Shown: positions 1 through 64,000 of the stretch, piece after piece
Numbering within the stretch: position 1 is the stretch's first letter
Layout of the letters: each line of letters begins with the position of its first letter
From: an uncultured Methylomirabilota bacterium
Lineage (GTDB): Bacteria; Methylomirabilota; Methylomirabilia; Methylomirabilales; 2-02-FULL-66-22
Length of the DNA: 64,000 nt
Direction of reading: 5' to 3'
Assembly (NCBI GenBank): GCA_963705305.1
Contig: OY970067.1
Location: forward strand, 672,001 to 736,000
Translations under genes and position numbers: made by a program
Notes under the pieces: generated by a model
Databases searched by the model: none
Seen by the model: only the letters and a program-made list of their open reading frames with translations
Told to the model about the DNA's origin: nothing

Positions 1-11
1 CGCTGTTGACC

Positions 12-68
12 ACCGGGCCGGGGGTCCTGTCGCCTGAAGCCGGAGGATCCCCGGCCCGGTTTGTTTTT
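12..68 (+). terminator. Rho-independent terminator of an upstream gene
   Basis: ACCGGGCCGGGG(GTCCT)...(AGGAT)CCCCGGCCCGGT stem followed by TTGTTTTT. Confidence 0.75.
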
Positions 69-105
69 GCGGCCGCTCCACGCCCCGCCGCCGAGGCGAA
101 AGGCG

Positions 106-135
106 TTGAATGGTATGGGGTTTGTGTGTTACAAG
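106..135 (+). promoter_or_regulatory. Putative sigma70 promoter of the selA operon
   Basis: TTGAAT (106-111), 18 bp, TG-n-TACAAG (130-135). Confidence 0.45.
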
Positions 136-165
136 AGGCTGGTCACCGTATCTGTCGAGGCCGAC

Positions 166-1614
166 ATGCGACATACCGTTCCGCCCCAGGTGAGTGCCAC
201 GCTGCGGCAAATTCCCGCGGTGGACGAGCTGTTGTCCGCCCCTCGCGCGCAGGATCTCCTGGCCCAGCACCCTCGCTGGGCGGTGCTGGAGGCGCTGCGC
301 GAGGTGCTGGCGGAGCGGCGGCGGCGCCTGGTGCATGGGGATGTCGTCCCCGAGGCAGCCGGGGCCATCCTGGGGCCGGAGGCCCTGTGGGCCGACGTGG
401 CCACGCTGACCGTCGAGAAGGCAGGGCCGTCCCTGCGGCCGGTCCTGAACGCCACGGGGGTCGTCATCCATACGAATCTGGGCCGGGCCCCGCTGGCGCC
501 GGCGGCGGTCCAGGCCGTGGAGGCCGCGGCGCGCGGGTACAGCAACCTGGAATTCGATCTGGACAGCGGCAGCCGGGGGTCGCGCCAGGTCCACGTGGAG
601 CGTCTCTTGTCCACCATCACCGGGGCCGAAGCGGCTCTGGTGGTGAATAACAACGCCGCCGCCGTGCTCCTGGCCGTCAACACCCTGGCCGACGGGAAGG
701 ACGTGGTCATCTCCCGCGGTGAGCTGGTGGAAATCGGCGATTCCTTCCGCATCCCCAACGTCATGGTGCGGGCGGGGGGTCGCCTGCGGGAGGTCGGCAC
801 GACCAACCGGACCCACCTCCGGGATTACGCGGAGGCCATCGGCCCCGAGACGGCCCTACTGCTCAAGGTGCACCGGAGCAACTTTCGGCTCCTGGGGTTC
901 ACGGCCGATGTGGAGACGACGGATCTGGTGGCGCTGGCGCGAGAGCGCGGGCTGCCGACCATGGAGGACCTCGGCAGCGGAGCCCTGCTGGATCTCAGCC
1001 TGCTGGGTCTCCGCCGCGAGCCGCTGGCCGCGGATGCCATTCGCGCCGGCGTGGACCTGGTCACGTTCAGCGGCGACAAGCTGCTCGGGGGGCCGCAGGC
1101 TGGCGTCCTGGTCGGTCGTCGGGACCTGCTGTCGCGCATCCGCCGGAATCCGCTGGCCCGCGCCGTCCGGATCGACAAGTTGTGCCTGGCCGGGCTGGAG
1201 GCCACGCTTCGTCTCGCGCGGGAGCCCGAGCGGGCGCGCCGGGAGATCCCCATCCTCCGCATGTTGAGCCTTTCCGCGGACCAGATCGGTGCCCGGGCGG
1301 AGGCGGCCGCCGCCGCCCTCCGGGCCGCGCAGCCGGACATCGTCTGCAGCATCGAGGATGGCCTGTCCGAGGTTGGGGGCGGAGCCCTGCCCCTCCAGCC
1401 GGTTCCCACCCGCCTGCTGGTGCTGGCTCCCCCGCCCGAGGGGGCCGCGGCCTTCGAGGCTCGCCTCCGGCGGGGTCGGCCCCCGGTGCTGGTTCGCATT
1501 CAGGCCGACCGGATCCTGGTGGATCTCCGCACGGTGGCAGAGGCCGAGGAGAGGGCGCTCCTGCACGCCCTGCAAGAGGCGTTTCGGGACGCCCGGAGGA
1601 GAGAAAGGGCATGA
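166..1614 (+). CDS. selA: L-seryl-tRNA(Sec) selenium transferase
   Basis: VLNATGVVIHTNLGRAPL, VVNNNAAAV, EVGTTNRT, FSGDKLLGGPQAG (PLP lysine); ATG at 166 preferred over TTG at 61. Confidence 0.96.
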   Translation: MRHTVPPQVSATLRQIPAVDELLSAPRAQDLLAQHPRWAVLEALREVLAERRRRLVHGDVVPEAAGAILGPEALWADVATLTVEKAGPSLRPVLNATGVVIHTNLGRAPLAPAAVQAVEAAARGYSNLEFDLDSGSRGSRQVHVERLLSTITGAEAALVVNNNAAAVLLAVNTLADGKDVVISRGELVEIGDSFRIPNVMVRAGGRLREVGTTNRTHLRDYAEAIGPETALLLKVHRSNFRLLGFTADVETTDLVALARERGLPTMEDLGSGALLDLSLLGLRREPLAADAIRAGVDLVTFSGDKLLGGPQAGVLVGRRDLLSRIRRNPLARAVRIDKLCLAGLEATLRLAREPERARREIPILRMLSLSADQIGARAEAAAAALRAAQPDIVCSIEDGLSEVGGGALPLQPVPTRLLVLAPPPEGAAAFEARLRRGRPPVLVRIQADRILVDLRTVAEAEERALLHALQEAFRDARRRERA

Positions 1615-2408
1615 CCGCGGACGAGCAGGCCCCGGCATCCGAATCGACCGATCTCCTGGTCATCGCCCAGAACCAGAAGGCCTCTGCCGAGGCGCTGGAA
1701 AAGATCCTGGACGAGCCGGAGCTGCCGCCCGAAGTGCTCATGGCCCTGCTCCGGAATCCCCAGACTCCAGGGATGGCCATGGCTCGGCTGGCGGAGCGGG
1801 CGACGGGACCTTTGCTGGATCTTCTGCTGGGGGGGCTGCAGCGCATCGCTCGCTGGCCGATCGTCTTGGAGGCGCTGCTCGCCAACCCCGCCGTGGCGGA
1901 GGTTCGCAAGCTGACCATCCGCCACGAGCTGGAGGTTGCCCGGAAACGGGAAATGGAGGGCGACCGGAAGAAGAAGAGCCTGCTCCTCATGATCAAGGAT
2001 CTCCCGGTCGGCCAGCGCCTGGCCCTGGCCAAGAAAGGGAACAAGGACGTCCGGATGGTCCTGATCAAGGACAGCAACGAGATGGTGGCGCTGGAGGTCG
2101 TAAGTTCGACCCGGATCACCGACGGGGAGATCCTGTCCGTCGCCCAGATGCGGGACATCTCGGACAAGATCCTGCGCTACATCGCCAATAACCGGAAATA
2201 TCGGCAGAACCGGCAGATCGTCCTCAGCCTGCTCCACAATCCGAAGACGCCGGTGGGGGTCAGCCTCAGCCTGGGGATCGGCAGCCTTTCGGATCGGGAG
2301 TTGAGCGATCTGGCCAGGGATCGGAACGTCCCTGCCGTGGTGGCGCGCGCCGCCCAGTCGGTGATCGAGCGTCGCCAGAGGCCGGTGACCCCGGCGGGCG
2401 GGCACTAG
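1611..2408 (+). CDS. Conserved hypothetical helical (LRV/HEAT-like repeat) protein
   Basis: ATG overlaps selA stop (ATGA); repeated LxxNP motifs (LLRNPQTP, LLANPA, LLHNPKTP); normal codon usage. Confidence 0.75.
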   Translation: MTADEQAPASESTDLLVIAQNQKASAEALEKILDEPELPPEVLMALLRNPQTPGMAMARLAERATGPLLDLLLGGLQRIARWPIVLEALLANPAVAEVRKLTIRHELEVARKREMEGDRKKKSLLLMIKDLPVGQRLALAKKGNKDVRMVLIKDSNEMVALEVVSSTRITDGEILSVAQMRDISDKILRYIANNRKYRQNRQIVLSLLHNPKTPVGVSLSLGIGSLSDRELSDLARDRNVPAVVARAAQSVIERRQRPVTPAGGH

Positions 2409-2411
2409 ATC

Positions 2412-3089
2412 ATGCGGGGGGTTTTCATCACGTTCGAGGGGGGCGAGGGGTCGGGGAAGTCCACCCAGCTGTCGACCGTGCTGGCCCATCTCCGGTCCAC
2501 AGAACGCGAGGTGCTCGAGACCTGCGATCCGGGCGGAACGTGCATCGGCGAGCAGATCCGCCGGACGCTTCTGGACCGGGGAAACGCCGACATGGATCCG
2601 ATGGCGGAGTTGTTCCTGTATGAGGCCAGCCGGGCGCAGTTGGTGCGGGAGATCATCCGACCCGCCCTGCAGGCGGGCCGGGTCGTCGTCTGCGACCGCT
2701 TCACCGATTCCACGACGGCCTATCAGGGCTACGGCCGAGGACTGGATCTGGACTTGATCGGCCGCTTGAATGCCCTGGCCACAGGGGGGCTCCGCCCGGA
2801 TCTCACCCTCCTCATGGACCTGGATCCGGCCGAGGGGCTGGCCAGGGTGGCCCGGCGGCAGGACTCCGGCCGCCCGCAGGAGGACCGCATCGAGGCCGAG
2901 TTGCTCGGGTTCCATCAGCGCGTTCGCGACGGCTACCAGGCCATCGCGGCGGCCGAGCCGGATCGGGTGGTCCTGCTGGATGCCTCCCGGGGGGCGCTGG
3001 AACTGGCCGCGGAGGTCTCCCGGTGGGTGGAGCGGCTGCTCGCCTCCGCCGACCGCGGCTCGGCGCGGGACGCTGCGGCGTCTGGGTGA
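2412..3089 (+). CDS. tmk: Thymidylate kinase
   Basis: FITFEGGEGSGKST P-loop, CDRFTDSTTAYQG. Confidence 0.96.
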   Translation: MRGVFITFEGGEGSGKSTQLSTVLAHLRSTEREVLETCDPGGTCIGEQIRRTLLDRGNADMDPMAELFLYEASRAQLVREIIRPALQAGRVVVCDRFTDSTTAYQGYGRGLDLDLIGRLNALATGGLRPDLTLLMDLDPAEGLARVARRQDSGRPQEDRIEAELLGFHQRVRDGYQAIAAAEPDRVVLLDASRGALELAAEVSRWVERLLASADRGSARDAAASG

Positions 3090-3093
3090 GGCC

Positions 3094-4098
3094 ATGCCGT
3101 TTCGCGACGTCCTGGGACAGCCAGAGGCGGTGGATCGGCTCCGTCGGGCCTGGATCGGGGGGCGGCTGGCTCAAGCTTATTGCTTCACCGGTCCCACGGG
3201 TGTCGGGAAGCGTACGACCGCCCTGGCGTTGGCCCAGGCCCTTAACTGCCTCGCCCCCACGGCGAGGGGCGCAGGGGCGGGTGCGGATGCCTGCGGCAGC
3301 TGCCGCGCCTGCCGGCGAATCGCCGCGGGGGTGCACCCCGACGTGACGCTCCTGACCCCCCAGGAGAAGACGGTCATCACCATCGAGCAGATTCGGGACC
3401 TGTCGGCCAGGGCGGGCATGCGCCCCTACGAGGGCGCGGCCAAGGTGTGGATTCTGGATCCGGCCGACCGGATGCAGGAGCCGGCCGCCAACGCTTTTCT
3501 CAAGACCTTGGAGGAGCCGGCGGGGGTCTCCCTGTTCATTCTGGTGACGGCGAGTCCCAGCGCCCTGCTGCCCACCATCCAATCGCGCTGCCAGGCGCTG
3601 CGGTTCGAGCCGCTGGGCGAGGCCAGCCTGCGCCGCATTCTGGAGGACGCCGGCCGATCCCCTCAGGAGGCGGCGTCCGCGGCGGCGATGGCGGGCGGGA
3701 GCGCCGAGCAGGCTCTGGAGATGGACGTGGAGCAGGCGCGCGCCCTCCGGGATCGGCTGGTGGATGGGGTCTGGGGCTGCCTAGGCTCGCTGCCGGCCCT
3801 CCTGGAGGAAGCCGCCCGGCTGGCCAAAGAAAAAGCGGGCCTCGAGCAGGCTCTTCAGATCCTGGCCGGGTTCACCCGGGACCTCGCCCTGGTCAAGCTG
3901 CGGGCGCCCGTCCCGTTGGCGCACGCCGAGCGGCAGGCCGAGGCAGAGCGCATCGCGGCGGCGCACTCCCTGGAGGCGCTGCTCGCGATTCATGCGGCGC
4001 AGGTTGACGCCCAGCAGGCCCTGGTCCGATACGCCCACCCGCGCTTGACCGCCGAACGCATGCTGCTCAGGATGCGGACGGCGGTCGGGGAAGGATGA
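3094..4098 (+). CDS. holB: DNA polymerase III delta' subunit
   Basis: GPTGVGK, CGSCRAC zinc motif, HPD, ANAFLKTLEEP, PTIQSRC; follows tmk. Confidence 0.93.
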   Translation: MPFRDVLGQPEAVDRLRRAWIGGRLAQAYCFTGPTGVGKRTTALALAQALNCLAPTARGAGAGADACGSCRACRRIAAGVHPDVTLLTPQEKTVITIEQIRDLSARAGMRPYEGAAKVWILDPADRMQEPAANAFLKTLEEPAGVSLFILVTASPSALLPTIQSRCQALRFEPLGEASLRRILEDAGRSPQEAASAAAMAGGSAEQALEMDVEQARALRDRLVDGVWGCLGSLPALLEEAARLAKEKAGLEQALQILAGFTRDLALVKLRAPVPLAHAERQAEAERIAAAHSLEALLAIHAAQVDAQQALVRYAHPRLTAERMLLRMRTAVGEG

Positions 4099-5117
4099 GG
4101 CCGATGAAAACAACCCGCGTGATCCGGGTGGAGTTCACATATCCCTCCCGGTTTCAATACTGTTCCGCCCCGGGCATCACCCTCCAGCCCGGCGAGATGG
4201 TGGTGGTGGAGACCGACTGGGGCGTGGGGATGGGCGAGGTCGGAGCCGTCCTGGAGGAATTCCCGGCCGAGATCCTGTCCCCCATGGTTCGACCGATCCT
4301 CCGCAAGGCGACGCCGACCGATCTGTCCAGGCGGGCGGCGCTGTCCCAGCGTGAGCGGCAGGCGCGGGCCTTTTGCCTCGAACGCATCCGGATTCGACAG
4401 CTCCCCATGAAGTTGACCGAGGTGCGCATCGGGCTGGATTCCAGCAAGGCCATGTTCTACTTCACCGCCGACGGCCGGGTGGACTTCCGCGAGCTGGTCA
4501 AGGATCTGGTGCAGCATCTCCGAACCCGCGTGGAGCTCCGTCAGATCGGGGTGCGGGATGAGGCCAAGGTGTTGGGCTGCACCGGGGCCTGCGGCCGCCC
4601 CTGCTGCTGCCGGGTCTTCCTGCAGGGCTTCGCCCCGGTCAGCATCCGGATGGCCAAGGACCAGAACCTGGCGTTGAATCCCGGAAAGCTTTCCGGCATC
4701 TGCGGGAGGCTGAAGTGCTGCCTGGCCTATGAGCATCCGCTGTACGCCGAGCTGAAGCGATCCCTCCCCAAGGTTGGAGCCCCCGTCGACACCTCCCGGG
4801 GGCCCGGGACCGTGCGGGCGCAGGACATCCTTCAGCAGACGCTCCTCGTCGGTCTCGAGACCGGCGGACAGGTCACACTCAAGGCCGGCGAGGTGACGGC
4901 CCGCCCCCGCAGCGAGCCGCCCCCGCGACATCGCCCCCACGCGCGAAGGGACGCCGGCCGACCCGCCGACCGCGACCAGGGCAGGGGGGCATCCCATACC
5001 TCCATGTCCCGGCCCGCACAGAGCGCCCGGCCGGAGCCGGCGCCGGCGGAAGCCGATGAGCCGGCCGCGAACTCCGACGACACCCCGCCGGAAATCGCAA
5101 TCCTCGAGGATCCGTGA
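4095..5117 (+). CDS. ricT: PSP1-domain protein (YaaT/RicT family)
   Basis: FYFTADGRVDFRELVKDL, RVELRQIGVRDEAK, GACGRPCCC, SGICGRLKCCLAYE; tmk-holB-yaaT-metG synteny; start may be 4104. Confidence 0.9.
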   Translation: MRPMKTTRVIRVEFTYPSRFQYCSAPGITLQPGEMVVVETDWGVGMGEVGAVLEEFPAEILSPMVRPILRKATPTDLSRRAALSQRERQARAFCLERIRIRQLPMKLTEVRIGLDSSKAMFYFTADGRVDFRELVKDLVQHLRTRVELRQIGVRDEAKVLGCTGACGRPCCCRVFLQGFAPVSIRMAKDQNLALNPGKLSGICGRLKCCLAYEHPLYAELKRSLPKVGAPVDTSRGPGTVRAQDILQQTLLVGLETGGQVTLKAGEVTARPRSEPPPRHRPHARRDAGRPADRDQGRGASHTSMSRPAQSARPEPAPAEADEPAANSDDTPPEIAILEDP

Positions 5118-5163
5118 AGGCATCCGGCCGGCCCACCCGGCCCTGACAGAGAGCGGAGCCCCT

Positions 5164-7068
5164 ATGTCCACCGACCTCTTCTACGTCACCACCCCCATCT
5201 ACTATGTCAACGCGCCGCCCCACTCGGGCCACGCCTACACCACCATCGTGGCCGATACGGTGTCCCGCTACCACCGGCTGGCCGGACGGCGGGTCTTCTT
5301 CTTGACCGGCACGGACGAGCACGGCGACAAGATCGCGCAGGCCGCCGCCAAAGCCAACGAGACGCCCCAGGCGTATGCCGATCGGATCAGCGGCGCCTTC
5401 CGCCAGACCTGGGAGCGGATGGGCCTCCGCTTCGATCAGTTCATCCGCACCACCGAGCCGCGGCACGCCCGGGTCGTGCAGGCCATCCTGCAGAAGATCT
5501 ACGATGCTGGGGACATCTACTTCGGCGAGTACGGGGGGCTGTACTGCGTCGGCTGCGAGCGCTTCTACACCGAGAAGGAGGCGGTGGACGGAAAATGCCC
5601 CGACCACCAGACGGCCCTGGAGTACGTCAAGGAGCAGAACTACTTTTTCCGGATGAGCCAGTACCAGGACTGGCTGATCCGCTACATTCAAGACCACCCC
5701 GGCTTCATCCGACCGGAGCGGTATCGAAACGAGGCGCTGGGATTCCTGCGCGACCCCCTGGAGGACCTGTGCATCTCGCGCCCCCGGTCGCGACTCACCT
5801 GGGGCATCCCGCTGCCCTTCGACGATCGGTACGTCACCTACGTCTGGTTCGACGCCCTCATCAACTACACCAGCGCCCTGGGCTACCCCGACGGGGAGCT
5901 GTTCCGGACTTTCTGGCCGGTGGCGCAGCACCTGATCGCCAAGGACATCCTAAAACCGCATGGCATCTACTGGCCGACGATGCTCCGGGCGGCGGGCATC
6001 CCTCCCTACCAGCACCTGAACGTTCACGGCTACTGGCTGATGGACGAGGCCAAGATGTCCAAGAGCCGCGGGCGAACTCTCTCCCCGATCGAGCTGGCCG
6101 ACAAGTACGGCCTGGACGCCCTGCGCTATTTTCTCCTGCGCGAGATGGTATTCGGCCTGGACGCCAATTTCAGCGAGGAGGCGCTGGTCGGCAGGCTCAA
6201 CGCCGACCTGGCCAACAACCTGGGCAATCTCTTGCAGCGGAGCGTGAGCATGGTGGGCCGCTACCTGGAGGGCCGCGTGCCGCCTGCTGGCGATCCGCTC
6301 GGCGAGGCGGACCGGCGGCTGCGCCAACTCGCCGAGGGCCTCGCGGCGAGGGTGGCCGAAGCCATGGAGGTGTTCGCCTTCCACCGGGCCCTGGAGGCCA
6401 TCTGGTTCCTGCTGGATGCCGCCAACCAGTACATTGATGAGCAGAAGCCGTGGGAACTGGCCAAGCGGGACCGCCAGGCGCTGGCCCGCGTCCTGGGTCA
6501 CACCTGCGAGGCCCTTCGCCTGGTGGGCCTGCACCTGATGCCCTTCATGCCTCCCACCGCTGAGAAGATCTGGGCGCGACTTGGGATCCCACGGCGGGCC
6601 GACGAGGTGCGGCTGGCGGAGGCCGGCCGGTGGGGGGCGGAGCCCCCGGGGCTGGCGGTCCAGGGCGATCCCCTGTTTCCGCGGGCGGAATTCTCGATGG
6701 AGGAGGCGCCCGCCGCGCCCCCGCCCCCGGCCGCCCAGGCGGGCGAGATCACCATCGAGGAGTTCCGGCGCCTGGATTTGAGGGTGGCGCTTGTCCTGGA
6801 GGCCGCGGCGGTTCCCGGTTCCAAGAAACTGGTGCAGCTCCGGGTCTCCACCGGCGCGGAGGAGCGGACGATCGTGGCCGGAATCCTCCTGGACTACCCG
6901 CCGGCCGATCTGGTGGGGAAGCAGATCGTCATCGTGGCCAACCTCAAGCCCTCCAAGCTCATGGGGGTGGAGTCGCGGGGCATGCTGCTGGCCGCCTCGG
7001 GCGCCGACGGCCGGCTGGTGCTGGTGACCCCCGAGCGGCCGGCGACCCCCGGCTCGCCGGTAAAATGA
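5164..7068 (+). CDS. metG: Methionine--tRNA ligase with C-terminal tRNA-binding domain
   Basis: YVTTPIYYVN, HSGH (HIGH variant), YVWFDALINY, KMSKS, C-terminal OB fold (IVANLKP..MG.ESRGML). Confidence 0.97.
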   Translation: MSTDLFYVTTPIYYVNAPPHSGHAYTTIVADTVSRYHRLAGRRVFFLTGTDEHGDKIAQAAAKANETPQAYADRISGAFRQTWERMGLRFDQFIRTTEPRHARVVQAILQKIYDAGDIYFGEYGGLYCVGCERFYTEKEAVDGKCPDHQTALEYVKEQNYFFRMSQYQDWLIRYIQDHPGFIRPERYRNEALGFLRDPLEDLCISRPRSRLTWGIPLPFDDRYVTYVWFDALINYTSALGYPDGELFRTFWPVAQHLIAKDILKPHGIYWPTMLRAAGIPPYQHLNVHGYWLMDEAKMSKSRGRTLSPIELADKYGLDALRYFLLREMVFGLDANFSEEALVGRLNADLANNLGNLLQRSVSMVGRYLEGRVPPAGDPLGEADRRLRQLAEGLAARVAEAMEVFAFHRALEAIWFLLDAANQYIDEQKPWELAKRDRQALARVLGHTCEALRLVGLHLMPFMPPTAEKIWARLGIPRRADEVRLAEAGRWGAEPPGLAVQGDPLFPRAEFSMEEAPAAPPPPAAQAGEITIEEFRRLDLRVALVLEAAAVPGSKKLVQLRVSTGAEERTIVAGILLDYPPADLVGKQIVIVANLKPSKLMGVESRGMLLAASGADGRLVLVTPERPATPGSPVK

Positions 7069-7137
7069 GAATGGCGCATCGCCGCCTCCCCCGACCCCGG
7101 CTGCGCGTCCGGCCGGCACACAGGAAGCGAGGAGCCA

Positions 7138-8217
7138 ATGAGTGATCCGTCGTACGCCGCATCGGGCGTCAACACGCTGAAGGAGGAGGCGGCGCTGGCC
7201 GGTCTGCTGCGCTGGGTCGGCAGGACGCTGGAGTTCGGACGCCATCGCTCGGCCCTGGACTTCGGTTACTTTGCCACCGTGCTCGACCTCGGCAACAACC
7301 TGGGCCTGGCCCTGTCCACCGACGGGGTCGGCACCAAACTCCTGGTGGCCGAGATGCTGGATCGGTACGATACCGTCGGCATCGACTGCGTGGCCATGAA
7401 CGTCAACGACCTCTTGTGCGTCGGCGCCGAGCCCCTCTGCATGCTCGACTACATCGCCGTCCAGGAGGCCGATCCCGCCATGCTGGAGGCCATCGGCAAG
7501 GGCCTCTACGAGGGGGCGCGACGGGCCAACATCTCCATCCCCGGCGGCGAGATCGCCCAGGTCCGAGAACTGATCCAGGGGGTGCGCGAGGGCCGCGGCT
7601 TCGACCTGGCCGGGGCCTGCGTCGGCCTGGTGGCCATGGACCGCATCATCGTCGGACAGGATATCCGGCCGGGCGACGCCGTCATCGGACTTCGGTCCAG
7701 CGGGATTCACAGCAACGGGCTGACGCTGGCCCGCGACGTCTTTTTCGGGCGGGCCAAGTACCGCCCCGACCAGTACGTCGAGGAGTTCGGCCGCACCCTG
7801 GGCGAGGAGCTCCTGGAGCCCACCCGGATCTACGTCCGGGAGGTGTTGGAGCTCTCCCGCTCCGGCATCGAGATCAAGGCCATGGCCCATATCACCAGCG
7901 ACGGCCTCACCAACCTGCTGCGGGTGCAGTCCCCTATCGGCTACGTCCTGGATTTCCTCCCGGCCCCCCAGCCCGTCTTCTCTCTCCTGCAACGGCTGGG
8001 CGGGGTCAGCGATGAAGAGATGTTTCAGGTCTACAACATGGGGATCGGTTTTTGCCTGGTCGTCCCTGCGGCCGATGCCGACCGGACCCTGGAGGCCTGC
8101 CGGCACCTGGCCCTGGAGGCCTATCGCCTGGGCCAGGCCGTGGCCGACCCGGCCCACTCCGTCCGACTGCCCAACGGCTTGGTGGGACACGGCAACACCT
8201 TCCGCCGTGCCGGATGA
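7138..8217 (+). CDS. purM: Phosphoribosylformylglycinamidine cyclo-ligase (AIR synthetase)
   Basis: YAASGV, STDGVGTK, GIDCVAMNVND, SSGIHSNG, AHIT, YNMGIG. Confidence 0.93.
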   Translation: MSDPSYAASGVNTLKEEAALAGLLRWVGRTLEFGRHRSALDFGYFATVLDLGNNLGLALSTDGVGTKLLVAEMLDRYDTVGIDCVAMNVNDLLCVGAEPLCMLDYIAVQEADPAMLEAIGKGLYEGARRANISIPGGEIAQVRELIQGVREGRGFDLAGACVGLVAMDRIIVGQDIRPGDAVIGLRSSGIHSNGLTLARDVFFGRAKYRPDQYVEEFGRTLGEELLEPTRIYVREVLELSRSGIEIKAMAHITSDGLTNLLRVQSPIGYVLDFLPAPQPVFSLLQRLGGVSDEEMFQVYNMGIGFCLVVPAADADRTLEACRHLALEAYRLGQAVADPAHSVRLPNGLVGHGNTFRRAG

Positions 8218-8234
8218 CTTGAGAGAGCCTGCGC

Positions 8235-8342
8235 ATGTCCGACCGGCATGACATCCTGCTGAAGCACGGCACGGTGATCGACCCCGCCAATGCGCAGGAG
8301 GGGCTGACCGCTCAAACGGCCGTCCGGCGATGCCATTCATAG
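8235..8342 (+). pseudogene. N-terminal stump of an amidohydrolase/dihydroorotase-family gene
   Basis: Manual translation MSDRHDILLKHGTVIDPANAQEG... matches the D-hhh-K-x-G-x-V-I-D-P amidohydrolase N-terminus; stops after 35 codons. Confidence 0.65.
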
Positions 8343-8406
8343 GGAGACCTCGGATCCAGTCGACGTTCGTTTTCATGCGGCCGCTCGGCCGGAAAGGAGC
8401 CGGAGG

Positions 8407-9702
8407 GTGACTCTCAAGATCATTGCTGCGGTGGTGACGGTCCTGACGTTCGGCGCCATCGTGCGGAAGGCGGAGGTGCGTCTGGCCCTGCTCACCGGGG
8501 GCCTGGTCATGGCCCTGATCTCCCTGAAGCCGCAAGCTTTTTTCGACGCCTTCATGAGCAGCATGACCATAGCGGGCCTGATCAGCGTCATCCTTCCCGT
8601 GATGGGCTTTGCCGCGGTGATGGAGCTGACGGGCTGCAACAGCCACCTGGTCAGGCTGCTGACCCAACCGCTCCTCAAGATCCAGATGATCGTGATCCCC
8701 GGGGCCATGCTGGTCACCTTTGTGATCAACATGGCCATCCCCAGCGCGGCCGGCTGCACCGCCGCCGTAGGCGTCATCCTGATCCCGGCCATGATGGCCG
8801 CCGGCATCCATCCCGCCATGGCGGCCGCCGCGGTGTTCGGGGGCACCTGGGGTTCGGTCTGGAGCCCCGGCTCTCCCCACCCGGCCATGATCGCCAAGAT
8901 CGCCAATACCTCGGTCATCAACGTCATTCTGGCTCACAAGACCGCTTCGATCCTGGCTGCCCTCCTGGTGGCTGTCCTGCTGTTCATCGAGGCGCGCCTC
9001 TTCCGGCAGGATCGGGACTGGACCCGCGAGAAGGCCGGCGCCAGCCTGAGCGAATCCCCGGCCGGGACCCGCGCCGCTGCCGCGAAGGTCAGCGTGGTGC
9101 GGGCTCTCATTCCCATGGTCCCGCTGGCCCTCCTGATCCTCACCGCGCCGCAATTGGGCCTGACGCCCAAGCTCTATCCCAAGGGCATGTCGGTCCTGGA
9201 GTCGATGCTCCTGGGAAGCGCGCTGGGCATGCTGGTGACCTGGACCAGCCCCACCAAGTCGCTCATCGAATTCTTTGACGCCATGGGCCGGGCCTACAGC
9301 TTCGTGATCGGGATCATCATCGCGGCTGGCGTCTTCATTGGCGGTCTCAATGCGGCGGGTGTGATCGACGCCTTGATCGAGGGTCTGAAGGCCTCCAAGT
9401 CCGCCGTGCCGTTTCTGGCCACCTTCGGGCCCATGCTGGTTGCGTTCCTGAGCGGATCGGGCGATGCCGCCACGATCGCGTTCAACACCGCCGTCACACC
9501 CCATGCCGCGCAGTTCGGCATCGGCCCGGTGGACCTGGGCAACCTGGCATGGATCGGCGGGGCCCTGGGGCGGAGCATGTCGCCCGTGGCGGCCGCCGGC
9601 ATCATCGCCGCCGGCTTCGCCGGGGTGAACCCCTTCGAGTTGGCCAAGCGCAATGCCATTCCTATGCTGGCGGCCGCCGTCGCGGTCATGCTGATCCTGT
9701 AG
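8407..9702 (+). CDS. dcuC: DcuC-family C4-dicarboxylate/organic acid transporter
   Basis: About 12 hydrophobic segments; MGFAAVM, IPSAAG, SGSGDAA, GRSMSPVA. Confidence 0.75.
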   Translation: MTLKIIAAVVTVLTFGAIVRKAEVRLALLTGGLVMALISLKPQAFFDAFMSSMTIAGLISVILPVMGFAAVMELTGCNSHLVRLLTQPLLKIQMIVIPGAMLVTFVINMAIPSAAGCTAAVGVILIPAMMAAGIHPAMAAAAVFGGTWGSVWSPGSPHPAMIAKIANTSVINVILAHKTASILAALLVAVLLFIEARLFRQDRDWTREKAGASLSESPAGTRAAAAKVSVVRALIPMVPLALLILTAPQLGLTPKLYPKGMSVLESMLLGSALGMLVTWTSPTKSLIEFFDAMGRAYSFVIGIIIAAGVFIGGLNAAGVIDALIEGLKASKSAVPFLATFGPMLVAFLSGSGDAATIAFNTAVTPHAAQFGIGPVDLGNLAWIGGALGRSMSPVAAAGIIAAGFAGVNPFELAKRNAIPMLAAAVAVMLIL

Positions 9703-9766
9703 GGGCGCACCGGCCCCCGGCCACAAGGACGGACCGGCCGGAGCGGGGAAAGAGGAGGAAGGCCAT

Positions 9767-10927
9767 ATGGATATGACCACTCTGATGCGGGATGCGGCGG
9801 TGGCGAAGGCCCTGGCCTGGATTGACGCCCACGCCGCAGGGATTGCAGAGGAGACCGTCCGGATCTGCGAGATTCCGGCGCCCACCTTCGATGAAGGAGA
9901 CCGCGCCGCCTACGTCCGCGGCCGGTTCGAGCAGTTGGGCCTGCAGGATGTCGCCATCGACGCGGGCGGCAACGCGCGCGGGCGGCGTCCCGGCACCGGC
10001 GGCGGGCCGGGTTTGGCCATGGCGGCGCACCTGGATACGGTGTTTCCGCGCGGCACCGACGTGAAAGTCAAGCGGCAAGGGAGCCGCCTGGCCGCCCCGG
10101 GCATCGGCGACAACAGCGTGGCCATCGCCAGCCTGCTGGCCATGGTCGAGGCCCTGAATGCCGGAGGAGTGCAGACGGCGGGCGATCTCTACCTCGCCTC
10201 CAACACCGGCGAAGAGGGGTTGGGCGACCTGAAGGGGATGAAGGCCTTCATGGCCGACGTCAAGGACAGGGTGGCGGCCGCCGTGGCCGTGGAGGGGATG
10301 AAGCTGAATCGCCTCATCCACGTCGCCGTGGGCAGCCGCCGCTACAAGATCACCTTCACCGCGCGCGGGGGCCACAGCTGGGGTCACTTCCCTTCCCCCA
10401 GCGCCATTCACCTCATGGGACGCGCCATCGCGGACATCTCGCGGCTGGAGGTGCCCACCGATCCCAAGACGACCTACAACGTCGGGGTCGTCCAGGGCGG
10501 GACGACGGTGAACACCATCGCCGCCGAGGCCGATATGCTGGTGGACATGCGCTCAGTCGACAAGCGGTCGCTGGCGAATCTGGAGACCCGGATCCTGGCC
10601 ATCGTCGAGAAGGCCGCCAGGGAGGGGGACGGGCGGGTCAAGCTGGAGTTGGTGGGGGATCGGCCGGCCGGCTCCATCCCCGGCGATCACCCGCTGGTCC
10701 AGACCTGCCGGGCGATCCACCAGGCCCTCGGCCTGGCAACGTTCACGGAAGCCTCCAGCACCGACGCCAATGTCCCCTTGGGAATCGGCATGCCCGGCGT
10801 CTGCATCTCCATTACCGAGGGGGCCAACGAGCACCGGCTGGACGAGTACATTGAAACGGGTCCCATCCCGGTCGGCGCGAAGAACATCCTGCTAGCGGCC
10901 GTCGCCCTGACACGCGCCGGTCGCTAG
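9767..10927 (+). CDS. M20/M25/M40 family metallo-hydrolase
   Basis: AHLDTVF, PGIGDN, GEEGLG, GGHSW, STDAN, C-terminal H. Confidence 0.88.
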   Translation: MDMTTLMRDAAVAKALAWIDAHAAGIAEETVRICEIPAPTFDEGDRAAYVRGRFEQLGLQDVAIDAGGNARGRRPGTGGGPGLAMAAHLDTVFPRGTDVKVKRQGSRLAAPGIGDNSVAIASLLAMVEALNAGGVQTAGDLYLASNTGEEGLGDLKGMKAFMADVKDRVAAAVAVEGMKLNRLIHVAVGSRRYKITFTARGGHSWGHFPSPSAIHLMGRAIADISRLEVPTDPKTTYNVGVVQGGTTVNTIAAEADMLVDMRSVDKRSLANLETRILAIVEKAAREGDGRVKLELVGDRPAGSIPGDHPLVQTCRAIHQALGLATFTEASSTDANVPLGIGMPGVCISITEGANEHRLDEYIETGPIPVGAKNILLAAVALTRAGR

Positions 10928-10999
10928 CATTGGAGCGACGCCGGGGGGCGCCGGGCCCCCGGGCGTCCAGTGATAACCCCCAGCGAATGGATCGAGGCC

Positions 11000-12337
11000 A
11001 TGACAGACACCTGGGAAGAGACCGCCGGAAAGTTCCACCCCGCCAGCGCGCCGGACTACGTGCCGGTGCGGCAGATGCGCGACCTCCAGCTGGCCCGGCT
11101 CCAGGCCATCGTGCGCCGCGCCTATGCCAATGTAGAGTTGTTCCGCGCCCGCATGGACGAACGCGGGCTTCGCCCGGAGGACATTCGGAACCTGGCCGAT
11201 ATCGCGCACCTACCCTTCACGGTGAAGGCCGACCTGCGGGACACCTATCCGTTCGGGCTCTTCGCCAGCCCGATGCACGAGGTGGTCCGGCTGCACGCCT
11301 CCAGCGGTACCACGGGAAAGCCCATCGTGGTGGCCTACACGCAGGAGGATGTGTACGTCTGGTCCAGCGTGATGGTGCGCACCCTCGCCGCCTGCGGGCT
11401 CAGCCGCGGCGACATCATTCAGAACGCCTACGGGTACGGGCTCTTCACGGGAGGGCTGGGGGCGCACTACGGGGCGGAGGCGCTGGGCGCCACCGTCATC
11501 CCCATCTCCGGCGGCAACGCCGACCGGCAGATCATGGTGATGAAGGACTTCAAGGTCACGGCCATCTGCTGCACCCCCAGCTACTTCCTCCACCTGATAG
11601 AGCGCGCCGGCGAGCTGGGGGTGGATGTCCGCGCGCTGCCCCTGCGGGCGGGGGTCTTCGGGGCGGAGCCGTGGAGCGAATCCATGCGCCGCCACATCGA
11701 GGCCGCCGGGGGGATCAAGGCCTACGACATCTACGGCCTCTCGGAGATCATCGGGCCGGGGGTGGCCTCCGAGTGCGCCGAGCAGAGCGGCCTGCACGTC
11801 TTCGAGGATCACTTCTACCCCGAGATCATCGACCCCCACAGCGGCAAGCCGGTGCCCGACGGCACGGAGGGCGAACTGGTTCTGACCACGCTCAGCAAGC
11901 ACGCCATGCCCATGATCCGGTATCGGACCCGGGACATCAGCACCATGATTCCGGAGCCCTGCGCGTGTGGCCGCACCATCCGCCGGGTCAGGCGCATCAC
12001 CCGGCGCAGCGATGACATGTTCATCATCCGCGGCATCAACGTCTTTCCGTCACAAATCGAATCCGCCCTGCTGGCCGTGGAAGGCACCCTCCCCCACTAC
12101 CAGATCGTCTTGACGCGGGAGAAGGGACTGGACGAGATGGAGGTGCAGATCGAGGTCACCCCGGAGGTCTTCAGCGACAAGGTGGGGGCGCTGGAGCAGC
12201 TGCATCAGGCCCTGGCCCACGCTCTGTTCCAGACCCTCGGGATCCGGAGCGGCGTTCGGCTTGCGGCCCCTCACACCATCGCGCGCAGCGAGGGCAAGGC
12301 CAAGCGGGTAATCGATCAGCGCAACCTCGGTCAATAG
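11000..12337 (+). CDS. paaK: Phenylacetate--CoA ligase
   Basis: RLHASSGTTGKP, YGYGLFTGGLGAH, DIYGLSE, RYRTRD, RSEGKAKRVID. Confidence 0.92.
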   Translation: MTDTWEETAGKFHPASAPDYVPVRQMRDLQLARLQAIVRRAYANVELFRARMDERGLRPEDIRNLADIAHLPFTVKADLRDTYPFGLFASPMHEVVRLHASSGTTGKPIVVAYTQEDVYVWSSVMVRTLAACGLSRGDIIQNAYGYGLFTGGLGAHYGAEALGATVIPISGGNADRQIMVMKDFKVTAICCTPSYFLHLIERAGELGVDVRALPLRAGVFGAEPWSESMRRHIEAAGGIKAYDIYGLSEIIGPGVASECAEQSGLHVFEDHFYPEIIDPHSGKPVPDGTEGELVLTTLSKHAMPMIRYRTRDISTMIPEPCACGRTIRRVRRITRRSDDMFIIRGINVFPSQIESALLAVEGTLPHYQIVLTREKGLDEMEVQIEVTPEVFSDKVGALEQLHQALAHALFQTLGIRSGVRLAAPHTIARSEGKAKRVIDQRNLGQ

Positions 12338-12513
12338 GCCCATGTCCAAGACGCAGCTTCCCGCGTGATCTTGGGGGGATCCAGGGTCCTCCCGCCCCAT
12401 GCGGCTGGGGTCGGGTGAGTGACGGACAAGGGCCAAACGGTCACTGAGCCCCGGGCACCCCGCGGGCGGGGCTCTTCCAGCCGGGCGATCCACGCTCGGG
12501 AAACGGAGCCGAC

Positions 12514-12954
12514 ATGAAGATACACCAGCTTTCCCTGTTTCTGGAGAACAAGCCGGACCAGATGATCGGTCCCTGCCTGGCGCTGGCGCGATCCGGCATC
12601 AACATCCGGACCTTGACCCTGGCGGACACCAAGCAGTTCGGCATCCTCCGCCTGATCGTGTCCGATTGGCAGAGGGCACAGCAGGTCCTTCGGGACGCCG
12701 GCTACGTCGTGAACGTCACCGAGGTCGTGGCGGTGGAGGTCTCCGATCGGCCCGGCGGCCTGGCCCAAGTGCTGGAGGCGTTCGAGCAGTGCAACGTCAA
12801 CATCGAGTACATGTACGCGTTCACCTTTGGGCGCGAAGACAAGGCGGTCCTGATCTTTCGCTTCGACAAGCCGGATGCCGCCATCCAGCGCCTTCAGGCC
12901 GCCGGGATCAACGTGGTGGCCAGCACCGATGTGTACCAGGGCATCGTGGGCTGA
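12514..12954 (+). CDS. ACT-domain (amino-acid-binding) protein
   Basis: QLSLFLENKP, INIR, DRPGGL, NIEYMYAF; usual neighbour of paaK. Confidence 0.88.
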   Translation: MKIHQLSLFLENKPDQMIGPCLALARSGINIRTLTLADTKQFGILRLIVSDWQRAQQVLRDAGYVVNVTEVVAVEVSDRPGGLAQVLEAFEQCNVNIEYMYAFTFGREDKAVLIFRFDKPDAAIQRLQAAGINVVASTDVYQGIVG

Positions 12955-13055
12955 GGAAATTCCGCGGGCATCAGACGGGCGGAGAAGGAGAGGGCCCGCT
13001 GCAGCCGAATTCTCCTGGCATGGCAGACATTGCCGGCTCCTGATGCCTTCGAGAC

Positions 13056-13085
13056 TTGACCTCGTCTCCGACTTCTTGCTACTGT
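13056..13085 (+). promoter_or_regulatory. Putative sigma70 promoter of the GH88 gene
   Basis: TTGACC, 18 bp, TG-c-TACTGT. Confidence 0.5.
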
Positions 13086-13160
13086 GCCCTGGCTGACGTG
13101 TGATCCGGGCTCACCGACTCTCGCGGATATCGGGCCCCCGGGTATGGAGAGGCTTCCGGC

Positions 13161-14276
13161 ATGCTGGACACCGGCCGCTTCATCGCCAAGCTACAGGATG
13201 CCCTGGAATTCGCCGCCGCCCAGGTCAAAGCGATCGTCGAGCGCTATCCGGATCTCTCCCCCATGTATACCCGCCAGGGGCGATGGAAGCACGAGGGGGA
13301 GACCTGGACCCACTGGTGCGACGGCTTCCTGCCGGGCATGCTCTGGCTGATCCACATCCACACAGGCGAGCCATGGTTTCGCGAGCAGGCGGAGCGCTAT
13401 TCCCGCCCCCTGGAGCCCAGGCAACACGACCGGGACGTGCACGATCTCGGCTTCATCTTCATGTCCACGTACCATCACTGGTACCGCCTCACGCATGATC
13501 CGGCCCTGCGCGACGTCCTCATCCAGGCGGGCCGGACCATGGGATTGCGCTTCCAGCCGGCAGGCAGATACCTGTCCTCGTTCATCGGGCCCCAGTCGCT
13601 CTTCATCGACATCATGATGAATGTGGGCATCGTCTTCTACGCGGCGCGCGAGACCCAGGACGCCGCCCTCCGAGAGACCGCCATGGATCACTGCCTGACG
13701 ACCCGCCGGGTGCTGGTCCGCGGAGACGGCTCGACCGCCCACGAGGGAATTTTCGAGCTGAGCACGGGGGAGTTCCTTCGCCAGAGCACGCATCAGGGCC
13801 TGCGGGGCGACTCGACCTGGTCGCGCGGCTTGACCTGGTCCCTGTACGGATTCGGTACCGCGTACCGGTACAGCCGCGACCGCCGGTTCCTCGAAACCGC
13901 GGAGATGAACGCGGATTTTTACCTCGACCAGACCCCACCCCACGGCGTCCCCCCCTGGGATTACGACGCCGCTGCGGCGCAGGGAGGCCAGGTGGACAGC
14001 AGTGCGGCGGCGATCGCGGCGTCCGGCCTCCTCGACCTTGCCTCCTTCACGGCCTCGCGGGCCAAGACGCGCCTCTATCGCGACATGGCACTCCAGATCC
14101 TGGACACGTTGACGGAGGAGGAGTACTTGGCGCAGAGCGCCCCCGGGTGGGAAGGCATCCTCAAGCATGGGGTCTACCACACCCGGAAAGGTCTGGGGGT
14201 CGACGAGTCGGTGGTGTGGGGTGATTACTTCTTCGTGGAGGCGCTGACCAAGGCCCTGGCCCTGCTCGGCGCGTGA
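13161..14276 (+). CDS. Glycoside hydrolase family 88 (unsaturated glucuronyl hydrolase-like)
   Basis: WCDGFLPG, HDLGF, FIDIMMN, WSRGLTW, PWDY, DSSAAAI, WGDYFFVEAL. Confidence 0.88.
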   Translation: MLDTGRFIAKLQDALEFAAAQVKAIVERYPDLSPMYTRQGRWKHEGETWTHWCDGFLPGMLWLIHIHTGEPWFREQAERYSRPLEPRQHDRDVHDLGFIFMSTYHHWYRLTHDPALRDVLIQAGRTMGLRFQPAGRYLSSFIGPQSLFIDIMMNVGIVFYAARETQDAALRETAMDHCLTTRRVLVRGDGSTAHEGIFELSTGEFLRQSTHQGLRGDSTWSRGLTWSLYGFGTAYRYSRDRRFLETAEMNADFYLDQTPPHGVPPWDYDAAAAQGGQVDSSAAAIAASGLLDLASFTASRAKTRLYRDMALQILDTLTEEEYLAQSAPGWEGILKHGVYHTRKGLGVDESVVWGDYFFVEALTKALALLGA

Positions 14277-14332
14277 TGGAGAGGATGTGATCCGCAGGCG
14301 AAGGAGTCCGCCCCGGGGAGAAGAGAACCGAC

Positions 14333-16972
14333 ATGCGAACTGACCGACCGACGGGGAAAGGCGGGCTTCGCAGCCGCCTCATGCTGGCATTCCTTCTCGT
14401 CGGACTTGTTCCGGCGGCAGCGGGAGGCTTGCTGGGCGCCCGGCAGAGCCTGCGGGCCACCCAGGCGGCCCGGCTGGAAAGCGAGGAGCGCCTCATCGCC
14501 CTGTCCGCCGAGGCCGTGGCGGCGACCTTGCGGAACGGCCTCTGGATCCTGGAGGCGGCCGCCCAGGACGATCATCTGCGGCGGATGGCGGCGGCGGACG
14601 ATCGGGCCATGCTGGGCCTCAAGCTGCGGGAGATCCGCACACACTACCCCGACTTGGCCTCGGTCCTGGTCCTGAATGCATCGGGGGTCTTGCTGGCCAG
14701 CGGTCCGGATGCAAGCGCGATCGGCCAGGGCTTTCGGTACCTGGACTACTACCAGGGGGTTCTGCGGTCTCACAGCCCGTACATCTCGCCGGTGCCGTTT
14801 CAGGCGGGGGCGACCCGGATTCCCTCCCTGGCCGTTGCCGCTCCCATCCTGGGTCCCCGGGGCGACCTGCGCGGGGTCCTGGCTGCCACCTTTGCCTTGG
14901 AAAATCTGAGCCAGTTGCTGGATCCCCACCGTAGCGGCGGGCAGAGCCGCACCGACCGCGGCGTCATCTACCTCGTAGCGCCTTCTGGAACAATCCTCGC
15001 CCACTCCGACCCCGCCAAGTGGGCCACCCCGGTGGCCGAGAACGACGCCGGGGCCCGCGCCGCCCTGGCCGGCCGCCAGGGCTCCGTCACCTGGACGGCC
15101 TCCGATGGGACCGGCCGCACCAGCGTGTTCGCGCCTCTCCCGAAGCTTGGCTGGGGGCTGGTCTACACGCAGACCGCCAGCTCCTGGCTCTCCGCCCTCT
15201 CGGATCCGTTCCCCGGCATCCTGCCGGCCCTCCTCGTCGTGCTCGTCATGGCCGTCGTGGGTGGAACGCTGGCCGCCCGTCATCTCTCGCGACCCATCCT
15301 GAGGCTCCAGGAGGCGGCTTCGCGGCTGCGCGACGGGGATTTCTCCGCTCGCCTCCCTGAGAACCGCCAGGACGAGCTGGGAGACCTGGCGGCCGCTTTC
15401 AACCGCACGGCTGCCTCGCTCCAGGAGCTGTATAACAACCTGGAGGCAAAGGTGGCCGAGCGCACGGCCATCCTGAAGTCCACCAATTTGGAACTGGCCA
15501 GGGCCTCGCAGGTGAAATCGGAATTCCTGGCCCGCATGTCCCACGACCTGCGAACGCCCCTGAACGCCATCATCGGATTTACCGACCTGTTGCTGACGGC
15601 TCACGGCGATCCGCTGACGAACCACCAGCGCCGGTATCTGGGCCACGTGGCGAACGCCAGCCGTCACCTGCTGGATCTGATCAACGATATACTGGATCTC
15701 ACGCGCGTGGAGGCCGGCCGCCTGGAGATTCACCCGGTGCCCTGCCGGGTGGCCCCGTTGCTCGAGGAGGTGCTGGCCCTCTTCCGGAAACAGGCCCAGG
15801 ACCGGCGGATCTCCCTCACGCTGGAGGTCGGCTCTCCCCTAGGAGAGCTGCTGGTGGACCGGGTTCGCCTTCAGCAGGTCCTCCACAATCTCCTGTCCAA
15901 CGCGCTCAAGTTCACACCCGATGGGGGCATGATCGCCCTCGCAGCCCAGCAGATCGGATTGGAGCAGGAATTCACCGTCCGGGACACGGGGCCGGGCATT
16001 CCGGGCGAGGATCAGGAGCGAATCTTCGAGGCCTACGAGCAGGCCGGCACGCCGGAAGGGCAGCAGCGGGGCTCCGGCCTGGGTTTGGCCATAACCAAGC
16101 GGCTGGTGGAGCTGCACGGCGGAAAGATCTGGGTGGAGAGCGCGGTGGGGCAGGGCAGCGTTTTCAAAGTCCGGATGCCGGGCGCCTCCGCCGTCGAGGG
16201 CGAGCCGCAGGCCTCCGGGACCCCGGGGCATCTGGTGCTGGTCATCGAGGACGAGCTGCAAACGGCCGAGATGATCCGGGCCCACCTGACGCGGGGCGGC
16301 TACCGTGTGGCCCTCGTCGCCAGCGGCCACGCGGGGGTGGGGGCGGCCAAGCGCCTGCAGCCGCAGGCCATCATCCTGGACCTGGGCCTACCGGACCTGG
16401 ACGGATGGGAGGTGCTCTACCGCCTGAAGCGCGATCCGGCAACGCAGGACATCCCGGTCCTCATCGTCAGCGCCCAGGAACAGGGGCGACTCGGGCTCAG
16501 CCTGGGGGCCGTGGACTGGCTGCTGAAGCCGCTGGATCACGACCGGCTCATGGCGGCGCTGCAGCGCTGCCGGGAGCTGGGCGTGCCTACTCGCTCGTTC
16601 CGCATCCTCGTGGTGGACGACGAGCCGGCCGTCTTGGAGGCCCTGGAGGCGTTGCTGGCCAAGGAGGGTCACACCATCTGGCTGGCACAGGATGGCGACG
16701 AGGCCCTCCGCCGGGCTGAGCAGGATCCGCCCGACATCGTCCTGCTAGACCTGCACCTGCCGGGGCTGAGCGGATTCGAAGTTGTGAACCGGCTCCGCCG
16801 GATCCCGGGGATGGAAACGGCGCCCATCATCGCCTTCTCGGGCAAGTTCGTTTCGTCCGAAGAGCGGACGATGCTCACACAGCAAGCGGTCCAGTTCGTC
16901 GGAAAGTACGGGGCCGTGACGCTGAATCGACTGCTGGAGGATTTGCGGCGCATCAGCTTCCTCGCCAACTAA
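14333..16972 (+). CDS. Hybrid sensor histidine kinase (Cache-HAMP-HisKA-HATPase-2xREC)
   Basis: Two TM helices, HAMP (DELGDLAAAFN), MSHDLRTPLN, NALKFT, GSGLGLAI, two receiver domains. Confidence 0.92.
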   Translation: MRTDRPTGKGGLRSRLMLAFLLVGLVPAAAGGLLGARQSLRATQAARLESEERLIALSAEAVAATLRNGLWILEAAAQDDHLRRMAAADDRAMLGLKLREIRTHYPDLASVLVLNASGVLLASGPDASAIGQGFRYLDYYQGVLRSHSPYISPVPFQAGATRIPSLAVAAPILGPRGDLRGVLAATFALENLSQLLDPHRSGGQSRTDRGVIYLVAPSGTILAHSDPAKWATPVAENDAGARAALAGRQGSVTWTASDGTGRTSVFAPLPKLGWGLVYTQTASSWLSALSDPFPGILPALLVVLVMAVVGGTLAARHLSRPILRLQEAASRLRDGDFSARLPENRQDELGDLAAAFNRTAASLQELYNNLEAKVAERTAILKSTNLELARASQVKSEFLARMSHDLRTPLNAIIGFTDLLLTAHGDPLTNHQRRYLGHVANASRHLLDLINDILDLTRVEAGRLEIHPVPCRVAPLLEEVLALFRKQAQDRRISLTLEVGSPLGELLVDRVRLQQVLHNLLSNALKFTPDGGMIALAAQQIGLEQEFTVRDTGPGIPGEDQERIFEAYEQAGTPEGQQRGSGLGLAITKRLVELHGGKIWVESAVGQGSVFKVRMPGASAVEGEPQASGTPGHLVLVIEDELQTAEMIRAHLTRGGYRVALVASGHAGVGAAKRLQPQAIILDLGLPDLDGWEVLYRLKRDPATQDIPVLIVSAQEQGRLGLSLGAVDWLLKPLDHDRLMAALQRCRELGVPTRSFRILVVDDEPAVLEALEALLAKEGHTIWLAQDGDEALRRAEQDPPDIVLLDLHLPGLSGFEVVNRLRRIPGMETAPIIAFSGKFVSSEERTMLTQQAVQFVGKYGAVTLNRLLEDLRRISFLAN

Positions 16973-16983
16973 TCTGTCCTCAG

Positions 16984-17068
16984 TTTCGAAATTCGAATTT
17001 TCTCTTTCGGTTCTGCCCTGCCCCTCTGCGCCTTTTCGCCCCTGCGCCTCTGCCTCCCCGCGCCCCCC
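16984..17068. repeat. Degenerate 7-mer then 8-mer tandem repeats between convergent genes
   Basis: tttcgaa attcgaa ttttctc tttcggt, then cccctctg cgcctttt cgcccctg cgcctctg cctccccg cgcccccc. Confidence 0.6.
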
Positions 17069-17144
17069 CTGGCCGCTGCCGCTGGGCCTGCTCCCCCCTG
17101 CGGACCCGGAGCCCTCATTCGCCCCAAGGCCGCGCGCACTGCCC

Positions 17145-18167
17145 CTAGGCGGCCTTCGTTTCCATCTCCTTGGAGTACGTGCCGAAACGGGCGGACCCGT
17201 TGCAGCTGGCCCGGCGGGCGAAGAGCTGCTGGGCCTGGCGGACGTTGGCGGCGTTCCCCCGCCACGCCTGGAGCGACGGCTCCTGCAGGGCGCGGCCGTA
17301 CGAGAAGCTGAGCTGCCAGGGATGCGGCCCCATCGCGTTCATCGCGTTGAGGTTCTCCGTCGCCTGCTCCGCGGACTGCCCGCCGGAGAGGAAGACGATC
17401 CCCGGAACGGCCGCCGGCACCGCTCGGCGGAGACACTCCAGGGTCGCTGCGGCGACCTGCGCGGGCGTCGCTTGCTCCTTGCAGGCCTTGCCAGAAATGA
17501 CCATGTTCGGCTTGAGCAGCATCCCCTCCAGCAGGATGCGATGCTCTCCCAGCCGCCCGAAGACCGCGCGCAGGACAGCCTCCGTGACCCCCTCACAGCG
17601 CCGGATGTCGTGGTCGCCGTCCATCAGCACCTCGGGCTCGACGATGGGAACCAGGCCAGCCTCCTGGCTCAGGGCGGCGAATCTGGCCAGGTTCTCCGCA
17701 TTGGTTTCGAGACAGGCGCGGCTCGGCATGCCCGCCCCGATCGTGATGACGGCCCGCCACTTGGTGAACTTGGCCCCCAGCTCGCGGTAGTGCGACAACC
17801 GGTCGCGCAGTCCGTCCAACCCTTCCGTCACCTTCTCGTCGGGGAATCCCGCCAGCGGCGCTGTGCCCTTGTCCACCTTGATGCCCGGGAAGATCCCCCG
17901 CCCCGCCAGCAGTGCGGGAAACGGAGTCCCCTTGGGGCCGCTCTGGTGAATCGTCTCGTCGAACAGGATCACGCCGCTGATCCACCGCTCGATCTCGGGG
18001 GTCGTGAACAGCATCTCCCGGTAGGCGCGCCGCGTCTCCTCCGTGGACTCCACTCCCACCCCCTTGAACCGCTTGCCGATCGTTCCCATGCTCTCGTCCG
18101 CCGCCAGGATCCCCTTGCCTTTCAGAACCAGACTGCGCGCAACGGATTCCAGCTGCGTCGTGTTCAT
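17145..18167 (-). CDS. Fructose-bisphosphate aldolase class I (eukaryote-like type)
   Basis: GILAADES, GIKVDKG, KWRAVI, PIVEPEV, LKPNMV, FLSGGQ, FSYGRALQ. Confidence 0.95.
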   Translation of the reverse strand: MNTTQLESVARSLVLKGKGILAADESMGTIGKRFKGVGVESTEETRRAYREMLFTTPEIERWISGVILFDETIHQSGPKGTPFPALLAGRGIFPGIKVDKGTAPLAGFPDEKVTEGLDGLRDRLSHYRELGAKFTKWRAVITIGAGMPSRACLETNAENLARFAALSQEAGLVPIVEPEVLMDGDHDIRRCEGVTEAVLRAVFGRLGEHRILLEGMLLKPNMVISGKACKEQATPAQVAAATLECLRRAVPAAVPGIVFLSGGQSAEQATENLNAMNAMGPHPWQLSFSYGRALQEPSLQAWRGNAANVRQAQQLFARRASCNGSARFGTYSKEMETKAA

Positions 18168-18254
18168 GATCCGTCTTCCCCCTTCCCGTCCGACCCGCTC
18201 CGCCCATCGGATCGGGCGCTCATTTCTTGTTCCCAAGAACCACCAGCGCCGCAA

Positions 18255-18469
18255 CTACTTCCTCTCACCCGAATGGTCCTCGTCCGAATGCGACCCGCTC
18301 AACCCCCCACTGATCTTGTCGGAGATCCGCTTGATCATGCCGGGCGGGCGAACCTCGCGCCGCACCCCGGGCAGACCAGCTCCTCCTCCGGATACTCTCC
18401 TTCCGGGAAGGTCGCGACGAGACGATCGCAATTGGAGCACCTGAACTGAACACGCGTGTGTTCGCTCAT
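18255..18469 (-). CDS. Small zinc-ribbon protein, apparently frameshifted
   Basis: GAGGGG RBS; MSEHTRVQFRCSNCDR...VCPGCGA; stops at TGA 18335-18337, but one extra G gives ...CGAEVRPPGMIKRISDKISGG...RK* ending at 18255. Confidence 0.55.
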
Positions 18470-18527
18470 CACATTCCATCCCCTCACAAGGGGTGCGACC
18501 TCGCTCCCGCTTTTCTGACAACGCGGC

Positions 18528-18557
18528 GTGACGACTCCCCTGTCTCGATGATACACT
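18528..18557 (+). promoter_or_regulatory. Promoter for probable leaderless arfB transcript
   Basis: GTGACG, 18 bp, TG-a-TACACT (18552-18557), 6 nt, ATG; no Shine-Dalgarno. Confidence 0.5.
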
Positions 18558-18563
18558 GCTAAC

Positions 18564-18995
18564 ATGGCTCGCGCACTCGACGTCACCGACACCGTCCGCA
18601 TCCCGCCTCGCGGCCTGAGCATCCGCACCCTCCGGTCCTCCGGACCAGGGGGACAGGCCGTCAACAAGCTGGCCACGAAGGTGGTGCTCCGCGTGGAGCT
18701 GGACGCCGTCCAGGGCCTCTCCCCGGCCGCCCGCGAGCGGCTGCGCGCCCTGGCCCGCCGCCGCCTGGACCGCGACGGGTACCTCGTCGTCTCCAGCCAG
18801 GCCTCCCGCGAGCAGGCCCGGAACCTGGAGGACGCCCGCCAGAAGGTCCGGCGCCTGGTCCTGGCGGCCCTGCGGGAGCCGAAGCGGCGTCACCCCACCC
18901 GCGTGCCGGCGGCCGTGCGCGAAGCCCGCCTCCGGGCCAAGAAGGCTCGTGCCGCCCTGAAGCAGAAGCGCGGGCGGCGCCCTGAGGCGGAGTGA
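18564..18995 (+). CDS. arfB: Alternative ribosome rescue peptidyl-tRNA hydrolase
   Basis: RSSGPGGQAVNK (GGQ), R.Q.RN, basic tail (PKRRHPTR...RLRAKK). Confidence 0.92.
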   Translation: MARALDVTDTVRIPPRGLSIRTLRSSGPGGQAVNKLATKVVLRVELDAVQGLSPAARERLRALARRRLDRDGYLVVSSQASREQARNLEDARQKVRRLVLAALREPKRRHPTRVPAAVREARLRAKKARAALKQKRGRRPEAE

Positions 18996-19168
18996 CGGGG
19001 CCGGCCCCCGCCGCGGACGGCGCCAGGAGAAAGGACGCCCGGCCTCAGCTGGTTCGCCGACGGAGTTCGTGCAGCCGATCGTCGAATGGAGGAAGGCAAC
19101 GAATGGATGGGTGGCCGGCGGATCCCGCAGGGGGCGGGGAAAGGATGGGAATACGGCCGAATCGAGGA

Positions 19169-20584
19169 ATGCTCCATCCAGACCGAGGGGCCGAAGGAGC
19201 GCCCGACCCTGCCGGGCCCCCGCACAACCGCCGGCCCGGCCGCCACGCCCCGCTCATCGGGCTGGCGTGCACGGCCCTGCTCCTCGGCGCTGCCTCGGCG
19301 GCCTGGGCGGTCGCCGGGGAATCCTCCCCCCGTTTCGGTCCGATCCTCTTCGCCCTGGCCATGCTCTTGGTCGCGGCCAAGGCCGGCGGCCTGGTCGCGG
19401 AGCGGCTGCGACAACCCCCGGTGCTGGGAGAGCTGCTGGTCGGCATCGGCCTGGGGAACTTCGTTGGTCCCTTCTTCGGCCAGGCGGGAATCGCCTTCGT
19501 TCGATCGGAGCCGACACTCACCGTCATGGCGGAGGTCGGCGTCCTCATCCTGCTCTTCGATGTGGGGCTGGAGGCTGACCTGCGCGCCCTCTTTCGCGTA
19601 GGGCTGTCCTCCCTGCTGGTGGCGCTCATCGGGATCGTCGTACCCATCGGACTGGGATGGGCGGCCGCGGCATGGTTCCTGCCCGACAGTCCGACCCTGG
19701 TGCACGCCTTCGTGGGGACGACGCTGGCCGCGACCAGCGTGGGAATCACCGCCCGGGTGCTGAAGGACCTCGGCGCGACCCAGCGCCCCGAAGGTCAGAT
19801 CATTCTGGGGGCGGCTCTCCTTGATGACGTCCTCGGCCTGGTGGTCCTGGCACTTGTCACCGGGATGGTAACGGCGGCCGCCGGGGGCGCCCCGCTTTCC
19901 GGGCTGGGCGTGGCCGGGATCATCGTGCGCGCTGCGCTTTTCCTCGCGCTCATCGTAGGGCTCGGGCACTTCCTGTCGTCCCCCATCGTCCGGCTGGCCG
20001 GGCGCACCGGACATCCCGAGACGATGCTCGTCATCGGTCTGTGCCTCTGCTTCGCGCTCGCATATGCGGCGGAACTGGTGGGTCTGGCGGACATCGTGGG
20101 CGCCTTCGCCGCCGGGCTGTTCCTGGATCCCTACGGCGAGGGGGTCCGGACCGGCGACGAGCATGCCACGCTCACCGAGCTCCTCCATCCCCTCGCCACC
20201 CTTTTCGTGCCCCTCTTTTTCGTCCTCATGGGCATCCAGGTGGACCTGGCGAGCCTGGCGGACCCCGCGGCGCTCGGACTCGCCGCGGTGCTCATCCTCT
20301 GCGCCATCGCGGGAAAACTGGCCTGCGCCGTCGGGATTCTGGCCGAAGGGGTCAGCCGGCTGGCAGTGGCCATCGGCATGATCCCGCGCGGGGAGGTCGG
20401 GTTGATCTTCGCCGGCATCGGGACCAGCCTGACACTTCACGGCCGTCCCATCCTCTCGCAGAGCCTATTCTCCGCAATCGTCCTCATGGTCCTGGTCACC
20501 ACCATCGTGGCCCCGGTCGGGTTGCGCTGGTCGCTCGGATCTCGGCCGGGCCGCAAGGGGGAGGCACGCCCGACCCGCCCCTGA
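19169..20584 (+). CDS. Cation:proton antiporter (CPA2/NapA-like)
   Basis: QPPVLGELLVG, LLFDVGLE, ATSVGIT, AALLDDVLG, GMIPRGEVG; start uncertain. Confidence 0.88.
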   Translation: MLHPDRGAEGAPDPAGPPHNRRPGRHAPLIGLACTALLLGAASAAWAVAGESSPRFGPILFALAMLLVAAKAGGLVAERLRQPPVLGELLVGIGLGNFVGPFFGQAGIAFVRSEPTLTVMAEVGVLILLFDVGLEADLRALFRVGLSSLLVALIGIVVPIGLGWAAAAWFLPDSPTLVHAFVGTTLAATSVGITARVLKDLGATQRPEGQIILGAALLDDVLGLVVLALVTGMVTAAAGGAPLSGLGVAGIIVRAALFLALIVGLGHFLSSPIVRLAGRTGHPETMLVIGLCLCFALAYAAELVGLADIVGAFAAGLFLDPYGEGVRTGDEHATLTELLHPLATLFVPLFFVLMGIQVDLASLADPAALGLAAVLILCAIAGKLACAVGILAEGVSRLAVAIGMIPRGEVGLIFAGIGTSLTLHGRPILSQSLFSAIVLMVLVTTIVAPVGLRWSLGSRPGRKGEARPTRP

Positions 20585-20694
20585 GCGAGGAAGAATTCCG
20601 ATCCCCAGCCAGACGACAAACAAGTCCGCCAGGCCCGCGGCCTCTAGGCCTCTGCGCTGACAGTGCCAGGGTAGGCGACCGATGACGGTCGGAT

Positions 20695-21999
20695 TCAGGA
20701 CTTGCGGCCCGAAGCGGCCTGCGCCTGCAGGGCGGAGTGGAGCTGCTGGAGGAGCGAGTCTCGGGCGGCGAGAAAGGCCGGCCGGGAGGATCGGGAAATG
20801 GGCACGCCCGGCAGGAAGGTCCGCTTCAGCGGATTGACGAACTTGCCGTCCTTGACGACCCGGTAATCCAGATGTGGACCCGTGGCCAGCCCCGTAGAGC
20901 CCACATAGCCGATTACCTGTCGCTGCCTGACCCGGCCTCCCCGACGGATTCCCTTTCCAAATCGCGAGAGATGGTTGTACATCGTCTTGAAGTTGGCCCG
21001 GTGCCGCAGCATGACGGTGTTGCCGTTTCCGCCCTTCCGCCCCACGAACTCGACCGTTCCGTCCGCCACCGCCCAGACCGGCGTGCCGGTAGGGGCCGCG
21101 TAGTCAATGGCAAGATGCGGGCGGACTCCCCCCAAAATGGGGTGACGCCTGGCGTGAGTGTACCCGGAGCTGATTCGGGTGAATTCCACGGGTGCCTTCA
21201 GGAACGCCCGCCGCAGCGACTCTCCACTCGGCGTGTAGTAGCCTCCGCGCTTCTTCTCCCGGAAGTAGATGCCGGTGTGGACTCTGCCGTCCTCTTCCTC
21301 GTACTCGGCAACCAGGATCCGACCGTACTTCACGAACTGATCTCCCGTGTAGACCTTCTCCACCAGCATCCGGAAGCGGTTCCCGGGCTGGGAATCCGCG
21401 GCAAAATCGAAGTCCCAGGCGAAGATCTCGGCAAAGTCGAGAACAAGCTGGGCCTGTTCACCCAGCGTCTCGATGCTGTCAAATAGATTCCCCTCCAGAG
21501 TCCCGGCCACCAGAGCCACCCGGCGCTCGACCGGGACGTCGCGCTTGGAGGCCGTCCACTTTTCGCCGTCTCGTTGCGCTTCGACGATGTCCACCGGGCT
21601 TTGCCGGACGACGACCCTGGTCACGGTCCCGGCCGCATCCTTGTGGACCTCGATGTCGTTGCGGGGTCTGAGTCGGCGGAAATCCAAGTGGTCCCGAAAG
21701 GCCTGGGCGAGCTTGTGTGCCAGCTCCCGCGGAAGGCCGTGTGCTGTCAGGGCTTCAGTGAAGGTGCGGCCTTTGCTGAGCGTGATCGATGTTGGGGCGG
21801 GAGGGGAGACGCCTGCGGGGGTGGACCTTTGGAAGACGACCGGGGCCGTGTTCCGGTGAGACCTGCCATGCAGGAGACTGACCCCGATCGCAAGGTGGAC
21901 TGCAATCAGGACCCCCACGCCTACCAGGATCCAACGGGGGATTCTCCCGGAGCCGGCGCGTCGTTCTCGTCTTGTCTTGGGCGCGTGGTCCTGGATCAT
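20695..21999 (-). CDS. M23 family peptidoglycan DD-metalloendopeptidase (MepM-like)
   Basis: N-terminal TM helix, FAWDFDF, HLAID (HxxxD), YNHL, TGPHLDY; start uncertain (21999-22029). Confidence 0.9.
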   Translation of the reverse strand: MIQDHAPKTRRERRAGSGRIPRWILVGVGVLIAVHLAIGVSLLHGRSHRNTAPVVFQRSTPAGVSPPAPTSITLSKGRTFTEALTAHGLPRELAHKLAQAFRDHLDFRRLRPRNDIEVHKDAAGTVTRVVVRQSPVDIVEAQRDGEKWTASKRDVPVERRVALVAGTLEGNLFDSIETLGEQAQLVLDFAEIFAWDFDFAADSQPGNRFRMLVEKVYTGDQFVKYGRILVAEYEEEDGRVHTGIYFREKKRGGYYTPSGESLRRAFLKAPVEFTRISSGYTHARRHPILGGVRPHLAIDYAAPTGTPVWAVADGTVEFVGRKGGNGNTVMLRHRANFKTMYNHLSRFGKGIRRGGRVRQRQVIGYVGSTGLATGPHLDYRVVKDGKFVNPLKRTFLPGVPISRSSRPAFLAARDSLLQQLHSALQAQAASGRKS

Positions 22000-22084
22000 C
22001 CAACCCTGGGGCGGCCTGAGGCCGCGCAATGCCGGCTTATTCTGCCCCCATCGTCACAAACATATGACTGTGTAAAATCAAGGT

Positions 22085-22114
22085 CTTATATCACATACCA
22101 AAAGTGGCTTGCAA
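22085..22114 (-). promoter_or_regulatory. Putative sigma70 promoter of the M23 gene
   Basis: Minus strand TTGCAA, 18 bp, TG-a-TATAAG in an AT-rich tract. Confidence 0.5.
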
Positions 22115-22164
22115 TGCATTTTTGGCTAATAACCTATCCGGACTAATCACACAACCTCTGGAAC

Positions 22165-22204
22165 AGAAGGCAACGGCCGGCGGGAGAATTACCCTACCGG
22201 CCGT
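22165..22204 (-). terminator. Hairpin terminator downstream of rid and the tRNA-like fragment
   Basis: ACGGCCGG...CCGGCCGT stem followed on minus strand by TGCCTTCTGTT. Confidence 0.5.
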
Positions 22205-22230
22205 AACCAATTGTATTTGCAGCTGGTAGT

Positions 22231-22248
22231 TGGTGGGAGCTGCGAGAT
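22231..22248 (-). other. tRNA 3'-end-like fragment (possible att site)
   Basis: Minus strand AT-CTCGC-AGCTCCC-A-CCA fits T-loop end, T stem, acceptor stem, discriminator and CCA (tRNA-Val-like). Confidence 0.45.
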
Positions 22249-22250
22249 CC

Positions 22251-22709
22251 TCAGTCGCGAACGCGAACCACGATCTCCACCTCCACGGGGATGTCTAAGG
22301 GGAGCTGGTTGGTGCCGATCGCCGAGCGGGCATGCTTACCTTTCTCCCCATAGAGCTTGACGAGCAGCTCCGAGGCGCCGTTCATGACCCAGGGCTGCCT
22401 AGTGAAGCCGTCCACGGAGGCCACGAACCCCAAGAGCTTGACGACCTGCTCGACTTTGTCGAGGTCGCCGATCACGTTCTTGACGCAGGCCAGGCAGTTG
22501 ATCACGCAGATCTGGGCGGCCTTGTACCCTTGCTCTTCCGTGAGCTCGCGGCCGAGCTTCCCCGTGAACATCGGCTTTCCATCCACCGTCGGTCCCTGGC
22601 CGGCCGTGAAGACCAGGTCGCCGCTTCGCACTGCCGGGACGTAGGCCGCCAACGGCTTCGGCGTGGGGAGAATAAACCCCAGCTTTTCCAACTCCCGTTC
22701 GATCTGCAT
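22251..22709 (-). CDS. RidA/YjgF family imine deaminase
   Basis: AAYVPAVRSG.LVFTAGQ, NGASELL, GKHARSAIG (catalytic Arg), LPLDIPVEVE; GGAGA RBS before ATG 22709. Confidence 0.9.
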   Translation of the reverse strand: MQIERELEKLGFILPTPKPLAAYVPAVRSGDLVFTAGQGPTVDGKPMFTGKLGRELTEEQGYKAAQICVINCLACVKNVIGDLDKVEQVVKLLGFVASVDGFTRQPWVMNGASELLVKLYGEKGKHARSAIGTNQLPLDIPVEVEIVVRVRD

Positions 22710-22742
22710 GTTGTCTCCTCCCCCCAAGGGGACGTTGTAACG

Positions 22743-23159
22743 TTAATTACCTCTTTGCCTTTCCCTCACCCGAACGTGTCCGGCGGCAATTAGCGCGTCC
22801 AACGCCCGGCCAAGCGTGGCCTGCTTGACGAGGAGATAGTCCGTGTCGTACGTGCTGACGACGAACACGCTCACTGCGGCCTCGGCCAGAGGATCGAGAA
22901 TCGACCGCAGCACGCCGATGCCGTCGAGCCGAAGTGGCCCTCGCAACCCGAGGAGGGCCCAGCCGGAGTCCGCCCGCACTTCCGGTGGTACCTCCCCAGC
23001 CCGGCAGACGACCGACAGCTCGTCCGTGGTGCGGGTGACGGAGCAGAAGTCGCCAATCTCCGCCCAGGCAGGAACAGGCGCCTGGGACGCCAGCCGGCAG
23101 ATGGCGAATTCCCCTGGAATGACAGCGAATCGAATTGGGGCAGCGGGCTGGGCGGTCAT
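22743..23159 (-). CDS. ACT-like (CASTOR/ACT_7-type) amino-acid-binding protein
   Basis: SVTRTTDELSVVC, GW..L.L.GPL, PLAEA..SVF..STYDTDYLLVK. Confidence 0.85.
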   Translation of the reverse strand: MTAQPAAPIRFAVIPGEFAICRLASQAPVPAWAEIGDFCSVTRTTDELSVVCRAGEVPPEVRADSGWALLGLRGPLRLDGIGVLRSILDPLAEAAVSVFVVSTYDTDYLLVKQATLGRALDALIAAGHVRVRERQRGN

Positions 23160-23170
23160 GGTCACACCGC

Positions 23171-23893
23171 TTACGAAAGGCTGATGGCGTGCAAACCGAG
23201 GAAGGGGGACGGGCCGACGGACGCGCCGGGCCCGATCCCCAGGAAGTCGGCCGCACCCCAGGGACCCGACACGAGCCGCCGCAGGTAGTCCAGCGATCCG
23301 GCGATCTCCCCCGACTCGAGCCCGAAGACCTCGGCGAATTCTCGGGTGTGGGCCCGCCCCAGCGCGATGTCGCCCACCCCGTGATTGATGAAGATCACCC
23401 GCTGGTAGTTCTTCAGGAGTTCCCGCGAGATGTAGCGCGCATCCTCCTCACCGTACTTGGGGAGGTACTCCGTCTTGTAGCAGGTGAGCGAGGTGGTGCC
23501 GTACTTGGCCCAACCCGGCGTGATGTAGTAGGTGCCGGCGCAGGCCCGCACCTCCGCCTCGTACCGCTCCCGCGATCCCAACAGCAGGGCAATGCAATCG
23601 TGCACCAGCGGCATGACGATGGGCGCGCGGCGGGCCGAGACGCCGACCACGCCATTGCTGCACAACCCGTAGCCCAGAATCACCAGCTGGACGTCCGGCG
23701 GCAGGCCGTCCACCACCTCCTGGACGGCGGCCGGCATCTTGCCCGGCGTGCGGTGGAGACCCTGCGGCAGGTAGGTGCGCACCAGGCCGGCTGGCGCAAC
23801 CTCCTCGAATTCGTCCCTGAAGACCTCGCAGGCGATCAGGTGACGTTTCGCGGCAGGGATGGCTGCCCAGGAGGGCCCCACATCATTACTCAT
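23171..23893 (-). CDS. DUF1638-like protein associated with corrinoid methyltransferases
   Basis: LIACEVFRDE, GLHRTP, ILGYGLCSNG, HDCIALLLGS, GTYYITPGW. Confidence 0.82.
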   Translation of the reverse strand: MSNDVGPSWAAIPAAKRHLIACEVFRDEFEEVAPAGLVRTYLPQGLHRTPGKMPAAVQEVVDGLPPDVQLVILGYGLCSNGVVGVSARRAPIVMPLVHDCIALLLGSRERYEAEVRACAGTYYITPGWAKYGTTSLTCYKTEYLPKYGEEDARYISRELLKNYQRVIFINHGVGDIALGRAHTREFAEVFGLESGEIAGSLDYLRRLVSGPWGAADFLGIGPGASVGPSPFLGLHAISLS

Positions 23894-23957
23894 GACGTTC
23901 CACAATCTGGAAATCCAGAACGAAAAGTCGGCAACCGACCGCCATCCCGGCCCGGAC

Positions 23958-25091
23958 TCAGTATGCTCCGAATTCCCGGGCCGCCTCCACCATGGCCAGG
24001 ATGTTCTCTGGCGGAACCTCGGCCTGGACGTTGTGGACCGCCCCCAGGATATAGCCCCCGCCGGGACCGAGGTCGGCGATCCGTCGCCGGACCTCCTCGC
24101 GGACCTCCGCCGGCGAGCCCTGGGGCAGGACCCGGTGCGTGTCGATTCCGCCCCAGAAGGCGATGTCCCGACCAAACTCCCGCTTCAACCGGCCGCTGTC
24201 CATATCCTTGGCAGATACTTGGACGGGGTGCACGGCATCGAAGCCCGATTCGATGAAATCCGGAATGAATGCCGCGATGGACCCGCAACTATGCAGGAGG
24301 ATGGGTTTTCCGAAGCGCTTCACCGTCTGGACAAGACGGCCGTGGGTGGGCTTCAGCAGCCGGCGGTAGAGCGCCGGGCTCATCACCGGGCCCTGCTGGG
24401 TCCCCAGGTCATCCCCGAACATCACCAGATCCACCAGATCGCCCGCCTCCTCCAGTGCGCGCTCGGTCAGGCGGACCCAGAAGTCCACATACCGCTCCAG
24501 GAACGCTTGAACGAAGTCGGGCGCGGCGATGAGATCTTCGAGGCAGGCGGCGTAGCCTCGCATGAACTGGAGCTGATGGAGTGGGCCCACGCCCAGCACC
24601 AGGATCACGGCGGCGTCCGAGACCCGCCGGTGGGCCTCGGCCTGAGCGCGCAGGCCGCGGAACCGGCCGGGGTCCAGGGGGTTCGGCCAGGCGAATCTCT
24701 CCAGCAAGGCCAGGTCAGGCTCCTGGTGGTAGAACGGCCCATCGGCGTTGATGAAGTGCTGTCCCTCGCCGACGTGCCGCCAGGTGATGCCCCATTCGTC
24801 GAACAGGCAGCCGTCGGACAGCTGCCGCTCGGGATTGACATCGGGGTCGCCTAGGATCACGGCCCGGCAGGCCGCGCCCAGGCGCTGAAGCAGCTGCTCA
24901 TCAGGGAGGACGCTGTTGGATCGGCGCGAGAGGTAGGCGACCGACGGATCTCCCTCGAATCCGAGGAAGGCCATCAGGCGCCGGTAGGCGTGGACGTTGA
25001 TGGTGCTGGCGAGCGTCCCGCCCAGATCCACGGGCACGCGGTCGGGGGGCTGGCGTCTGAGCGTCGTGAGCACCCGCTCTCGATTCGTCAT
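23958..25091 (-). CDS. Uroporphyrinogen decarboxylase-family (MtaA/CmuA-like) methyltransferase
   Basis: MTNRERV..TL..Q.PDRVPVDLGG, DEWG, GDDLGTQ, LLHSCG, WGGIDT, HNVQAEVPPEN; adjacent corrinoid protein. Confidence 0.85.
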   Translation of the reverse strand: MTNRERVLTTLRRQPPDRVPVDLGGTLASTINVHAYRRLMAFLGFEGDPSVAYLSRRSNSVLPDEQLLQRLGAACRAVILGDPDVNPERQLSDGCLFDEWGITWRHVGEGQHFINADGPFYHQEPDLALLERFAWPNPLDPGRFRGLRAQAEAHRRVSDAAVILVLGVGPLHQLQFMRGYAACLEDLIAAPDFVQAFLERYVDFWVRLTERALEEAGDLVDLVMFGDDLGTQQGPVMSPALYRRLLKPTHGRLVQTVKRFGKPILLHSCGSIAAFIPDFIESGFDAVHPVQVSAKDMDSGRLKREFGRDIAFWGGIDTHRVLPQGSPAEVREEVRRRIADLGPGGGYILGAVHNVQAEVPPENILAMVEAAREFGAY

Positions 25092-25120
25092 GGCGGACCC
25101 TTCCGAGCCGGCTGAAATGC

Positions 25121-25190
25121 GTTCGACCGTTCGGGAGTCTCGGCCAGACACCGCGAACGGTCGAACAGTCCAGCCCTTGAACGATCCAAG
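25121..25190. repeat. 8-bp-periodic inverted repeat between corrinoid and UroD-family genes
   Basis: GTTCGACCGTTCG (25121-25133) / CGAACGGTCGAAC (25154-25166) perfect IR; octads cgaacggt cgaacagt ccagccct tgaacgat. Confidence 0.6.
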
Positions 25191-25199
25191 CGCGGCGCC

Positions 25200-25835
25200 T
25201 CAGGCGATGCCCAGCAACCTCTTGGCCTTCTCCACCGCCACGCCGGCGCTTTCGCCGTAGGCGTCGGCCCCGATCTCGTCGGCAAAGCTCTGCGTGACCG
25301 GCGCCCCGCCCACCATCACCTTGATCTTGGAGCGGAGTTCGGCGCGCTCGAGAGCCTGCATCACGTCCTTCATCCCCAGCATGGTGGTGGTGAGCAGGGT
25401 GGACATGCCCAGGATCTGCGCCTTGGTATCCTTGACCGCCTGGACGAACTTGTCCGGCGGGACGTCCGTCCCGAGATCCACGACCTCGAACCCGGCCCCT
25501 TCCCACATCATGCAGACCAGATTCTTGCCAATGTCGTGCAGGTCGCCCTTGACGGTCCCCGCCACTGCCACGCCAACCGGCTTGGTTCCGCGCTGGATCA
25601 ACAGCGGCTTCAGGATCGCCAGCGACTTCTTCATGGCCCGGGCCGCGACGAGGACTTCCGGAACGTACACCTCGTTGCAGCGGAACTTCTCCCCGACCAC
25701 TTGCATGCCAGGAACCAGGGCCTCGTTGAGAATCTTCTCCGGCGGGTGGCCCGCCTGAATGGCCACCTCCGTCAGGACGGTGCACCCTTTCGCATCGCCA
25801 GCGATCACGGCCTCCTTCAACGCATTCAAGTCCAT
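25200..25835 (-). CDS. Cobalamin-binding (corrinoid) protein, MtbC/MttC-like
   Basis: Cap domain (LVPGM..VGEKF...EVYVPEVL), GDLHDIGKNLV (DxHxxG), MSTLLTTT, MVGGAPVT. Confidence 0.93.
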   Translation of the reverse strand: MDLNALKEAVIAGDAKGCTVLTEVAIQAGHPPEKILNEALVPGMQVVGEKFRCNEVYVPEVLVAARAMKKSLAILKPLLIQRGTKPVGVAVAGTVKGDLHDIGKNLVCMMWEGAGFEVVDLGTDVPPDKFVQAVKDTKAQILGMSTLLTTTMLGMKDVMQALERAELRSKIKVMVGGAPVTQSFADEIGADAYGESAGVAVEKAKRLLGIA

Positions 25836-26054
25836 GGCAGCCCCCTTCACGCGTCAGGTGAGGAACCCCGGAGCGCACATTCTCCGGATCGCCGGTCACT
25901 ATCTCCCACGACTCGACGCGAGGCCAGCCTGAATCGTCATTTGACTGCTCGACCGGACCTGTGGCGCCACCGTCCTGCGTCTCGGTCCCCCCTCGCCGAG
26001 TTGTCCGAAATTGCAGCCAAGGACCCACTTCGTAGGTGCCTTCCGATCCAAAGT

Positions 26055-26083
26055 AACGTATGGTGAAGACAATCTTCTGTCAA
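26055..26083 (-). promoter_or_regulatory. Sigma70 promoter of the corrinoid operon with spacer palindrome
   Basis: Minus strand TTGACA, 17 bp, TACGTT; GAAGA-CAA-TCTTC palindrome at 26065-26077. Confidence 0.6.
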
Positions 26084-26131
26084 GCGGGGATCGGACCTGC
26101 GCGGTTGACGCGGCAGGGGAGGAGATGATTC

Positions 26132-27364
26132 ATGTCGTTGCCCAATGTTGTTCGAGTGAGCCAAGCCTTCGATCGCACGCGGCTCGAGGATGCTCGCGGA
26201 GCCGTCATCTCCGGCCTGACCGCCCTCGGCCTGGGGGCAAAGCTCAAGCCCGGCGCCCGGATCGCCATCACGGCGGGCAGCCGCGGCATCCAGAACCTGG
26301 TGGCCATGACCCGCGCCGCCGTGGACTGGGTCAAAGACGCGGGCGGCCTGCCCTTCATCGTCCCGGCCATGGGCAGCCACGGAGGCGCGACCGACGAGGG
26401 CCAGAAAGGCCTCCTGGCGGACCTGGGCATCTCCGAGGCCGGCATGGGCTGCCCGGTCATCTCTTCCCTGCAGGTCGAGCAGATCGGGAAGACCCCCTCG
26501 GGTGCTCCGGTCTACCTGGACAGGAACGCCCTCCATGCCGACGGCATCATCGCCATCAACCGGGTCAAGCTCCACACCATCTTCCGCGGTGAGGTGGAGA
26601 GCGGCCTGTGCAAGATGCTGGCGGTGGGCCTGGGAAAACACAAGGGGGCCCAGCAGATCCACGCGATCGGCACCCAGCCCTTCATGGTGGAGACAGCCCG
26701 GGTCATCCTGGCCAAGGCGCCGGTCCTGGCCGGCGTGGCCGTGTTGGAGAACTCGCTAGATGAGACCATGGAAGTCCACGTGGTGCCCCCGGAGCGGTTC
26801 GAGGCCACCGACATCGCGCTCCTGAGGCGGGCCTGGCAGATCATCCCCCGCATCCCGTTCGATCCGCTGGACGTCCTGGTGGTGGACGAGATGGGCAAGA
26901 ATATCAGCGGGACCGGCATGGACACGAACGTCATCGGGATCGGCGGCCGTCTCGCCGGGAAGATGACGATGGGAACGCCGGCCGTCTCGGCGGTCGTCGT
27001 CTTGGATCTCACCCGCGAGACCCACGGGAACGCCAACGGCATCGGCCTCGCCGATCTCACCACCCGCCGGGTGGTGGACGCCATCGATTACAAGGCCACC
27101 TACACCAATGTCATGACGACCCGGCTGTGGTCGGCCGGGCGCCTGCCCTTGATCCTGGACACCGATCGCGAGGCCGTCGAGGTGGCCGTGGGCGAGACAC
27201 CCCTGGACCAGGTCCGCTTCGTCCGGGTCTTGAATACCCTGCACCTGGAAGAGCTGGAGATCTCGGAGGTGCTCCTGCCCGAGGCCAGGAAGCTCGGCCT
27301 TGCCGTCCTGGGCGAGGCGCACCCACTGGAGTTCGACACGAACGGGCGGATCAAGTCGTTCTGA
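26132..27364 (+). CDS. LarA-N/DUF2088-like (lactate racemase superfamily) protein
   Basis: IAITAGSRGI, PAMGSHGGAT, NRVKLHT, ESGLCKMLAVGLGK, MGKNISGTGMDTNVIG, HGNANGIG. Confidence 0.75.
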   Translation: MSLPNVVRVSQAFDRTRLEDARGAVISGLTALGLGAKLKPGARIAITAGSRGIQNLVAMTRAAVDWVKDAGGLPFIVPAMGSHGGATDEGQKGLLADLGISEAGMGCPVISSLQVEQIGKTPSGAPVYLDRNALHADGIIAINRVKLHTIFRGEVESGLCKMLAVGLGKHKGAQQIHAIGTQPFMVETARVILAKAPVLAGVAVLENSLDETMEVHVVPPERFEATDIALLRRAWQIIPRIPFDPLDVLVVDEMGKNISGTGMDTNVIGIGGRLAGKMTMGTPAVSAVVVLDLTRETHGNANGIGLADLTTRRVVDAIDYKATYTNVMTTRLWSAGRLPLILDTDREAVEVAVGETPLDQVRFVRVLNTLHLEELEISEVLLPEARKLGLAVLGEAHPLEFDTNGRIKSF

Positions 27365-27410
27365 ACGTCGAGAGTCAGCCGTGACGGCGACGGGATGGGA
27401 GAGGAACCCG

Positions 27411-27680
27411 ATGGCGATAAAACCCGTAGTGATCTCCATCAACGACAAGCTCTGCAAGGGGGCGGACGGCTGCGGCATCTGCCTGGCCCTCTGCCCCAAG
27501 GATGTCTTCAAGGTGGCCGAGCGGCTGACCAGCCGGGGCATCCGGCCGCCGCAGATCGACAAGATCACGGCCTGTACCAACTGTGGCAACTGCATGATCT
27601 ACTGCCCGGACATGGCCATCGTCGTGCGACTCGACGAGGTGCCGGAAGCGGCTGCTGCTGCGGGGCAGCAGCAGCAATGA
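27411..27680 (+). CDS. 2x[4Fe-4S] ferredoxin, delta subunit of 2-oxoacid oxidoreductase
   Basis: CKGADGCGICLALCP and CTNCGNCMIYCPD. Confidence 0.88.
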   Translation: MAIKPVVISINDKLCKGADGCGICLALCPKDVFKVAERLTSRGIRPPQIDKITACTNCGNCMIYCPDMAIVVRLDEVPEAAAAAGQQQQ

Positions 27681-27814
27681 AAAATGTCAAACCGACAATG
27701 GAAAACCGGACAACCCATCCGATAATCGATCAGCTTTTCGGCCGAGGGCGGATCGGCTGTTGGCTTTCCATTTTTAATTGTCGGTTGTCGGTTTTGCATT
27801 TTCAATCTTCCATT
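27676..27814. repeat. AT-rich heptamer-periodic imperfect palindrome
   Basis: Left aatgaaa aatgtca aaccgac aatggaa aaccgga; right ttccatt tttaatt gtcggtt gtcggtt ttgcatt ttcaatc ttccatt (reverse complements). Confidence 0.8.
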
Positions 27815-27824
27815 GGAGCGTTTC

Positions 27825-28979
27825 ATGCCTAATCGCGCAGTTCTGACCGGACGTCACTTCATGATGGGCAACATCGCCTGTGCCGAGGGGGCGGTGGCCG
27901 CCGGGTGCCGCTTCGCCGCCGGCTACCCCATCACGCCGGCCACCGAGGTGGCCGAGCGGCTGGCTGAGCGGCTCCCCGCCGTGGGCGGGACGTTCCTCCA
28001 GATGGAGGACGAGATCGGATCCATGGCGGCCATCATCGGGGCCTCCTGGGGGGGGATGAAGTCGCTCACCGCGACCTCGGGCCCCGGGATCAGCCTGATG
28101 CTGGAGAACATCGGGTTCGCCGTCGGGACGGAGACCCCCTGCGTGATCGTGAACGTCATGCGCGGAGGACCGACCACCGGGATCCCCACGGTCGAGCTCC
28201 AGGGGGATGTCATCCAGGCGCGGCGCGGCTCCCACGGCGACTACCAGATCATCGCCCTGGCGCCCTCCTCGGTGCAGGAGTGCTTCGACTACACGGTGGA
28301 GGCCTTCAACCTCGCAGAGCGGTATCGAACCCCCGTTTTCGTACTGATGGATGCCTTCCTGGGGCACATGCGGGAGGAGCTGGTCATCCCTGCGCCGGAG
28401 GCCATCCCGCTCGCGGACCGGAGGCGCTTCCCGAAGGGCATGGACGTGGAGAGCCTCCCCGCCTTCCTGGACGAGGACGTGGCCCCCATGCCCGTCTTCG
28501 GCGGGGGCCACAAGGCCCACGTGACCAGCTCCTGCCACGATGCCTACGGCCGCCGGAACGTCATCGACGCCTCGGCCCTGGATGTGTTCATCAAGAAGCT
28601 CAACGGGAAGATCGAAAATCACCAGGACGACATCGTCCGGGTGGCGTCGGACACCGAGGGGGCCGAGGTCGTCCTGGTGAGCTACGGCTCCATCTTCCGC
28701 GCCGCGCAGGCCGCCGTGGAGGCGGGCCGGGCCGGCGGCCTCAAGCTGGGCTGGATCAAGTTGGGGACGATCTGGCCCTTCCCCGACAAGGCCCTCCGGG
28801 CCGCGGCGCAGACGGCCAAGCGGCTGATCGTCTTGGAAAACAACCTCGGCCAGCTATTCCCCTACGTTCAGGCCGCGGTCGCCCCGCACTGCAGGGTCAG
28901 CTTCCTGCCGCCCCGGATCCTCGGCGAGATGCACGAGATCGGGGACATCCTGGCGGCGGTCCGCGAGGTGCACGCATGA
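27825..28979 (+). CDS. korA: 2-oxoacid:ferredoxin oxidoreductase alpha subunit
   Basis: GYPITPATE, QMEDEI, ATSGPG, RGGPTTG, IWPFP. Confidence 0.88.
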   Translation: MPNRAVLTGRHFMMGNIACAEGAVAAGCRFAAGYPITPATEVAERLAERLPAVGGTFLQMEDEIGSMAAIIGASWGGMKSLTATSGPGISLMLENIGFAVGTETPCVIVNVMRGGPTTGIPTVELQGDVIQARRGSHGDYQIIALAPSSVQECFDYTVEAFNLAERYRTPVFVLMDAFLGHMREELVIPAPEAIPLADRRRFPKGMDVESLPAFLDEDVAPMPVFGGGHKAHVTSSCHDAYGRRNVIDASALDVFIKKLNGKIENHQDDIVRVASDTEGAEVVLVSYGSIFRAAQAAVEAGRAGGLKLGWIKLGTIWPFPDKALRAAAQTAKRLIVLENNLGQLFPYVQAAVAPHCRVSFLPPRILGEMHEIGDILAAVREVHA

Positions 28980-29815
28980 GCTTGGCAACCTACGAGCATC
29001 CGCTGGCGAAGTACATCCGCCCCTCCGCCAAGACCACGGCGAACTGCCCCGGGTGCGGCAACGGGATCCTGGCGCAGGCGATCCTGCAGGCCATCGACGA
29101 GCTGGGCCTGTCCCTGGACGATTTCGTCTTCGTCTCGGGGATCGGCTGCTCGGCTTGGATCCCCAGCCCCAGCTTCTACGCCGATGTCCTGCACACCACC
29201 CACGGGCGCCCCATCGCTTTCGCCACCGGGATCAAGGCAGTCCTGCCGGACAAGCACGTCATGGTGATCAGCGGCGATGGGGACCTCACCGCCATCGGTG
29301 GGAACCACCTGATCCATGCGGCCCGGCGGAATATCGCCATGTCCGTCTTCTGCGTGAACAACGGGATCTACGGGATGACCGGCGGCCAGGTGGCCCCCAC
29401 CACGCCCATCGGCCTTCTCACCGTCACCACCCCGTATGGCAACGCCGAGAATCCCTTCGACATCTGCAAGCTGGTGGAGGGGGCGGGCGCCTCCTTCGTG
29501 GCCCGCTGGACGACCTACCATCCGCGGCAGATCGTGAAGACCGCCAAGGCGGCCATCCGGAAAAAGGGCTTCGCCTTCGTCGAGGTCATCTCGCAGTGCC
29601 CGGTCGAGTTCGGGCGCAAGACCGGGATGGGCAACACGGTCCAGATGCTGGAGCATTACAAGAAGAACTCGGTCTCAGTGGCCAAGGCCAAGACCATGAG
29701 TCCCGAGGAGCTGACGGGCAAGATCGTGGTGGGCGAGTTCGTGGACATCGAGAAACCGGAGTTGATCGAGACGCTGGCGGCGGTACGGGCCAAGGCGATG
29801 GCAGGAGGAGCGTAG
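28976..29815 (+). CDS. korB: 2-oxoacid:ferredoxin oxidoreductase beta (TPP-binding) subunit
   Basis: CPGCG, SGIGC, HGR, SGDGD, GGNHLIHA, NNGIYGMTGGQ; ATGA overlap. Confidence 0.9.
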   Translation: MSLATYEHPLAKYIRPSAKTTANCPGCGNGILAQAILQAIDELGLSLDDFVFVSGIGCSAWIPSPSFYADVLHTTHGRPIAFATGIKAVLPDKHVMVISGDGDLTAIGGNHLIHAARRNIAMSVFCVNNGIYGMTGGQVAPTTPIGLLTVTTPYGNAENPFDICKLVEGAGASFVARWTTYHPRQIVKTAKAAIRKKGFAFVEVISQCPVEFGRKTGMGNTVQMLEHYKKNSVSVAKAKTMSPEELTGKIVVGEFVDIEKPELIETLAAVRAKAMAGGA

Positions 29816-29840
29816 CGCCCGCCCCGCTGGAGGAAACGAC

Positions 29841-30413
29841 GTGAAACGCACGGAGATTCGCATCGCGGGATTCGGCGGCCAGGGTGTAGTCCTGGCCGGG
29901 GTCCTCCTGGGGACCGCCGCCGCCGTCGCCGACGGCCGGCGGGCCGTCCAGACCCAGTCCTACGGCGCGGCGGCCCGCGGCGGCGGGGCCCGCTCGGAGG
30001 TGATCATCTCCGATGACCCCGTCACCTACCCGCGCGTCACGCACCCGGACCTCATGATCGCCATGTCGGAAGAGGCCATGAAGAAGTATGGCCCGGACAT
30101 GCGGCCCGGCAGCCTGCTCGTGATCGACAGCGACCTGGTGAAAGAGGTGAAGCGGGACGACCTGCGCCTCCTGGGTATTCCGGCCTCCAACCTCGCCACC
30201 CAGGAGCTGGGCCGGACCATCGTGGCCAACCTGGTGATGCTGGGGGTGCTGGTCGCCAAAACCGGCATCGTGAGCGCCGCCGGGATGGAGGCCGCCATTC
30301 GCGAAAACGTCCCCCCCAAGACCATCGACCTGAACCTCAAGGCCTTTCGCCGGGGGCTGGAGCTCGGCGGGCAGGCCCTCATCCAGGAGCCGGTGAGCCA
30401 TGCGACTGCATGA
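29841..30413 (+). CDS. korC: 2-oxoacid:ferredoxin oxidoreductase gamma subunit
   Basis: AGFGGQGVVLAG, QTQSYG..ARGG, NLVMLG, NLKAF..G. Confidence 0.9.
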   Translation: MKRTEIRIAGFGGQGVVLAGVLLGTAAAVADGRRAVQTQSYGAAARGGGARSEVIISDDPVTYPRVTHPDLMIAMSEEAMKKYGPDMRPGSLLVIDSDLVKEVKRDDLRLLGIPASNLATQELGRTIVANLVMLGVLVAKTGIVSAAGMEAAIRENVPPKTIDLNLKAFRRGLELGGQALIQEPVSHATA

Positions 30414-31548
30414 GCACGAGGCGGCCAGCCTGTTTCGCCAAACCGGGATCCCCGTTCCCTCCTTCGCCGTGGCCCGCTCGGCCGACGAGGCGGTGGCCGC
30501 GCTGGACGCGGTGGGGCTCCCCGTCGTCATCAAGGCCCAGGTCCTGGTGGGCTCGCGGGGCAAGCACGGCGGCATCGTCGTGGCCGAGACCGCGGACCAG
30601 GTCCGTGAGAAAGCGGGCGCGATGCTCGGCAGCCGGGTGCGCGGCTTGCCGGTCGAGTCCGTGATGGTCTCGAAGAAGGTGCCCATCGCGCGCGAGCTGT
30701 ACACCGGGGTCACCGTGGACGCCGCGGCCGGCGCCATCACGGCGATCCTGGGAACCGCCGGGGGGATCGACGTGGAGACCGCGGCCAGAGAGCAGCCCGA
30801 GTCCCTGTTTCGGGCTACCGTGATTCCGCCTGCCGACCTCCGTGGCCACCAGGCGCGCGCGCTGGCCCGGCAGGCCGGGTTCCGCGGCGACCTCATGGTC
30901 AAGATCGGCGATGCCCTGGTCGGCCTCTACCGGGCCTTCCGGCGATACGATGCCCTGATCGCCGAGGTGAACCCCCTGGTGGTGACCGCCGACGACGCCC
31001 TCTGGGCCGTGGACGCCGTGCTGGAGGTGGACGACTCCGCCCTCTTCCGCCACCCCGAGATGCCCAAGGACGTCCTGACCCGGATCGAGCAGCCCCTGGA
31101 GCGGGCGGCCAAGCAGATCGGCGTTTCTTACGTGGACCTGGACGGGGACATCGCCCTGATCAGCAGCGGCGCCGGCCTCGGCATGGCCACCATGGACGTG
31201 GTGGGCCAGCGCCTCCGCCCGGCCAACTTCCTGGAGACCGGCGGGGGGATCACCGAGGAGCTGATGTACAAGGTGACTGATCTGGTCCTGCAGAAGCCCG
31301 GCGTGCGCGGCCTCCTCATCAACCTGTACGGAGGGATCAACCCCATCCACGAGGGGGCCAAGGGTATCGTCCGCGCCCTCAAGGAGAAACAGGTCAAGAT
31401 CCCGGTGGTGGCCAAGGCTCTGGGCAATCGCCAGGAGGAGACCTGGGCCACCCTCCAGGAGGCCGGGGTCATCGTCGTGACCGACATCACCACCGAGGCG
31501 GCCGTGGACGCCCTGTGCGCGGCACTGGAAGCGAGTCCGAGGTCCTAG
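30400..31548 (+). CDS. sucC: ADP-forming acyl-CoA ligase beta subunit (SucC-like)
   Basis: MRLHEHEA, IKAQV..G.RGK.GG, EVNPL, DDSALFRH, GAGLGMATMD, ANFLE.GGG. Confidence 0.82.
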   Translation: MRLHEHEAASLFRQTGIPVPSFAVARSADEAVAALDAVGLPVVIKAQVLVGSRGKHGGIVVAETADQVREKAGAMLGSRVRGLPVESVMVSKKVPIARELYTGVTVDAAAGAITAILGTAGGIDVETAAREQPESLFRATVIPPADLRGHQARALARQAGFRGDLMVKIGDALVGLYRAFRRYDALIAEVNPLVVTADDALWAVDAVLEVDDSALFRHPEMPKDVLTRIEQPLERAAKQIGVSYVDLDGDIALISSGAGLGMATMDVVGQRLRPANFLETGGGITEELMYKVTDLVLQKPGVRGLLINLYGGINPIHEGAKGIVRALKEKQVKIPVVAKALGNRQEETWATLQEAGVIVVTDITTEAAVDALCAALEASPRS

Positions 31549-31616
31549 GTCCGACGTCCGAGGTCGTCTGTGTTTGCCAGCCTCGAACCGTGAACCGCCG
31601 CACCTCGCACCGCCGA
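31535..31616. repeat. Heptamer-periodic imperfect palindrome between sucC and sucD
   Basis: gtccgag gtcctag gtccgac gtccgag ... cctcgaa ccgtgaa ccgccgca cctcgca. Confidence 0.7.
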
Positions 31617-31627
31617 CGGAGCAGGCT

Positions 31628-32512
31628 ATGAGCATTCTCCTCAACAGGAACACGCGGGTCCTGGTCCAGGGAATCACCGGTAAGATCGGCCGGGCCCAGA
31701 CCAAGTGGATGGTGGAGTACGGCACGCGGATCGTGGCGGGCGTCACGCCCGGCAGGGGCGGCGAGACGGTCGAGGGGGTCCCGGTCTTCGACAGCGTCGC
31801 CGAGGCGGTCAGGGAAACCGGCGCCGAGGCGTCCGTGTTCTTTGTTCCCGCCCGATCGGTGAAGGACACCGTCTTTGAAACCCTGGAGGCCGGCGTCAAG
31901 CTGGTGGTGGTGGTGACGGAGCATATCCCCGTCCACGATACCATGGAGATGCGGGCCGAGTCGGGGAAGGCCGGCGCCATCCTCCTCGGACCGACCACCC
32001 CGGGGATCCTCACCGTGGGCGAGGCGAAGATGGGAATCATTCCCGGGAACCTCTTTCCGAAGATCGGTGGGCGCGCCGGCGTCATCTCCCGCAGCGGCAC
32101 CCTGGCGTATGAGGTCGGCGGGATTCTGGCCAAGGCCGGCGCAGCGCCGAGTACCGTGGTGGGGATGGGGGCGGACCCCGTCGTCCTCACCGACCTGTCC
32201 GCGCTGCTCCGCCTGTACGGCGAGGACCCGGCCACCGACTTCGTCACCATCGTGGGGGAGGTGGGGGGTATCCAGGAAGAGCTGGCCGCCGAGTACATCG
32301 CCACGAAGTTTGCGAAGCCCGTTATCGCTTACATCGCTGGCCGCAACACGCCGGAGGGAAAACGCATGGGCCATGCCGGGGCCATCGTCCAGCGCGGCAT
32401 GGGGAGCGTGGCCAGCAAGGTGCGGGCGTTGGAGAAGGCCGGGGCACACATCGCCCGGACCCCCGCCGAGATCGGCGAAATCGCCAGGCAGCTCCAGGGG
32501 CACTCCACGTAG
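31628..32512 (+). CDS. sucD: ADP-forming acyl-CoA ligase alpha subunit (SucD-like)
   Basis: VLVQGITG, AGVTPG, TEHIPVHD, SRSGTL, GEVGG, MGHAGA (phospho-His). Confidence 0.88.
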   Translation: MSILLNRNTRVLVQGITGKIGRAQTKWMVEYGTRIVAGVTPGRGGETVEGVPVFDSVAEAVRETGAEASVFFVPARSVKDTVFETLEAGVKLVVVVTEHIPVHDTMEMRAESGKAGAILLGPTTPGILTVGEAKMGIIPGNLFPKIGGRAGVISRSGTLAYEVGGILAKAGAAPSTVVGMGADPVVLTDLSALLRLYGEDPATDFVTIVGEVGGIQEELAAEYIATKFAKPVIAYIAGRNTPEGKRMGHAGAIVQRGMGSVASKVRALEKAGAHIARTPAEIGEIARQLQGHST

Positions 32513-32539
32513 GCCGCACCTCTCGGAGGAGACCCGACC

Positions 32540-32851
32540 ATGTCCGTCGCGGTGCTGATGGTGAAGATGAAGATTCCGAAGGAGATCGAGGCGAAGTTCA
32601 ACGCCTTCTACGAGCAGGTTCATATCCCGGACGTCCTGGCCTTCCCGGGGGCGGTCAGCTTCCGGCGCTACCGGGCCGTCATGGGCGACGACGGCTTTCA
32701 GCTGCTTTCCGTCGTCGAGTTCAAAGACGAGGCCGCTCTGCGGCGGTTCTTCGAGTCGGACTACCGGAAGCAGATCGCCGAGAAGCTCGACGCGGAGTTT
32801 GGCGGTCTCATCGAGCGCCAGCGGCTCACCTACGAGCAGACCTGGCCCTGA
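32540..32851 (+). CDS. Small dimeric alpha/beta-barrel protein (EthD/DUF4286-like)
   Basis: FNAFY..VHIPDVL..PG....RRY; GGAGG RBS. Confidence 0.7.
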   Translation: MSVAVLMVKMKIPKEIEAKFNAFYEQVHIPDVLAFPGAVSFRRYRAVMGDDGFQLLSVVEFKDEAALRRFFESDYRKQIAEKLDAEFGGLIERQRLTYEQTWP

Positions 32852-32929
32852 GTCCCGTCGCCGTCAAGCCGGCACCACGAGGGCGAGCGGCCCGGAATCT
32901 GCGCATCCGGAATTCTGGGGGTTGCGCGG

Positions 32930-33235
32930 ATGGATTCCCTCTCGACGCTCCTATGGCAGCTGCTCAAGCCGCACAGCCACATCGTCGCCGGCCTCTACCT
33001 TGCTCTCCTGATCGTGGGGACGCTGGGGCTCTTGGGGTATGCGCTCCTGGAGGTCACGTCGAGACTGACCGCCTGGTGGGAGAGGCGCTGGGGTCCGGCG
33101 TTCCTGGCCGCCCGGCCCGAGGTGGCCATTTTCGTGCTGACCCTGGCCGCGCTGTGCACCCTGGCGCTGCTCTTCATCCTCGCCTGTGACGGGCTTGTCC
33201 CGGACGAGTGGAGCGCCTTGATGGCCCAAAGCTAA
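32930..33235 (+). CDS. Hypothetical membrane protein
   Basis: Two hydrophobic segments, plausible codon usage; no family recognised. Confidence 0.55.
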   Translation: MDSLSTLLWQLLKPHSHIVAGLYLALLIVGTLGLLGYALLEVTSRLTAWWERRWGPAFLAARPEVAIFVLTLAALCTLALLFILACDGLVPDEWSALMAQS

Positions 33236-34014
33236 TGTAGCGCGTTCGACGCTCCCGTTCCGACCGTTCCCCCGCCGATGCCGAGATAAACTTTCTGGAC
33301 TTGTGGGTTGTTCTCGAGCTGGGAGGCCGGACCCTCCAACACCGTGCGCCCGGTCTGCAGCAGATACGCGTAGTCTGCAAACTCCAGTGCCAATCGCACC
33401 GATTGCTCGGCCAGAAGGAGGGTCAATCCCTCCCGATGGAGGCGCTCCAGGGTATCGTACAGCGTCTCCACAATCATGGGGGCAAGCCCGAGACTTGGCT
33501 CGTCCAGCAGCAGCAGCTTCGGCTCGCTCATCAGCGCCCGGCCCAGCGCCAGCATCTGGCGCTCCCCTCCGCTCAACGTCCCTGCCCGCTGTTTTCGGCG
33601 CTCCGCCAGGACCGGAAACAGCGTATACGCCCTGTCCAGCAGGAGCGGGATGCGCCCTCGATCGGAAAGGGCTGTGGCGCCCAGTCGGAGGTTCTGCTCC
33701 ACGGTCTGGCCGACGAAAAGACGCCACCCCTCGGGCGAGAGGGCGAGACCCTTCGAGACAATGGCATACGCGTCCAGGTGCTCGGTCCGCTCGCCGTTCC
33801 ACTCGATCGTGCCCGAGGTGGCGCGCACCAGTCCGACGATGGCGTTGAGCGTCGTGGTCTTCCCGGCCCCGTTGGAGCCGAGCAAGGCGACCACGCTGCC
33901 GGGGGGAACCTGCAGGGACACGTCGGCAACCCCCACGAGATCCCCGTAGCGCACCTGCAGATGCTGAACGCTCAGTGCCCCCGCGCGCCCGCCACCGCTT
34001 CCCATGTCACGCAC
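33232..34014 (-). CDS. HAAT ABC transporter ATP-binding protein (LivF-like)
   Basis: GSNGAGKT, LSGGERQMLA, LDEPSLGLAP. Confidence 0.9.
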   Translation of the reverse strand: MRDMGSGGGRAGALSVQHLQVRYGDLVGVADVSLQVPPGSVVALLGSNGAGKTTTLNAIVGLVRATSGTIEWNGERTEHLDAYAIVSKGLALSPEGWRLFVGQTVEQNLRLGATALSDRGRIPLLLDRAYTLFPVLAERRKQRAGTLSGGERQMLALGRALMSEPKLLLLDEPSLGLAPMIVETLYDTLERLHREGLTLLLAEQSVRLALEFADYAYLLQTGRTVLEGPASQLENNPQVQKVYLGIGGGTVGTGASNALH

Positions 34015-34780
34015 CGCGCCCGCCCGCCCCGTCCGGGGTCGCCGCTCGGCGGGATCTTCTCCCGGCCCCCAGGTACGCCTCCACGACCTTCGGGTCGTCC
34101 ACGATATCTTCCGGGCTGCCCGCGGCGATGATCTCCCCGTGGTTGAACACGATGACCCGCCGGGCCAGGGTCAGGACCACTTCCATGATGTGCTCCACGA
34201 TCACCAGCGTGACACCCTGCTGGTGGATCTGCCGGACCAGCGCGATCGCCTGCTGGATCTCGAGCGGCGTGAGGCCGGAAAGAGCCTCGTCCAGCAAGAG
34301 CAGGCGCGGCTCCATCGCCAGCGCCCGGGCGATTTCCAGCCGTTTGCGGCCCGGCGTCCCCAGGCTCTTGGCCCGATGATCCGCCTGCCCTCCGAGGCCG
34401 GTGAACTCCAGGATCCGCCTGGCCTCCTCGCGCGCCGCCGCCGGACGCGCGTGGCGCAGAAAAGACCCCACCATGACGTTGTCGAGGATGGTCATGTCCT
34501 CGAAGGTCGCCGGAACCTGGTAGGTGCGTCCGATCCCCAACCGGGCGTGCTGCTCGGGGGTGGCCCGGGTGACATCCTCCCCCTCGAAGATCACGGATCC
34601 GCCGGTGGGCGTCAGCTCTCCGCTGAGGCAGTTGAAGAAGGTGGACTTCCCGGCCCCATTGGGGCCGATGATCCCCACGATCTCCCCGCGGCTGATCTCC
34701 AGATCGGCGCCTGCGACAGCCAGGAAGCCCTGAAACGCCTTTGAGACCTTTTGCGCCTTCAGCAAGAGGGCCGAATCCAC
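34007..34780 (-). CDS. HAAT ABC transporter ATP-binding protein (LivG-like)
   Basis: GPNGAGKST, GIGRTYQ, LEIARAL, VVEAYLG. Confidence 0.9.
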   Translation of the reverse strand: MDSALLLKAQKVSKAFQGFLAVAGADLEISRGEIVGIIGPNGAGKSTFFNCLSGELTPTGGSVIFEGEDVTRATPEQHARLGIGRTYQVPATFEDMTILDNVMVGSFLRHARPAAAREEARRILEFTGLGGQADHRAKSLGTPGRKRLEIARALAMEPRLLLLDEALSGLTPLEIQQAIALVRQIHQQGVTLVIVEHIMEVVLTLARRVIVFNHGEIIAAGSPEDIVDDPKVVEAYLGAGRRSRRAATPDGAGGRGA

Positions 34781-35736
34781 TCGGCGCGCCCCTTCCGGCC
34801 CTTCCAGGCCGCGTAGCGGTCCCAGATCTCCATCAATCCGCCCGGTTCGAATCGGGACAGCAGGATGATGATCCCCCCGTATATGATGAATGTCAGCCCC
34901 GTGCCCTCCCCCCCGAACATGCTGTTGGCGAATGTCTGCAGGGGAATGAGAATCGCGGCTCCGACCAGCGGCCCGACGAGGGTGCCCGCGCCCCCCAGGG
35001 CGGCCATGATCACCATCTGCACAGACACCATGATGCCAAACACGCTGTCCGGATCGACAAACCCCAGCATGACGGCATACAAAGAGCCGGCCAGCGAGGT
35101 GAACGCCGCGCTCGCGATCATCGCATACAACTTATACTGCGGCGCGGGCACGCCAAGGCTGCGGGCGGCGCGTTCTCCGGATTTGACCGCCCGCAGGTAG
35201 TATCCCATCCGGCCTTGCTCCATCCAGCAGGTAAAGCCCAATACCGACGCCAGCACGACCAGGAAAATGTAGTAGTAGGGGATCGAGCTTCGGTAGGAGA
35301 GATCCCAGATCGTCCGTCCGATGGCCGGGCCGCCCAGCCCTCTGGCCGCCCCGACGAATTCCCAGTTGGTGACCAGGAGGCGGATCAGCTCGGCGACGGC
35401 GATCGTGGCCATGGAAAAGTAATGGCCGCGCAATCGAAAGGTGGGGATGCCGACGAGGACGGCGATGCCGACGCTCACGGCAATGCCCACCGGGATGCCC
35501 AGCACGGGTGCGCCCTGCCAGTGCGTGTAGACGAGCAGGGGAAGGTACGCTCCCACCCCAAAAAAGATGGCGTGCCCGAAGGAGACCTGGCCTGCATACC
35601 CGCCGACGATGTTCCATGCCGACGCGAGGACCGCCCACAGCAGCGCCAGGGCGATCATGCGCTCGTAAAACGGATCCTGAAACGTCCAGGGAACAACGAG
35701 AAGCAGGCTTCCGAGGACGACCCATGCCCACCGCAT
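34759..35736 (-). CDS. HAAT ABC transporter permease (LivM-like)
   Basis: GYAGQVSFGHA, LRGHYFSMAT, LGGAGTLVGP. Confidence 0.9.
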   Translation of the reverse strand: MRWAWVVLGSLLLVVPWTFQDPFYERMIALALLWAVLASAWNIVGGYAGQVSFGHAIFFGVGAYLPLLVYTHWQGAPVLGIPVGIAVSVGIAVLVGIPTFRLRGHYFSMATIAVAELIRLLVTNWEFVGAARGLGGPAIGRTIWDLSYRSSIPYYYIFLVVLASVLGFTCWMEQGRMGYYLRAVKSGERAARSLGVPAPQYKLYAMIASAAFTSLAGSLYAVMLGFVDPDSVFGIMVSVQMVIMAALGGAGTLVGPLVGAAILIPLQTFANSMFGGEGTGLTFIIYGGIIILLSRFEPGGLMEIWDRYAAWKGRKGRAEWIRPSC

Positions 35737-36593
35737 CAGGCTGTCCCCATGAGACCCTGCGGCCGGACCCAGAGGACGGCCACGAACAGCGCGTAGACGA
35801 CCACGTCCTTATACACCGAGCCGATATAATAGGCCGATCCTGCCTCGATCAGCCCGATGATGAGACCGGCCAGCATCGCCCCCGGCACGCTGCCGAATCC
35901 TCCGAAGCAGACGACGACGAACGCAATCAAGACCAGGGACTCTCCCACCGTGGGGGTCAGATAGTAGAAGGTCGCAATCAGGGCGCCGGCGATGCCGGCG
36001 CTGGCGGAGGCCAAGCCCCACGCCAGCGCCTGCATGCGGTCCGGACGAATGCCCATCAGCATGGCGGCCTGGCGGTCTTCGGACACCGCCAGAATCTGGC
36101 TGCCGAGCGTTGTGTGGGTCAGCAGCAGGTGCATGCCCGCGGTGAGGGCCATGGCGAGTATCCCGGCGACCAGTTGCGCGAAGCCGATCAGCACCCCCCC
36201 TAGGTTCACGCTGCCGCCCAGCACCGTGCCGGGAAGGGTGACAAACGTGGCGGAGAAAAACCAGAAGATGGTGTACCGCATCAGGAGCGCCAGCCCAAAG
36301 GTCGAGATGATCTGGGCGAGCATCGGCCCGCGCATGACCTCCCGGATCAGCAAGTAGTACACGACAGCCCCGAGCAGAAACATCAGCGCGGCCGTCAACA
36401 GGGTGAACAGCAGAGGGCCGGCGTGCAGCGCCACCACCGCCAGGTATGCGGCGTACATCCCCAGCATCACAAAATCGCCGTGGGCGAAGTTCACGACGTT
36501 CATCATGCCCCAGACCAACGTCAGGCCCGAGGAGAACAGGGCGTAGACGGCCCCCAACAGGAGGCCGCTCACGGCCACTTGGAGGAACACCAC
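35736..36593 (-). CDS. HAAT ABC transporter permease (LivH-like)
   Basis: GLTLVWG..NVVNFAHG, GGFGSVPG, RPQGLMG. Confidence 0.9.
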   Translation of the reverse strand: MVFLQVAVSGLLLGAVYALFSSGLTLVWGMMNVVNFAHGDFVMLGMYAAYLAVVALHAGPLLFTLLTAALMFLLGAVVYYLLIREVMRGPMLAQIISTFGLALLMRYTIFWFFSATFVTLPGTVLGGSVNLGGVLIGFAQLVAGILAMALTAGMHLLLTHTTLGSQILAVSEDRQAAMLMGIRPDRMQALAWGLASASAGIAGALIATFYYLTPTVGESLVLIAFVVVCFGGFGSVPGAMLAGLIIGLIEAGSAYYIGSVYKDVVVYALFVAVLWVRPQGLMGTA

Positions 36594-36599
36594 CGGAGA

Positions 36600-37850
36600 T
36601 TACCTCCACCCCTTGAAGGGCCAGATCAGGGAGCCATGCGCCACCGAGGCGGGCCAGATGGTGACGTACTCTTTCCCCTGCAGCTGGTTGACATACGTGG
36701 ATGCCAGTGTGTTCATCCCCGTGGCATCATAACGGATGCCCCGGTACCCCATCATGAGCTGATTGGGGGTGAGGTTGGTCTCCATCAGCGCTTTGCGAAT
36801 GGCTTCCGGCTGGGTGGACCCGGCGCGATTGATGGCCTCCATCAAGGCGAAGAATCCCTGCATGTTGCGCCCGCTGGTGTCATCCAGATCCACGCCGGTC
36901 TTGGCCTTGTACAGTTCATTGATCTTGTAGGTTGCACTGCCGGGTTTGCCGATATCCCACGCACTGCGGTTGACCACCCCTTGCGCGATATCCCCCACGT
37001 CCTTGATGTACGACGGATCGGAGAAGCCCGTGTCGTCCCCGATCACCATGCGCGGCGAATAGTTAAGCGTCTTCATGGTCTTGGTGAACAGCAGCGCGTC
37101 CGAGGTGTAGCTGACGAAGATCGCCACATCGGGGTCCTTCTGTTTGAGCTGCAACACCTCGGCCGACACATCGATGCTGTTGGCGCTGTACGCAATCTGC
37201 GCGGCGAGGGTGAACCCGCCCTTCACCAGGACATCTCGGATCTCCCCGCCGACCGACGTCCCGTATTCGGTGTTCTCGTTGACCACCGCGAAGGTCTTGA
37301 CTTTGGTGCCGGCCTTCTGCAGGTCCGTCAGGAACCCGAGGTAGGCCGCGGCGTAATCCGATCCGATCGGCGTGCTCCGGAAAATCCACTTGAACCCGCG
37401 GGCGTTGATGAGCAGCGAGGAGGAGTCGCCCACCGTCCAGGGGATGCCGTATCGCTCGGCAATGGCCGTGCACGGAATGGTGACGGACGAATGGTAGGCG
37501 CCCTGCAGGGCGACCACCTTCTCCTGGGTGATCAGCCGCAGGGTTTCGCTCTGCCCGACGGACGGATTGCCCTGGCTGTCCGCGAAGACCACCTGCACCT
37601 TCGCCCCGCCGAGATTCGGCAATCCGACCGTGCTCCCCAGTGGAAGCCGTGCCATCTCTGGATAGCCGTGGTTGATGATGTCGGCGGCGACCTCGATCGC
37701 CGCCTTGGTGGCCTGACCGGCCGCCGCCGCGTTGCCGCTCAGAGGCTCGACCACGCCGATCTTCACGACCGGCGCCGCGGCCTCTCCGTGCGCCGGCCAC
37801 CCCAGCATGACCAGCAGGACCCCCGCCACGAGTGCCAGTGCTTTCCGCAT
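36600..37850 (-). CDS. HAAT ABC transporter substrate-binding protein
   Basis: Signal peptide, KIGVVEPLSG, GAYHSSVT. Confidence 0.88.
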   Translation of the reverse strand: MRKALALVAGVLLVMLGWPAHGEAAAPVVKIGVVEPLSGNAAAAGQATKAAIEVAADIINHGYPEMARLPLGSTVGLPNLGGAKVQVVFADSQGNPSVGQSETLRLITQEKVVALQGAYHSSVTIPCTAIAERYGIPWTVGDSSSLLINARGFKWIFRSTPIGSDYAAAYLGFLTDLQKAGTKVKTFAVVNENTEYGTSVGGEIRDVLVKGGFTLAAQIAYSANSIDVSAEVLQLKQKDPDVAIFVSYTSDALLFTKTMKTLNYSPRMVIGDDTGFSDPSYIKDVGDIAQGVVNRSAWDIGKPGSATYKINELYKAKTGVDLDDTSGRNMQGFFALMEAINRAGSTQPEAIRKALMETNLTPNQLMMGYRGIRYDATGMNTLASTYVNQLQGKEYVTIWPASVAHGSLIWPFKGWR

Positions 37851-37892
37851 GTGACGCCCTCCTTTGGCAATTCCCCTGCGCCCCCGGATCCC

Positions 37893-38087
37893 TCAGCGGG
37901 GATCCCGGTCGGCGAACAGGATGCCGCCCCGCCCCCAGCTGGCGCGCGGGACATCCTCGAAGATCACGTGGACACCGTCCAGGGGGGTCTTGGCGATCTG
38001 GGACACCGCCTCGCTGACGACCTTCGTCAGCTCCCGCTTCTGCTCGAGCGTCCGTCCTTCCAACAGGCGAATCGTAATTACCGGCAT
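37893..38087 (-). CDS. 4-oxalocrotonate tautomerase family protein
   Basis: Catalytic Pro1 (MPVITI), GRT.EQK, WG.GG; 64 aa. Confidence 0.9.
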   Translation of the reverse strand: MPVITIRLLEGRTLEQKRELTKVVSEAVSQIAKTPLDGVHVIFEDVPRASWGRGGILFADRDPR

Positions 38088-38109
38088 GGCAGCATCTCAC
38101 CTCCTCCCG

Positions 38110-38862
38110 TCATCCCGCCTTCAAGCTGAATCCTCCATCCACCAGGATCATCTGCCCGGTGATGAAGTTGGCATCGTCGGACGCCAGGAACAGGATGGCC
38201 TTGGCGATGTCCTCGGGCTGCGCCATCCGCTTCAGATAGGAGCCCTCGATCATCCCCTTCTTGACGGCATCGGGCAGAGGGGCGGTCAGGTCCGTCAAGG
38301 TGTGGCCCGGCGCCACGGTGTTCACGGTGATGTGCGGCGCCAGCTCCTTGGCCATGGTCTTGGTGAGGCTGATCACACCGCTCTTGGCGGCGCTGTAGTC
38401 CATGACCCCCTCGCGGCCGCAGTGGGGAACACCCCGGATCGAGGAGATGTTGACGATCTTTCCCGATTTTTGGGACAGCATGTGCCGGGCCGCCGCTTGG
38501 GCGCAGAGAAATACCCCGACGAGGTTGACCTCCAGCGTCTTGATCCAATCTTCCGCGGTCTTCTCCATGAAGGGCCTGGGGATGGTCATCCCTGCGTTGT
38601 TCACCAGGATATCGATCCGGCCGAACTCCTTGACAAACCCATCCACCGCGCTCCGGACCTGATCCGTCTTGGATACATCTGCCGCGAAGGTCCTGAGCGT
38701 GTATCCCTTGGCCTTGGCGATTTCGCTCGCTTTGGTCAGATGATCCTGGTTCAGATCGATGACCCCCACCTGTCCGCCCTCGGCCAGCATCAGCAGGGCG
38801 GTGGTGGCGCCAATTCCCCGCCCTCCCCCGGTGATCAAGGCCGTTTTTCCTTGGAATCTCAT
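38110..38862 (-). CDS. SDR family oxidoreductase (FabG-like)
   Basis: TGGGRGIG, NNAG, NISS, YSAAK, ITGQ..VDGG. Confidence 0.9.
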   Translation of the reverse strand: MRFQGKTALITGGGRGIGATTALLMLAEGGQVGVIDLNQDHLTKASEIAKAKGYTLRTFAADVSKTDQVRSAVDGFVKEFGRIDILVNNAGMTIPRPFMEKTAEDWIKTLEVNLVGVFLCAQAAARHMLSQKSGKIVNISSIRGVPHCGREGVMDYSAAKSGVISLTKTMAKELAPHITVNTVAPGHTLTDLTAPLPDAVKKGMIEGSYLKRMAQPEDIAKAILFLASDDANFITGQMILVDGGFSLKAG

Positions 38863-38990
38863 CCGTTCACCTTCCTTCCCTGTCGAAGACGTTGCGCAGG
38901 CAGGTTAGGCCGTCCGGCTGACGGCCGTCGCCCGCTCTCTCCTCAGGCGCCGCCCCGGGACACGATTCAGACACCTGGAGCGGCCTGGCC

Positions 38991-39791
38991 TCACCCCCCT
39001 CCCCCGAGAATCTCACCCACAAACCCGAGCCGGGCAGAGATTTCCCGCGCCCCGGCTTGCACGCGCTCGGCGAGGCGCGAGAGGATCCGCACGGGCAGCC
39101 GCTGCCGGGGGCCCGAGATGCTCAGCGCAGCCACCACCACACCTCGGTGGTCGCAGATGGGGGCCGCCACGCAGCGGAGGCCAAGGCTACACTCTTCATC
39201 ATCAATGGAGAAGCCCAGCTGGCGGATCTGGGCAAGCATGCGCTGGAGCGCTCGGAACCCTCCAACTGTTCGAGGGGTGAGGCGCTTGAGCCGCTGCCCC
39301 TGCAGCCGCCGCATCAGCTCGTCCGGCGGCAGGGCGGCAAGCAGGACTTTCCCCAGCCCCGTAGCATGGGCCGGCACCCCACCTTCTACGTCCAGCCGCA
39401 GGCGCACGAGACCCGGGCTCTCTACCTTGTGCAGGTTGACCACCCGCGTCCCATCCAGGACACCCAGATTCACGGTTTCTCCCGTCTCGGCGGCGAGAGC
39501 CTCCATGACGGCGTGGGCGGCCTCTCTGAGTCCATACCGATCGGCCCCGCGACTGCCGAGAGCAAACAGGCGGTAGGTGAGCTGATACTGGTCACTCCGG
39601 GGATCTTTCTCGACGTAGCCCCGGCGGACCAGTGTCGCCAGCAGCCGATACACGGAGCTCTTGCCCAGACCCACCTTCTTGGACAGTTCGGTCAAGCTCA
39701 TCGACTGAACCGCCCCCAGGGTCTCCAGAATGGAGAGGGCCCCCTCGACGGCGGGCGCGGCGTAACGGGTGGGTCGGTTCAGGCTTGGCAT
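38991..39791 (-). CDS. IclR family transcriptional regulator
   Basis: HTH (KSSVYRLLATL), ETVNLG, HATGLGK, DEE...GLRCVAAP. Confidence 0.92.
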   Translation of the reverse strand: MPSLNRPTRYAAPAVEGALSILETLGAVQSMSLTELSKKVGLGKSSVYRLLATLVRRGYVEKDPRSDQYQLTYRLFALGSRGADRYGLREAAHAVMEALAAETGETVNLGVLDGTRVVNLHKVESPGLVRLRLDVEGGVPAHATGLGKVLLAALPPDELMRRLQGQRLKRLTPRTVGGFRALQRMLAQIRQLGFSIDDEECSLGLRCVAAPICDHRGVVVAALSISGPRQRLPVRILSRLAERVQAGAREISARLGFVGEILGGGG

Positions 39792-39873
39792 GGCGAGTCC
39801 TTGTCAACCTGTTCCTCAGACAAGGCGGAGCTTGAACCCGGAAAGGCCTTCTGAGATCAGCCGGAGAGATCAA

Positions 39874-39916
39874 GTTCAGCATATGGAACATAGTTTAATC
39901 AGCAAAACAATGTCAA
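39874..39916 (-). promoter_or_regulatory. Promoter and IclR-type operator
   Basis: Minus strand TTGACA, 18 bp, TATGTT; palindrome GTTCAGCATATGGAAC (39874-39889) overlaps the -10/TSS. Confidence 0.65.
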
Positions 39917-40140
39917 GCCCCTTTTTTCGCGGCCACCGCTCCCCGCCAATTGTCTTGGCAGCATTTTCGGAGGGCGGGAATGCGCGGAAGGAGTCGGCGG
40001 CGTCAGCTTGAGGGAGAAGAGGCTCGACCCGTGCGACCAGCTCCTGCCGTTCGCGTTCATAGACCTTCAAGCGCGTGTTGACTTTGCCGCCGGTTGGAAG
40101 TATACGATTCCTAATGCGGCACCTTTACGAGGCTATCCAG

Positions 40141-40362
40141 GATCGGGTGGGCGGCTGGCGGGCGATGGTGGATTCGGTGATGATTGATACCGCCTACGAT
40201 GGCCAGGTGCTCAACGTCGCCCTCACCGACATCCCCGAGCGCAAGGCCGACCTTGTTGCCGGCCGGTACGAACTCCCCGCTCCAGCCGGTCCGACGACCA
40301 TCGCCGTCAAGATTACCGATATGCTGGGTGAGGAGGTCCTTGTGACGCGGGAAGTGGCCTAG
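40141..40362 (+). pseudogene. C-terminal remnant of a site-specific DNA methyltransferase (type III Mod-like)
   Basis: WRAMVDSVMIDTAYDGQV...IAVKITDMLGEE resembles Mod C-termini; no DPPY or FxGxG motifs, no credible start. Confidence 0.6.
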
Positions 40363-40408
40363 CCCCGGCTGGACGGGACCGGCGGCGGGTGAGGTGTACG
40401 ACTTTCGG

Positions 40409-40834
40409 CTACAGGCGGATGATGCGGAACCCCTCTCGGCTGGCGGCCTCAACGAGGCGGTCGTCGAGGCTGACGAAATCGAGGCTGGCGGGTTCGTATT
40501 CGGCGGCCACCAGGGCCGCGGCGAGCTGGAGGCTGTCGCTGGCGCGGAGCGGATGGACCCGGAGCATGCGCTGCGCGGCGGTCCGGACGGCGTCGGTGGC
40601 CAGCACTTCGTGCCATGCCCCGCCGACGGCCCGCAATCGTTCCAGGGCCTGACCGACCTCGGCCACGCCGAGGGCGGAGTCGCGCTCCCGCCGGGCGATG
40701 GCCGAGGCGCATTCGACGGGAGTGCCCCACCAGACGATCATCCCGGCGTCCCGTCGAAGCAGATCCAAGAGAGCATCCCGCGGCGACTCGTCAACCAGCA
40801 GAGGAACGATGGCGGAGCTGTCCCAGAAGATCAC
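40409..40834 (-). CDS. vapC: PIN-domain (VapC) toxin
   Basis: FWDSSAIVPL, VEC.SA, LRASDSLQLAAA, LDDRL..AA..EG. Confidence 0.88.
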   Translation of the reverse strand: MIFWDSSAIVPLLVDESPRDALLDLLRRDAGMIVWWGTPVECASAIARRERDSALGVAEVGQALERLRAVGGAWHEVLATDAVRTAAQRMLRVHPLRASDSLQLAAALVAAEYEPASLDFVSLDDRLVEAASREGFRIIRL

Positions 40835-41118
40835 CGGCTCTCCCGCCGCTCTTCGAGGAGCGCCTCCACGACACTCCGCCTAGGTTTCGGCACCGGCCCC
40901 CGGAGCGTCGTGGGCGATACCGGCCCCGTCGCCCGCCGCAGAAGTCCCGCGCGCTCCAGGCGGGCAAGGCGACCCTCCGGATGGGCCGCGGCCTCCACGC
41001 GGTCGAGCCGGGCCACCGGCTGATCCCGATCCAGGATCAGGATGGGTTGGCCGGCTTTGACCTTTTTCAGGTACGCGCTCAGGCGGCTCTTGATCTCCGA
41101 AATAGTGGCCTTTTCCAT
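40831..41118 (-). CDS. Phd/YefM-family antitoxin
   Basis: TISEIKSRLSAYL..VKAG..ILI.DR..PVARL; GTGA overlap with toxin. Confidence 0.88.
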   Translation of the reverse strand: MEKATISEIKSRLSAYLKKVKAGQPILILDRDQPVARLDRVEAAAHPEGRLARLERAGLLRRATGPVSPTTLRGPVPKPRRSVVEALLEERRESR

Positions 41119-41153
41119 GTGACCAATATAGTCATTTCTCAGAGACCAGTCAA
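41119..41153 (-). promoter_or_regulatory. TA promoter (probably leaderless) with autoregulatory palindrome
   Basis: TTGACT, 17 bp, TATATT, 6 nt, ATG; TGAC-caatata-GTCA palindrome over the -10. Confidence 0.7.
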
Positions 41154-41194
41154 TAACTTCTGTGGCCTCGTCCGACTGTCTTTCGGGTCGGTCC

Positions 41195-41784
41195 TACGGC
41201 GAGGCCCCGCAGGTGGATCCGGGACTCCGATATCTCACCGTGCTCGGCGGGGCCGGCGTGACCTTCGGCCTCGGATTCTACGAGAGGCCGGAGGCCCTGG
41301 ACATGCTCCTCGCAGGGGGCGGCTCGGATGCCCTCCTTGGCCGCTGGTCGGTGTTGTACGGACCCATCGCGGACCTCCCTCTTGGCGACGTTGAGCTCTG
41401 GGAAGAGCACGCGCTTCCAGTCGCGGGCGACGACACCCATCCCGTCTTGCGGAGGAGTCGCCCGATCCTGAGGCGGCCCGCGAGCTCTATGTCCAGGGCG
41501 TGGCGGCGGGCGAGCGGGCCCTCGGCCCCGAGGTTTTCGAGACCGAAGCGGGCCATTTTTGGGGGGTGACGGAAACGCGGCCCTACATGCGCGCCCGCTT
41601 CGGGCTGGCCCGTTGCCTGGAAGATCTGGAGCGCACGGACGAGGCCATCGGTCACTCTGGAAGCATGGAAGAGGCAGTGATCACGGTTGACGAGCTGGGC
41701 CGGGCATGGCAGGCGACGCCGGGAGCCGCCCAGTGGCTGCGCGCCGAAAAGCCAAAGGGGAGACCGCGAGCACGGAAGCGGTAA
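41195..41784 (+). pseudogene. Relic of a TPR-like hypothetical gene with internal deletions
   Basis: Frame 1 VLGGAGVTFGLGFY...LPVAG; frame change near 41445 to LAEES...HFWGVTETRPYMRAR...EAIGH, joined directly to GS.EEA...AW..TPGA..WL. Confidence 0.6.
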
Positions 41785-41889
41785 TCTCCGGCCCCTCCGA
41801 AAGCGCTTGACGCCGGATAGATACGCGCCAGCAGAAAACGCTCCGCAACCGGGAAGGCAGCCGGAATGCCGTCCGGTCCTCCGGCTCTC

Positions 41890-42204
41890 CTACTTCATCT
41901 GCGAGAATTCCGTCGGCGAGAGGATCTTGTTGCTCTGGCTGACCACGATGGCGCGCAGGCGCGCCAGCACCTCCGCCCGGCGCGGGTCCCTGGCCCAGGC
42001 CCCCCACTTCGCCTGCCGCTCGTTGAGATCGGCGTAGGCCCACAGGTGCACCACCTCGTTCAGCTGCCCGATCTCGGTATGCCAGAAACCGACCGGCGCG
42101 ATCCCATGCTCGGCGATGCAGGGCAGAATCTTGGTGCGGGCCAGCTCCAGGTACTCCGGGAGCCCGCCGACGACAAGTTGATAGGTCCGCAGCTCGTAGA
42201 TCAT
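41890..42204 (-). CDS. NIPSNAP family protein
   Basis: MIYELRTY, GFW.TEIG.LN.V.HLWAY..L.ER, IL.PT.FS. Confidence 0.9.
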   Translation of the reverse strand: MIYELRTYQLVVGGLPEYLELARTKILPCIAEHGIAPVGFWHTEIGQLNEVVHLWAYADLNERQAKWGAWARDPRRAEVLARLRAIVVSQSNKILSPTEFSQMK

Positions 42205-42285
42205 AGCCTCGCGCTCCTCCGGGTGCCTGCGGGTTCCCTCCGCCACACACCCCTCACCAGCCGCATGCGTCCCTCCTCGCCTCTG

Positions 42286-43833
42286 CTACTTTACTGCCGT
42301 CCCCAGCGCCGCCGCCGCCCTGGCGGCCGCCTCGGCCGCCAGCCTGGCCTCCATCTCCAGCGACTTCTTCTGCCGCAGGATTCCCGTGACGGTCGTGAAG
42401 GCGGCCAGGAGCAGGATCGTCAGCGCGATCGGATGGGTCACCAAGATCGAGAGATCACCTCGCGACATGGCCATGGAGCGGCGGAAGTTGGATTCCAGCA
42501 TGACGCCCAGGATCTGGGCCAACACCATGGGCGAGACGGGGTATTCGTACCGGATCAGGATATAGCCAAGGAACCCGAACGCCACACAGGTGATCATGTC
42601 GAAGATATCGTTGTCGATGGCGTAAGAGCCCACCATGCAGGCCAGAAAGATCAGCGGCACCAGGAAGCGGCGATCCACGCTGATGACCTTGGCGAAGAAC
42701 CGGGCGAAGGTCAACCCCAGGATCACGAACACGAAGTTGGCCATGATCATCCCGGCGAAGATCTGGTGGACCAGGTCCGCATGGTCCACGAAGAGGAGCG
42801 GGCCGGGTTGGAGGTTGTGGATGGTCATGGCCCCCATCAGAACGGCGGTGGCCGCATCCCCCGGCACTCCCAGGGTCATCATGGGCAGGAGGTCTCCACC
42901 GGTGCTGGCATTCTCGGCGCACTGGGGAGCCGCCACCCCCTCCAGGATGCCCGTGCCGAACAGCTCCGGATGCTTGGAGGTCCGCTTGGCCTCGCTATAC
43001 GCGATGAAGCAGGAGGTTTCGGCCCCGATGGCCGGGGTGACCCCCACGATCAGGCCGATGATGCCAGCGCGCACAAACGTCCACGTGCACTCCTTCAGTT
43101 CTCGGAGCCGGGGAATGATGTTCGTCAGAACCGCGCTCACCCGGGGCGCGCTGAGGACGACCTCGACCTGGCGGAAACACTCCGAGAGGGCGAAGAGGCC
43201 GATCAGCATCGGCACGAAGGAGAAGCCGCCGGTCAGCTGCGTCGTCCCGAACGTGAACCGTGGGAAGCCCCCCATGGGATCCAGGCCGACCATCGCGATG
43301 AGAAGGCCGAGACAGCCGGAGATGATGCCCTTCAGGGGGGACCTGCCGGTCAGGCTCACGGTGACCGACAGGCCGAAGACCGCCAGGGCGAAGTACTCGG
43401 GGGCGCTGAAGCGGAGGGCGAAGTTGGCCAGGATCGGGGCAAAGAAGGTCAGACACAGTGCCGTGAACATGCCGCCAATGCCCGAAGCAATGGTGGACAT
43501 GCCGATGGCCTTGCCGGCCATGCCCTTCAGGGCCAGGGGATATCCGTCAAACGTTGTTGCCGCAGCGGCCGGAGTCCCGGGCGTCTTCATCAGGATGGAG
43601 GCGATGCCTCCACCGTAGATCGCCCCCGTATAGATGCCCAGAAGCATCACGATGCCGGTGAACGGATCCATGCCGAAGGTGAACGGGACCAGCAGGGCGA
43701 TTCCCATGGTTGCAGTGAGTCCCGGGATGGCCCCGATGATGATCCCGGAAAAGGAGCCCAGGACGAGCGCCAAGAGATTGCGCCCCCACAGCACCGTGGC
43801 GAAGCCTTTATACAAGAGCCCCAGATCGACCAT
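42286..43833 (-). CDS. tctA: Tripartite tricarboxylate transporter permease
   Basis: GAIPGL, YGG.I.SIL..TPGT, DGYP, PEYFAL, LGVPG, PGPLLF. Confidence 0.9.
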   Translation of the reverse strand: MVDLGLLYKGFATVLWGRNLLALVLGSFSGIIIGAIPGLTATMGIALLVPFTFGMDPFTGIVMLLGIYTGAIYGGGIASILMKTPGTPAAAATTFDGYPLALKGMAGKAIGMSTIASGIGGMFTALCLTFFAPILANFALRFSAPEYFALAVFGLSVTVSLTGRSPLKGIISGCLGLLIAMVGLDPMGGFPRFTFGTTQLTGGFSFVPMLIGLFALSECFRQVEVVLSAPRVSAVLTNIIPRLRELKECTWTFVRAGIIGLIVGVTPAIGAETSCFIAYSEAKRTSKHPELFGTGILEGVAAPQCAENASTGGDLLPMMTLGVPGDAATAVLMGAMTIHNLQPGPLLFVDHADLVHQIFAGMIMANFVFVILGLTFARFFAKVISVDRRFLVPLIFLACMVGSYAIDNDIFDMITCVAFGFLGYILIRYEYPVSPMVLAQILGVMLESNFRRSMAMSRGDLSILVTHPIALTILLLAAFTTVTGILRQKKSLEMEARLAAEAAARAAAALGTAVK

Positions 43834-43856
43834 GCCACACCCTCCGTGGGAGAGAC

Positions 43857-44354
43857 CTAGCGGATGCGCCCGAAGCTGAGCCAGTTCACGACGTCCTCGG
43901 CGGGTCCCCGTGGGAGGGGCACGTGCAGAACCGTGTCGAAGATGGCGTAGACCATCAGGGGCGTGAGCACCGCCACCAGGATCAGCACCGGCCACCGACG
44001 CTCGCCCAGGATCCAGAGGAAGCACAGCATGTACAGGAACGTGGTGGCATCAAACCCGATGCGCACGATGGCGAACAGGTAGGCGAACGTCAGGACGGCC
44101 ACCAGCGTGACGCGCCGGAGGTCTACGCCCTCCAGTCGCTTCTCCAGCGAGAGCGCCCGGCCGGTCAGCGCCCGGTAGAGGAGCAAGAGGGCGGCCAGCA
44201 AGAGGAGACTCGCCACCCCTCTCGGGATGACGAAGGGCCGGCCGAGCAAAGCCACCACCGGCCACGTGGTGGATTCGTAGAAGACATAGAGACAGATCGG
44301 GATGACGAGCAGGGCAACGATGATGTCGGCCTTCTTCATGGTCAAATTGGCCAT
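43857..44354 (-). CDS. tctB: Tripartite tricarboxylate transporter small subunit
   Basis: About four TM helices, C-terminal F...L.VPLP.G; between tctC and tctA. Confidence 0.85.
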   Translation of the reverse strand: MANLTMKKADIIVALLVIPICLYVFYESTTWPVVALLGRPFVIPRGVASLLLLAALLLLYRALTGRALSLEKRLEGVDLRRVTLVAVLTFAYLFAIVRIGFDATTFLYMLCFLWILGERRWPVLILVAVLTPLMVYAIFDTVLHVPLPRGPAEDVVNWLSFGRIR

Positions 44355-44439
44355 AGCACACCCCGGAGCGCGCAGCCCGGCAACCGCTCTGGGGGGAGGG
44401 CACTCGCCCTCCCCCCGTCCGCAGTCGCGTGCGTCGAGC

Positions 44440-45411
44440 TTACTTCTTCAGGAGGCCCACCTGGGCCAAGACAGGTTTCAGAGACGTTTCCATGCCCGCC
44501 AGGAACTCCCCGAACTTGTCGTATTCCATGTAGGTGCGGGGGAGGGCTAGGCCATCCATCAGCTTCACGTACTCCGGATCCTCCGCGGCCTTGCGGAAGC
44601 CGTCGCGGAGCACCTTGAGGATCTCGGGGGGCGTGCCCTTTGCCACCCCGAGCCCGCGCCAGTCGAAGATCGGATTCTCGATCGGATAGCCGGCCTCGGC
44701 GATGGTCGGGACTTCGGGGAAGAACGGGTTGCGGGTCGGCGAGACGGCCGCCAGGATCCGAACCTGCTTCGTCTTGTAGAACTGGAGCATCTCGTCCATC
44801 CCAGTGGAGGCCATGGTGATGTGCCCGCCAGCCAGGGCCACGCGGGTGGGGGCCGCCCCGTCAAACGGAACAAAGGTGAGGTTCAGATTGTAGGTCTTGG
44901 CCAGCAGGGCCGCCGACAGGTGCCAGGGCTGGCCCGGGCCCGCGTGGCCTATCGTCACGACGCCGGGATTGGCCTTGGCGTATTCCACCAGGTCTTTCAT
45001 CGTCTTGAACTGCGAATCCCCCTTGACCGAGAAGCCTGCCGGACTGCGGTTGAGGAGGGCGATGAGATCGAAGTCCTCATAGCCGAGGTTCGCCAGACCG
45101 ATCATCCGATACGTGCTGAGATTGAAGGTGATCACGCCGACGGTATAGCCGTCCGGCTTCGAGGTGGCCACGGAGTTCATTCCGACGGCCCCGGTCCCGC
45201 CGACCTTGTTCACCACGTTAATGTTGACGCCGAAATACTTCTTGCCGTGCATGGCCAATGTCCGGGCCAGCGTGTCCGTGCCGCCGCCCGCGGCCCACGG
45301 CACGACCAGGGTGATGTCCCGCTCCGGGAAGCCCGCCGCCGACGCCGAGACAGGAAGGACCAAAACGAGGGCGAAGAGTCCGACGACGATAAGAGCATAC
45401 TTTCGCAGCAT
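44440..45411 (-). CDS. tctC: Tripartite tricarboxylate transporter substrate-binding protein (Bug)
   Basis: Signal peptide, VPWAAGGGTD, PDGYT, VPT..EAG, WRG. Confidence 0.9.
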   Translation of the reverse strand: MLRKYALIVVGLFALVLVLPVSASAAGFPERDITLVVPWAAGGGTDTLARTLAMHGKKYFGVNINVVNKVGGTGAVGMNSVATSKPDGYTVGVITFNLSTYRMIGLANLGYEDFDLIALLNRSPAGFSVKGDSQFKTMKDLVEYAKANPGVVTIGHAGPGQPWHLSAALLAKTYNLNLTFVPFDGAAPTRVALAGGHITMASTGMDEMLQFYKTKQVRILAAVSPTRNPFFPEVPTIAEAGYPIENPIFDWRGLGVAKGTPPEILKVLRDGFRKAAEDPEYVKLMDGLALPRTYMEYDKFGEFLAGMETSLKPVLAQVGLLKK

Positions 45412-45715
45412 GACCGCCTCCTTTCTCCGTGCCAGGTTACCGGCCGACCCTGTAAGGAAATGTCCGGCATACGCTGGTGCGCTTCCACCTCCTTTCCATG
45501 CTCATGTGCAGAATGAGACCACTGCTCCCTTCCGATCCGGCCGCCCCGCTATGTTGGCGAGGCGGCGCCTCGCCGCCAAGGATGACTCTGCCATATACTC
45601 CGCAGTCAGGGCAATGCCCCGTCGAGATTGTCTGAAGGATGGGACAAATCTCCGGAGCAGATACCCGGACCGTCCTTGGCAGAAATCGGCGGCGGGCGCC
45701 GCCTCTACACCTCGC

Positions 45716-46638
45716 CTATTTTCCGAACTTGGCCTGCAAGTACTCCACGCTTTTCTTGTGGTTCTCGATGGCCTGCGCCAGGGTGTCCGGCTGATCCAGC
45801 TCGAAGCCGATGTAATTCATCTTGGCCTTGGCGACGATGGCGAAGATGGTGCTGAAGTCCAGCTCGTTGTCTCCGGCGACCTGCTGAATCTTGTGATCCT
45901 TGGAGGTCTTCAGGTGCATATACGCCATACGGTTCGCGTACTTCTCGATGAACGCCTGGGCATCTGCCGGCTTGGTCCACACCCGGGAGACGCAGAAGAA
46001 GTTGCCGGTATCGAACTGGAGGCCGAGGTTGGCATTGGCGTTCCCGAACAGATCTTCCGTCCCGAAGGAATTGACGCCGTTCCCCCTGATTGCCTCCAGC
46101 CCGTTCTCCACGACGTACCGCAGCCCGAACATCTTGGCGAAATTGGCGGCCTGATTGGCCCTCGTCACCGCTTTCTGAAACTCGGCGAAGGTCCAAGTCG
46201 TCTTCTGGGGGTCCATGGCGAACTCGAGGCCGGTGATCGCCCCGCGAACCGTGTGGGGCCCCTTCGTGAAGACGGCCGCGTTCGCCACCCCCCGCGAGAA
46301 GACCTCCCAGAAGTTCGGATCCAAGATCCCGACGTTCATCGCATAGGCGATCTCGACATCCCGCTGCTCGGCGTAGGCCGCCAGCTCCTTGGCCTCCGCC
46401 AGCGTGAGGTCCGCGAACGGATCGCGAATCTCGGTCCACCAGTACCCCTGCTCGTTGGCGAAATCGATGGCATTCTTCGCCCTCTTAAAGGTGTCTGGCC
46501 ACTGCTTGATGAAGTTGACGTTGAGGAATCCCAGCTTGACGTTGGGGTACTGCTTCAGCACGATCTTTTCGGCGGCGAGGGCGCTACTCGCGAAGAGGGT
46601 AGCGCACAAGAAATGGTGATGGCCAACAATCGTTTCAT
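45716..46638 (-). CDS. Exported sugar phosphate isomerase/epimerase-like TIM barrel (frameshift in signal peptide)
   Basis: VEN, QFDTGNF, HLK, FE metal-site pattern; AAGGAG + ATG at 46638 (MKRLLAITI) is one base out of frame with LCATLFASSALA. Confidence 0.65.
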
Positions 46639-46763
46639 GATCGGCTCCTTTTGCGTCCCACGGACGATGAGTTGGACCGCCTCAGAAGCGACCGGACTGC
46701 TCTCCTTGGGGAGAGCAGAAGGATGCCGGGCGGAGCTGGACGCTTCTGAGGCACGTCACACCA

Positions 46764-47771
46764 TCAGCCTTTGCGCTCCTGCTCCGCGAGCTCTTGGAAC
46801 CTCTTCACGTTGTCCTCCCCGGCGAAAGCCCCAACCCGCTTATAGGCCGGACCCATCTTGGCCCGGAACGGGGCCAGGTCTGGGCGCGTCACCGTCATGC
46901 CGAGATCTGCCAGCTTCTTGATCTGGCCCACCTCCTCATCCCCGATGAGCTTGCGCATGAGATCGCCCGCCGCCTTGCTCTCTTCGTAGAAAATCGTCTG
47001 CTGCTCCGGGGTCAGCTTCTTCCACGTGATGGCGCTGACGGTGTGAATCATGTTGTTGTACACGTGCTGCGTGGTGGCGAGGTGCTTCTGCACCTCGTAG
47101 TACTTGTTGAAAAAGATCACCGCGATCGGGTTCTCCTCGCCGTCCACCACCTTCTGCGCGAGCGCCAGGTAGAGCTCGGCAAACGCGATCGCCTGGACCA
47201 CGCCGCCGAGCGCCTCCATGGCCGCCTGGATCTGGAGCTCGGGCGGGGTGCGGATCTTGAGTCCCTTCACGTCATCGGGAACATTGATCGGGCGCACGCT
47301 GTTGGTGAGGTTGCGGAAGCCATACTCCCAGTTCCGCAGCAGGATGAAGCCCTGCTTCTCCGCCAGCGGCGCAAACCATTTCATGGCCGGGCCGTCGAGA
47401 ACCCGGTAGACATGCGCGCGGTTGTCGAAGATGAAGGGCAGCATGACGGTGGCGAAGGCCTTCTCGTAGTCCTGCAGCTGACCCTGCGTCGGCAGCCCCA
47501 TGTCGATGGTGCCGAGCTTGATCTGCTGGGCTTGCTCCGGCGGGCCGCCGAGCTCGTTGTTCGGGAAGATGTGGATCTGGATGGCACCCCCCGTGCGGGC
47601 CTCGACGCGGCTGGCGAACTGCTTGGCCGCAATGTTGGAGGGATGGTCCACCGCCCCGAAATGTGCGAAGCGGAGTGTGAGCGGCGCCGCCGCGGCCCTC
47701 GCCACATACGGCGCCCCCAGCGCCAGTCCGGCCACGCCTACGCTGCTCTTGAGAAACGTCCTGCGGTCCAT
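46764..47771 (-). CDS. dctP: TRAP transporter substrate-binding protein with Tat signal
   Basis: MDRRTFLK twin-arginine, GFRN, GLKIR, ELY.AL...VDGEEN. Confidence 0.9.
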   Translation of the reverse strand: MDRRTFLKSSVGVAGLALGAPYVARAAAAPLTLRFAHFGAVDHPSNIAAKQFASRVEARTGGAIQIHIFPNNELGGPPEQAQQIKLGTIDMGLPTQGQLQDYEKAFATVMLPFIFDNRAHVYRVLDGPAMKWFAPLAEKQGFILLRNWEYGFRNLTNSVRPINVPDDVKGLKIRTPPELQIQAAMEALGGVVQAIAFAELYLALAQKVVDGEENPIAVIFFNKYYEVQKHLATTQHVYNNMIHTVSAITWKKLTPEQQTIFYEESKAAGDLMRKLIGDEEVGQIKKLADLGMTVTRPDLAPFRAKMGPAYKRVGAFAGEDNVKRFQELAEQERKG

Positions 47772-47908
47772 GTGACCCTCCTTTGTGATGATGGTGCTTC
47801 CGGTCTCCCCCCGGGTCGCGCCCGCGGCCCGGGCACACCCACCTGCCCGTATCATCAATCCCCGCCCAACTTGAGCAGGGGCTCCTCTGCATTCTCGCTC
47901 TCTGCGGC

Positions 47909-49828
47909 TCACCCCCGGAAGCCGAAGTAGTGCGGCAGGAACAGGGTGAAGCCTGGCACGAACGCCACGATGAGCAAGCCAATAATCACCACGATCAGGT
48001 AGGGCACCATGGCGCGCGAGGCCTCCTCGACACCGGTCTGCATGATGGCACAGCAGACGTAGAAGCCCACGCCCGCCAGCGGCATGAAGCCGCCGATGCC
48101 CATGGCGATGATCAGCACGAGGGCGTAATGCAGCTGGCTCACCCCGACCTGCCCGGCGATGGGAATCAGCAACGGCGCGAGCACGTTGAGCGAAGGCAGC
48201 CCCTCGAGGAGCACGCCGACCACGATCAGGAGCACGATCGACCCCGCCATGAAGATGGTGTTGCTGTTCCGCATGGCGTGCAGCAGTGCGACGAGACGCT
48301 GCGGCAGGTAGGCCACCGTGAGCGTCCAGGAAAAGCCCGAGGAGGCGGCAAAGATGAACAACAGCATGCCCGTGAGGGACGCGGTGTCGATCACCGTGCG
48401 CACGAAGCTTCGCCAGTCCATCGCATGGTAGGCCCAGATGGCCAGCATGAGGCCGTAGAGGACGGCGAAGGTCGCCACCTCCGTCGGGGTGGCGATCCCC
48501 GCGAGGATGCCAACCAGCAGTATCACCGGCATCAAGAGCGGTGGCACCGCGGTGACCGCAGCCCGGAACATCTGCTGGATCGGGACGCGCGGCGCGCGCG
48601 GTATGCGGGCGTGTAGGGCCCGCACATAGATGAGCGCCATAAGACAGAGGGCCATCACCAGTGCGGGGATGAGGCCTCCGATGAACATCGCCGCCACCGA
48701 CACTTGGGTGATCGACCCCACGATCAGCATGGCGATGCTGGGCGGGACCGTCTCGCCCATGACCGCCGAGGCGGCCAGCACGGCGGTGGCCTCGCCCGCG
48801 CCGTGATGCTCGGTCAGCTGTTCACGCATCACCGTGCCGACAGCGGCCACGTCCGCGGGCTTAGAGCCGGACAGGCCGGAGACGATGTACATGCTGACCA
48901 CCGCCACCTGCAACAAGCCCCCCCGCATGTGCCCGACGACCATCTGGGCAAAGCGGACCAGCCGCAGGCTGATGGCACCCCGCTCCATGATCAGCCCGGC
49001 GAAGATGAAGAACGGGACCGCCAACAGGATATAGTTCCCGGTGCCGCTCACCATGTTCTGCGGGAGCGCCACCAGCGAGGCGGCCCCTGTGGTCCAGAGA
49101 TAGTTCGCCGTGGCAAGCAGCAGAACGAATCCGACGGGCACGCCGATGAGGATCGTGAGGAAGAAGAGGGCCAAGGTGCCGACGATGGCGGTGTCGCCCG
49201 TGAACCATGGCAGCCAGACGGGGCGCGTCGCCATCGCCAGCACCAGCACCAGGGCGAGCGATCCCCCCACCGCCCAAGCCCTCACCCCGTGTTCGCGCCA
49301 CAGATGGTCCACGGCGTAGAGGGCGATCAGCGCCAGGCCCACGGTGAGCGGGAATGCGATCGTGGCTGTCGGCACCCGCAAGATGGGCGTCAGCTGGCTC
49401 CAGTTCGACGTGATGAACTCGATCGACGCGACGCCAGTGACGCCGGCGAGGAAAAGCGCCAGGACATCGGCGAAGGCGAAGCACACGCGTTGCACCCGTT
49501 CCGGGAACACATTGATCAGCACGCGGACGAAGGCGTGTTCGCGGCGACGGTACGCCACTGCGCCGCCGACGAACGCCAGCGTTGAGAGCACCAAGTGGGC
49601 TACCTCGTCGGCCCACAGGAAGGACGTGGTGAAGAAGGCCCGTGCCAGTACGTTGGCGAACACAATTCCGAGTTCACCTAGGAGGGCGACCACGAGCACC
49701 GTGTCGGCAGCGGTGTCGATGATCCGGAGGGCGAGCCCCGGCCTCGCCCTCCGGACCTCCGTTGCCGCGCCGGCAAGGGGTTCGATTTCCACACTCATGC
49801 CCTGCGGTTGCGAGTTCACTCTCTCCAT
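47909..49828 (-). CDS. TRAP transporter fused small+large permease (DctQM)
   Basis: N-terminal DctQ (WADEV), then LAVPFFIFAG, SGS..ADVAA, PPSIAM, ATPTE. Confidence 0.9.
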   Translation of the reverse strand: MERVNSQPQGMSVEIEPLAGAATEVRRARPGLALRIIDTAADTVLVVALLGELGIVFANVLARAFFTTSFLWADEVAHLVLSTLAFVGGAVAYRRREHAFVRVLINVFPERVQRVCFAFADVLALFLAGVTGVASIEFITSNWSQLTPILRVPTATIAFPLTVGLALIALYAVDHLWREHGVRAWAVGGSLALVLVLAMATRPVWLPWFTGDTAIVGTLALFFLTILIGVPVGFVLLLATANYLWTTGAASLVALPQNMVSGTGNYILLAVPFFIFAGLIMERGAISLRLVRFAQMVVGHMRGGLLQVAVVSMYIVSGLSGSKPADVAAVGTVMREQLTEHHGAGEATAVLAASAVMGETVPPSIAMLIVGSITQVSVAAMFIGGLIPALVMALCLMALIYVRALHARIPRAPRVPIQQMFRAAVTAVPPLLMPVILLVGILAGIATPTEVATFAVLYGLMLAIWAYHAMDWRSFVRTVIDTASLTGMLLFIFAASSGFSWTLTVAYLPQRLVALLHAMRNSNTIFMAGSIVLLIVVGVLLEGLPSLNVLAPLLIPIAGQVGVSQLHYALVLIIAMGIGGFMPLAGVGFYVCCAIMQTGVEEASRAMVPYLIVVIIGLLIVAFVPGFTLFLPHYFGFRG

Positions 49829-49840
49829 TCCTTGCTCCGG

Positions 49841-50209
49841 CTACTTTAGCAAGCCGTGCTTCCGCATCAGCTCCAGATAGTCCTCGCGCGGCGGGGCGAA
49901 GATGTCGATACCCTTGAACCCGGTGGGGGTGTGACCGCCATGGGGGACGTTGGGCGGATGGACGCAGACGTTGCCCGCCTTCATGGTGAACTTCTCGCCC
50001 CCGCAGACATGCTCCTCGCCCCCCTCCAGGATGACGAGAATCTGCTCTGCCGGATGACTGTGGATGGGGAAGGTGGCCCCGGGCGGCTGCTCGATGAAGC
50101 TGCAGAGGATGTTCTGCCCGGCGATGAACCGGGTCCCCACCTGGGCCGTCAGCGGGACCAGGGGAACATCCGCAATCCGGTAGTAGTACTTCGGCTTTGA
50201 CTCTGGCAT
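49841..50209 (-). CDS. Cupin-domain protein (KdgF-like)
   Basis: HSHPAEQ, PPNVPHG, IDIFAPPREDY. Confidence 0.8.
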   Translation of the reverse strand: MPESKPKYYYRIADVPLVPLTAQVGTRFIAGQNILCSFIEQPPGATFPIHSHPAEQILVILEGGEEHVCGGEKFTMKAGNVCVHPPNVPHGGHTPTGFKGIDIFAPPREDYLELMRKHGLLK

Positions 50210-50281
50210 TCCACTCCTCCTTTTCTAGGTTCCGGGACTTCGGGTCCGTCCGGCGGAGCTGATGCCTCCGCCGGCTGCGCA

Positions 50282-51043
50282 TCAGGCGGCTCGGCTGGTT
50301 CGGAGTGCCTCGGTGATGGCGGCGGCGCAGCGTTTGACCGCCTGGATCTCCCGGCCAATCCCTCGATCCTTGGCGACATAGGCCGGGAAAGCGAGGCTGA
50401 TGGCCGCGATGGCCTCTCCCTCGTGATTCATCAGCGGAGCGGCCACACACATGATCCCTCGCGTGATTTCTTCCCGGTCGACGGCATAGCCGGCCTCCCG
50501 GACGGCCTGCAGCTCCTTGGCAAGAACGGCGCGGCTAGTGATCGTGTTCAGGGTGTAGGGGGTAAGCTTCCCCGGGAGGAGCCGTGTCCGCTGGCCGGGC
50601 CCCAATCCGGCCAGGAGGATCTTCCCCATGGCCGTGCAGTGCAGTGGGAAGCTCTTCCCGACGGCCGAGAACAGCTTGAAGCCGAACCCCTCGGGGGATT
50701 CCAGCTTCTCCACGTACACGCCCACCTTGCCGTTCCGGACGCCCAGGTGGCAGGTCTGCCGGGTGTCCGCATGCAGCTTTTGGAGATAGGGACGCACGTA
50801 TTCCTTGAGATCGAAGTGGGAGGTCACCGCCGAGCCGAGAACGGCCAGCTTCAAGTCGCCGAAGTACCGGCCCGCCTCGCGGTCGAAGCGGAGATACCCG
50901 AGGGCCACGAGGGATTTGAGGAACCGGTGGGCGGTCGCCTTGGCCAGGTGCGTCCGGGCCACCACCTCGGAATAGGTGAGGCCTCGCTTTTGGTGGGCGG
51001 CGACCGTCTCGAGAATCTGGAAGATCTTGGCGACGCTATTCAT
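50282..51043 (-). CDS. IclR family transcriptional regulator
   Basis: KATAHRFL..L, LHCTAMGK, DREE...GIMCVAAP. Confidence 0.9.
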   Translation of the reverse strand: MNSVAKIFQILETVAAHQKRGLTYSEVVARTHLAKATAHRFLKSLVALGYLRFDREAGRYFGDLKLAVLGSAVTSHFDLKEYVRPYLQKLHADTRQTCHLGVRNGKVGVYVEKLESPEGFGFKLFSAVGKSFPLHCTAMGKILLAGLGPGQRTRLLPGKLTPYTLNTITSRAVLAKELQAVREAGYAVDREEITRGIMCVAAPLMNHEGEAIAAISLAFPAYVAKDRGIGREIQAVKRCAAAITEALRTSRAA

Positions 51044-51102
51044 GCCCTGGGCTCCATCGCCCCGGCCGAACTCGCCGACAGAAAAACACGCTGCGCCCCG
51101 CC

Positions 51103-51167
51103 GCTCCATATATGGAACTCTGTTCACAAGGTGGAGCATTCCTACCGCCGACGCCCTCAAATGTCAA
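51103..51167 (-). promoter_or_regulatory. Promoter with tandem IclR-type operators
   Basis: Minus strand TTGACA, 17 bp, TAGGAA; palindromes GCTCCATATATGGAAC (51103-51118) and GTTCACAAGGTGGAGC (51122-51137). Confidence 0.6.
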
Positions 51168-51365
51168 GTCTCTCTTTTCCGGCATCCAGCATGGTACGGC
51201 CGGGCAGATCAGCCTCCTCGGGCCGCCCCCGGGAGCGGCCCGCCCCGGGCCGGCGGCCGCTCTGCCGATCAATCTTCGCCGCGCCGACCAACGGCCTTAG
51301 ACCGTGCCTGGCGGCGGCCAGCGGACGCTTCTTGTACCGAACGCAGGGCCGACTGAATTTGGGGG

Positions 51366-51422
51366 TTGACACGTTTTTGGGGTATGAGATAGCGTCATAA
51401 GGCTTGTCTCATTCTATGAAAC
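51366..51422 (+). promoter_or_regulatory. Promoter with IclR-type operator
   Basis: TTGACA, 18 bp, TAGCGT; imperfect palindrome GTCTCATTCTATGAAAC (51406-51422). Confidence 0.6.
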
Positions 51423-51436
51423 TGAAAGGGCAGAGG

Positions 51437-52219
51437 ATGGGACCCAGCAGCTCCCGGGTCTACCAGTCCCTCGAGCGCGGTCTCCGGATCATCGAGGCCA
51501 CCGCCGCCATCAGCGACTCGGCAACGCTCTCCGAGATCGCGCGCAAGACAGCGCTGCCCCGTAGCACGGCCCACCACATCCTCCGCGCGCTGGTGGAATT
51601 CGGTTACCTCGCGCAGGACGATGGCGCACACTCCTACCGGCTCGGCCCCAAGCTCTTTCGGCTGACCAGAAGCCGCTGGACCGCGCAGCAACTCGCCGAG
51701 ATCTCCATGCCGCTGCTGGACACGCTGAGCCAGCGGACCGGCGAGGGCACAAGCTTGGCGGTTCTGCGGGACGGGGTGGTGACGATCGTCGCCAAGCGCG
51801 AGTCCGAAGGTCCCGTCCGTGTCGTGCAGGAGGTCGGGGCCCATCGGCCGATCTACTGCACGGCGGTAGGGAAGGCCCTGGCCGCGTGGCTGCCCGACTC
51901 CGAGCTCGACCGCATCATCGGCCGCACCGCGTTCGAGCCCCTGACGGCCCGCACCATCACCACGCCGTCCGCCCTGCGGCGACAGTTGGCCCGCATCCGG
52001 GCCACCGGGTTCGCCGTCGACAACGAGGAGCACATCGACGGGATTCGCTGTATTGCCACTTCCGTCCGGGACCATTCCGGAGCGGTGTGCGCCTCGCTCT
52101 GCGTCGTAGGCCCAGCCAGCCGCCTGCCCCAGCGGCGCCTCGCGGAGATCCGAAAGCCGCTGGCTGCCGTGGCCGCCGGCCTCTCGGCTCGCCTCGGGTA
52201 TGAATCGGCGGAGGACTGA
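51437..52219 (+). CDS. IclR family transcriptional regulator
   Basis: QSLERGL.I, PRSTAHHIL, YCTAVGK, DNEEH..GIRCIA. Confidence 0.92.
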   Translation: MGPSSSRVYQSLERGLRIIEATAAISDSATLSEIARKTALPRSTAHHILRALVEFGYLAQDDGAHSYRLGPKLFRLTRSRWTAQQLAEISMPLLDTLSQRTGEGTSLAVLRDGVVTIVAKRESEGPVRVVQEVGAHRPIYCTAVGKALAAWLPDSELDRIIGRTAFEPLTARTITTPSALRRQLARIRATGFAVDNEEHIDGIRCIATSVRDHSGAVCASLCVVGPASRLPQRRLAEIRKPLAAVAAGLSARLGYESAED

Positions 52220-52300
52220 ACCGGCGGATGGGGCAAGACGCAGGGGCCTCAATACCAGGATCGGGAGATGGTCGGACAACATAGCACAAGGAGGGGAACG

Positions 52301-53638
52301 ATGGCTAGCGCACGATCTTCGAAAGGGCGCGTCGGCACGGTGGTCCTGGCGTGCTTCCTCGGAGCCGCCGCGACATGTCTTCTCTGCCCCACGGCTCCCG
52401 CTCACGCCCAGGCCAAGCCGTTTCGGATCGGCGTGATCTACGACTACTCTGGACCCTTCGCCGCGGGCGGCTCGGTCGCCGCGGCCAAGGGGACGGAGAT
52501 TGCCGTCGCGATGGTCAACGAGAAAGGGGGCATCCTGGGCACCCACAAGGTTGAGGCCATCACCGCCGACGCCCAGTCCAAGGCCGACATCGCGATCAAT
52601 GAGGCCGAACGGCTGATCGACGCCGAAAAGGTGGATGCCCTGGTGGGCATCTACGCCAGCTCTGAGGCCGTGCCGCTGGTGGGGAGGGTGGACCAGCAAA
52701 AGAAGATCTTCTGGCTGGGGGTTCCCAGCGCCGCGACGGTCATCAAAGATCGGAACCTGCACTATGTGTTCCGCTGCCTGCCCTACTCGGATCTGATCGG
52801 CGGCCTGTCCCCCAAATTCCTGGCGGAGAATTCCAAGGCGAAGCTCGGCATCGAGCCGAAAGATCTGAAGGTGGCGATCATTTACGAGGACGGTCCGTAC
52901 GGCACCGCCATGGCGACGGCCAACGAGCAGGGCGTCAAGGAGTTCGGCTTGAAGCTCGTCCTCAAGGAGGGGTATTCGGCGACGGCCCCGGACCTCTCGG
53001 CCCTGGTGAGCAAGCTCCGCCAGGCGAAGCCCGACGTCATCCTGCACACCGGGTACAACCCCGACATCACCCTGTTCCTGCGCCAGGCCCGGGAGCAGGG
53101 GCTGCGCTTCAAGGCCCTGATCGGCCAGGGCGCCGGCTACTCCCAGATCGACAAGCTGTACGACACCTTCAAGGGCGACGTTGACTATCTCTTTAACGCC
53201 GATGCGCCCTCGGTCCAGTGGATGGCCCTCCAGAAGCTCGCCCCGGGCGTGGGCGATCTTGCGAAGGAGTTCATGAAGCGGTACGAGCAGCAGACCGGGA
53301 TCTCGCAAGTCTCGCCGCAGGCCACCTCCGGGTTCAACTTCACCTGGGTTTTCCTCACCCAGGTGGTGCCGCACGCGCTGCAAAAGTACGGCGACTGGAG
53401 CTCGGAGTCGCTGCGCAAGGCCGCGCTGGATCTCGACATCCCGGACGGCGGCACGATCTCCGGCTTCGGGGTGAAGTTCCAGGGACCCGGCAATCCCTGG
53501 TCGGGGCAGAACCTGCGGGCCTTCGCGGTGATGGTGCAGTATAAGGACGGCAAAGCGACGCTGGTCTACCCGACCCACATCAGCGCGGTGGCGCCCGTGC
53601 TGCCGCTGCCGGCCAGCTCGCCGTACGCGGCCCGGTGA
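52301..53638 (+). CDS. HAAT ABC transporter substrate-binding protein
   Basis: Signal peptide (PAHAQ), RIGVIYDYSGP, DAQSK, EDGPYG, HTGYNPD. Confidence 0.88.
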   Translation: MASARSSKGRVGTVVLACFLGAAATCLLCPTAPAHAQAKPFRIGVIYDYSGPFAAGGSVAAAKGTEIAVAMVNEKGGILGTHKVEAITADAQSKADIAINEAERLIDAEKVDALVGIYASSEAVPLVGRVDQQKKIFWLGVPSAATVIKDRNLHYVFRCLPYSDLIGGLSPKFLAENSKAKLGIEPKDLKVAIIYEDGPYGTAMATANEQGVKEFGLKLVLKEGYSATAPDLSALVSKLRQAKPDVILHTGYNPDITLFLRQAREQGLRFKALIGQGAGYSQIDKLYDTFKGDVDYLFNADAPSVQWMALQKLAPGVGDLAKEFMKRYEQQTGISQVSPQATSGFNFTWVFLTQVVPHALQKYGDWSSESLRKAALDLDIPDGGTISGFGVKFQGPGNPWSGQNLRAFAVMVQYKDGKATLVYPTHISAVAPVLPLPASSPYAAR

Positions 53639-54387
53639 GGTCGATGCTCGAGGTCCGGGATCTCAGCAAGAGCTTCAACGGATTCCTCGCCGTGAACCGG
53701 GTATCTTTCCAGGTCGACCGCGGCGAGATCCTTGGGCTCATCGGGCCCAACGGCTCGGGCAAGAGCACCATCTTCAATGTCATCTCCGGCATGTACAAGC
53801 CGACCGGCGGCTCCATCCGATTCCAGAGAGTGGAGATCGGCGGCCAGCCGGCACACCAGGTGTGCCGGCTGGGAATCGGGCGCACCTTCCAGATCCCGCG
53901 CCCCTTCCCAAAACTCACCATCCTGGAAAATGTGACGGCGGCGGCCTTCTTCGGGCCCGCCGAGCGGCCCACCGCGAGCGCCGCGCACGAGCGCGCGCTC
54001 GCGGCCCTCGGCCTCGTGGGCCTGCCGATCGATCCGCGCGCCCCCATCGACCGGCTGGGGGCTTCCGGGCTGAAGAAGCTCGAGTTGGCGAAAGCCCTGG
54101 CGACCCGCCCAACGCTGCTGCTCGCGGATGAGTCGCTGGGGGGGCTGGATGCCGCCGAGATGGATCAGGCGGCGGACCTGCTGGCGCGGATCCGAAAAGA
54201 GATGGGCATCACCATCATCTGGGTGGAACACATCATGGGGGTGTTGATGCGGGTAGTGGATCGAGTGGTGGTCCTCGACTACGGCGAGAAGATCTTCGAG
54301 GGCTCGCCGACGGCGTGCGCGGCCGACGCGCGCGTGGCCGAAATCTACCTGGGGCGGCGGGACGCCCGCGCGGTGCCTCGTGCTTGA
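53635..54387 (+). CDS. HAAT ABC ATP-binding protein (LivG-like)
   Basis: GPNGSGKST, GIGRTFQ, EIYLG. Confidence 0.9.
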   Translation: MRSMLEVRDLSKSFNGFLAVNRVSFQVDRGEILGLIGPNGSGKSTIFNVISGMYKPTGGSIRFQRVEIGGQPAHQVCRLGIGRTFQIPRPFPKLTILENVTAAAFFGPAERPTASAAHERALAALGLVGLPIDPRAPIDRLGASGLKKLELAKALATRPTLLLADESLGGLDAAEMDQAADLLARIRKEMGITIIWVEHIMGVLMRVVDRVVVLDYGEKIFEGSPTACAADARVAEIYLGRRDARAVPRA

Positions 54388-55084
54388 GCTGGAGGATGTC
54401 TCGGCCGGTTACGGCGCCTTCCAGGCGCTGTTCGATATCCGCATGTCGGTGCAGGCCGGCGAGGCCGTGGCGGTCATCGGACCGAACGGCGCCGGGAAGA
54501 GCACGCTCATGCGGGTGATCTCCGGTATGCTCCGGCCCCGTTCCGGCTCCATCGTCTTCGACAGCCAGCGCATCGGCGGCATGCGCGCCTACCAGGTCGT
54601 CGCCACCGGCATCGCCCACGTGCCGGAGAACCGCCGGCTGTTCCCCCGGCTCACCGTCGAGGAAAACCTCAGGATCGGCGCCTTCCTGCCGGCCGCTCGT
54701 CTGCACCTGTCCGAGCGCTTGGCCCGGATGTACGAGCTGTTCCCGCGGCTCAAGGAGCGACGCAACCAGCTCGCCGGGACCATGTCGGGAGGCGAGCAGC
54801 AGATGTGTGCCATCGCCCGCGCCCTGATGTCCGGCCCGAAGCTCCTGCTCATGGACGAGCCGTCGGCGGGCTTGGCGCCCGTCGTGGTGGGCCAGGTGTT
54901 CGACCTGGTGCAGCGCATTCGCGCGGAGGGCTTCACGGTGCTGATCGTCGAGCAGAATGTCCAGGGCGTGCTGGACGTGGTCGACCGTGCCTATCTTCTG
55001 GAAGTCGGCACGATCAGGCTGACGAGCACGCCGGCTGCGCTGCGCGAGCATCCCTTCGTGCGCCAGGCCTACCTCGGGATGTGA
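54380..55084 (+). CDS. HAAT ABC ATP-binding protein (LivF-like)
   Basis: GPNGAGKST, MSGGEQQM, DEPSAGLAP, AYLG. Confidence 0.9.
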   Translation: MLELEDVSAGYGAFQALFDIRMSVQAGEAVAVIGPNGAGKSTLMRVISGMLRPRSGSIVFDSQRIGGMRAYQVVATGIAHVPENRRLFPRLTVEENLRIGAFLPAARLHLSERLARMYELFPRLKERRNQLAGTMSGGEQQMCAIARALMSGPKLLLMDEPSAGLAPVVVGQVFDLVQRIRAEGFTVLIVEQNVQGVLDVVDRAYLLEVGTIRLTSTPAALREHPFVRQAYLGM

Positions 55085-55092
55085 GACGCGCC

Positions 55093-55947
55093 ATGTGGCT
55101 TTTCCTCATCGAGGCGATGGTGAACGGCCTGCTGCTGGGCGGCGTGTTTGCACTCCTGGCGCTGGGGCTGAACCTCATCTTCGGCGTCATTGATGTCGTC
55201 TGGATCGCGTACACCGAGCTGATGATGGCCGGGATGTACGCCATGTTCTGGCTCTACACCTGGTACCACTGGCCCTTCCTGGGTGCGGCGGCGGCGGCGA
55301 TAGCGATGGTGGCGGTCATGGGCGTGCTCACCCACTTCCTCATCATCGCCCCGATTCTGGACGGGCCTCCGATCAACCAGCTGCTCGCCACGGGCGGGCT
55401 GCTGTTCTTCCTACAGAGCATTGCCACGCTCCTGTTCAGCACCGAGTTCCGGAACCTCGGCGTCCGCCTGCCCACGCTGGAGGTGGCGGGTATGTTCATC
55501 AGCATGGCCCGTCTGCTGGCGTTCGGGGTCTCGCTGATCGGCGCCGGCTGCCTGTACCTGTTCCTGACCCGGACCTACTGGGGCGTGGCGATCCGCGCCA
55601 TCGCGCAGGACCGCGAGATCGTCGGGCTCATGGGGATCGACCAGCGGAAGGTCTACGGCATCACCTCGGCGATCGGCGGCGCGTTCGCCGGCCTGGCCGG
55701 CTGCCTCTTGGTTCTGCAGTACGACGTGCATCCGTTCATCGGCCTGTCGTTCGGCCCGATCCTCTTTATCATCTGCGTGCTCGGCGGGCTGGGCAACATG
55801 CTGGGCGGCCTGGCGGCCGCGTTCATCATCTCCGAGATCATCGCGGTGAGCGGGGTCTATGTCTCCATCGACCTCTCCTACGTCCTGGCGTTCGTAATCT
55901 TCATCGGCCTCATGTTCTGGCGACCCCGGGGGATCTTTACGCAATGA
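55093..55947 (+). CDS. HAAT ABC permease (LivH-like)
   Basis: ALGLNLIFGV, LGGLGN, RPRGIF. Confidence 0.9.
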   Translation: MWLFLIEAMVNGLLLGGVFALLALGLNLIFGVIDVVWIAYTELMMAGMYAMFWLYTWYHWPFLGAAAAAIAMVAVMGVLTHFLIIAPILDGPPINQLLATGGLLFFLQSIATLLFSTEFRNLGVRLPTLEVAGMFISMARLLAFGVSLIGAGCLYLFLTRTYWGVAIRAIAQDREIVGLMGIDQRKVYGITSAIGGAFAGLAGCLLVLQYDVHPFIGLSFGPILFIICVLGGLGNMLGGLAAAFIISEIIAVSGVYVSIDLSYVLAFVIFIGLMFWRPRGIFTQ

Positions 55948-56942
55948 GCAAACGTTTGCTCGGTTGCCTCGCGATGGCCGCGGCCCTGGCTGCCATCCCC
56001 TTCCTCGGGATGCCCGTGTACCTGCTGCACATCGCCGTCCAGATCCTCCTCTGGGGCATGGTGTACACGGCCTGGGCCCTGATGGGGCGCTTCGGCATGA
56101 TGTCCCTCGGCCACGGCGCCTTCCTCGGGATCGGGGCCTATGTGCCGGCGCTCCTCTGGAACTACTACGGGGTCACGCCGTGGATCGGTATCCTCTTCGG
56201 GATGGGGCTGACGGTGTTGGTGGCGGTGGCCATCGGCTTCCCGTGCTTCCGCTTGCGCGTCGTCGGCCACTACTTCGCCCTGGTGACGCTGGCCCTGTCG
56301 GAGGTGACGGCGCGCGGCATCGTCGCGGCACGCGACATCACTGGCGGCTCCCTCGGCCTGACCCCTAACCCCGCATCTGGGCCCTTGTTCTTGGCCCTGC
56401 AGTTCCCGGACAAGCGCCAGTTCTTCCTCGTCGCCCTGGTGTCCTGGCTGATCGGGCTGTGGGTGTGGCACAAGGTCAACGGCGCGATGCTGCGGTTGTC
56501 CCTGACGTTGAGCGTCGAGCAGGACGCGGCGGCGGCGGTCGGCATCAACGTCACGGCCGAAAAGCTCAAGGTCCTGACGGTCTCGGCGGCGCTCACCTCT
56601 CTCGGCGGATCGCTGCTGGCGCAGTACCTCATGTACCTCAACCCCGATACGCTCTCCGGCGTGATGGTGTCGCTGCAAATGCTGTACGCGGCGGTCGTCG
56701 GCGGCATGTACACGGCCCTCGGGCCGACGGTCGGCGCTGCGCTGACCATCATCCTCACGGAGTTCCTGCGCATCCTGTTTGGCACCCGGTTCATCGGCGC
56801 AGCGAACACGATTTACGGGACCCTGCTGATCGTTTTCACGATCTTCATGCCGGTCGGAATCTGGGGTTTCGTCGAGCGCGTTTGGGCGCGGCGACAGGCC
56901 CCGGCCCCGAGCGGCCGCTTGCGCGGCCCGCGGACGAGGTGA
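55944..56942 (+). CDS. HAAT ABC permease (LivM-like)
   Basis: SLGHGAF.G.GAY, GHYFALVTLA, VGG...LGP. Confidence 0.9.
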   Translation: MSKRLLGCLAMAAALAAIPFLGMPVYLLHIAVQILLWGMVYTAWALMGRFGMMSLGHGAFLGIGAYVPALLWNYYGVTPWIGILFGMGLTVLVAVAIGFPCFRLRVVGHYFALVTLALSEVTARGIVAARDITGGSLGLTPNPASGPLFLALQFPDKRQFFLVALVSWLIGLWVWHKVNGAMLRLSLTLSVEQDAAAAVGINVTAEKLKVLTVSAALTSLGGSLLAQYLMYLNPDTLSGVMVSLQMLYAAVVGGMYTALGPTVGAALTIILTEFLRILFGTRFIGAANTIYGTLLIVFTIFMPVGIWGFVERVWARRQAPAPSGRLRGPRTR

Positions 56943-57410
56943 GGCCTCGACTTCGGGACAGCTGTCCGGTAAGGGCCGGATGCCTTTGGAGCCGGCGAAC
57001 CAGAGCGTGCGTAGGGGGGCGGAGCCGGCGCGACCCGGCCCTGTGCTTGGCGAGTATGGCGGCCGATGACGATTTGCGGCCGCAGCGTGTTCGTCTGTGC
57101 GCCATGGAGGGCTCCGGAGCAGAAGGGGAAGGTATCCCCTTTCCCGGTAACCCCCCTGCCAGTGAGGTCTGCTGTGGTCTTGCACCGCATCCTCGCGGGT
57201 ACCGATCACGGTCATACCCCTTTGTCGGCGGCCCGCACGTCGCGCGCGCCGCCCGCCCATCGCGTGTCTAGAGCGCCAGCTATCCCGGGAGATTCCCGTG
57301 TCTTGATCTTGGCTGGGCCTGACCCCCGGAGATGATCGTGGGGGCGAATCTGTCATCTGCCGGATGATGCCTCAGTGGGCCCGAGGCGCCACGGCAGGGA
57401 GGGGAGATCC

Positions 57411-58559
57411 ATGACGACTTCACGCTTCAGAGCCTGGCTATCACTTCCAATGGCGGTCCTTCTGCTGGCGGCTGTCGCGGCACCTGCCGCGGCAGACGAG
57501 ATCCGCTTTGGCGCCGGCCTGAACATCACCGGCCCCACCGCGTCGCAGGGCGCGCTCTTCCGCAAGGCCATCCTGCTGGCGGAGAAGCAGATCAATGCGG
57601 CCGGGGGGATCAACGGCAAGATGGTGAAGATGCATATCGAGGACAACCAATCCACCAACCCTGGCGCGCTGGCGGCGCTCGCCCGAAACATCGAGCAGGA
57701 CAAGGTGCTGGTGGAGGTCGGCCCGGTCCTCAGCACCCAGGTCCAGGCCATCTCCGACACGGATCAGCAAGCCGGGGTCCCCATGGCCACCGGGGGAACC
57801 GCGGTCAAGAACACCCATATGGGGAATCCCTGGCTGTTCCGCATGCGACCCGACGACTCCGTGGCGGCCAGCGTCATGGTCCAGTACATCAAGAATGACA
57901 TGCACCTGACCAAGGTGGGCATCCTGCACGACTCCGACGCCTTCGGGACGGGCGGCGCAAATCTCGTGGAGCAGTATTCCAAGGAATCGGGGCTGACGAT
58001 GGTCAAGCGGGTCAGCTACACCGCCGACAGCAAGGACTACACCGCCCAACTGCTCGCCCTGAAGAGCGCGGGCGCCGAGGTCATGGTGGTGTATGCCACC
58101 CGCCCGGAAAACGTGGCCCTCATCCAGCGGCAGTACCACGATCTGGGCGCCCCTTACCAGTACCTGGGCTCTCCCTCCAGCGCCGAGGTGGATGCCCTGG
58201 CGCTCTCGCGCGAGGCGGCGACCGGGATCCATGCCGTGGTGGATTTTGTCCTCGGGACGACCGAGGTCTCCCAGAAGTACGTGGATGCCTACCGGAAGGA
58301 GTACAATTCGGAGCCCGATGCCTTGTCCGCTTGGAATTACGATGCCGTCATCTTCTTCGCCGACATCATCCGCAAGGTCGGGGAGGACCGCAGCCAGATC
58401 ATCAAGGCCATCCTCGACACGCACGGCTGGCAGGGGGTGTGCGGCACGTACGATTTCACCCCGAACGGAGACGGGCTCCACTCGAACAGCGTGGTCGAGG
58501 TCATGCCGGGCGGCAAGATCAAGCTGCTCAAGGTGGTCACAGTCAAGCCACAGCCCTGA
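57411..58559 (+). CDS. Orphan HAAT-type substrate-binding protein
   Basis: Signal peptide, TGP.A..G, INAAGGING, WLFR..PDD, GVCG.Y.F...GD. Confidence 0.87.
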   Translation: MTTSRFRAWLSLPMAVLLLAAVAAPAAADEIRFGAGLNITGPTASQGALFRKAILLAEKQINAAGGINGKMVKMHIEDNQSTNPGALAALARNIEQDKVLVEVGPVLSTQVQAISDTDQQAGVPMATGGTAVKNTHMGNPWLFRMRPDDSVAASVMVQYIKNDMHLTKVGILHDSDAFGTGGANLVEQYSKESGLTMVKRVSYTADSKDYTAQLLALKSAGAEVMVVYATRPENVALIQRQYHDLGAPYQYLGSPSSAEVDALALSREAATGIHAVVDFVLGTTEVSQKYVDAYRKEYNSEPDALSAWNYDAVIFFADIIRKVGEDRSQIIKAILDTHGWQGVCGTYDFTPNGDGLHSNSVVEVMPGGKIKLLKVVTVKPQP

Positions 58560-58911
58560 GCAGGCAGGTCTCCGGCGGCAGGCTGGGCGAGGCTGGCCCC
58601 GAGGATCATCCGGGCCAGCCCAGGCGTGAAGACGCAATGCTTGATGCAGAGGTGGCTGTCCTATTGCGAGAGGCAAGGTGTGCCGGGACCACGGTGGCGG
58701 TAGACTGGGCGGCGGTGGGCATCGCTCGCAAGAGCTCTCAGGTCGCCTTTTTGTCGGGGAAGTGCGTGGCGGGCCGAGGCCTCCTAGCCTGAGTATCCGC
58801 GGTCAGGAGATTTTCCCTGTCAGCCTCTCCATGCCCGGGGCAGTGTTCGCGGTGTCCGGTGCGCAGATACGCGGACCGGCTTTTCTCCATCACCCCAATA
58901 GGAGGTACGCC

Positions 58912-60192
58912 ATGACACGCGGCAGTCGAAGGTGGGCAGCAACCTCACTGATTATCGGGATCGCCGTCCTTTTCATTGCCAGCCCGGCGGCGGCCCAAGT
59001 GAAGATCCGATTCCAGAGCTGGCACTGGGGAGAGACGCCCACGGTGCACGTTTTTGAAAACTTCCAGCAGGAGTTCAACAAGGCCAATCCCGGCATCGAG
59101 GTCGTCCGCGACGAGAGCCGGTACGCCGACAAGGAAACCGTCTACACGGCGCAGTCCCAGGCCAAGGCTGCGGCCGACCTCGCGCAGTTTACCCAGCGGC
59201 CCATCCCGTTCTTCGCGGAGCGCGGCTATCTTCTGGCCCTCGATCCGTTCATCGCAAAGGAGGGCGGCCAAAAGTTCCTGGCGCAGTTCGATCAGGCCGC
59301 GCTCGAGGTGTGCAAGTACAAGGGAAAGATCTACTGCATTCCCGAGTACGTGAACCCCATGGCGCTGCTCTACAACACCGCCCACTTCAAGGCGGTGGGG
59401 CTCGACCCGACCAAGCCGCCGGCCACCTGGGACCAGTTCATCGCGGATGCGACGAAGTTGACGACGGGCTCCCGGTACGGCGTGGGCCTCATCGGCGCCC
59501 GCCAGGAAGGACTATTCCTCCGCTTCAACCCGCTCTTCTGGGGGGCGGGCGCAGAGTACCTCACCCCGGACGAGAAGCACTCCGCGCTCGACACGCCGGA
59601 GGCGCTGGAGGGCTTCAAATTCTACGTCGAGCTGTTCACGAAGCACAAGGTGGTCCCGCCGGGGGTGGTCGAGCAGGGAGCGCAGGAGGTCCGGACGCAA
59701 ATGGCGTTCGAGAAGGTCTCCATGGTCATCGCGGTCCCGCAGTCCTGGCGGATCATCAATGCGCTCAACCCGAACCTGAAAGCCCATGAGGTGCTGAGTG
59801 CTGCGCCGGTTCCGGTCGGCAAGAAGAAGGTGACAGCGGTCGAGTACGGCGTGTTCGTCATCAGCGCCTTCACCAAGAACCCCGAGGCTGCCTGGAAGGT
59901 TTACAAGGCCTGGTACAGCCACGACGTGCAGTTGATGGACTACAAGATCGCCGGCGTCCTGCCGGCCCGCCTCGACGTCAAGAACGGGCCGGAGATGCGA
60001 AACGACAAGTTCGCGAAGGTCTACACCGCGCAGACCCCGTTCGTGAAGCTGGACCCGCGCATCCCGGAGTGGCCGAAGATCGGGGACGCCGTCATCACGG
60101 CGGTCCAGGAGGCCTTCACGGGTGTGAAGACACCCGAGCAAGCCTTGCATGACGCGCACCTCGCGGCCAACCGGGCTCTGAGCGGCCAGTAG
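58912..60192 (+). CDS. Sugar (CUT1) ABC transporter substrate-binding protein
   Basis: GGAGG RBS, signal peptide, F.K.NPGI.V, LLYN..F, PP.TWD, KTPEQAL. Confidence 0.88.
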   Translation: MTRGSRRWAATSLIIGIAVLFIASPAAAQVKIRFQSWHWGETPTVHVFENFQQEFNKANPGIEVVRDESRYADKETVYTAQSQAKAAADLAQFTQRPIPFFAERGYLLALDPFIAKEGGQKFLAQFDQAALEVCKYKGKIYCIPEYVNPMALLYNTAHFKAVGLDPTKPPATWDQFIADATKLTTGSRYGVGLIGARQEGLFLRFNPLFWGAGAEYLTPDEKHSALDTPEALEGFKFYVELFTKHKVVPPGVVEQGAQEVRTQMAFEKVSMVIAVPQSWRIINALNPNLKAHEVLSAAPVPVGKKKVTAVEYGVFVISAFTKNPEAAWKVYKAWYSHDVQLMDYKIAGVLPARLDVKNGPEMRNDKFAKVYTAQTPFVKLDPRIPEWPKIGDAVITAVQEAFTGVKTPEQALHDAHLAANRALSGQ

Positions 60193-60273
60193 TCGCGGAT
60201 TCCCTGTTGACTTGGCGCGAGCCAGGGAGAATAATCCCCTCCCTGGCTCGTCGTCCGCTTGGGGGAGTTGGGA

Positions 60274-61149
60274 ATGCGTGCAGGCCGCGCCTGGCATGAT
60301 CGCCATCTCGGATACCTCTTCGTTCTTCCCGCCACGCTCCTGCTGGCAGCGGTCCTGATTTTCCCCGCCTTCATCACGCTGAAGGCGAGCGTCACGCCCG
60401 ACGGGGGCAGCGGCTGGCACTTCACGCTGGTCCAGTACCAGAAGGCATCGCACGATCCGGTACTGCTGCAGACGTTCAAGAACACCTTCGCCTTCGTCTT
60501 CTGGAGCCTGGCCGGCCATTTCCTGCTGGGGCTCAGCCTTGCGCTCGCGCTGAACCAGGCGCTCCCCGGCCAGACGTTCTTCCGGCTGATCACCCTCATC
60601 CCCTGGACGATCCCCGATGTGGTCGCAGGCATCATCTTCCGGTGGGTATTGAACCCCATCAACGGCAGCCTGAATCCTTTGCTCCACTCCCTGATTCCGG
60701 GCTTCCCGGCCGACTTCCAATGGCTCTCCAATCCAACTTTGGCCTTTCCCTCTGTGATCTTGGCCAATGTCTGGCGTGGCTATCCTCTGGTGATGGTGAT
60801 GCTGTTGGCCGGCCTGATGGCCATTCCGCGAGAGCTGTACGAGGCCGCCGCCGTGGACGGAGCCGGGCGCGTCAAGCGCTTCTTTCACGTCACGCTTCCC
60901 GGCCTCCGCACCATCATCGTCATCGCGCTGGCCCTGGACATGGTATGGGAATTTCGCCGCTTTGCGCTGGTCGTGGCCATGACGGGCGGCGGCCCGGGGA
61001 CGCTGACCGAGGTTCTGTCTACGTTGGTGTACAAGACCTACTTCCAGTTCTTCAACTTCGAATACGCGTCGGCCATGGCGATCCTGATGAGTGCGGTGCT
61101 CTTCGTTCTGAGCCTGCCCTACATCATCCTCGTGGGGAGGGAGCGGTGA
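60274..61149 (+). CDS. Sugar ABC transporter permease
   Basis: YLFVLP, EAA loop (LYEAAAVDGA), TGGGPG. Confidence 0.9.
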   Translation: MRAGRAWHDRHLGYLFVLPATLLLAAVLIFPAFITLKASVTPDGGSGWHFTLVQYQKASHDPVLLQTFKNTFAFVFWSLAGHFLLGLSLALALNQALPGQTFFRLITLIPWTIPDVVAGIIFRWVLNPINGSLNPLLHSLIPGFPADFQWLSNPTLAFPSVILANVWRGYPLVMVMLLAGLMAIPRELYEAAAVDGAGRVKRFFHVTLPGLRTIIVIALALDMVWEFRRFALVVAMTGGGPGTLTEVLSTLVYKTYFQFFNFEYASAMAILMSAVLFVLSLPYIILVGRER

Positions 61150-62003
61150 AGAGCTTCATGGCGGCCTCGGAGCGGCAGGAGCGGCGGATCGAAGGGGTCG
61201 TGTCGTACAGCCTCCTCGCCCTGTCCACGCTCTTCGCACTTCTCCCCATCGCCTGGATGCTTTCCACCTCCTTCAAGAGCGAGGGCGAGGCCCTGAGCCT
61301 GCCGGTCCACTGGATCCCGCAGCATCCCACAGTACAGGCGTACCTCGAGATGTGGACCCTCAAGCCCTTCGGGACCTATTTCTGGAACAGCATAGTGGTC
61401 TCGGGCGTCACCGCCCTCGTGTCGACGGTCGTGGGCGCTCTGGCCGGCTACGGCTTCTCCCGGTTTCGATTTCGCGGCCGGAGCAGCCTTCTCGCCTTCT
61501 TCCTTGCAACCCAGATGATCTCCGGCATCCTGGTGATCGGCCCCTACTTCCAGATCCTCGCCGCGGTGGAGCTGTATAACACGCTCACCGGGTTGGTCAT
61601 CGCCTATGTGACGATTTGCCTGCCCTTCGCCGCCTGGATGTCCAAGGGCTACTTCGACTCGATCCCCAGGGAGCTGGACGAGGCGGGCCTGGTGGACGGA
61701 GCCTCGCGCCTGCAGATCTTCCTACGGATCATCTGCCCCATTGCCGTTCCCGGCACCGTGTCCACGTTGCTCTTCGCCTTCCTCCTGGCCTGGCAGGACC
61801 TTCTCTGGGCGCTGTGCCTCATTTCCATCGACGAGAAGCGCACCGTGACTCTGGGGGTGGCCTTCCTTGTCGGCGAGTTCATCATCAAGTGGCCCATGCT
61901 GACGGCCGCCTCCCTGATCGGAAGCCTTCCCACCATCATTCTGTACCTCTTCTTGCAGCGGTATTACGTGGAAGGCTTGGCTCGCGGCGCCGTCAAGGGG
62001 TAA
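61146..62003 (+). CDS. Sugar ABC transporter permease
   Basis: STSFK, YFWNS, IPRELDEA..VDGA, QRYYV.GL..GAVKG; start 61146 (GTG) or 61158. Confidence 0.9.
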   Translation: MKSFMAASERQERRIEGVVSYSLLALSTLFALLPIAWMLSTSFKSEGEALSLPVHWIPQHPTVQAYLEMWTLKPFGTYFWNSIVVSGVTALVSTVVGALAGYGFSRFRFRGRSSLLAFFLATQMISGILVIGPYFQILAAVELYNTLTGLVIAYVTICLPFAAWMSKGYFDSIPRELDEAGLVDGASRLQIFLRIICPIAVPGTVSTLLFAFLLAWQDLLWALCLISIDEKRTVTLGVAFLVGEFIIKWPMLTAASLIGSLPTIILYLFLQRYYVEGLARGAVKG

Positions 62004-62022
62004 GGCGGTCGAGGAGTACGGC

Positions 62023-63714
62023 ATGGCGGAGCCCGCAGAGCCGAACAAGATCATCTATTCCATGGTCGGCGTGGGAAAGACGTACGGTACGAAGCACGTG
62101 CTGAAGGACATCTCCCTTTCTTACTTCTACGGCGCCAAGATCGGCGTCCTTGGCCTGAACGGCGCCGGCAAGAGCACGCTGCTGCGGATCATGGCCGGGG
62201 AGGAGACCGAGTTTATCGGCGAGACCCACTGCGCGCCGGGCTACACCATCGGCTTCCTGGAGCAGGAGCCAAAGCTCGACCCCGCCAAGACCGTCCTCGA
62301 GGTGGCGCGCGAAGGCGTGCAGGAGACCGTCGACCTGCTGAAGCAGTTCGAGGAGATCAGCGCCAGGTTCGCCGAGCCCATGGCCGACGAGGAGATGAAC
62401 GCGCTGCTCGAGAAACAAGGGAAGGTGCAGGACAGGCTGGATGCGGCCGGCGCGTGGGATCTCGACAGCCGGCTGAATCTGGCCGTGGATGCCCTGCGCT
62501 GTCCATCGGGCGACACACCCGTGAGACTCCTCTCCGGCGGTGAATTGCGCCGGGTCGCGCTGTGCCGCCTCCTGCTCCGGCAGCCCGACATCCTCCTGCT
62601 CGACGAGCCGACCAACCACCTCGACGCCGAATCCGTGGCATGGCTGGAAGAGCACCTGCGACAGTACGAGGGCACGGTCATCGCGGTCACGCACGATCGC
62701 TACTTTCTCGACAACGTGGCGGGGTGGATCCTGGAGTTGGACCGCGGGCACGGGATCCCCTGGAAGGGGAACTACAGCTCCTGGCTGGCGCAGAAGCAGG
62801 AACGGCTCCAGCGCGAGGGGAAGACGGAGAGCGAGCGGCAGCGCACCCTCGAGCGCGAGCTGGAATGGATCCGGATGTCCCCGAAGGGGCGGCACGCCAA
62901 GGGAAAGGCCCGGATCAACGCCTACGAGACGCTCCTCCAGCAGGACCACGAGCGGCTGGCGCGGGACCTCGATATCTGCATCCCGCCCGGGCCGCGGTTG
63001 GGCGACGCGGTAATCCGCGCCGAGGGCGTGGCCAAGGCCTACGGGGATCAGGTCCTCTTCGACGAGATGACCTTCACCGTTCCGCCGGCGGCGGTGGTGG
63101 GAGTCGTGGGGCCGAACGGTGCGGGGAAGACGACGCTGTTTCGCATGCTCACCGGCGAGGAGACGCCTGACAGGGGAACGCTCGCCCTCGGGCAGACGGT
63201 GGCGCTGGCCTATGTGGATCAGGCCCGGAGCGGGCTCGACCCCACACAGACCGTGTGGGAGGCCATTTCCGGCGGGCAGGACCAGATCCCGCTGGGGAAG
63301 ACCATGGTCAATTCGCGCGCCTACGCCGCGCGCTTCAACTTCCTCGGCCCCGACCAGCAGAAGAAGGTTGGCTCGCTCTCGGGGGGCGAGCGAAACCGCC
63401 TGCACCTGGCGCGCATGCTGCGCCGCGAGGCCAACGTCATCCTGCTCGACGAGCCGACCAACGACCTCAACGTCAACACCATGCGGGCCCTCGAGGACGC
63501 CATTGACCGGTACGCCGGGTGCGTCCTGGTCATCTCGCACGATCGCTGGTTCCTCGACCGCATCGCGACCCACGTCCTCGCGTTCGAGGGGGACAGCCGG
63601 GTATACTGGTTCGAGGGGAATTGGAGCGAGTACGAGGCTGACCGCAAGCGCCGCCTCGGCGCCGCGGCCGAGCGGCCTCACCGCATCCGCTACCGGCCGC
63701 TCACGCGGACCTAA
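62023..63714 (+). CDS. ettA: Energy-dependent translational throttle protein (ABC-F)
   Basis: LSYFYGAKIGVLGLNGAGKS, two ABC domains, ELEWIR..PK.R.AK.KAR linker, HRIRY C-terminus. Confidence 0.93.
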   Translation: MAEPAEPNKIIYSMVGVGKTYGTKHVLKDISLSYFYGAKIGVLGLNGAGKSTLLRIMAGEETEFIGETHCAPGYTIGFLEQEPKLDPAKTVLEVAREGVQETVDLLKQFEEISARFAEPMADEEMNALLEKQGKVQDRLDAAGAWDLDSRLNLAVDALRCPSGDTPVRLLSGGELRRVALCRLLLRQPDILLLDEPTNHLDAESVAWLEEHLRQYEGTVIAVTHDRYFLDNVAGWILELDRGHGIPWKGNYSSWLAQKQERLQREGKTESERQRTLERELEWIRMSPKGRHAKGKARINAYETLLQQDHERLARDLDICIPPGPRLGDAVIRAEGVAKAYGDQVLFDEMTFTVPPAAVVGVVGPNGAGKTTLFRMLTGEETPDRGTLALGQTVALAYVDQARSGLDPTQTVWEAISGGQDQIPLGKTMVNSRAYAARFNFLGPDQQKKVGSLSGGERNRLHLARMLRREANVILLDEPTNDLNVNTMRALEDAIDRYAGCVLVISHDRWFLDRIATHVLAFEGDSRVYWFEGNWSEYEADRKRRLGAAAERPHRIRYRPLTRT

Positions 63715-63800
63715 CAAGCTGCTGAAAAAGGCATCTGCGGCGTTGGCCCGCTCGGGCACTCGCTGCGGCGTACTGGAAGAGAGGGGCACGGTACACGCGT
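63712..63800 (+). repeat. Possible truncated MITE/REP-like element
   Basis: TAACAAGCTGCTGAAAAAGGCATCTGC...GCGGCGTAC looks like an IS-type terminal inverted repeat; no matching right end in window. Confidence 0.35.
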
Positions 63801-64000
63801 CGGAGGGCCGCTACCCGGATGACTGTCAACGGGCCCCTGGAATCCTCCCGCTCTCCGAGCCGCGTCGTTGGACGTGGGTTCTCCGCTGCGCCCGGCACGG
63901 ACGCCCGCGGCGGCGTCGCCTGGCAGTGACGAAGCTTGTCCGATCGCTGGTCTTTGTGAGGATGTGGCGTCGCACCATCCCCGGCACCCTCACGCTGTCG

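What the first reader, a model, noticed from the sequence alone, without database searches (positions are those of the whole stretch)
22251..32851. Divergent corrinoid-methyltransferase and LarA-Kor-SucCD operons: candidate undescribed anaerobic catabolic system
Seen: one ~300 bp divergent region separates (left) corrinoid protein, UroD/MtaA-family protein, DUF1638-like, ACT-like and Rid from (right) LarA-like, four-subunit 2-oxoacid:ferredoxin oxidoreductase, SucCD-like ligase and EthD-like protein. Known: corrinoid + MtaA-type pairs transfer methyl groups; Rid proteins hydrolyse imines to 2-oxoacids; OFOR plus an ADP-forming ligase yields reduced ferredoxin and ATP. Inference: together they could demethylate an N/O/S-methylated amino or hydroxy acid, convert it to a 2-oxoacid and conserve energy by substrate-level phosphorylation. 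I know of no characterised pathway with this combination.
Basis: partly seen in the sequence, partly recalled or inferred. Interest (0 to 1): 0.72.

Follow-up and report, generated by a model that had tools for sequence, protein, structure and literature searches.

The report
Retooled oxoacid-oxidation operon beside methyl-transfer module
All thirteen genes are real, but they form two separately inherited modules: a vitamin-B12 methyl-transfer unit that likely feeds methionine synthesis, and an operon whose altered active sites suggest it oxidises an unidentified hydroxy acid (probably not the usual 2-oxoglutarate/succinate) to make ATP, and whose core enzymes recur in other phyla almost always without the B12 genes.

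Summary
The gene inventory is right; the single demethylate-then-oxidise pathway is not supported. Host: a Methylomirabilota genus. The right arm (group-22 NPN isomerase, korDABG, sucCD-like) occurs in 12 of 20 same-genus genomes. The corrinoid arm occurs in 16 of 20 and adjoins it in only 6 of those 12; these six plus this genome form about one clade, and two lack the UroD gene. Elsewhere a D-2-hydroxyacid dehydrogenase heads the operon. The right arm is the real finding: KorB has Trp where 2-oxoglutarate enzymes have Arg/Lys, and the ligase has changed acid-site loops. Outside the phylum, each enzyme separately sits beside the same variant 4-hydroxybutyryl-CoA-dehydratase-like gene (15 of 19 and 16 of 21 loci; corrinoid genes in 1 of 40). 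Best reading: racemise and oxidise a 2-hydroxy acid, decarboxylate its 2-oxo acid (a 2-oxoglutarate look-alike lacking the distal carboxylate), release the acid with ATP. The substrate is unidentified; 5-hydroxy-2-oxovalerate is my lead guess. The left arm resembles split-methionine-synthase methyl scavenging. New variant of a known kind; not found in print in ten searches.

The parts
22251..22709 (-). Rid-family protein; part of the left arm's chromosomal block, not of the right-arm operon
   Evidence: PF14588/PF01042; follows DUF1638 or precedes the M23 gene in 9 of 16 genomes with the corrinoid orthologue, linked or not to the right arm
22743..23159 (-). ACT-domain protein; likely a recent local insertion
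   Evidence: PF21631+PF13840; absent from 12 right-arm and 13 left-arm relative loci; GC3 0.75 vs 0.84-0.93 for neighbours
23171..23893 (-). DUF1638 protein, likely corrinoid-reactivation accessory; single copy in the genome
   Evidence: PF07796 144 bits; one match in genome; role inferred from PMC5764234
23958..25091 (-). UroD/MtaA-fold protein, likely substrate:corrinoid methyltransferase; metal site His267-Cys269-His353, not His-Cys-Cys
   Evidence: PF01208; model pLDDT 91.5, best fold match MtaA 4ay7 TM 0.70; ligand alignment
25200..25835 (-). Stand-alone corrinoid (B12-binding) protein
   Evidence: PF02607+PF02310; TIGR02370 210 bits vs cut-off 215; DLHDIG and S-x-L motifs
25836..26131 (.). 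296-bp divergent intergenic region; no sigma-70 consensus site found in it
   Evidence: sequence; promoter scan; only the halves next to each gene match relatives
26132..27364 (+). LarA-superfamily NPN-dependent isomerase, group 22 (no characterised member found); predicted 2-hydroxy-acid racemase/epimerase
   Evidence: NF052515 494 bits; R51, H83, H148, K161, H177 invariant in 33 homologues, matching R75/H108/H174/K184/H200 of group 22; model matches LarA structures; larB, larC, larE in genome
27411..27680 (+). OFOR delta subunit (ferredoxin-like)
27825..28979 (+). OFOR alpha subunit, Kor type (YPITP)
   Evidence: NF006412 over cut-off; motifs
28976..29815 (+). OFOR beta subunit with Trp61 in place of the Arg/Lys of 2-oxoglutarate-using enzymes
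   Evidence: alignments to 8ys5, 6n2n, 5b46/5b48; invariant in genus and in 19 loci of another phylum; K49I effect in PMC5020499
29841..30413 (+). OFOR gamma subunit
   Evidence: PF01558
30400..31548 (+). SucC-like acyl-CoA ligase beta subunit of a divergent clade (SSGAGLG, ETGGGI, YGGINPI)
   Evidence: 39% to the genome's canonical SucC
31628..32512 (+). SucD-like alpha subunit; phospho-His motif GHAG kept, GPNCP changed to GPTTP
32540..32851 (+). DUF4286/ABM-like small protein; accessory, in 2 of 12 relative loci
33232..37850 (-). Liv-type ABC transporter (livKHMGF), convergent with the operon; likely partner uptake system
   Evidence: follows the same SDR in G006, G013, G020
37896..38087 (-). 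4-oxalocrotonate-tautomerase-family protein
   Evidence: PF01361; near the right arm in 3 of 12 relative loci
38110..38862 (-). SDR whose orthologue co-occurs with the Trp-type OFOR across phyla
   Evidence: 64-78% in 6 of 19 Trp-KorB genomes vs 0 of 20 controls; 7 of 20 in genus
38991..39791 (-). IclR regulator; divergent from the right-arm operon in four relatives and near it in a fifth
   Evidence: 5 of 12 loci

Best explanation
Two independent modules lie back to back: the right arm is a conserved operon that likely racemises a 2-hydroxy acid, has it oxidised to the 2-oxo acid by a dehydrogenase encoded in the operon in some relatives and probably elsewhere here, and would then decarboxylate it to an acyl-CoA and release the free acid with ATP, while the left arm likely strips a methyl group from an unknown donor onto a B12 protein for methionine synthesis. 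Shown: gene identities, order, conservation, active-site substitutions, neighbour counts. Inferred: every reaction. The oxo acid is most likely a 2-oxoglutarate look-alike whose distal carboxylate is replaced by an uncharged or cationic group, because the three enzymes that share the acyl-CoA (Kor-type OFOR, SucCD-type ligase, AbfD-type protein in other phyla) all derive from C4-acyl-CoA enzymes and all have altered substrate-end residues. My lead is 5-hydroxy-2-oxovalerate to 4-hydroxybutyryl-CoA to 4-hydroxybutyrate (about 0.25); 5-amino-, 4-methylthio- and 3-butenoyl variants remain open. Lineages with the AbfD variant would process the CoA ester further; this genus lacks it and would cash it for ATP.
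For: Right arm intact and in the same order in 11 of 12 relatives, the 12th cut by a contig end. GntR plus D-2-hydroxyacid dehydrogenase head the operon in 4 of 12; that orthologue was found only in Trp-KorB genomes: 4 of 20 genus, 5 of 19, 0 of 20 controls. KorB Trp61 vs Arg63/Lys49; K49I abolished 2-oxoglutarate activity in StOFOR1 (PMC5020499); the genome keeps a normal Arg-type Kor and a canonical SucCD beside icd/mdh-like genes. AbfD-like gene in 15 of 19 Trp-KorB loci and 16 of 21 ligase-clade loci. OFOR + this ligase clade + LarA-family and/or D-2-hydroxyacid dehydrogenase recur in Bathyarchaeota, Latescibacterota and Bacillota records. Left arm: in 16 of 20 genomes, 4 of them without the right arm; adjacency confined to about one clade; in G025/G029 the orthologous unit is co-directional with a RACo activase and a homocysteine S-methyltransferase domain; the genome has RACo and such a domain but no ACS or MttB match.
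Against: No activity data; the substrate is a guess. This genome and 8 of 12 relatives lack the operon's dehydrogenase, leaving a gap between isomerase and OFOR. The Arg/Lys rule is not absolute: K49R preferred pyruvate and H. thermophilus KorAB lacks the residue yet is 2-oxoglutarate-specific. The AbfD-like partner lacks E257, Y296 and E455, so it is not a canonical 4-hydroxybutyryl-CoA dehydratase. Ligase-clade genes are in only 5 of 19 Trp-KorB genomes and none of those loci. Adjacency has persisted in 7 of 13 genomes; clade support is moderate (UFBoot 69, SH 0.75; 6 of 7 at 0.955 on the right-arm tree). One Trp-KorB locus (L133) ends in a corrinoid + UroD pair, and UroD-subfamily homologues occur in 14 of 19 Trp-KorB genomes vs 0 of 20 unmatched controls.
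Confidence: 0.62

Rival explanations
1. One reading: both arms are one pathway for a methylated acid, for example the methionine hydroxy/oxo analogue oxidised to 3-methylthiopropionyl-CoA, released with ATP, then demethylated by the corrinoid pair.
For: Divergent adjacency in 7 of 13 genomes; Trp61 suits an uncharged thioether or ether side chain (inference); L133 has a corrinoid + UroD pair at the end of an OFOR-AbfD run; UroD-subfamily homologues in 14 of 19 Trp-KorB genomes vs 0 of 20 controls.
Against: Unlinked in 6 of 12; about one clade; UroD missing in G002 (94% complete) and G004 (100%) with the right arm intact; corrinoid genes in 1 of 40 outside loci, DUF1638 in 0 of 40; L133's UroD is 25% identical and lacks the Zn cysteines; 0 of 14 UroD-homologue loci examined (of 36 matches) had corrinoid, DUF1638, RACo or OFOR genes nearby; His-Cys-His is not the S-methyltransferase set.
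Confidence: 0.15
2. The right arm is an ordinary second 2-hydroxyglutarate / 2-oxoglutarate / succinate module.
For: Kor-type alpha subunit over cut-off, nearest structures are 2-oxoglutarate OFORs and succinyl-CoA synthetases; the beta-subunit Arg/Lys is not strictly required.
Against: Invariant Trp in 31 loci of three groups plus a Latescibacterota locus; ligase loops differ from all canonical SucC shown; canonical Kor and SucCD exist elsewhere in the genome; the known 2-hydroxyglutarate racemases are group 7a, not 22; neighbours are AbfD-like, not TCA genes.
Confidence: 0.1
3. The right arm oxidises sulfolactate via sulfopyruvate to sulfoacetate with ATP (SauCD/SqwKL-like ligase).
For: SucCD homologues act on sulfoacetate (PMC10413351); the Ldh_2 partner's best NCBIfam model is L-sulfolactate dehydrogenase, below cut-off; D- and L-specific dehydrogenases plus a racemase fit a racemic substrate.
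Against: Trp61 does not suit an anionic side chain (inference); the one ligase found in a sulfo-transketolase-like cluster (L103) has different loops and lies outside the clade; no desulfonation gene was recognised in the loci annotated.
Confidence: 0.07
4. The left arm is the input part of the corrinoid-UroD-DUF1638 sensory cassette proposed in earlier scan notes, not a metabolic methyltransferase.
For: Same three families in the same order as in those notes; a sensor kinase lies 6 kb away at 14381-16972 and stays near in G014, G015, G020.
Against: No kinase or cyclase follows DUF1638 in any of 18 orthologous loci; the only DUF1638 in the genome is stand-alone; the UroD keeps His-x-Cys; G025/G029 place the unit with RACo and a homocysteine methyltransferase.
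Confidence: 0.06

Closest known systems
Oxidative branch of amino-acid fermentation: four-subunit OFOR + acyl-CoA cleavage with ATP (HpdDEFG-HpdJK of Clostridium scatologenes, PMC13285125; archaeal OFOR + ADP-forming ligase, recalled)
   Same: Delta-alpha-beta-gamma OFOR followed by enzymes that turn the acyl-CoA into acid plus ATP; yields reduced ferredoxin.
   Different: Kor-type rather than Vor-type OFOR; SucCD-type ligase rather than phosphotransacylase/kinase or Acd; entry through an NPN isomerase and hydroxy-acid dehydrogenase rather than an aminotransferase; substrate unknown.
KorABCD + succinyl-CoA synthetase SucCD
   Same: Subunit set, YPITP, GDG, phospho-His motif, nearest structures (8ys5, 6n2n, 3ufx).
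   Different: Beta Arg/Lys replaced by Trp; ligase N256S, DV to ET, FGGIVRC to YGGINPI, alpha GPNCP to GPTTP; 39-48% to the genome's own canonical copies.
SauCD / SqwKL ADP-forming sulfoacetate-CoA ligase (PMC10413351)
   Same: SucCD homologue retooled for a non-succinate acid.
   Different: Not compared directly (sequence not retrievable); the SqwKL-like ligase in L103 is 36% identical with different loop motifs; no SauS partner.
LarA superfamily group 22 (PMC7583248)
   Same: Passes NF052515; all five catalytic and cofactor residues kept.
   Different: Group listed as unknown function with SDR, dehydratase and TRAP neighbours; an OFOR/ligase context is not among the associations I saw; position F176 is Ile here (Ala, Asp or Ser in the 20 listed).
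Split methionine synthase of Phaeobacter/Ruegeria: MtgC + MtgE + RamA + DUF1638 (PMC5764234, PMC12478193)
   Same: Stand-alone corrinoid protein, DUF1638, RACo activase and stand-alone homocysteine methyltransferase domain in the same genome, one run in G025/G029.
   Different: Donor-side enzyme is UroD-family, not MttB; no stand-alone pterin-binding subunit identified; a MetH is also present; donor unknown.
Type 1 mlp gene clusters (PMC10418091)
   Same: Corrinoid protein plus UroD-family protein without a folate methylase in a non-methanogen.
   Different: One UroD protein instead of two or more, no activase in the cluster, His-Cys-His instead of His-Cys-Cys, 18% structural identity to MtaA.
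4-Hydroxybutyryl-CoA dehydratase AbfD (1U8V), partner in other phyla only
   Same: E 4e-137; C99, C103, H292, C299, R90, T190 kept.
   Different: E257C, Y296H, E455S in the full-length loci; no close orthologue in this genome or genus.

Membership tests
LarA superfamily, group 22 | Score above NF052515 cut-off | tested here: met
   494 vs 400 bits
LarA superfamily, group 22 | R75, H108, H174, K184, H200 equivalents and LarA fold | tested here: met
   R51, H83, H148, K161, H177 invariant; top 15 listed fold matches are LarA proteins, TM 0.46-0.57
LarA superfamily, group 22 | NPN biosynthesis genes larB, larC, larE in genome | tested here: met
   all over cut-off
LarA superfamily, group 22 | 2-hydroxy-acid racemase/epimerase activity | not testable with these tools
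   no characterised group-22 member found
2-Oxoglutarate:ferredoxin oxidoreductase (Kor) | Four Kor-type subunits, YPITP and TPP motifs | tested here: met
2-Oxoglutarate:ferredoxin oxidoreductase (Kor) | Basic residue after GIGCS-x in the beta subunit (Arg63/Lys49) | tested here: not met
   Trp61; residue important but not universal
Succinate-CoA ligase SucCD | Alpha/beta architecture, ATP-grasp, phospho-His motif | tested here: met
Succinate-CoA ligase SucCD | NCBIfam cut-offs | tested here: inconclusive
   beta below both models; alpha just over NF004230, below TIGR01019
Succinate-CoA ligase SucCD | Canonical acid-site motifs NGAGL and FGGI(V/L)RC (their role in succinate binding is recalled; the structure paper was not held) | tested here: not met
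   SGAGL and YGGINPI
SauCD/SqwKL sulfoacetate-CoA ligase | Same clade and SauS neighbour | tested here: inconclusive
   only a proxy (L103) was available; different motifs, outside clade
MtaA/MtbA/MtsA-type S-methyltransferase and type 1 Mlp | His-Cys-Cys zinc site | tested here: not met
   H267, C269, H353 opposite MtaA Cys316; criterion from PMC10418091
Type 1 mlp gene cluster | At least two Mlps, corrinoid protein and Ram/RACE gene co-directional within 2 kb | tested here: not met
   one UroD gene; RACo 1.1 Mb away
UroD superfamily | PF01208 and TIM-barrel fold | tested here: met
Split methionine synthase module | Stand-alone corrinoid protein, DUF1638, RACo and homocysteine methyltransferase domain in genome | tested here: met
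   the methyltransferase gene is frameshifted in this assembly
Split methionine synthase module | Stand-alone pterin-binding subunit | tested here: inconclusive
   only MetH and one other PF00809 gene, presumably dihydropteroate synthase, not checked
Split methionine synthase module | Methyl transfer from this corrinoid protein to homocysteine | not testable with these tools
   in 11 or more relatives the methyltransferase domain sits beside the other corrinoid paralogue
Canonical AbfD (partner gene in other phyla) | T190, E257, Y296, E455 | tested here: not met
   three of four changed
EthD family | TIGR02118 cut-off | tested here: not met
   23.2 vs 30.5 bits

The most novel reading that the evidence does not exclude
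One undescribed energy pathway for a methylated 2-hydroxy acid: NPN racemisation, oxidation, Trp-type OFOR decarboxylation and ATP-yielding release by the divergent ligase, with the adjoining B12 module recruited in this clade to recycle the methyl group into methionine, and with a variant AbfD doing new elimination chemistry on the same acyl-CoA in other phyla.
Probability: 0.13. Interest if true: 0.78.

Novelty: new variant of a known kind. Interest (0 to 1): 0.5.

Why it matters
If right, three uncharacterised subfamilies (Trp-type Kor, the ETGGGI/YGGINPI ligase clade, the AbfD variant) handle one shared acyl-CoA in Methylomirabilota, Desulfobacterota, Bacillota, Latescibacterota and Bathyarchaeota records, and are now auto-annotated as TCA-cycle or 4-hydroxybutyrate-cycle enzymes, which would mislead metabolic reconstructions of uncultured lineages. 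The oxygen-tolerant ligase makes the substrate cheap to screen, and the answer would also give the first function for group-22 NPN isomerases. The left arm suggests one corrinoid hub serving about a dozen UroD-family paralogues.

Tried and rejected
RNA runs: none was listed, so co-expression is untested. Promoter/terminator scan: nothing in the divergent gap; 5 sites vs 2.0 expected over 18 kb, uninformative. Rfam: no match. PDB sequence search with the LarA-like protein: no relative; the fold search supplied the link. Literature: ten searches found no paper on this operon, on Trp-type KorB, on 5-hydroxy-2-oxovalerate with 4-hydroxybutyryl-CoA, or on anaerobic furoate genes; the library lacks most subscription papers, and supplements were read only for PMC7583248. 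Four papers were not held, so succinate-site residues and MmOGOR Arg63's role are recalled. I first read the AbfD-like gene as a canonical dehydratase and dropped that. Rid as the imine-to-oxo-acid step: rejected, it tracks the left block and is in 1 of 40 outside loci. Furoate as upstream substrate (co-occurring NCR/BaiCD-like flavoenzyme; furfural fermentation recalled): kept only as a guess. The right-arm IQ-TREE run timed out; FastTree was used. No monophyly test and no independent species tree were run. The 20 control genomes were the first listed non-matches, smaller and not matched by lineage; one (G251) was the search centre. Earlier-findings look-ups by place and by LarA words were empty. 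Two 59% KorB hits (L129, L130) were not examined.


Full report
Observation. The arms diverge across 296 bp. Close homologues are labelled candidate division NC10 / Candidatus Methylomirabilis, so the host is a Methylomirabilota; the genome is one 5.65-Mb contig, 98.9% complete. The last gene is DUF4286/ABM-like rather than EthD.

Do the arms belong together? A 75-81% orthologue of the LarA-like protein was found in 12 of 20 same-genus genomes (one in frameshifted pieces) and in none of 20 other genomes of the order. In 11 of the 12 it is followed by korD, A, B, G, sucC, sucD in the same order; the twelfth contig ends in korA. The corrinoid arm lies divergently next to it in G002, G005, G010, G018, in G004 behind a 3.5-kb insert, and in G014 across two overlapping contig ends: 6 of 12. 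In G016, G017, G019, G020 the operon is headed by GntR and a D-2-hydroxyacid dehydrogenase with an IclR divergent; in G006, G007 by a NagA-like/SIS/TRAP unit. All six carry the corrinoid orthologue elsewhere, in G020 inside a different large contig. The corrinoid orthologue (82-87%) is in 16 of 20 genomes, four of which (76-96% complete) lack the right arm. The UroD orthologue is in 14 of 20 and was not found in G002 or G004, which keep the adjacency and the right arm. On the left-arm tree the seven adjacent genomes form one clade (UFBoot 69; SH 0.75); on the right-arm tree six of seven do (0.955), G002 being placed elsewhere with weak support. So the adjacency is one or two inherited events, not repeated selection. 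ACT was in none of the 25 relative loci; Rid stays with the left block in 9 of 16 genomes.

The right arm. The LarA-like protein passes the group-22 model, keeps all five catalytic and cofactor residues, folds like LarA, and larB, larC, larE are in the genome. Group 22 is listed as unknown function (PMC7583248, passages and supplement rows); I saw no group-22 assay in PMC11770544 (passages) or PMC12611868 (abstract and part of the results). KorB has Trp61 where H. pylori OorB and M. marinus OGOR have Arg and S. tokodaii OFOR has Lys49. K49I lost 2-oxoglutarate activity, but K49R preferred pyruvate and H. thermophilus KorAB lacks the residue (PMC5020499, passages), so this is a strong hint, not proof. 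The genome's other two KorB of this type keep Arg. SucC/SucD are 39% and 45% identical to the canonical pair elsewhere in the genome and define a clade with changed loops.

The same enzymes elsewhere. Within the phylum the Trp-type KorB was found in 12 of 251 genomes, all in this genus. A scan of GTDB genomes with the SucC alignment gave 29 loci; 7 are Methylomirabilota-type, one (L082, 77%) has only the ligase, and 21 are distant. Of the 21, 16 lie beside an AbfD-like gene, 3 beside an OFOR, 2 beside a LarA-family gene, none beside corrinoid, UroD, DUF1638 or Rid genes. A Latescibacterota record has Trp-korB, korG, sucC, sucD, group-22 isomerase in a row; a Bathyarchaeota record has Trp-type korDABG, a D-2-hydroxyacid dehydrogenase and the ligase; a Bacillota record has an Arg-type Kor, the ligase, a LarA and the dehydrogenase. 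In a sample of 401 genomes from the phylum of a Desulfatiglandales record, 19 have KorB at 65-70%, all with Trp. Their loci (several cut by contig ends) hold AbfD-like 15, GntR 12, OYE-type flavoenzyme 8, ABC binding protein 7, Ldh_2 6, D-2-hydroxyacid dehydrogenase 3, LarA-family 2, corrinoid + UroD 1, DUF1638 0, SucC 0 of 19. The AbfD-like genes of the two sets are 70-81% alike and share one signature: FeS ligands kept, E257C, Y296H, E455S (residues from bioRxiv 10.1101/2020.02.05.935528, passages). An earlier scan note (e1-4858490) prompted this check. No close AbfD orthologue was found in this genome or genus (36-38% hits in 8 of 20). The window's own SDR (38110-38862) has 64-78% orthologues in 6 of 19 Trp-KorB genomes and 0 of 20 controls, usually in an OYE-transporter-SDR run; the dehydrogenase orthologue is in 5 of 19 vs 0 of 20, and absent here. 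Controls were unmatched and kin are not independent.

Mechanism (inferred). OFOR, ligase and AbfD variant pair up in three combinations, which is simplest if they share one acyl-CoA. All three descend from C4-acyl-CoA enzymes and are altered at the substrate's far end. I therefore propose: 2-hydroxy acid, racemised by the NPN enzyme, oxidised to a 2-oxoglutarate look-alike without the distal carboxylate, decarboxylated to acyl-CoA with reduced ferredoxin, then either cleaved to acid plus ATP (this genus) or processed by the AbfD variant (others). Lead guess 5-hydroxy-2-oxovalerate/4-hydroxybutyryl-CoA; proline-related neighbours in the Bathyarchaeota and G004 loci keep a 5-amino variant open, and the methionine analogue is isosteric too. 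The architecture is that of the oxidative fermentation branch (PMC13285125, abstract and section 2.7); retooled SucCD has precedent in SauCD (PMC10413351, passages), but the one SqwKL-like ligase found is outside the clade.

The left arm. The UroD protein folds most like MtaA (TM 0.70) but has His-Cys-His, not the His-Cys-Cys of S/Se-methyltransferases, and the cluster fails the type 1 mlp definition (PMC10418091, parts 1-3 of 6 read). [quoted passage not shown] In G025/G029 the orthologous unit (56-63%) is co-directional with RACo, a second UroD and a homocysteine S-methyltransferase domain. This genome has one DUF1638, one RACo, a stand-alone homocysteine methyltransferase domain and a MetH (both frameshifted in the assembly), no ACS and no MttB match. 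It has 12 UroD-like loci; none of the 10 others examined adjoins a corrinoid gene. The simplest reading is methyl scavenging into methionine. Against it, the methyltransferase domain more often sits by the other corrinoid paralogue. The sensory-cassette idea from earlier notes does not fit: no signalling gene follows DUF1638 here or in relatives.

Results favouring a link. Adjacency persists in 7 of 13 genomes; L133 ends an OFOR-AbfD run with a corrinoid + UroD pair, though that UroD is 25% identical and lacks Zn cysteines; UroD-subfamily homologues are in 14 of 19 Trp-KorB genomes vs 0 of 20 controls, but none of 14 loci examined, of 36 matches, had corrinoid or OFOR genes, which points to shared lifestyle. 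No RNA run was listed.

Verdict. Observation confirmed; interpretation partly supported. The combination of both arms is most likely a lineage-specific juxtaposition. The right arm with its cross-phylum partners is a new variant of a known kind, not found in print in ten searches of a library that lacks most subscription papers; PMC13524815 (abstract) and PMC10176493 (passages) added nothing. Interest 0.5.

Noticed in passing
G000:C1:5,260,342-5,269,300 (L040:6205-17235): Two other group-22 isomerases sit with a D-2-hydroxyacid dehydrogenase, an HpcH-type aldolase, lipoate ligase and E1/E2 2-oxoacid dehydrogenase genes: a parallel isomerase + dehydrogenase + oxoacid decarboxylation layout; paired group-22 copies recur in many relatives.
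   Followed up: partly
L132, L137/L153, L138/L152, L143, L148, L156, L158; G000:C1:3,831,500-3,833,450: An NCR/BaiCD-like flavin-FeS reductase + transporter + SDR cassette accompanies the Trp-type OFOR; its ABC binding protein is 87% identical between G016 and G557 of different phyla.
   Followed up: partly
window 26132-27364 and L046-L056: Group-22 motif subtype tracks the dehydrogenase: HTAF in the four genomes with it, HTIF in the eight checked without it; confounded by kinship.
   Followed up: partly
L048:12217-15289 (G004): A three-gene 2Fe-2S / flavin / DAO oxidase unit, like amino-acid (proline-type, recalled) dehydrogenases, is inserted between the two arms.
   Followed up: partly
L133:296-9985 (G630): korDABG, AbfD variant, Ldh_2, Fe-ADH, DHDPS-family, UroD (no Zn cysteines) and corrinoid protein on one strand, SDR orthologue convergent.
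   Followed up: partly
L094-L099: SucCD clade divergent from GntR, AbfD variant and a GlpA/LhgO-like three-gene oxidoreductase in Desulfobacterota-type records.
   Followed up: partly
L103:4850-13480: Spirochaete cluster with transketolase-like subunits, RpiB-like, SauS-like dehydrogenase, SucCD and DASS symporter, resembling a sulfo-transketolase variant (label recalled).
   Followed up: no
G000:C1 near 4,443,285; 1,997,910; 3,596,800; 4,049,100: Frameshifts or splits in metH, the homocysteine methyltransferase domain and two UroD-like genes; may be assembly errors or insertions.
   Followed up: no
L082:4187-6243 (G255): Ligase pair 77-83% identical to the window's in a record labelled Syntrophobacterales, nested among the genus's copies, without OFOR or isomerase nearby: possible transfer or mis-binning.
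   Followed up: no
L165, L167-L171, L174: A UroD-like subgroup ending in TSCHSIQ recurs beside amidase-like and DUF362-like genes with no corrinoid gene (labels from N-termini only).
   Followed up: no
window 40114-41118: Fragment of a DNA-methyltransferase-like gene and a PIN/antitoxin-like pair just beyond the IclR; similar methyltransferase-like genes flank sucD in G004 and G010 (labels by eye).
   Followed up: no
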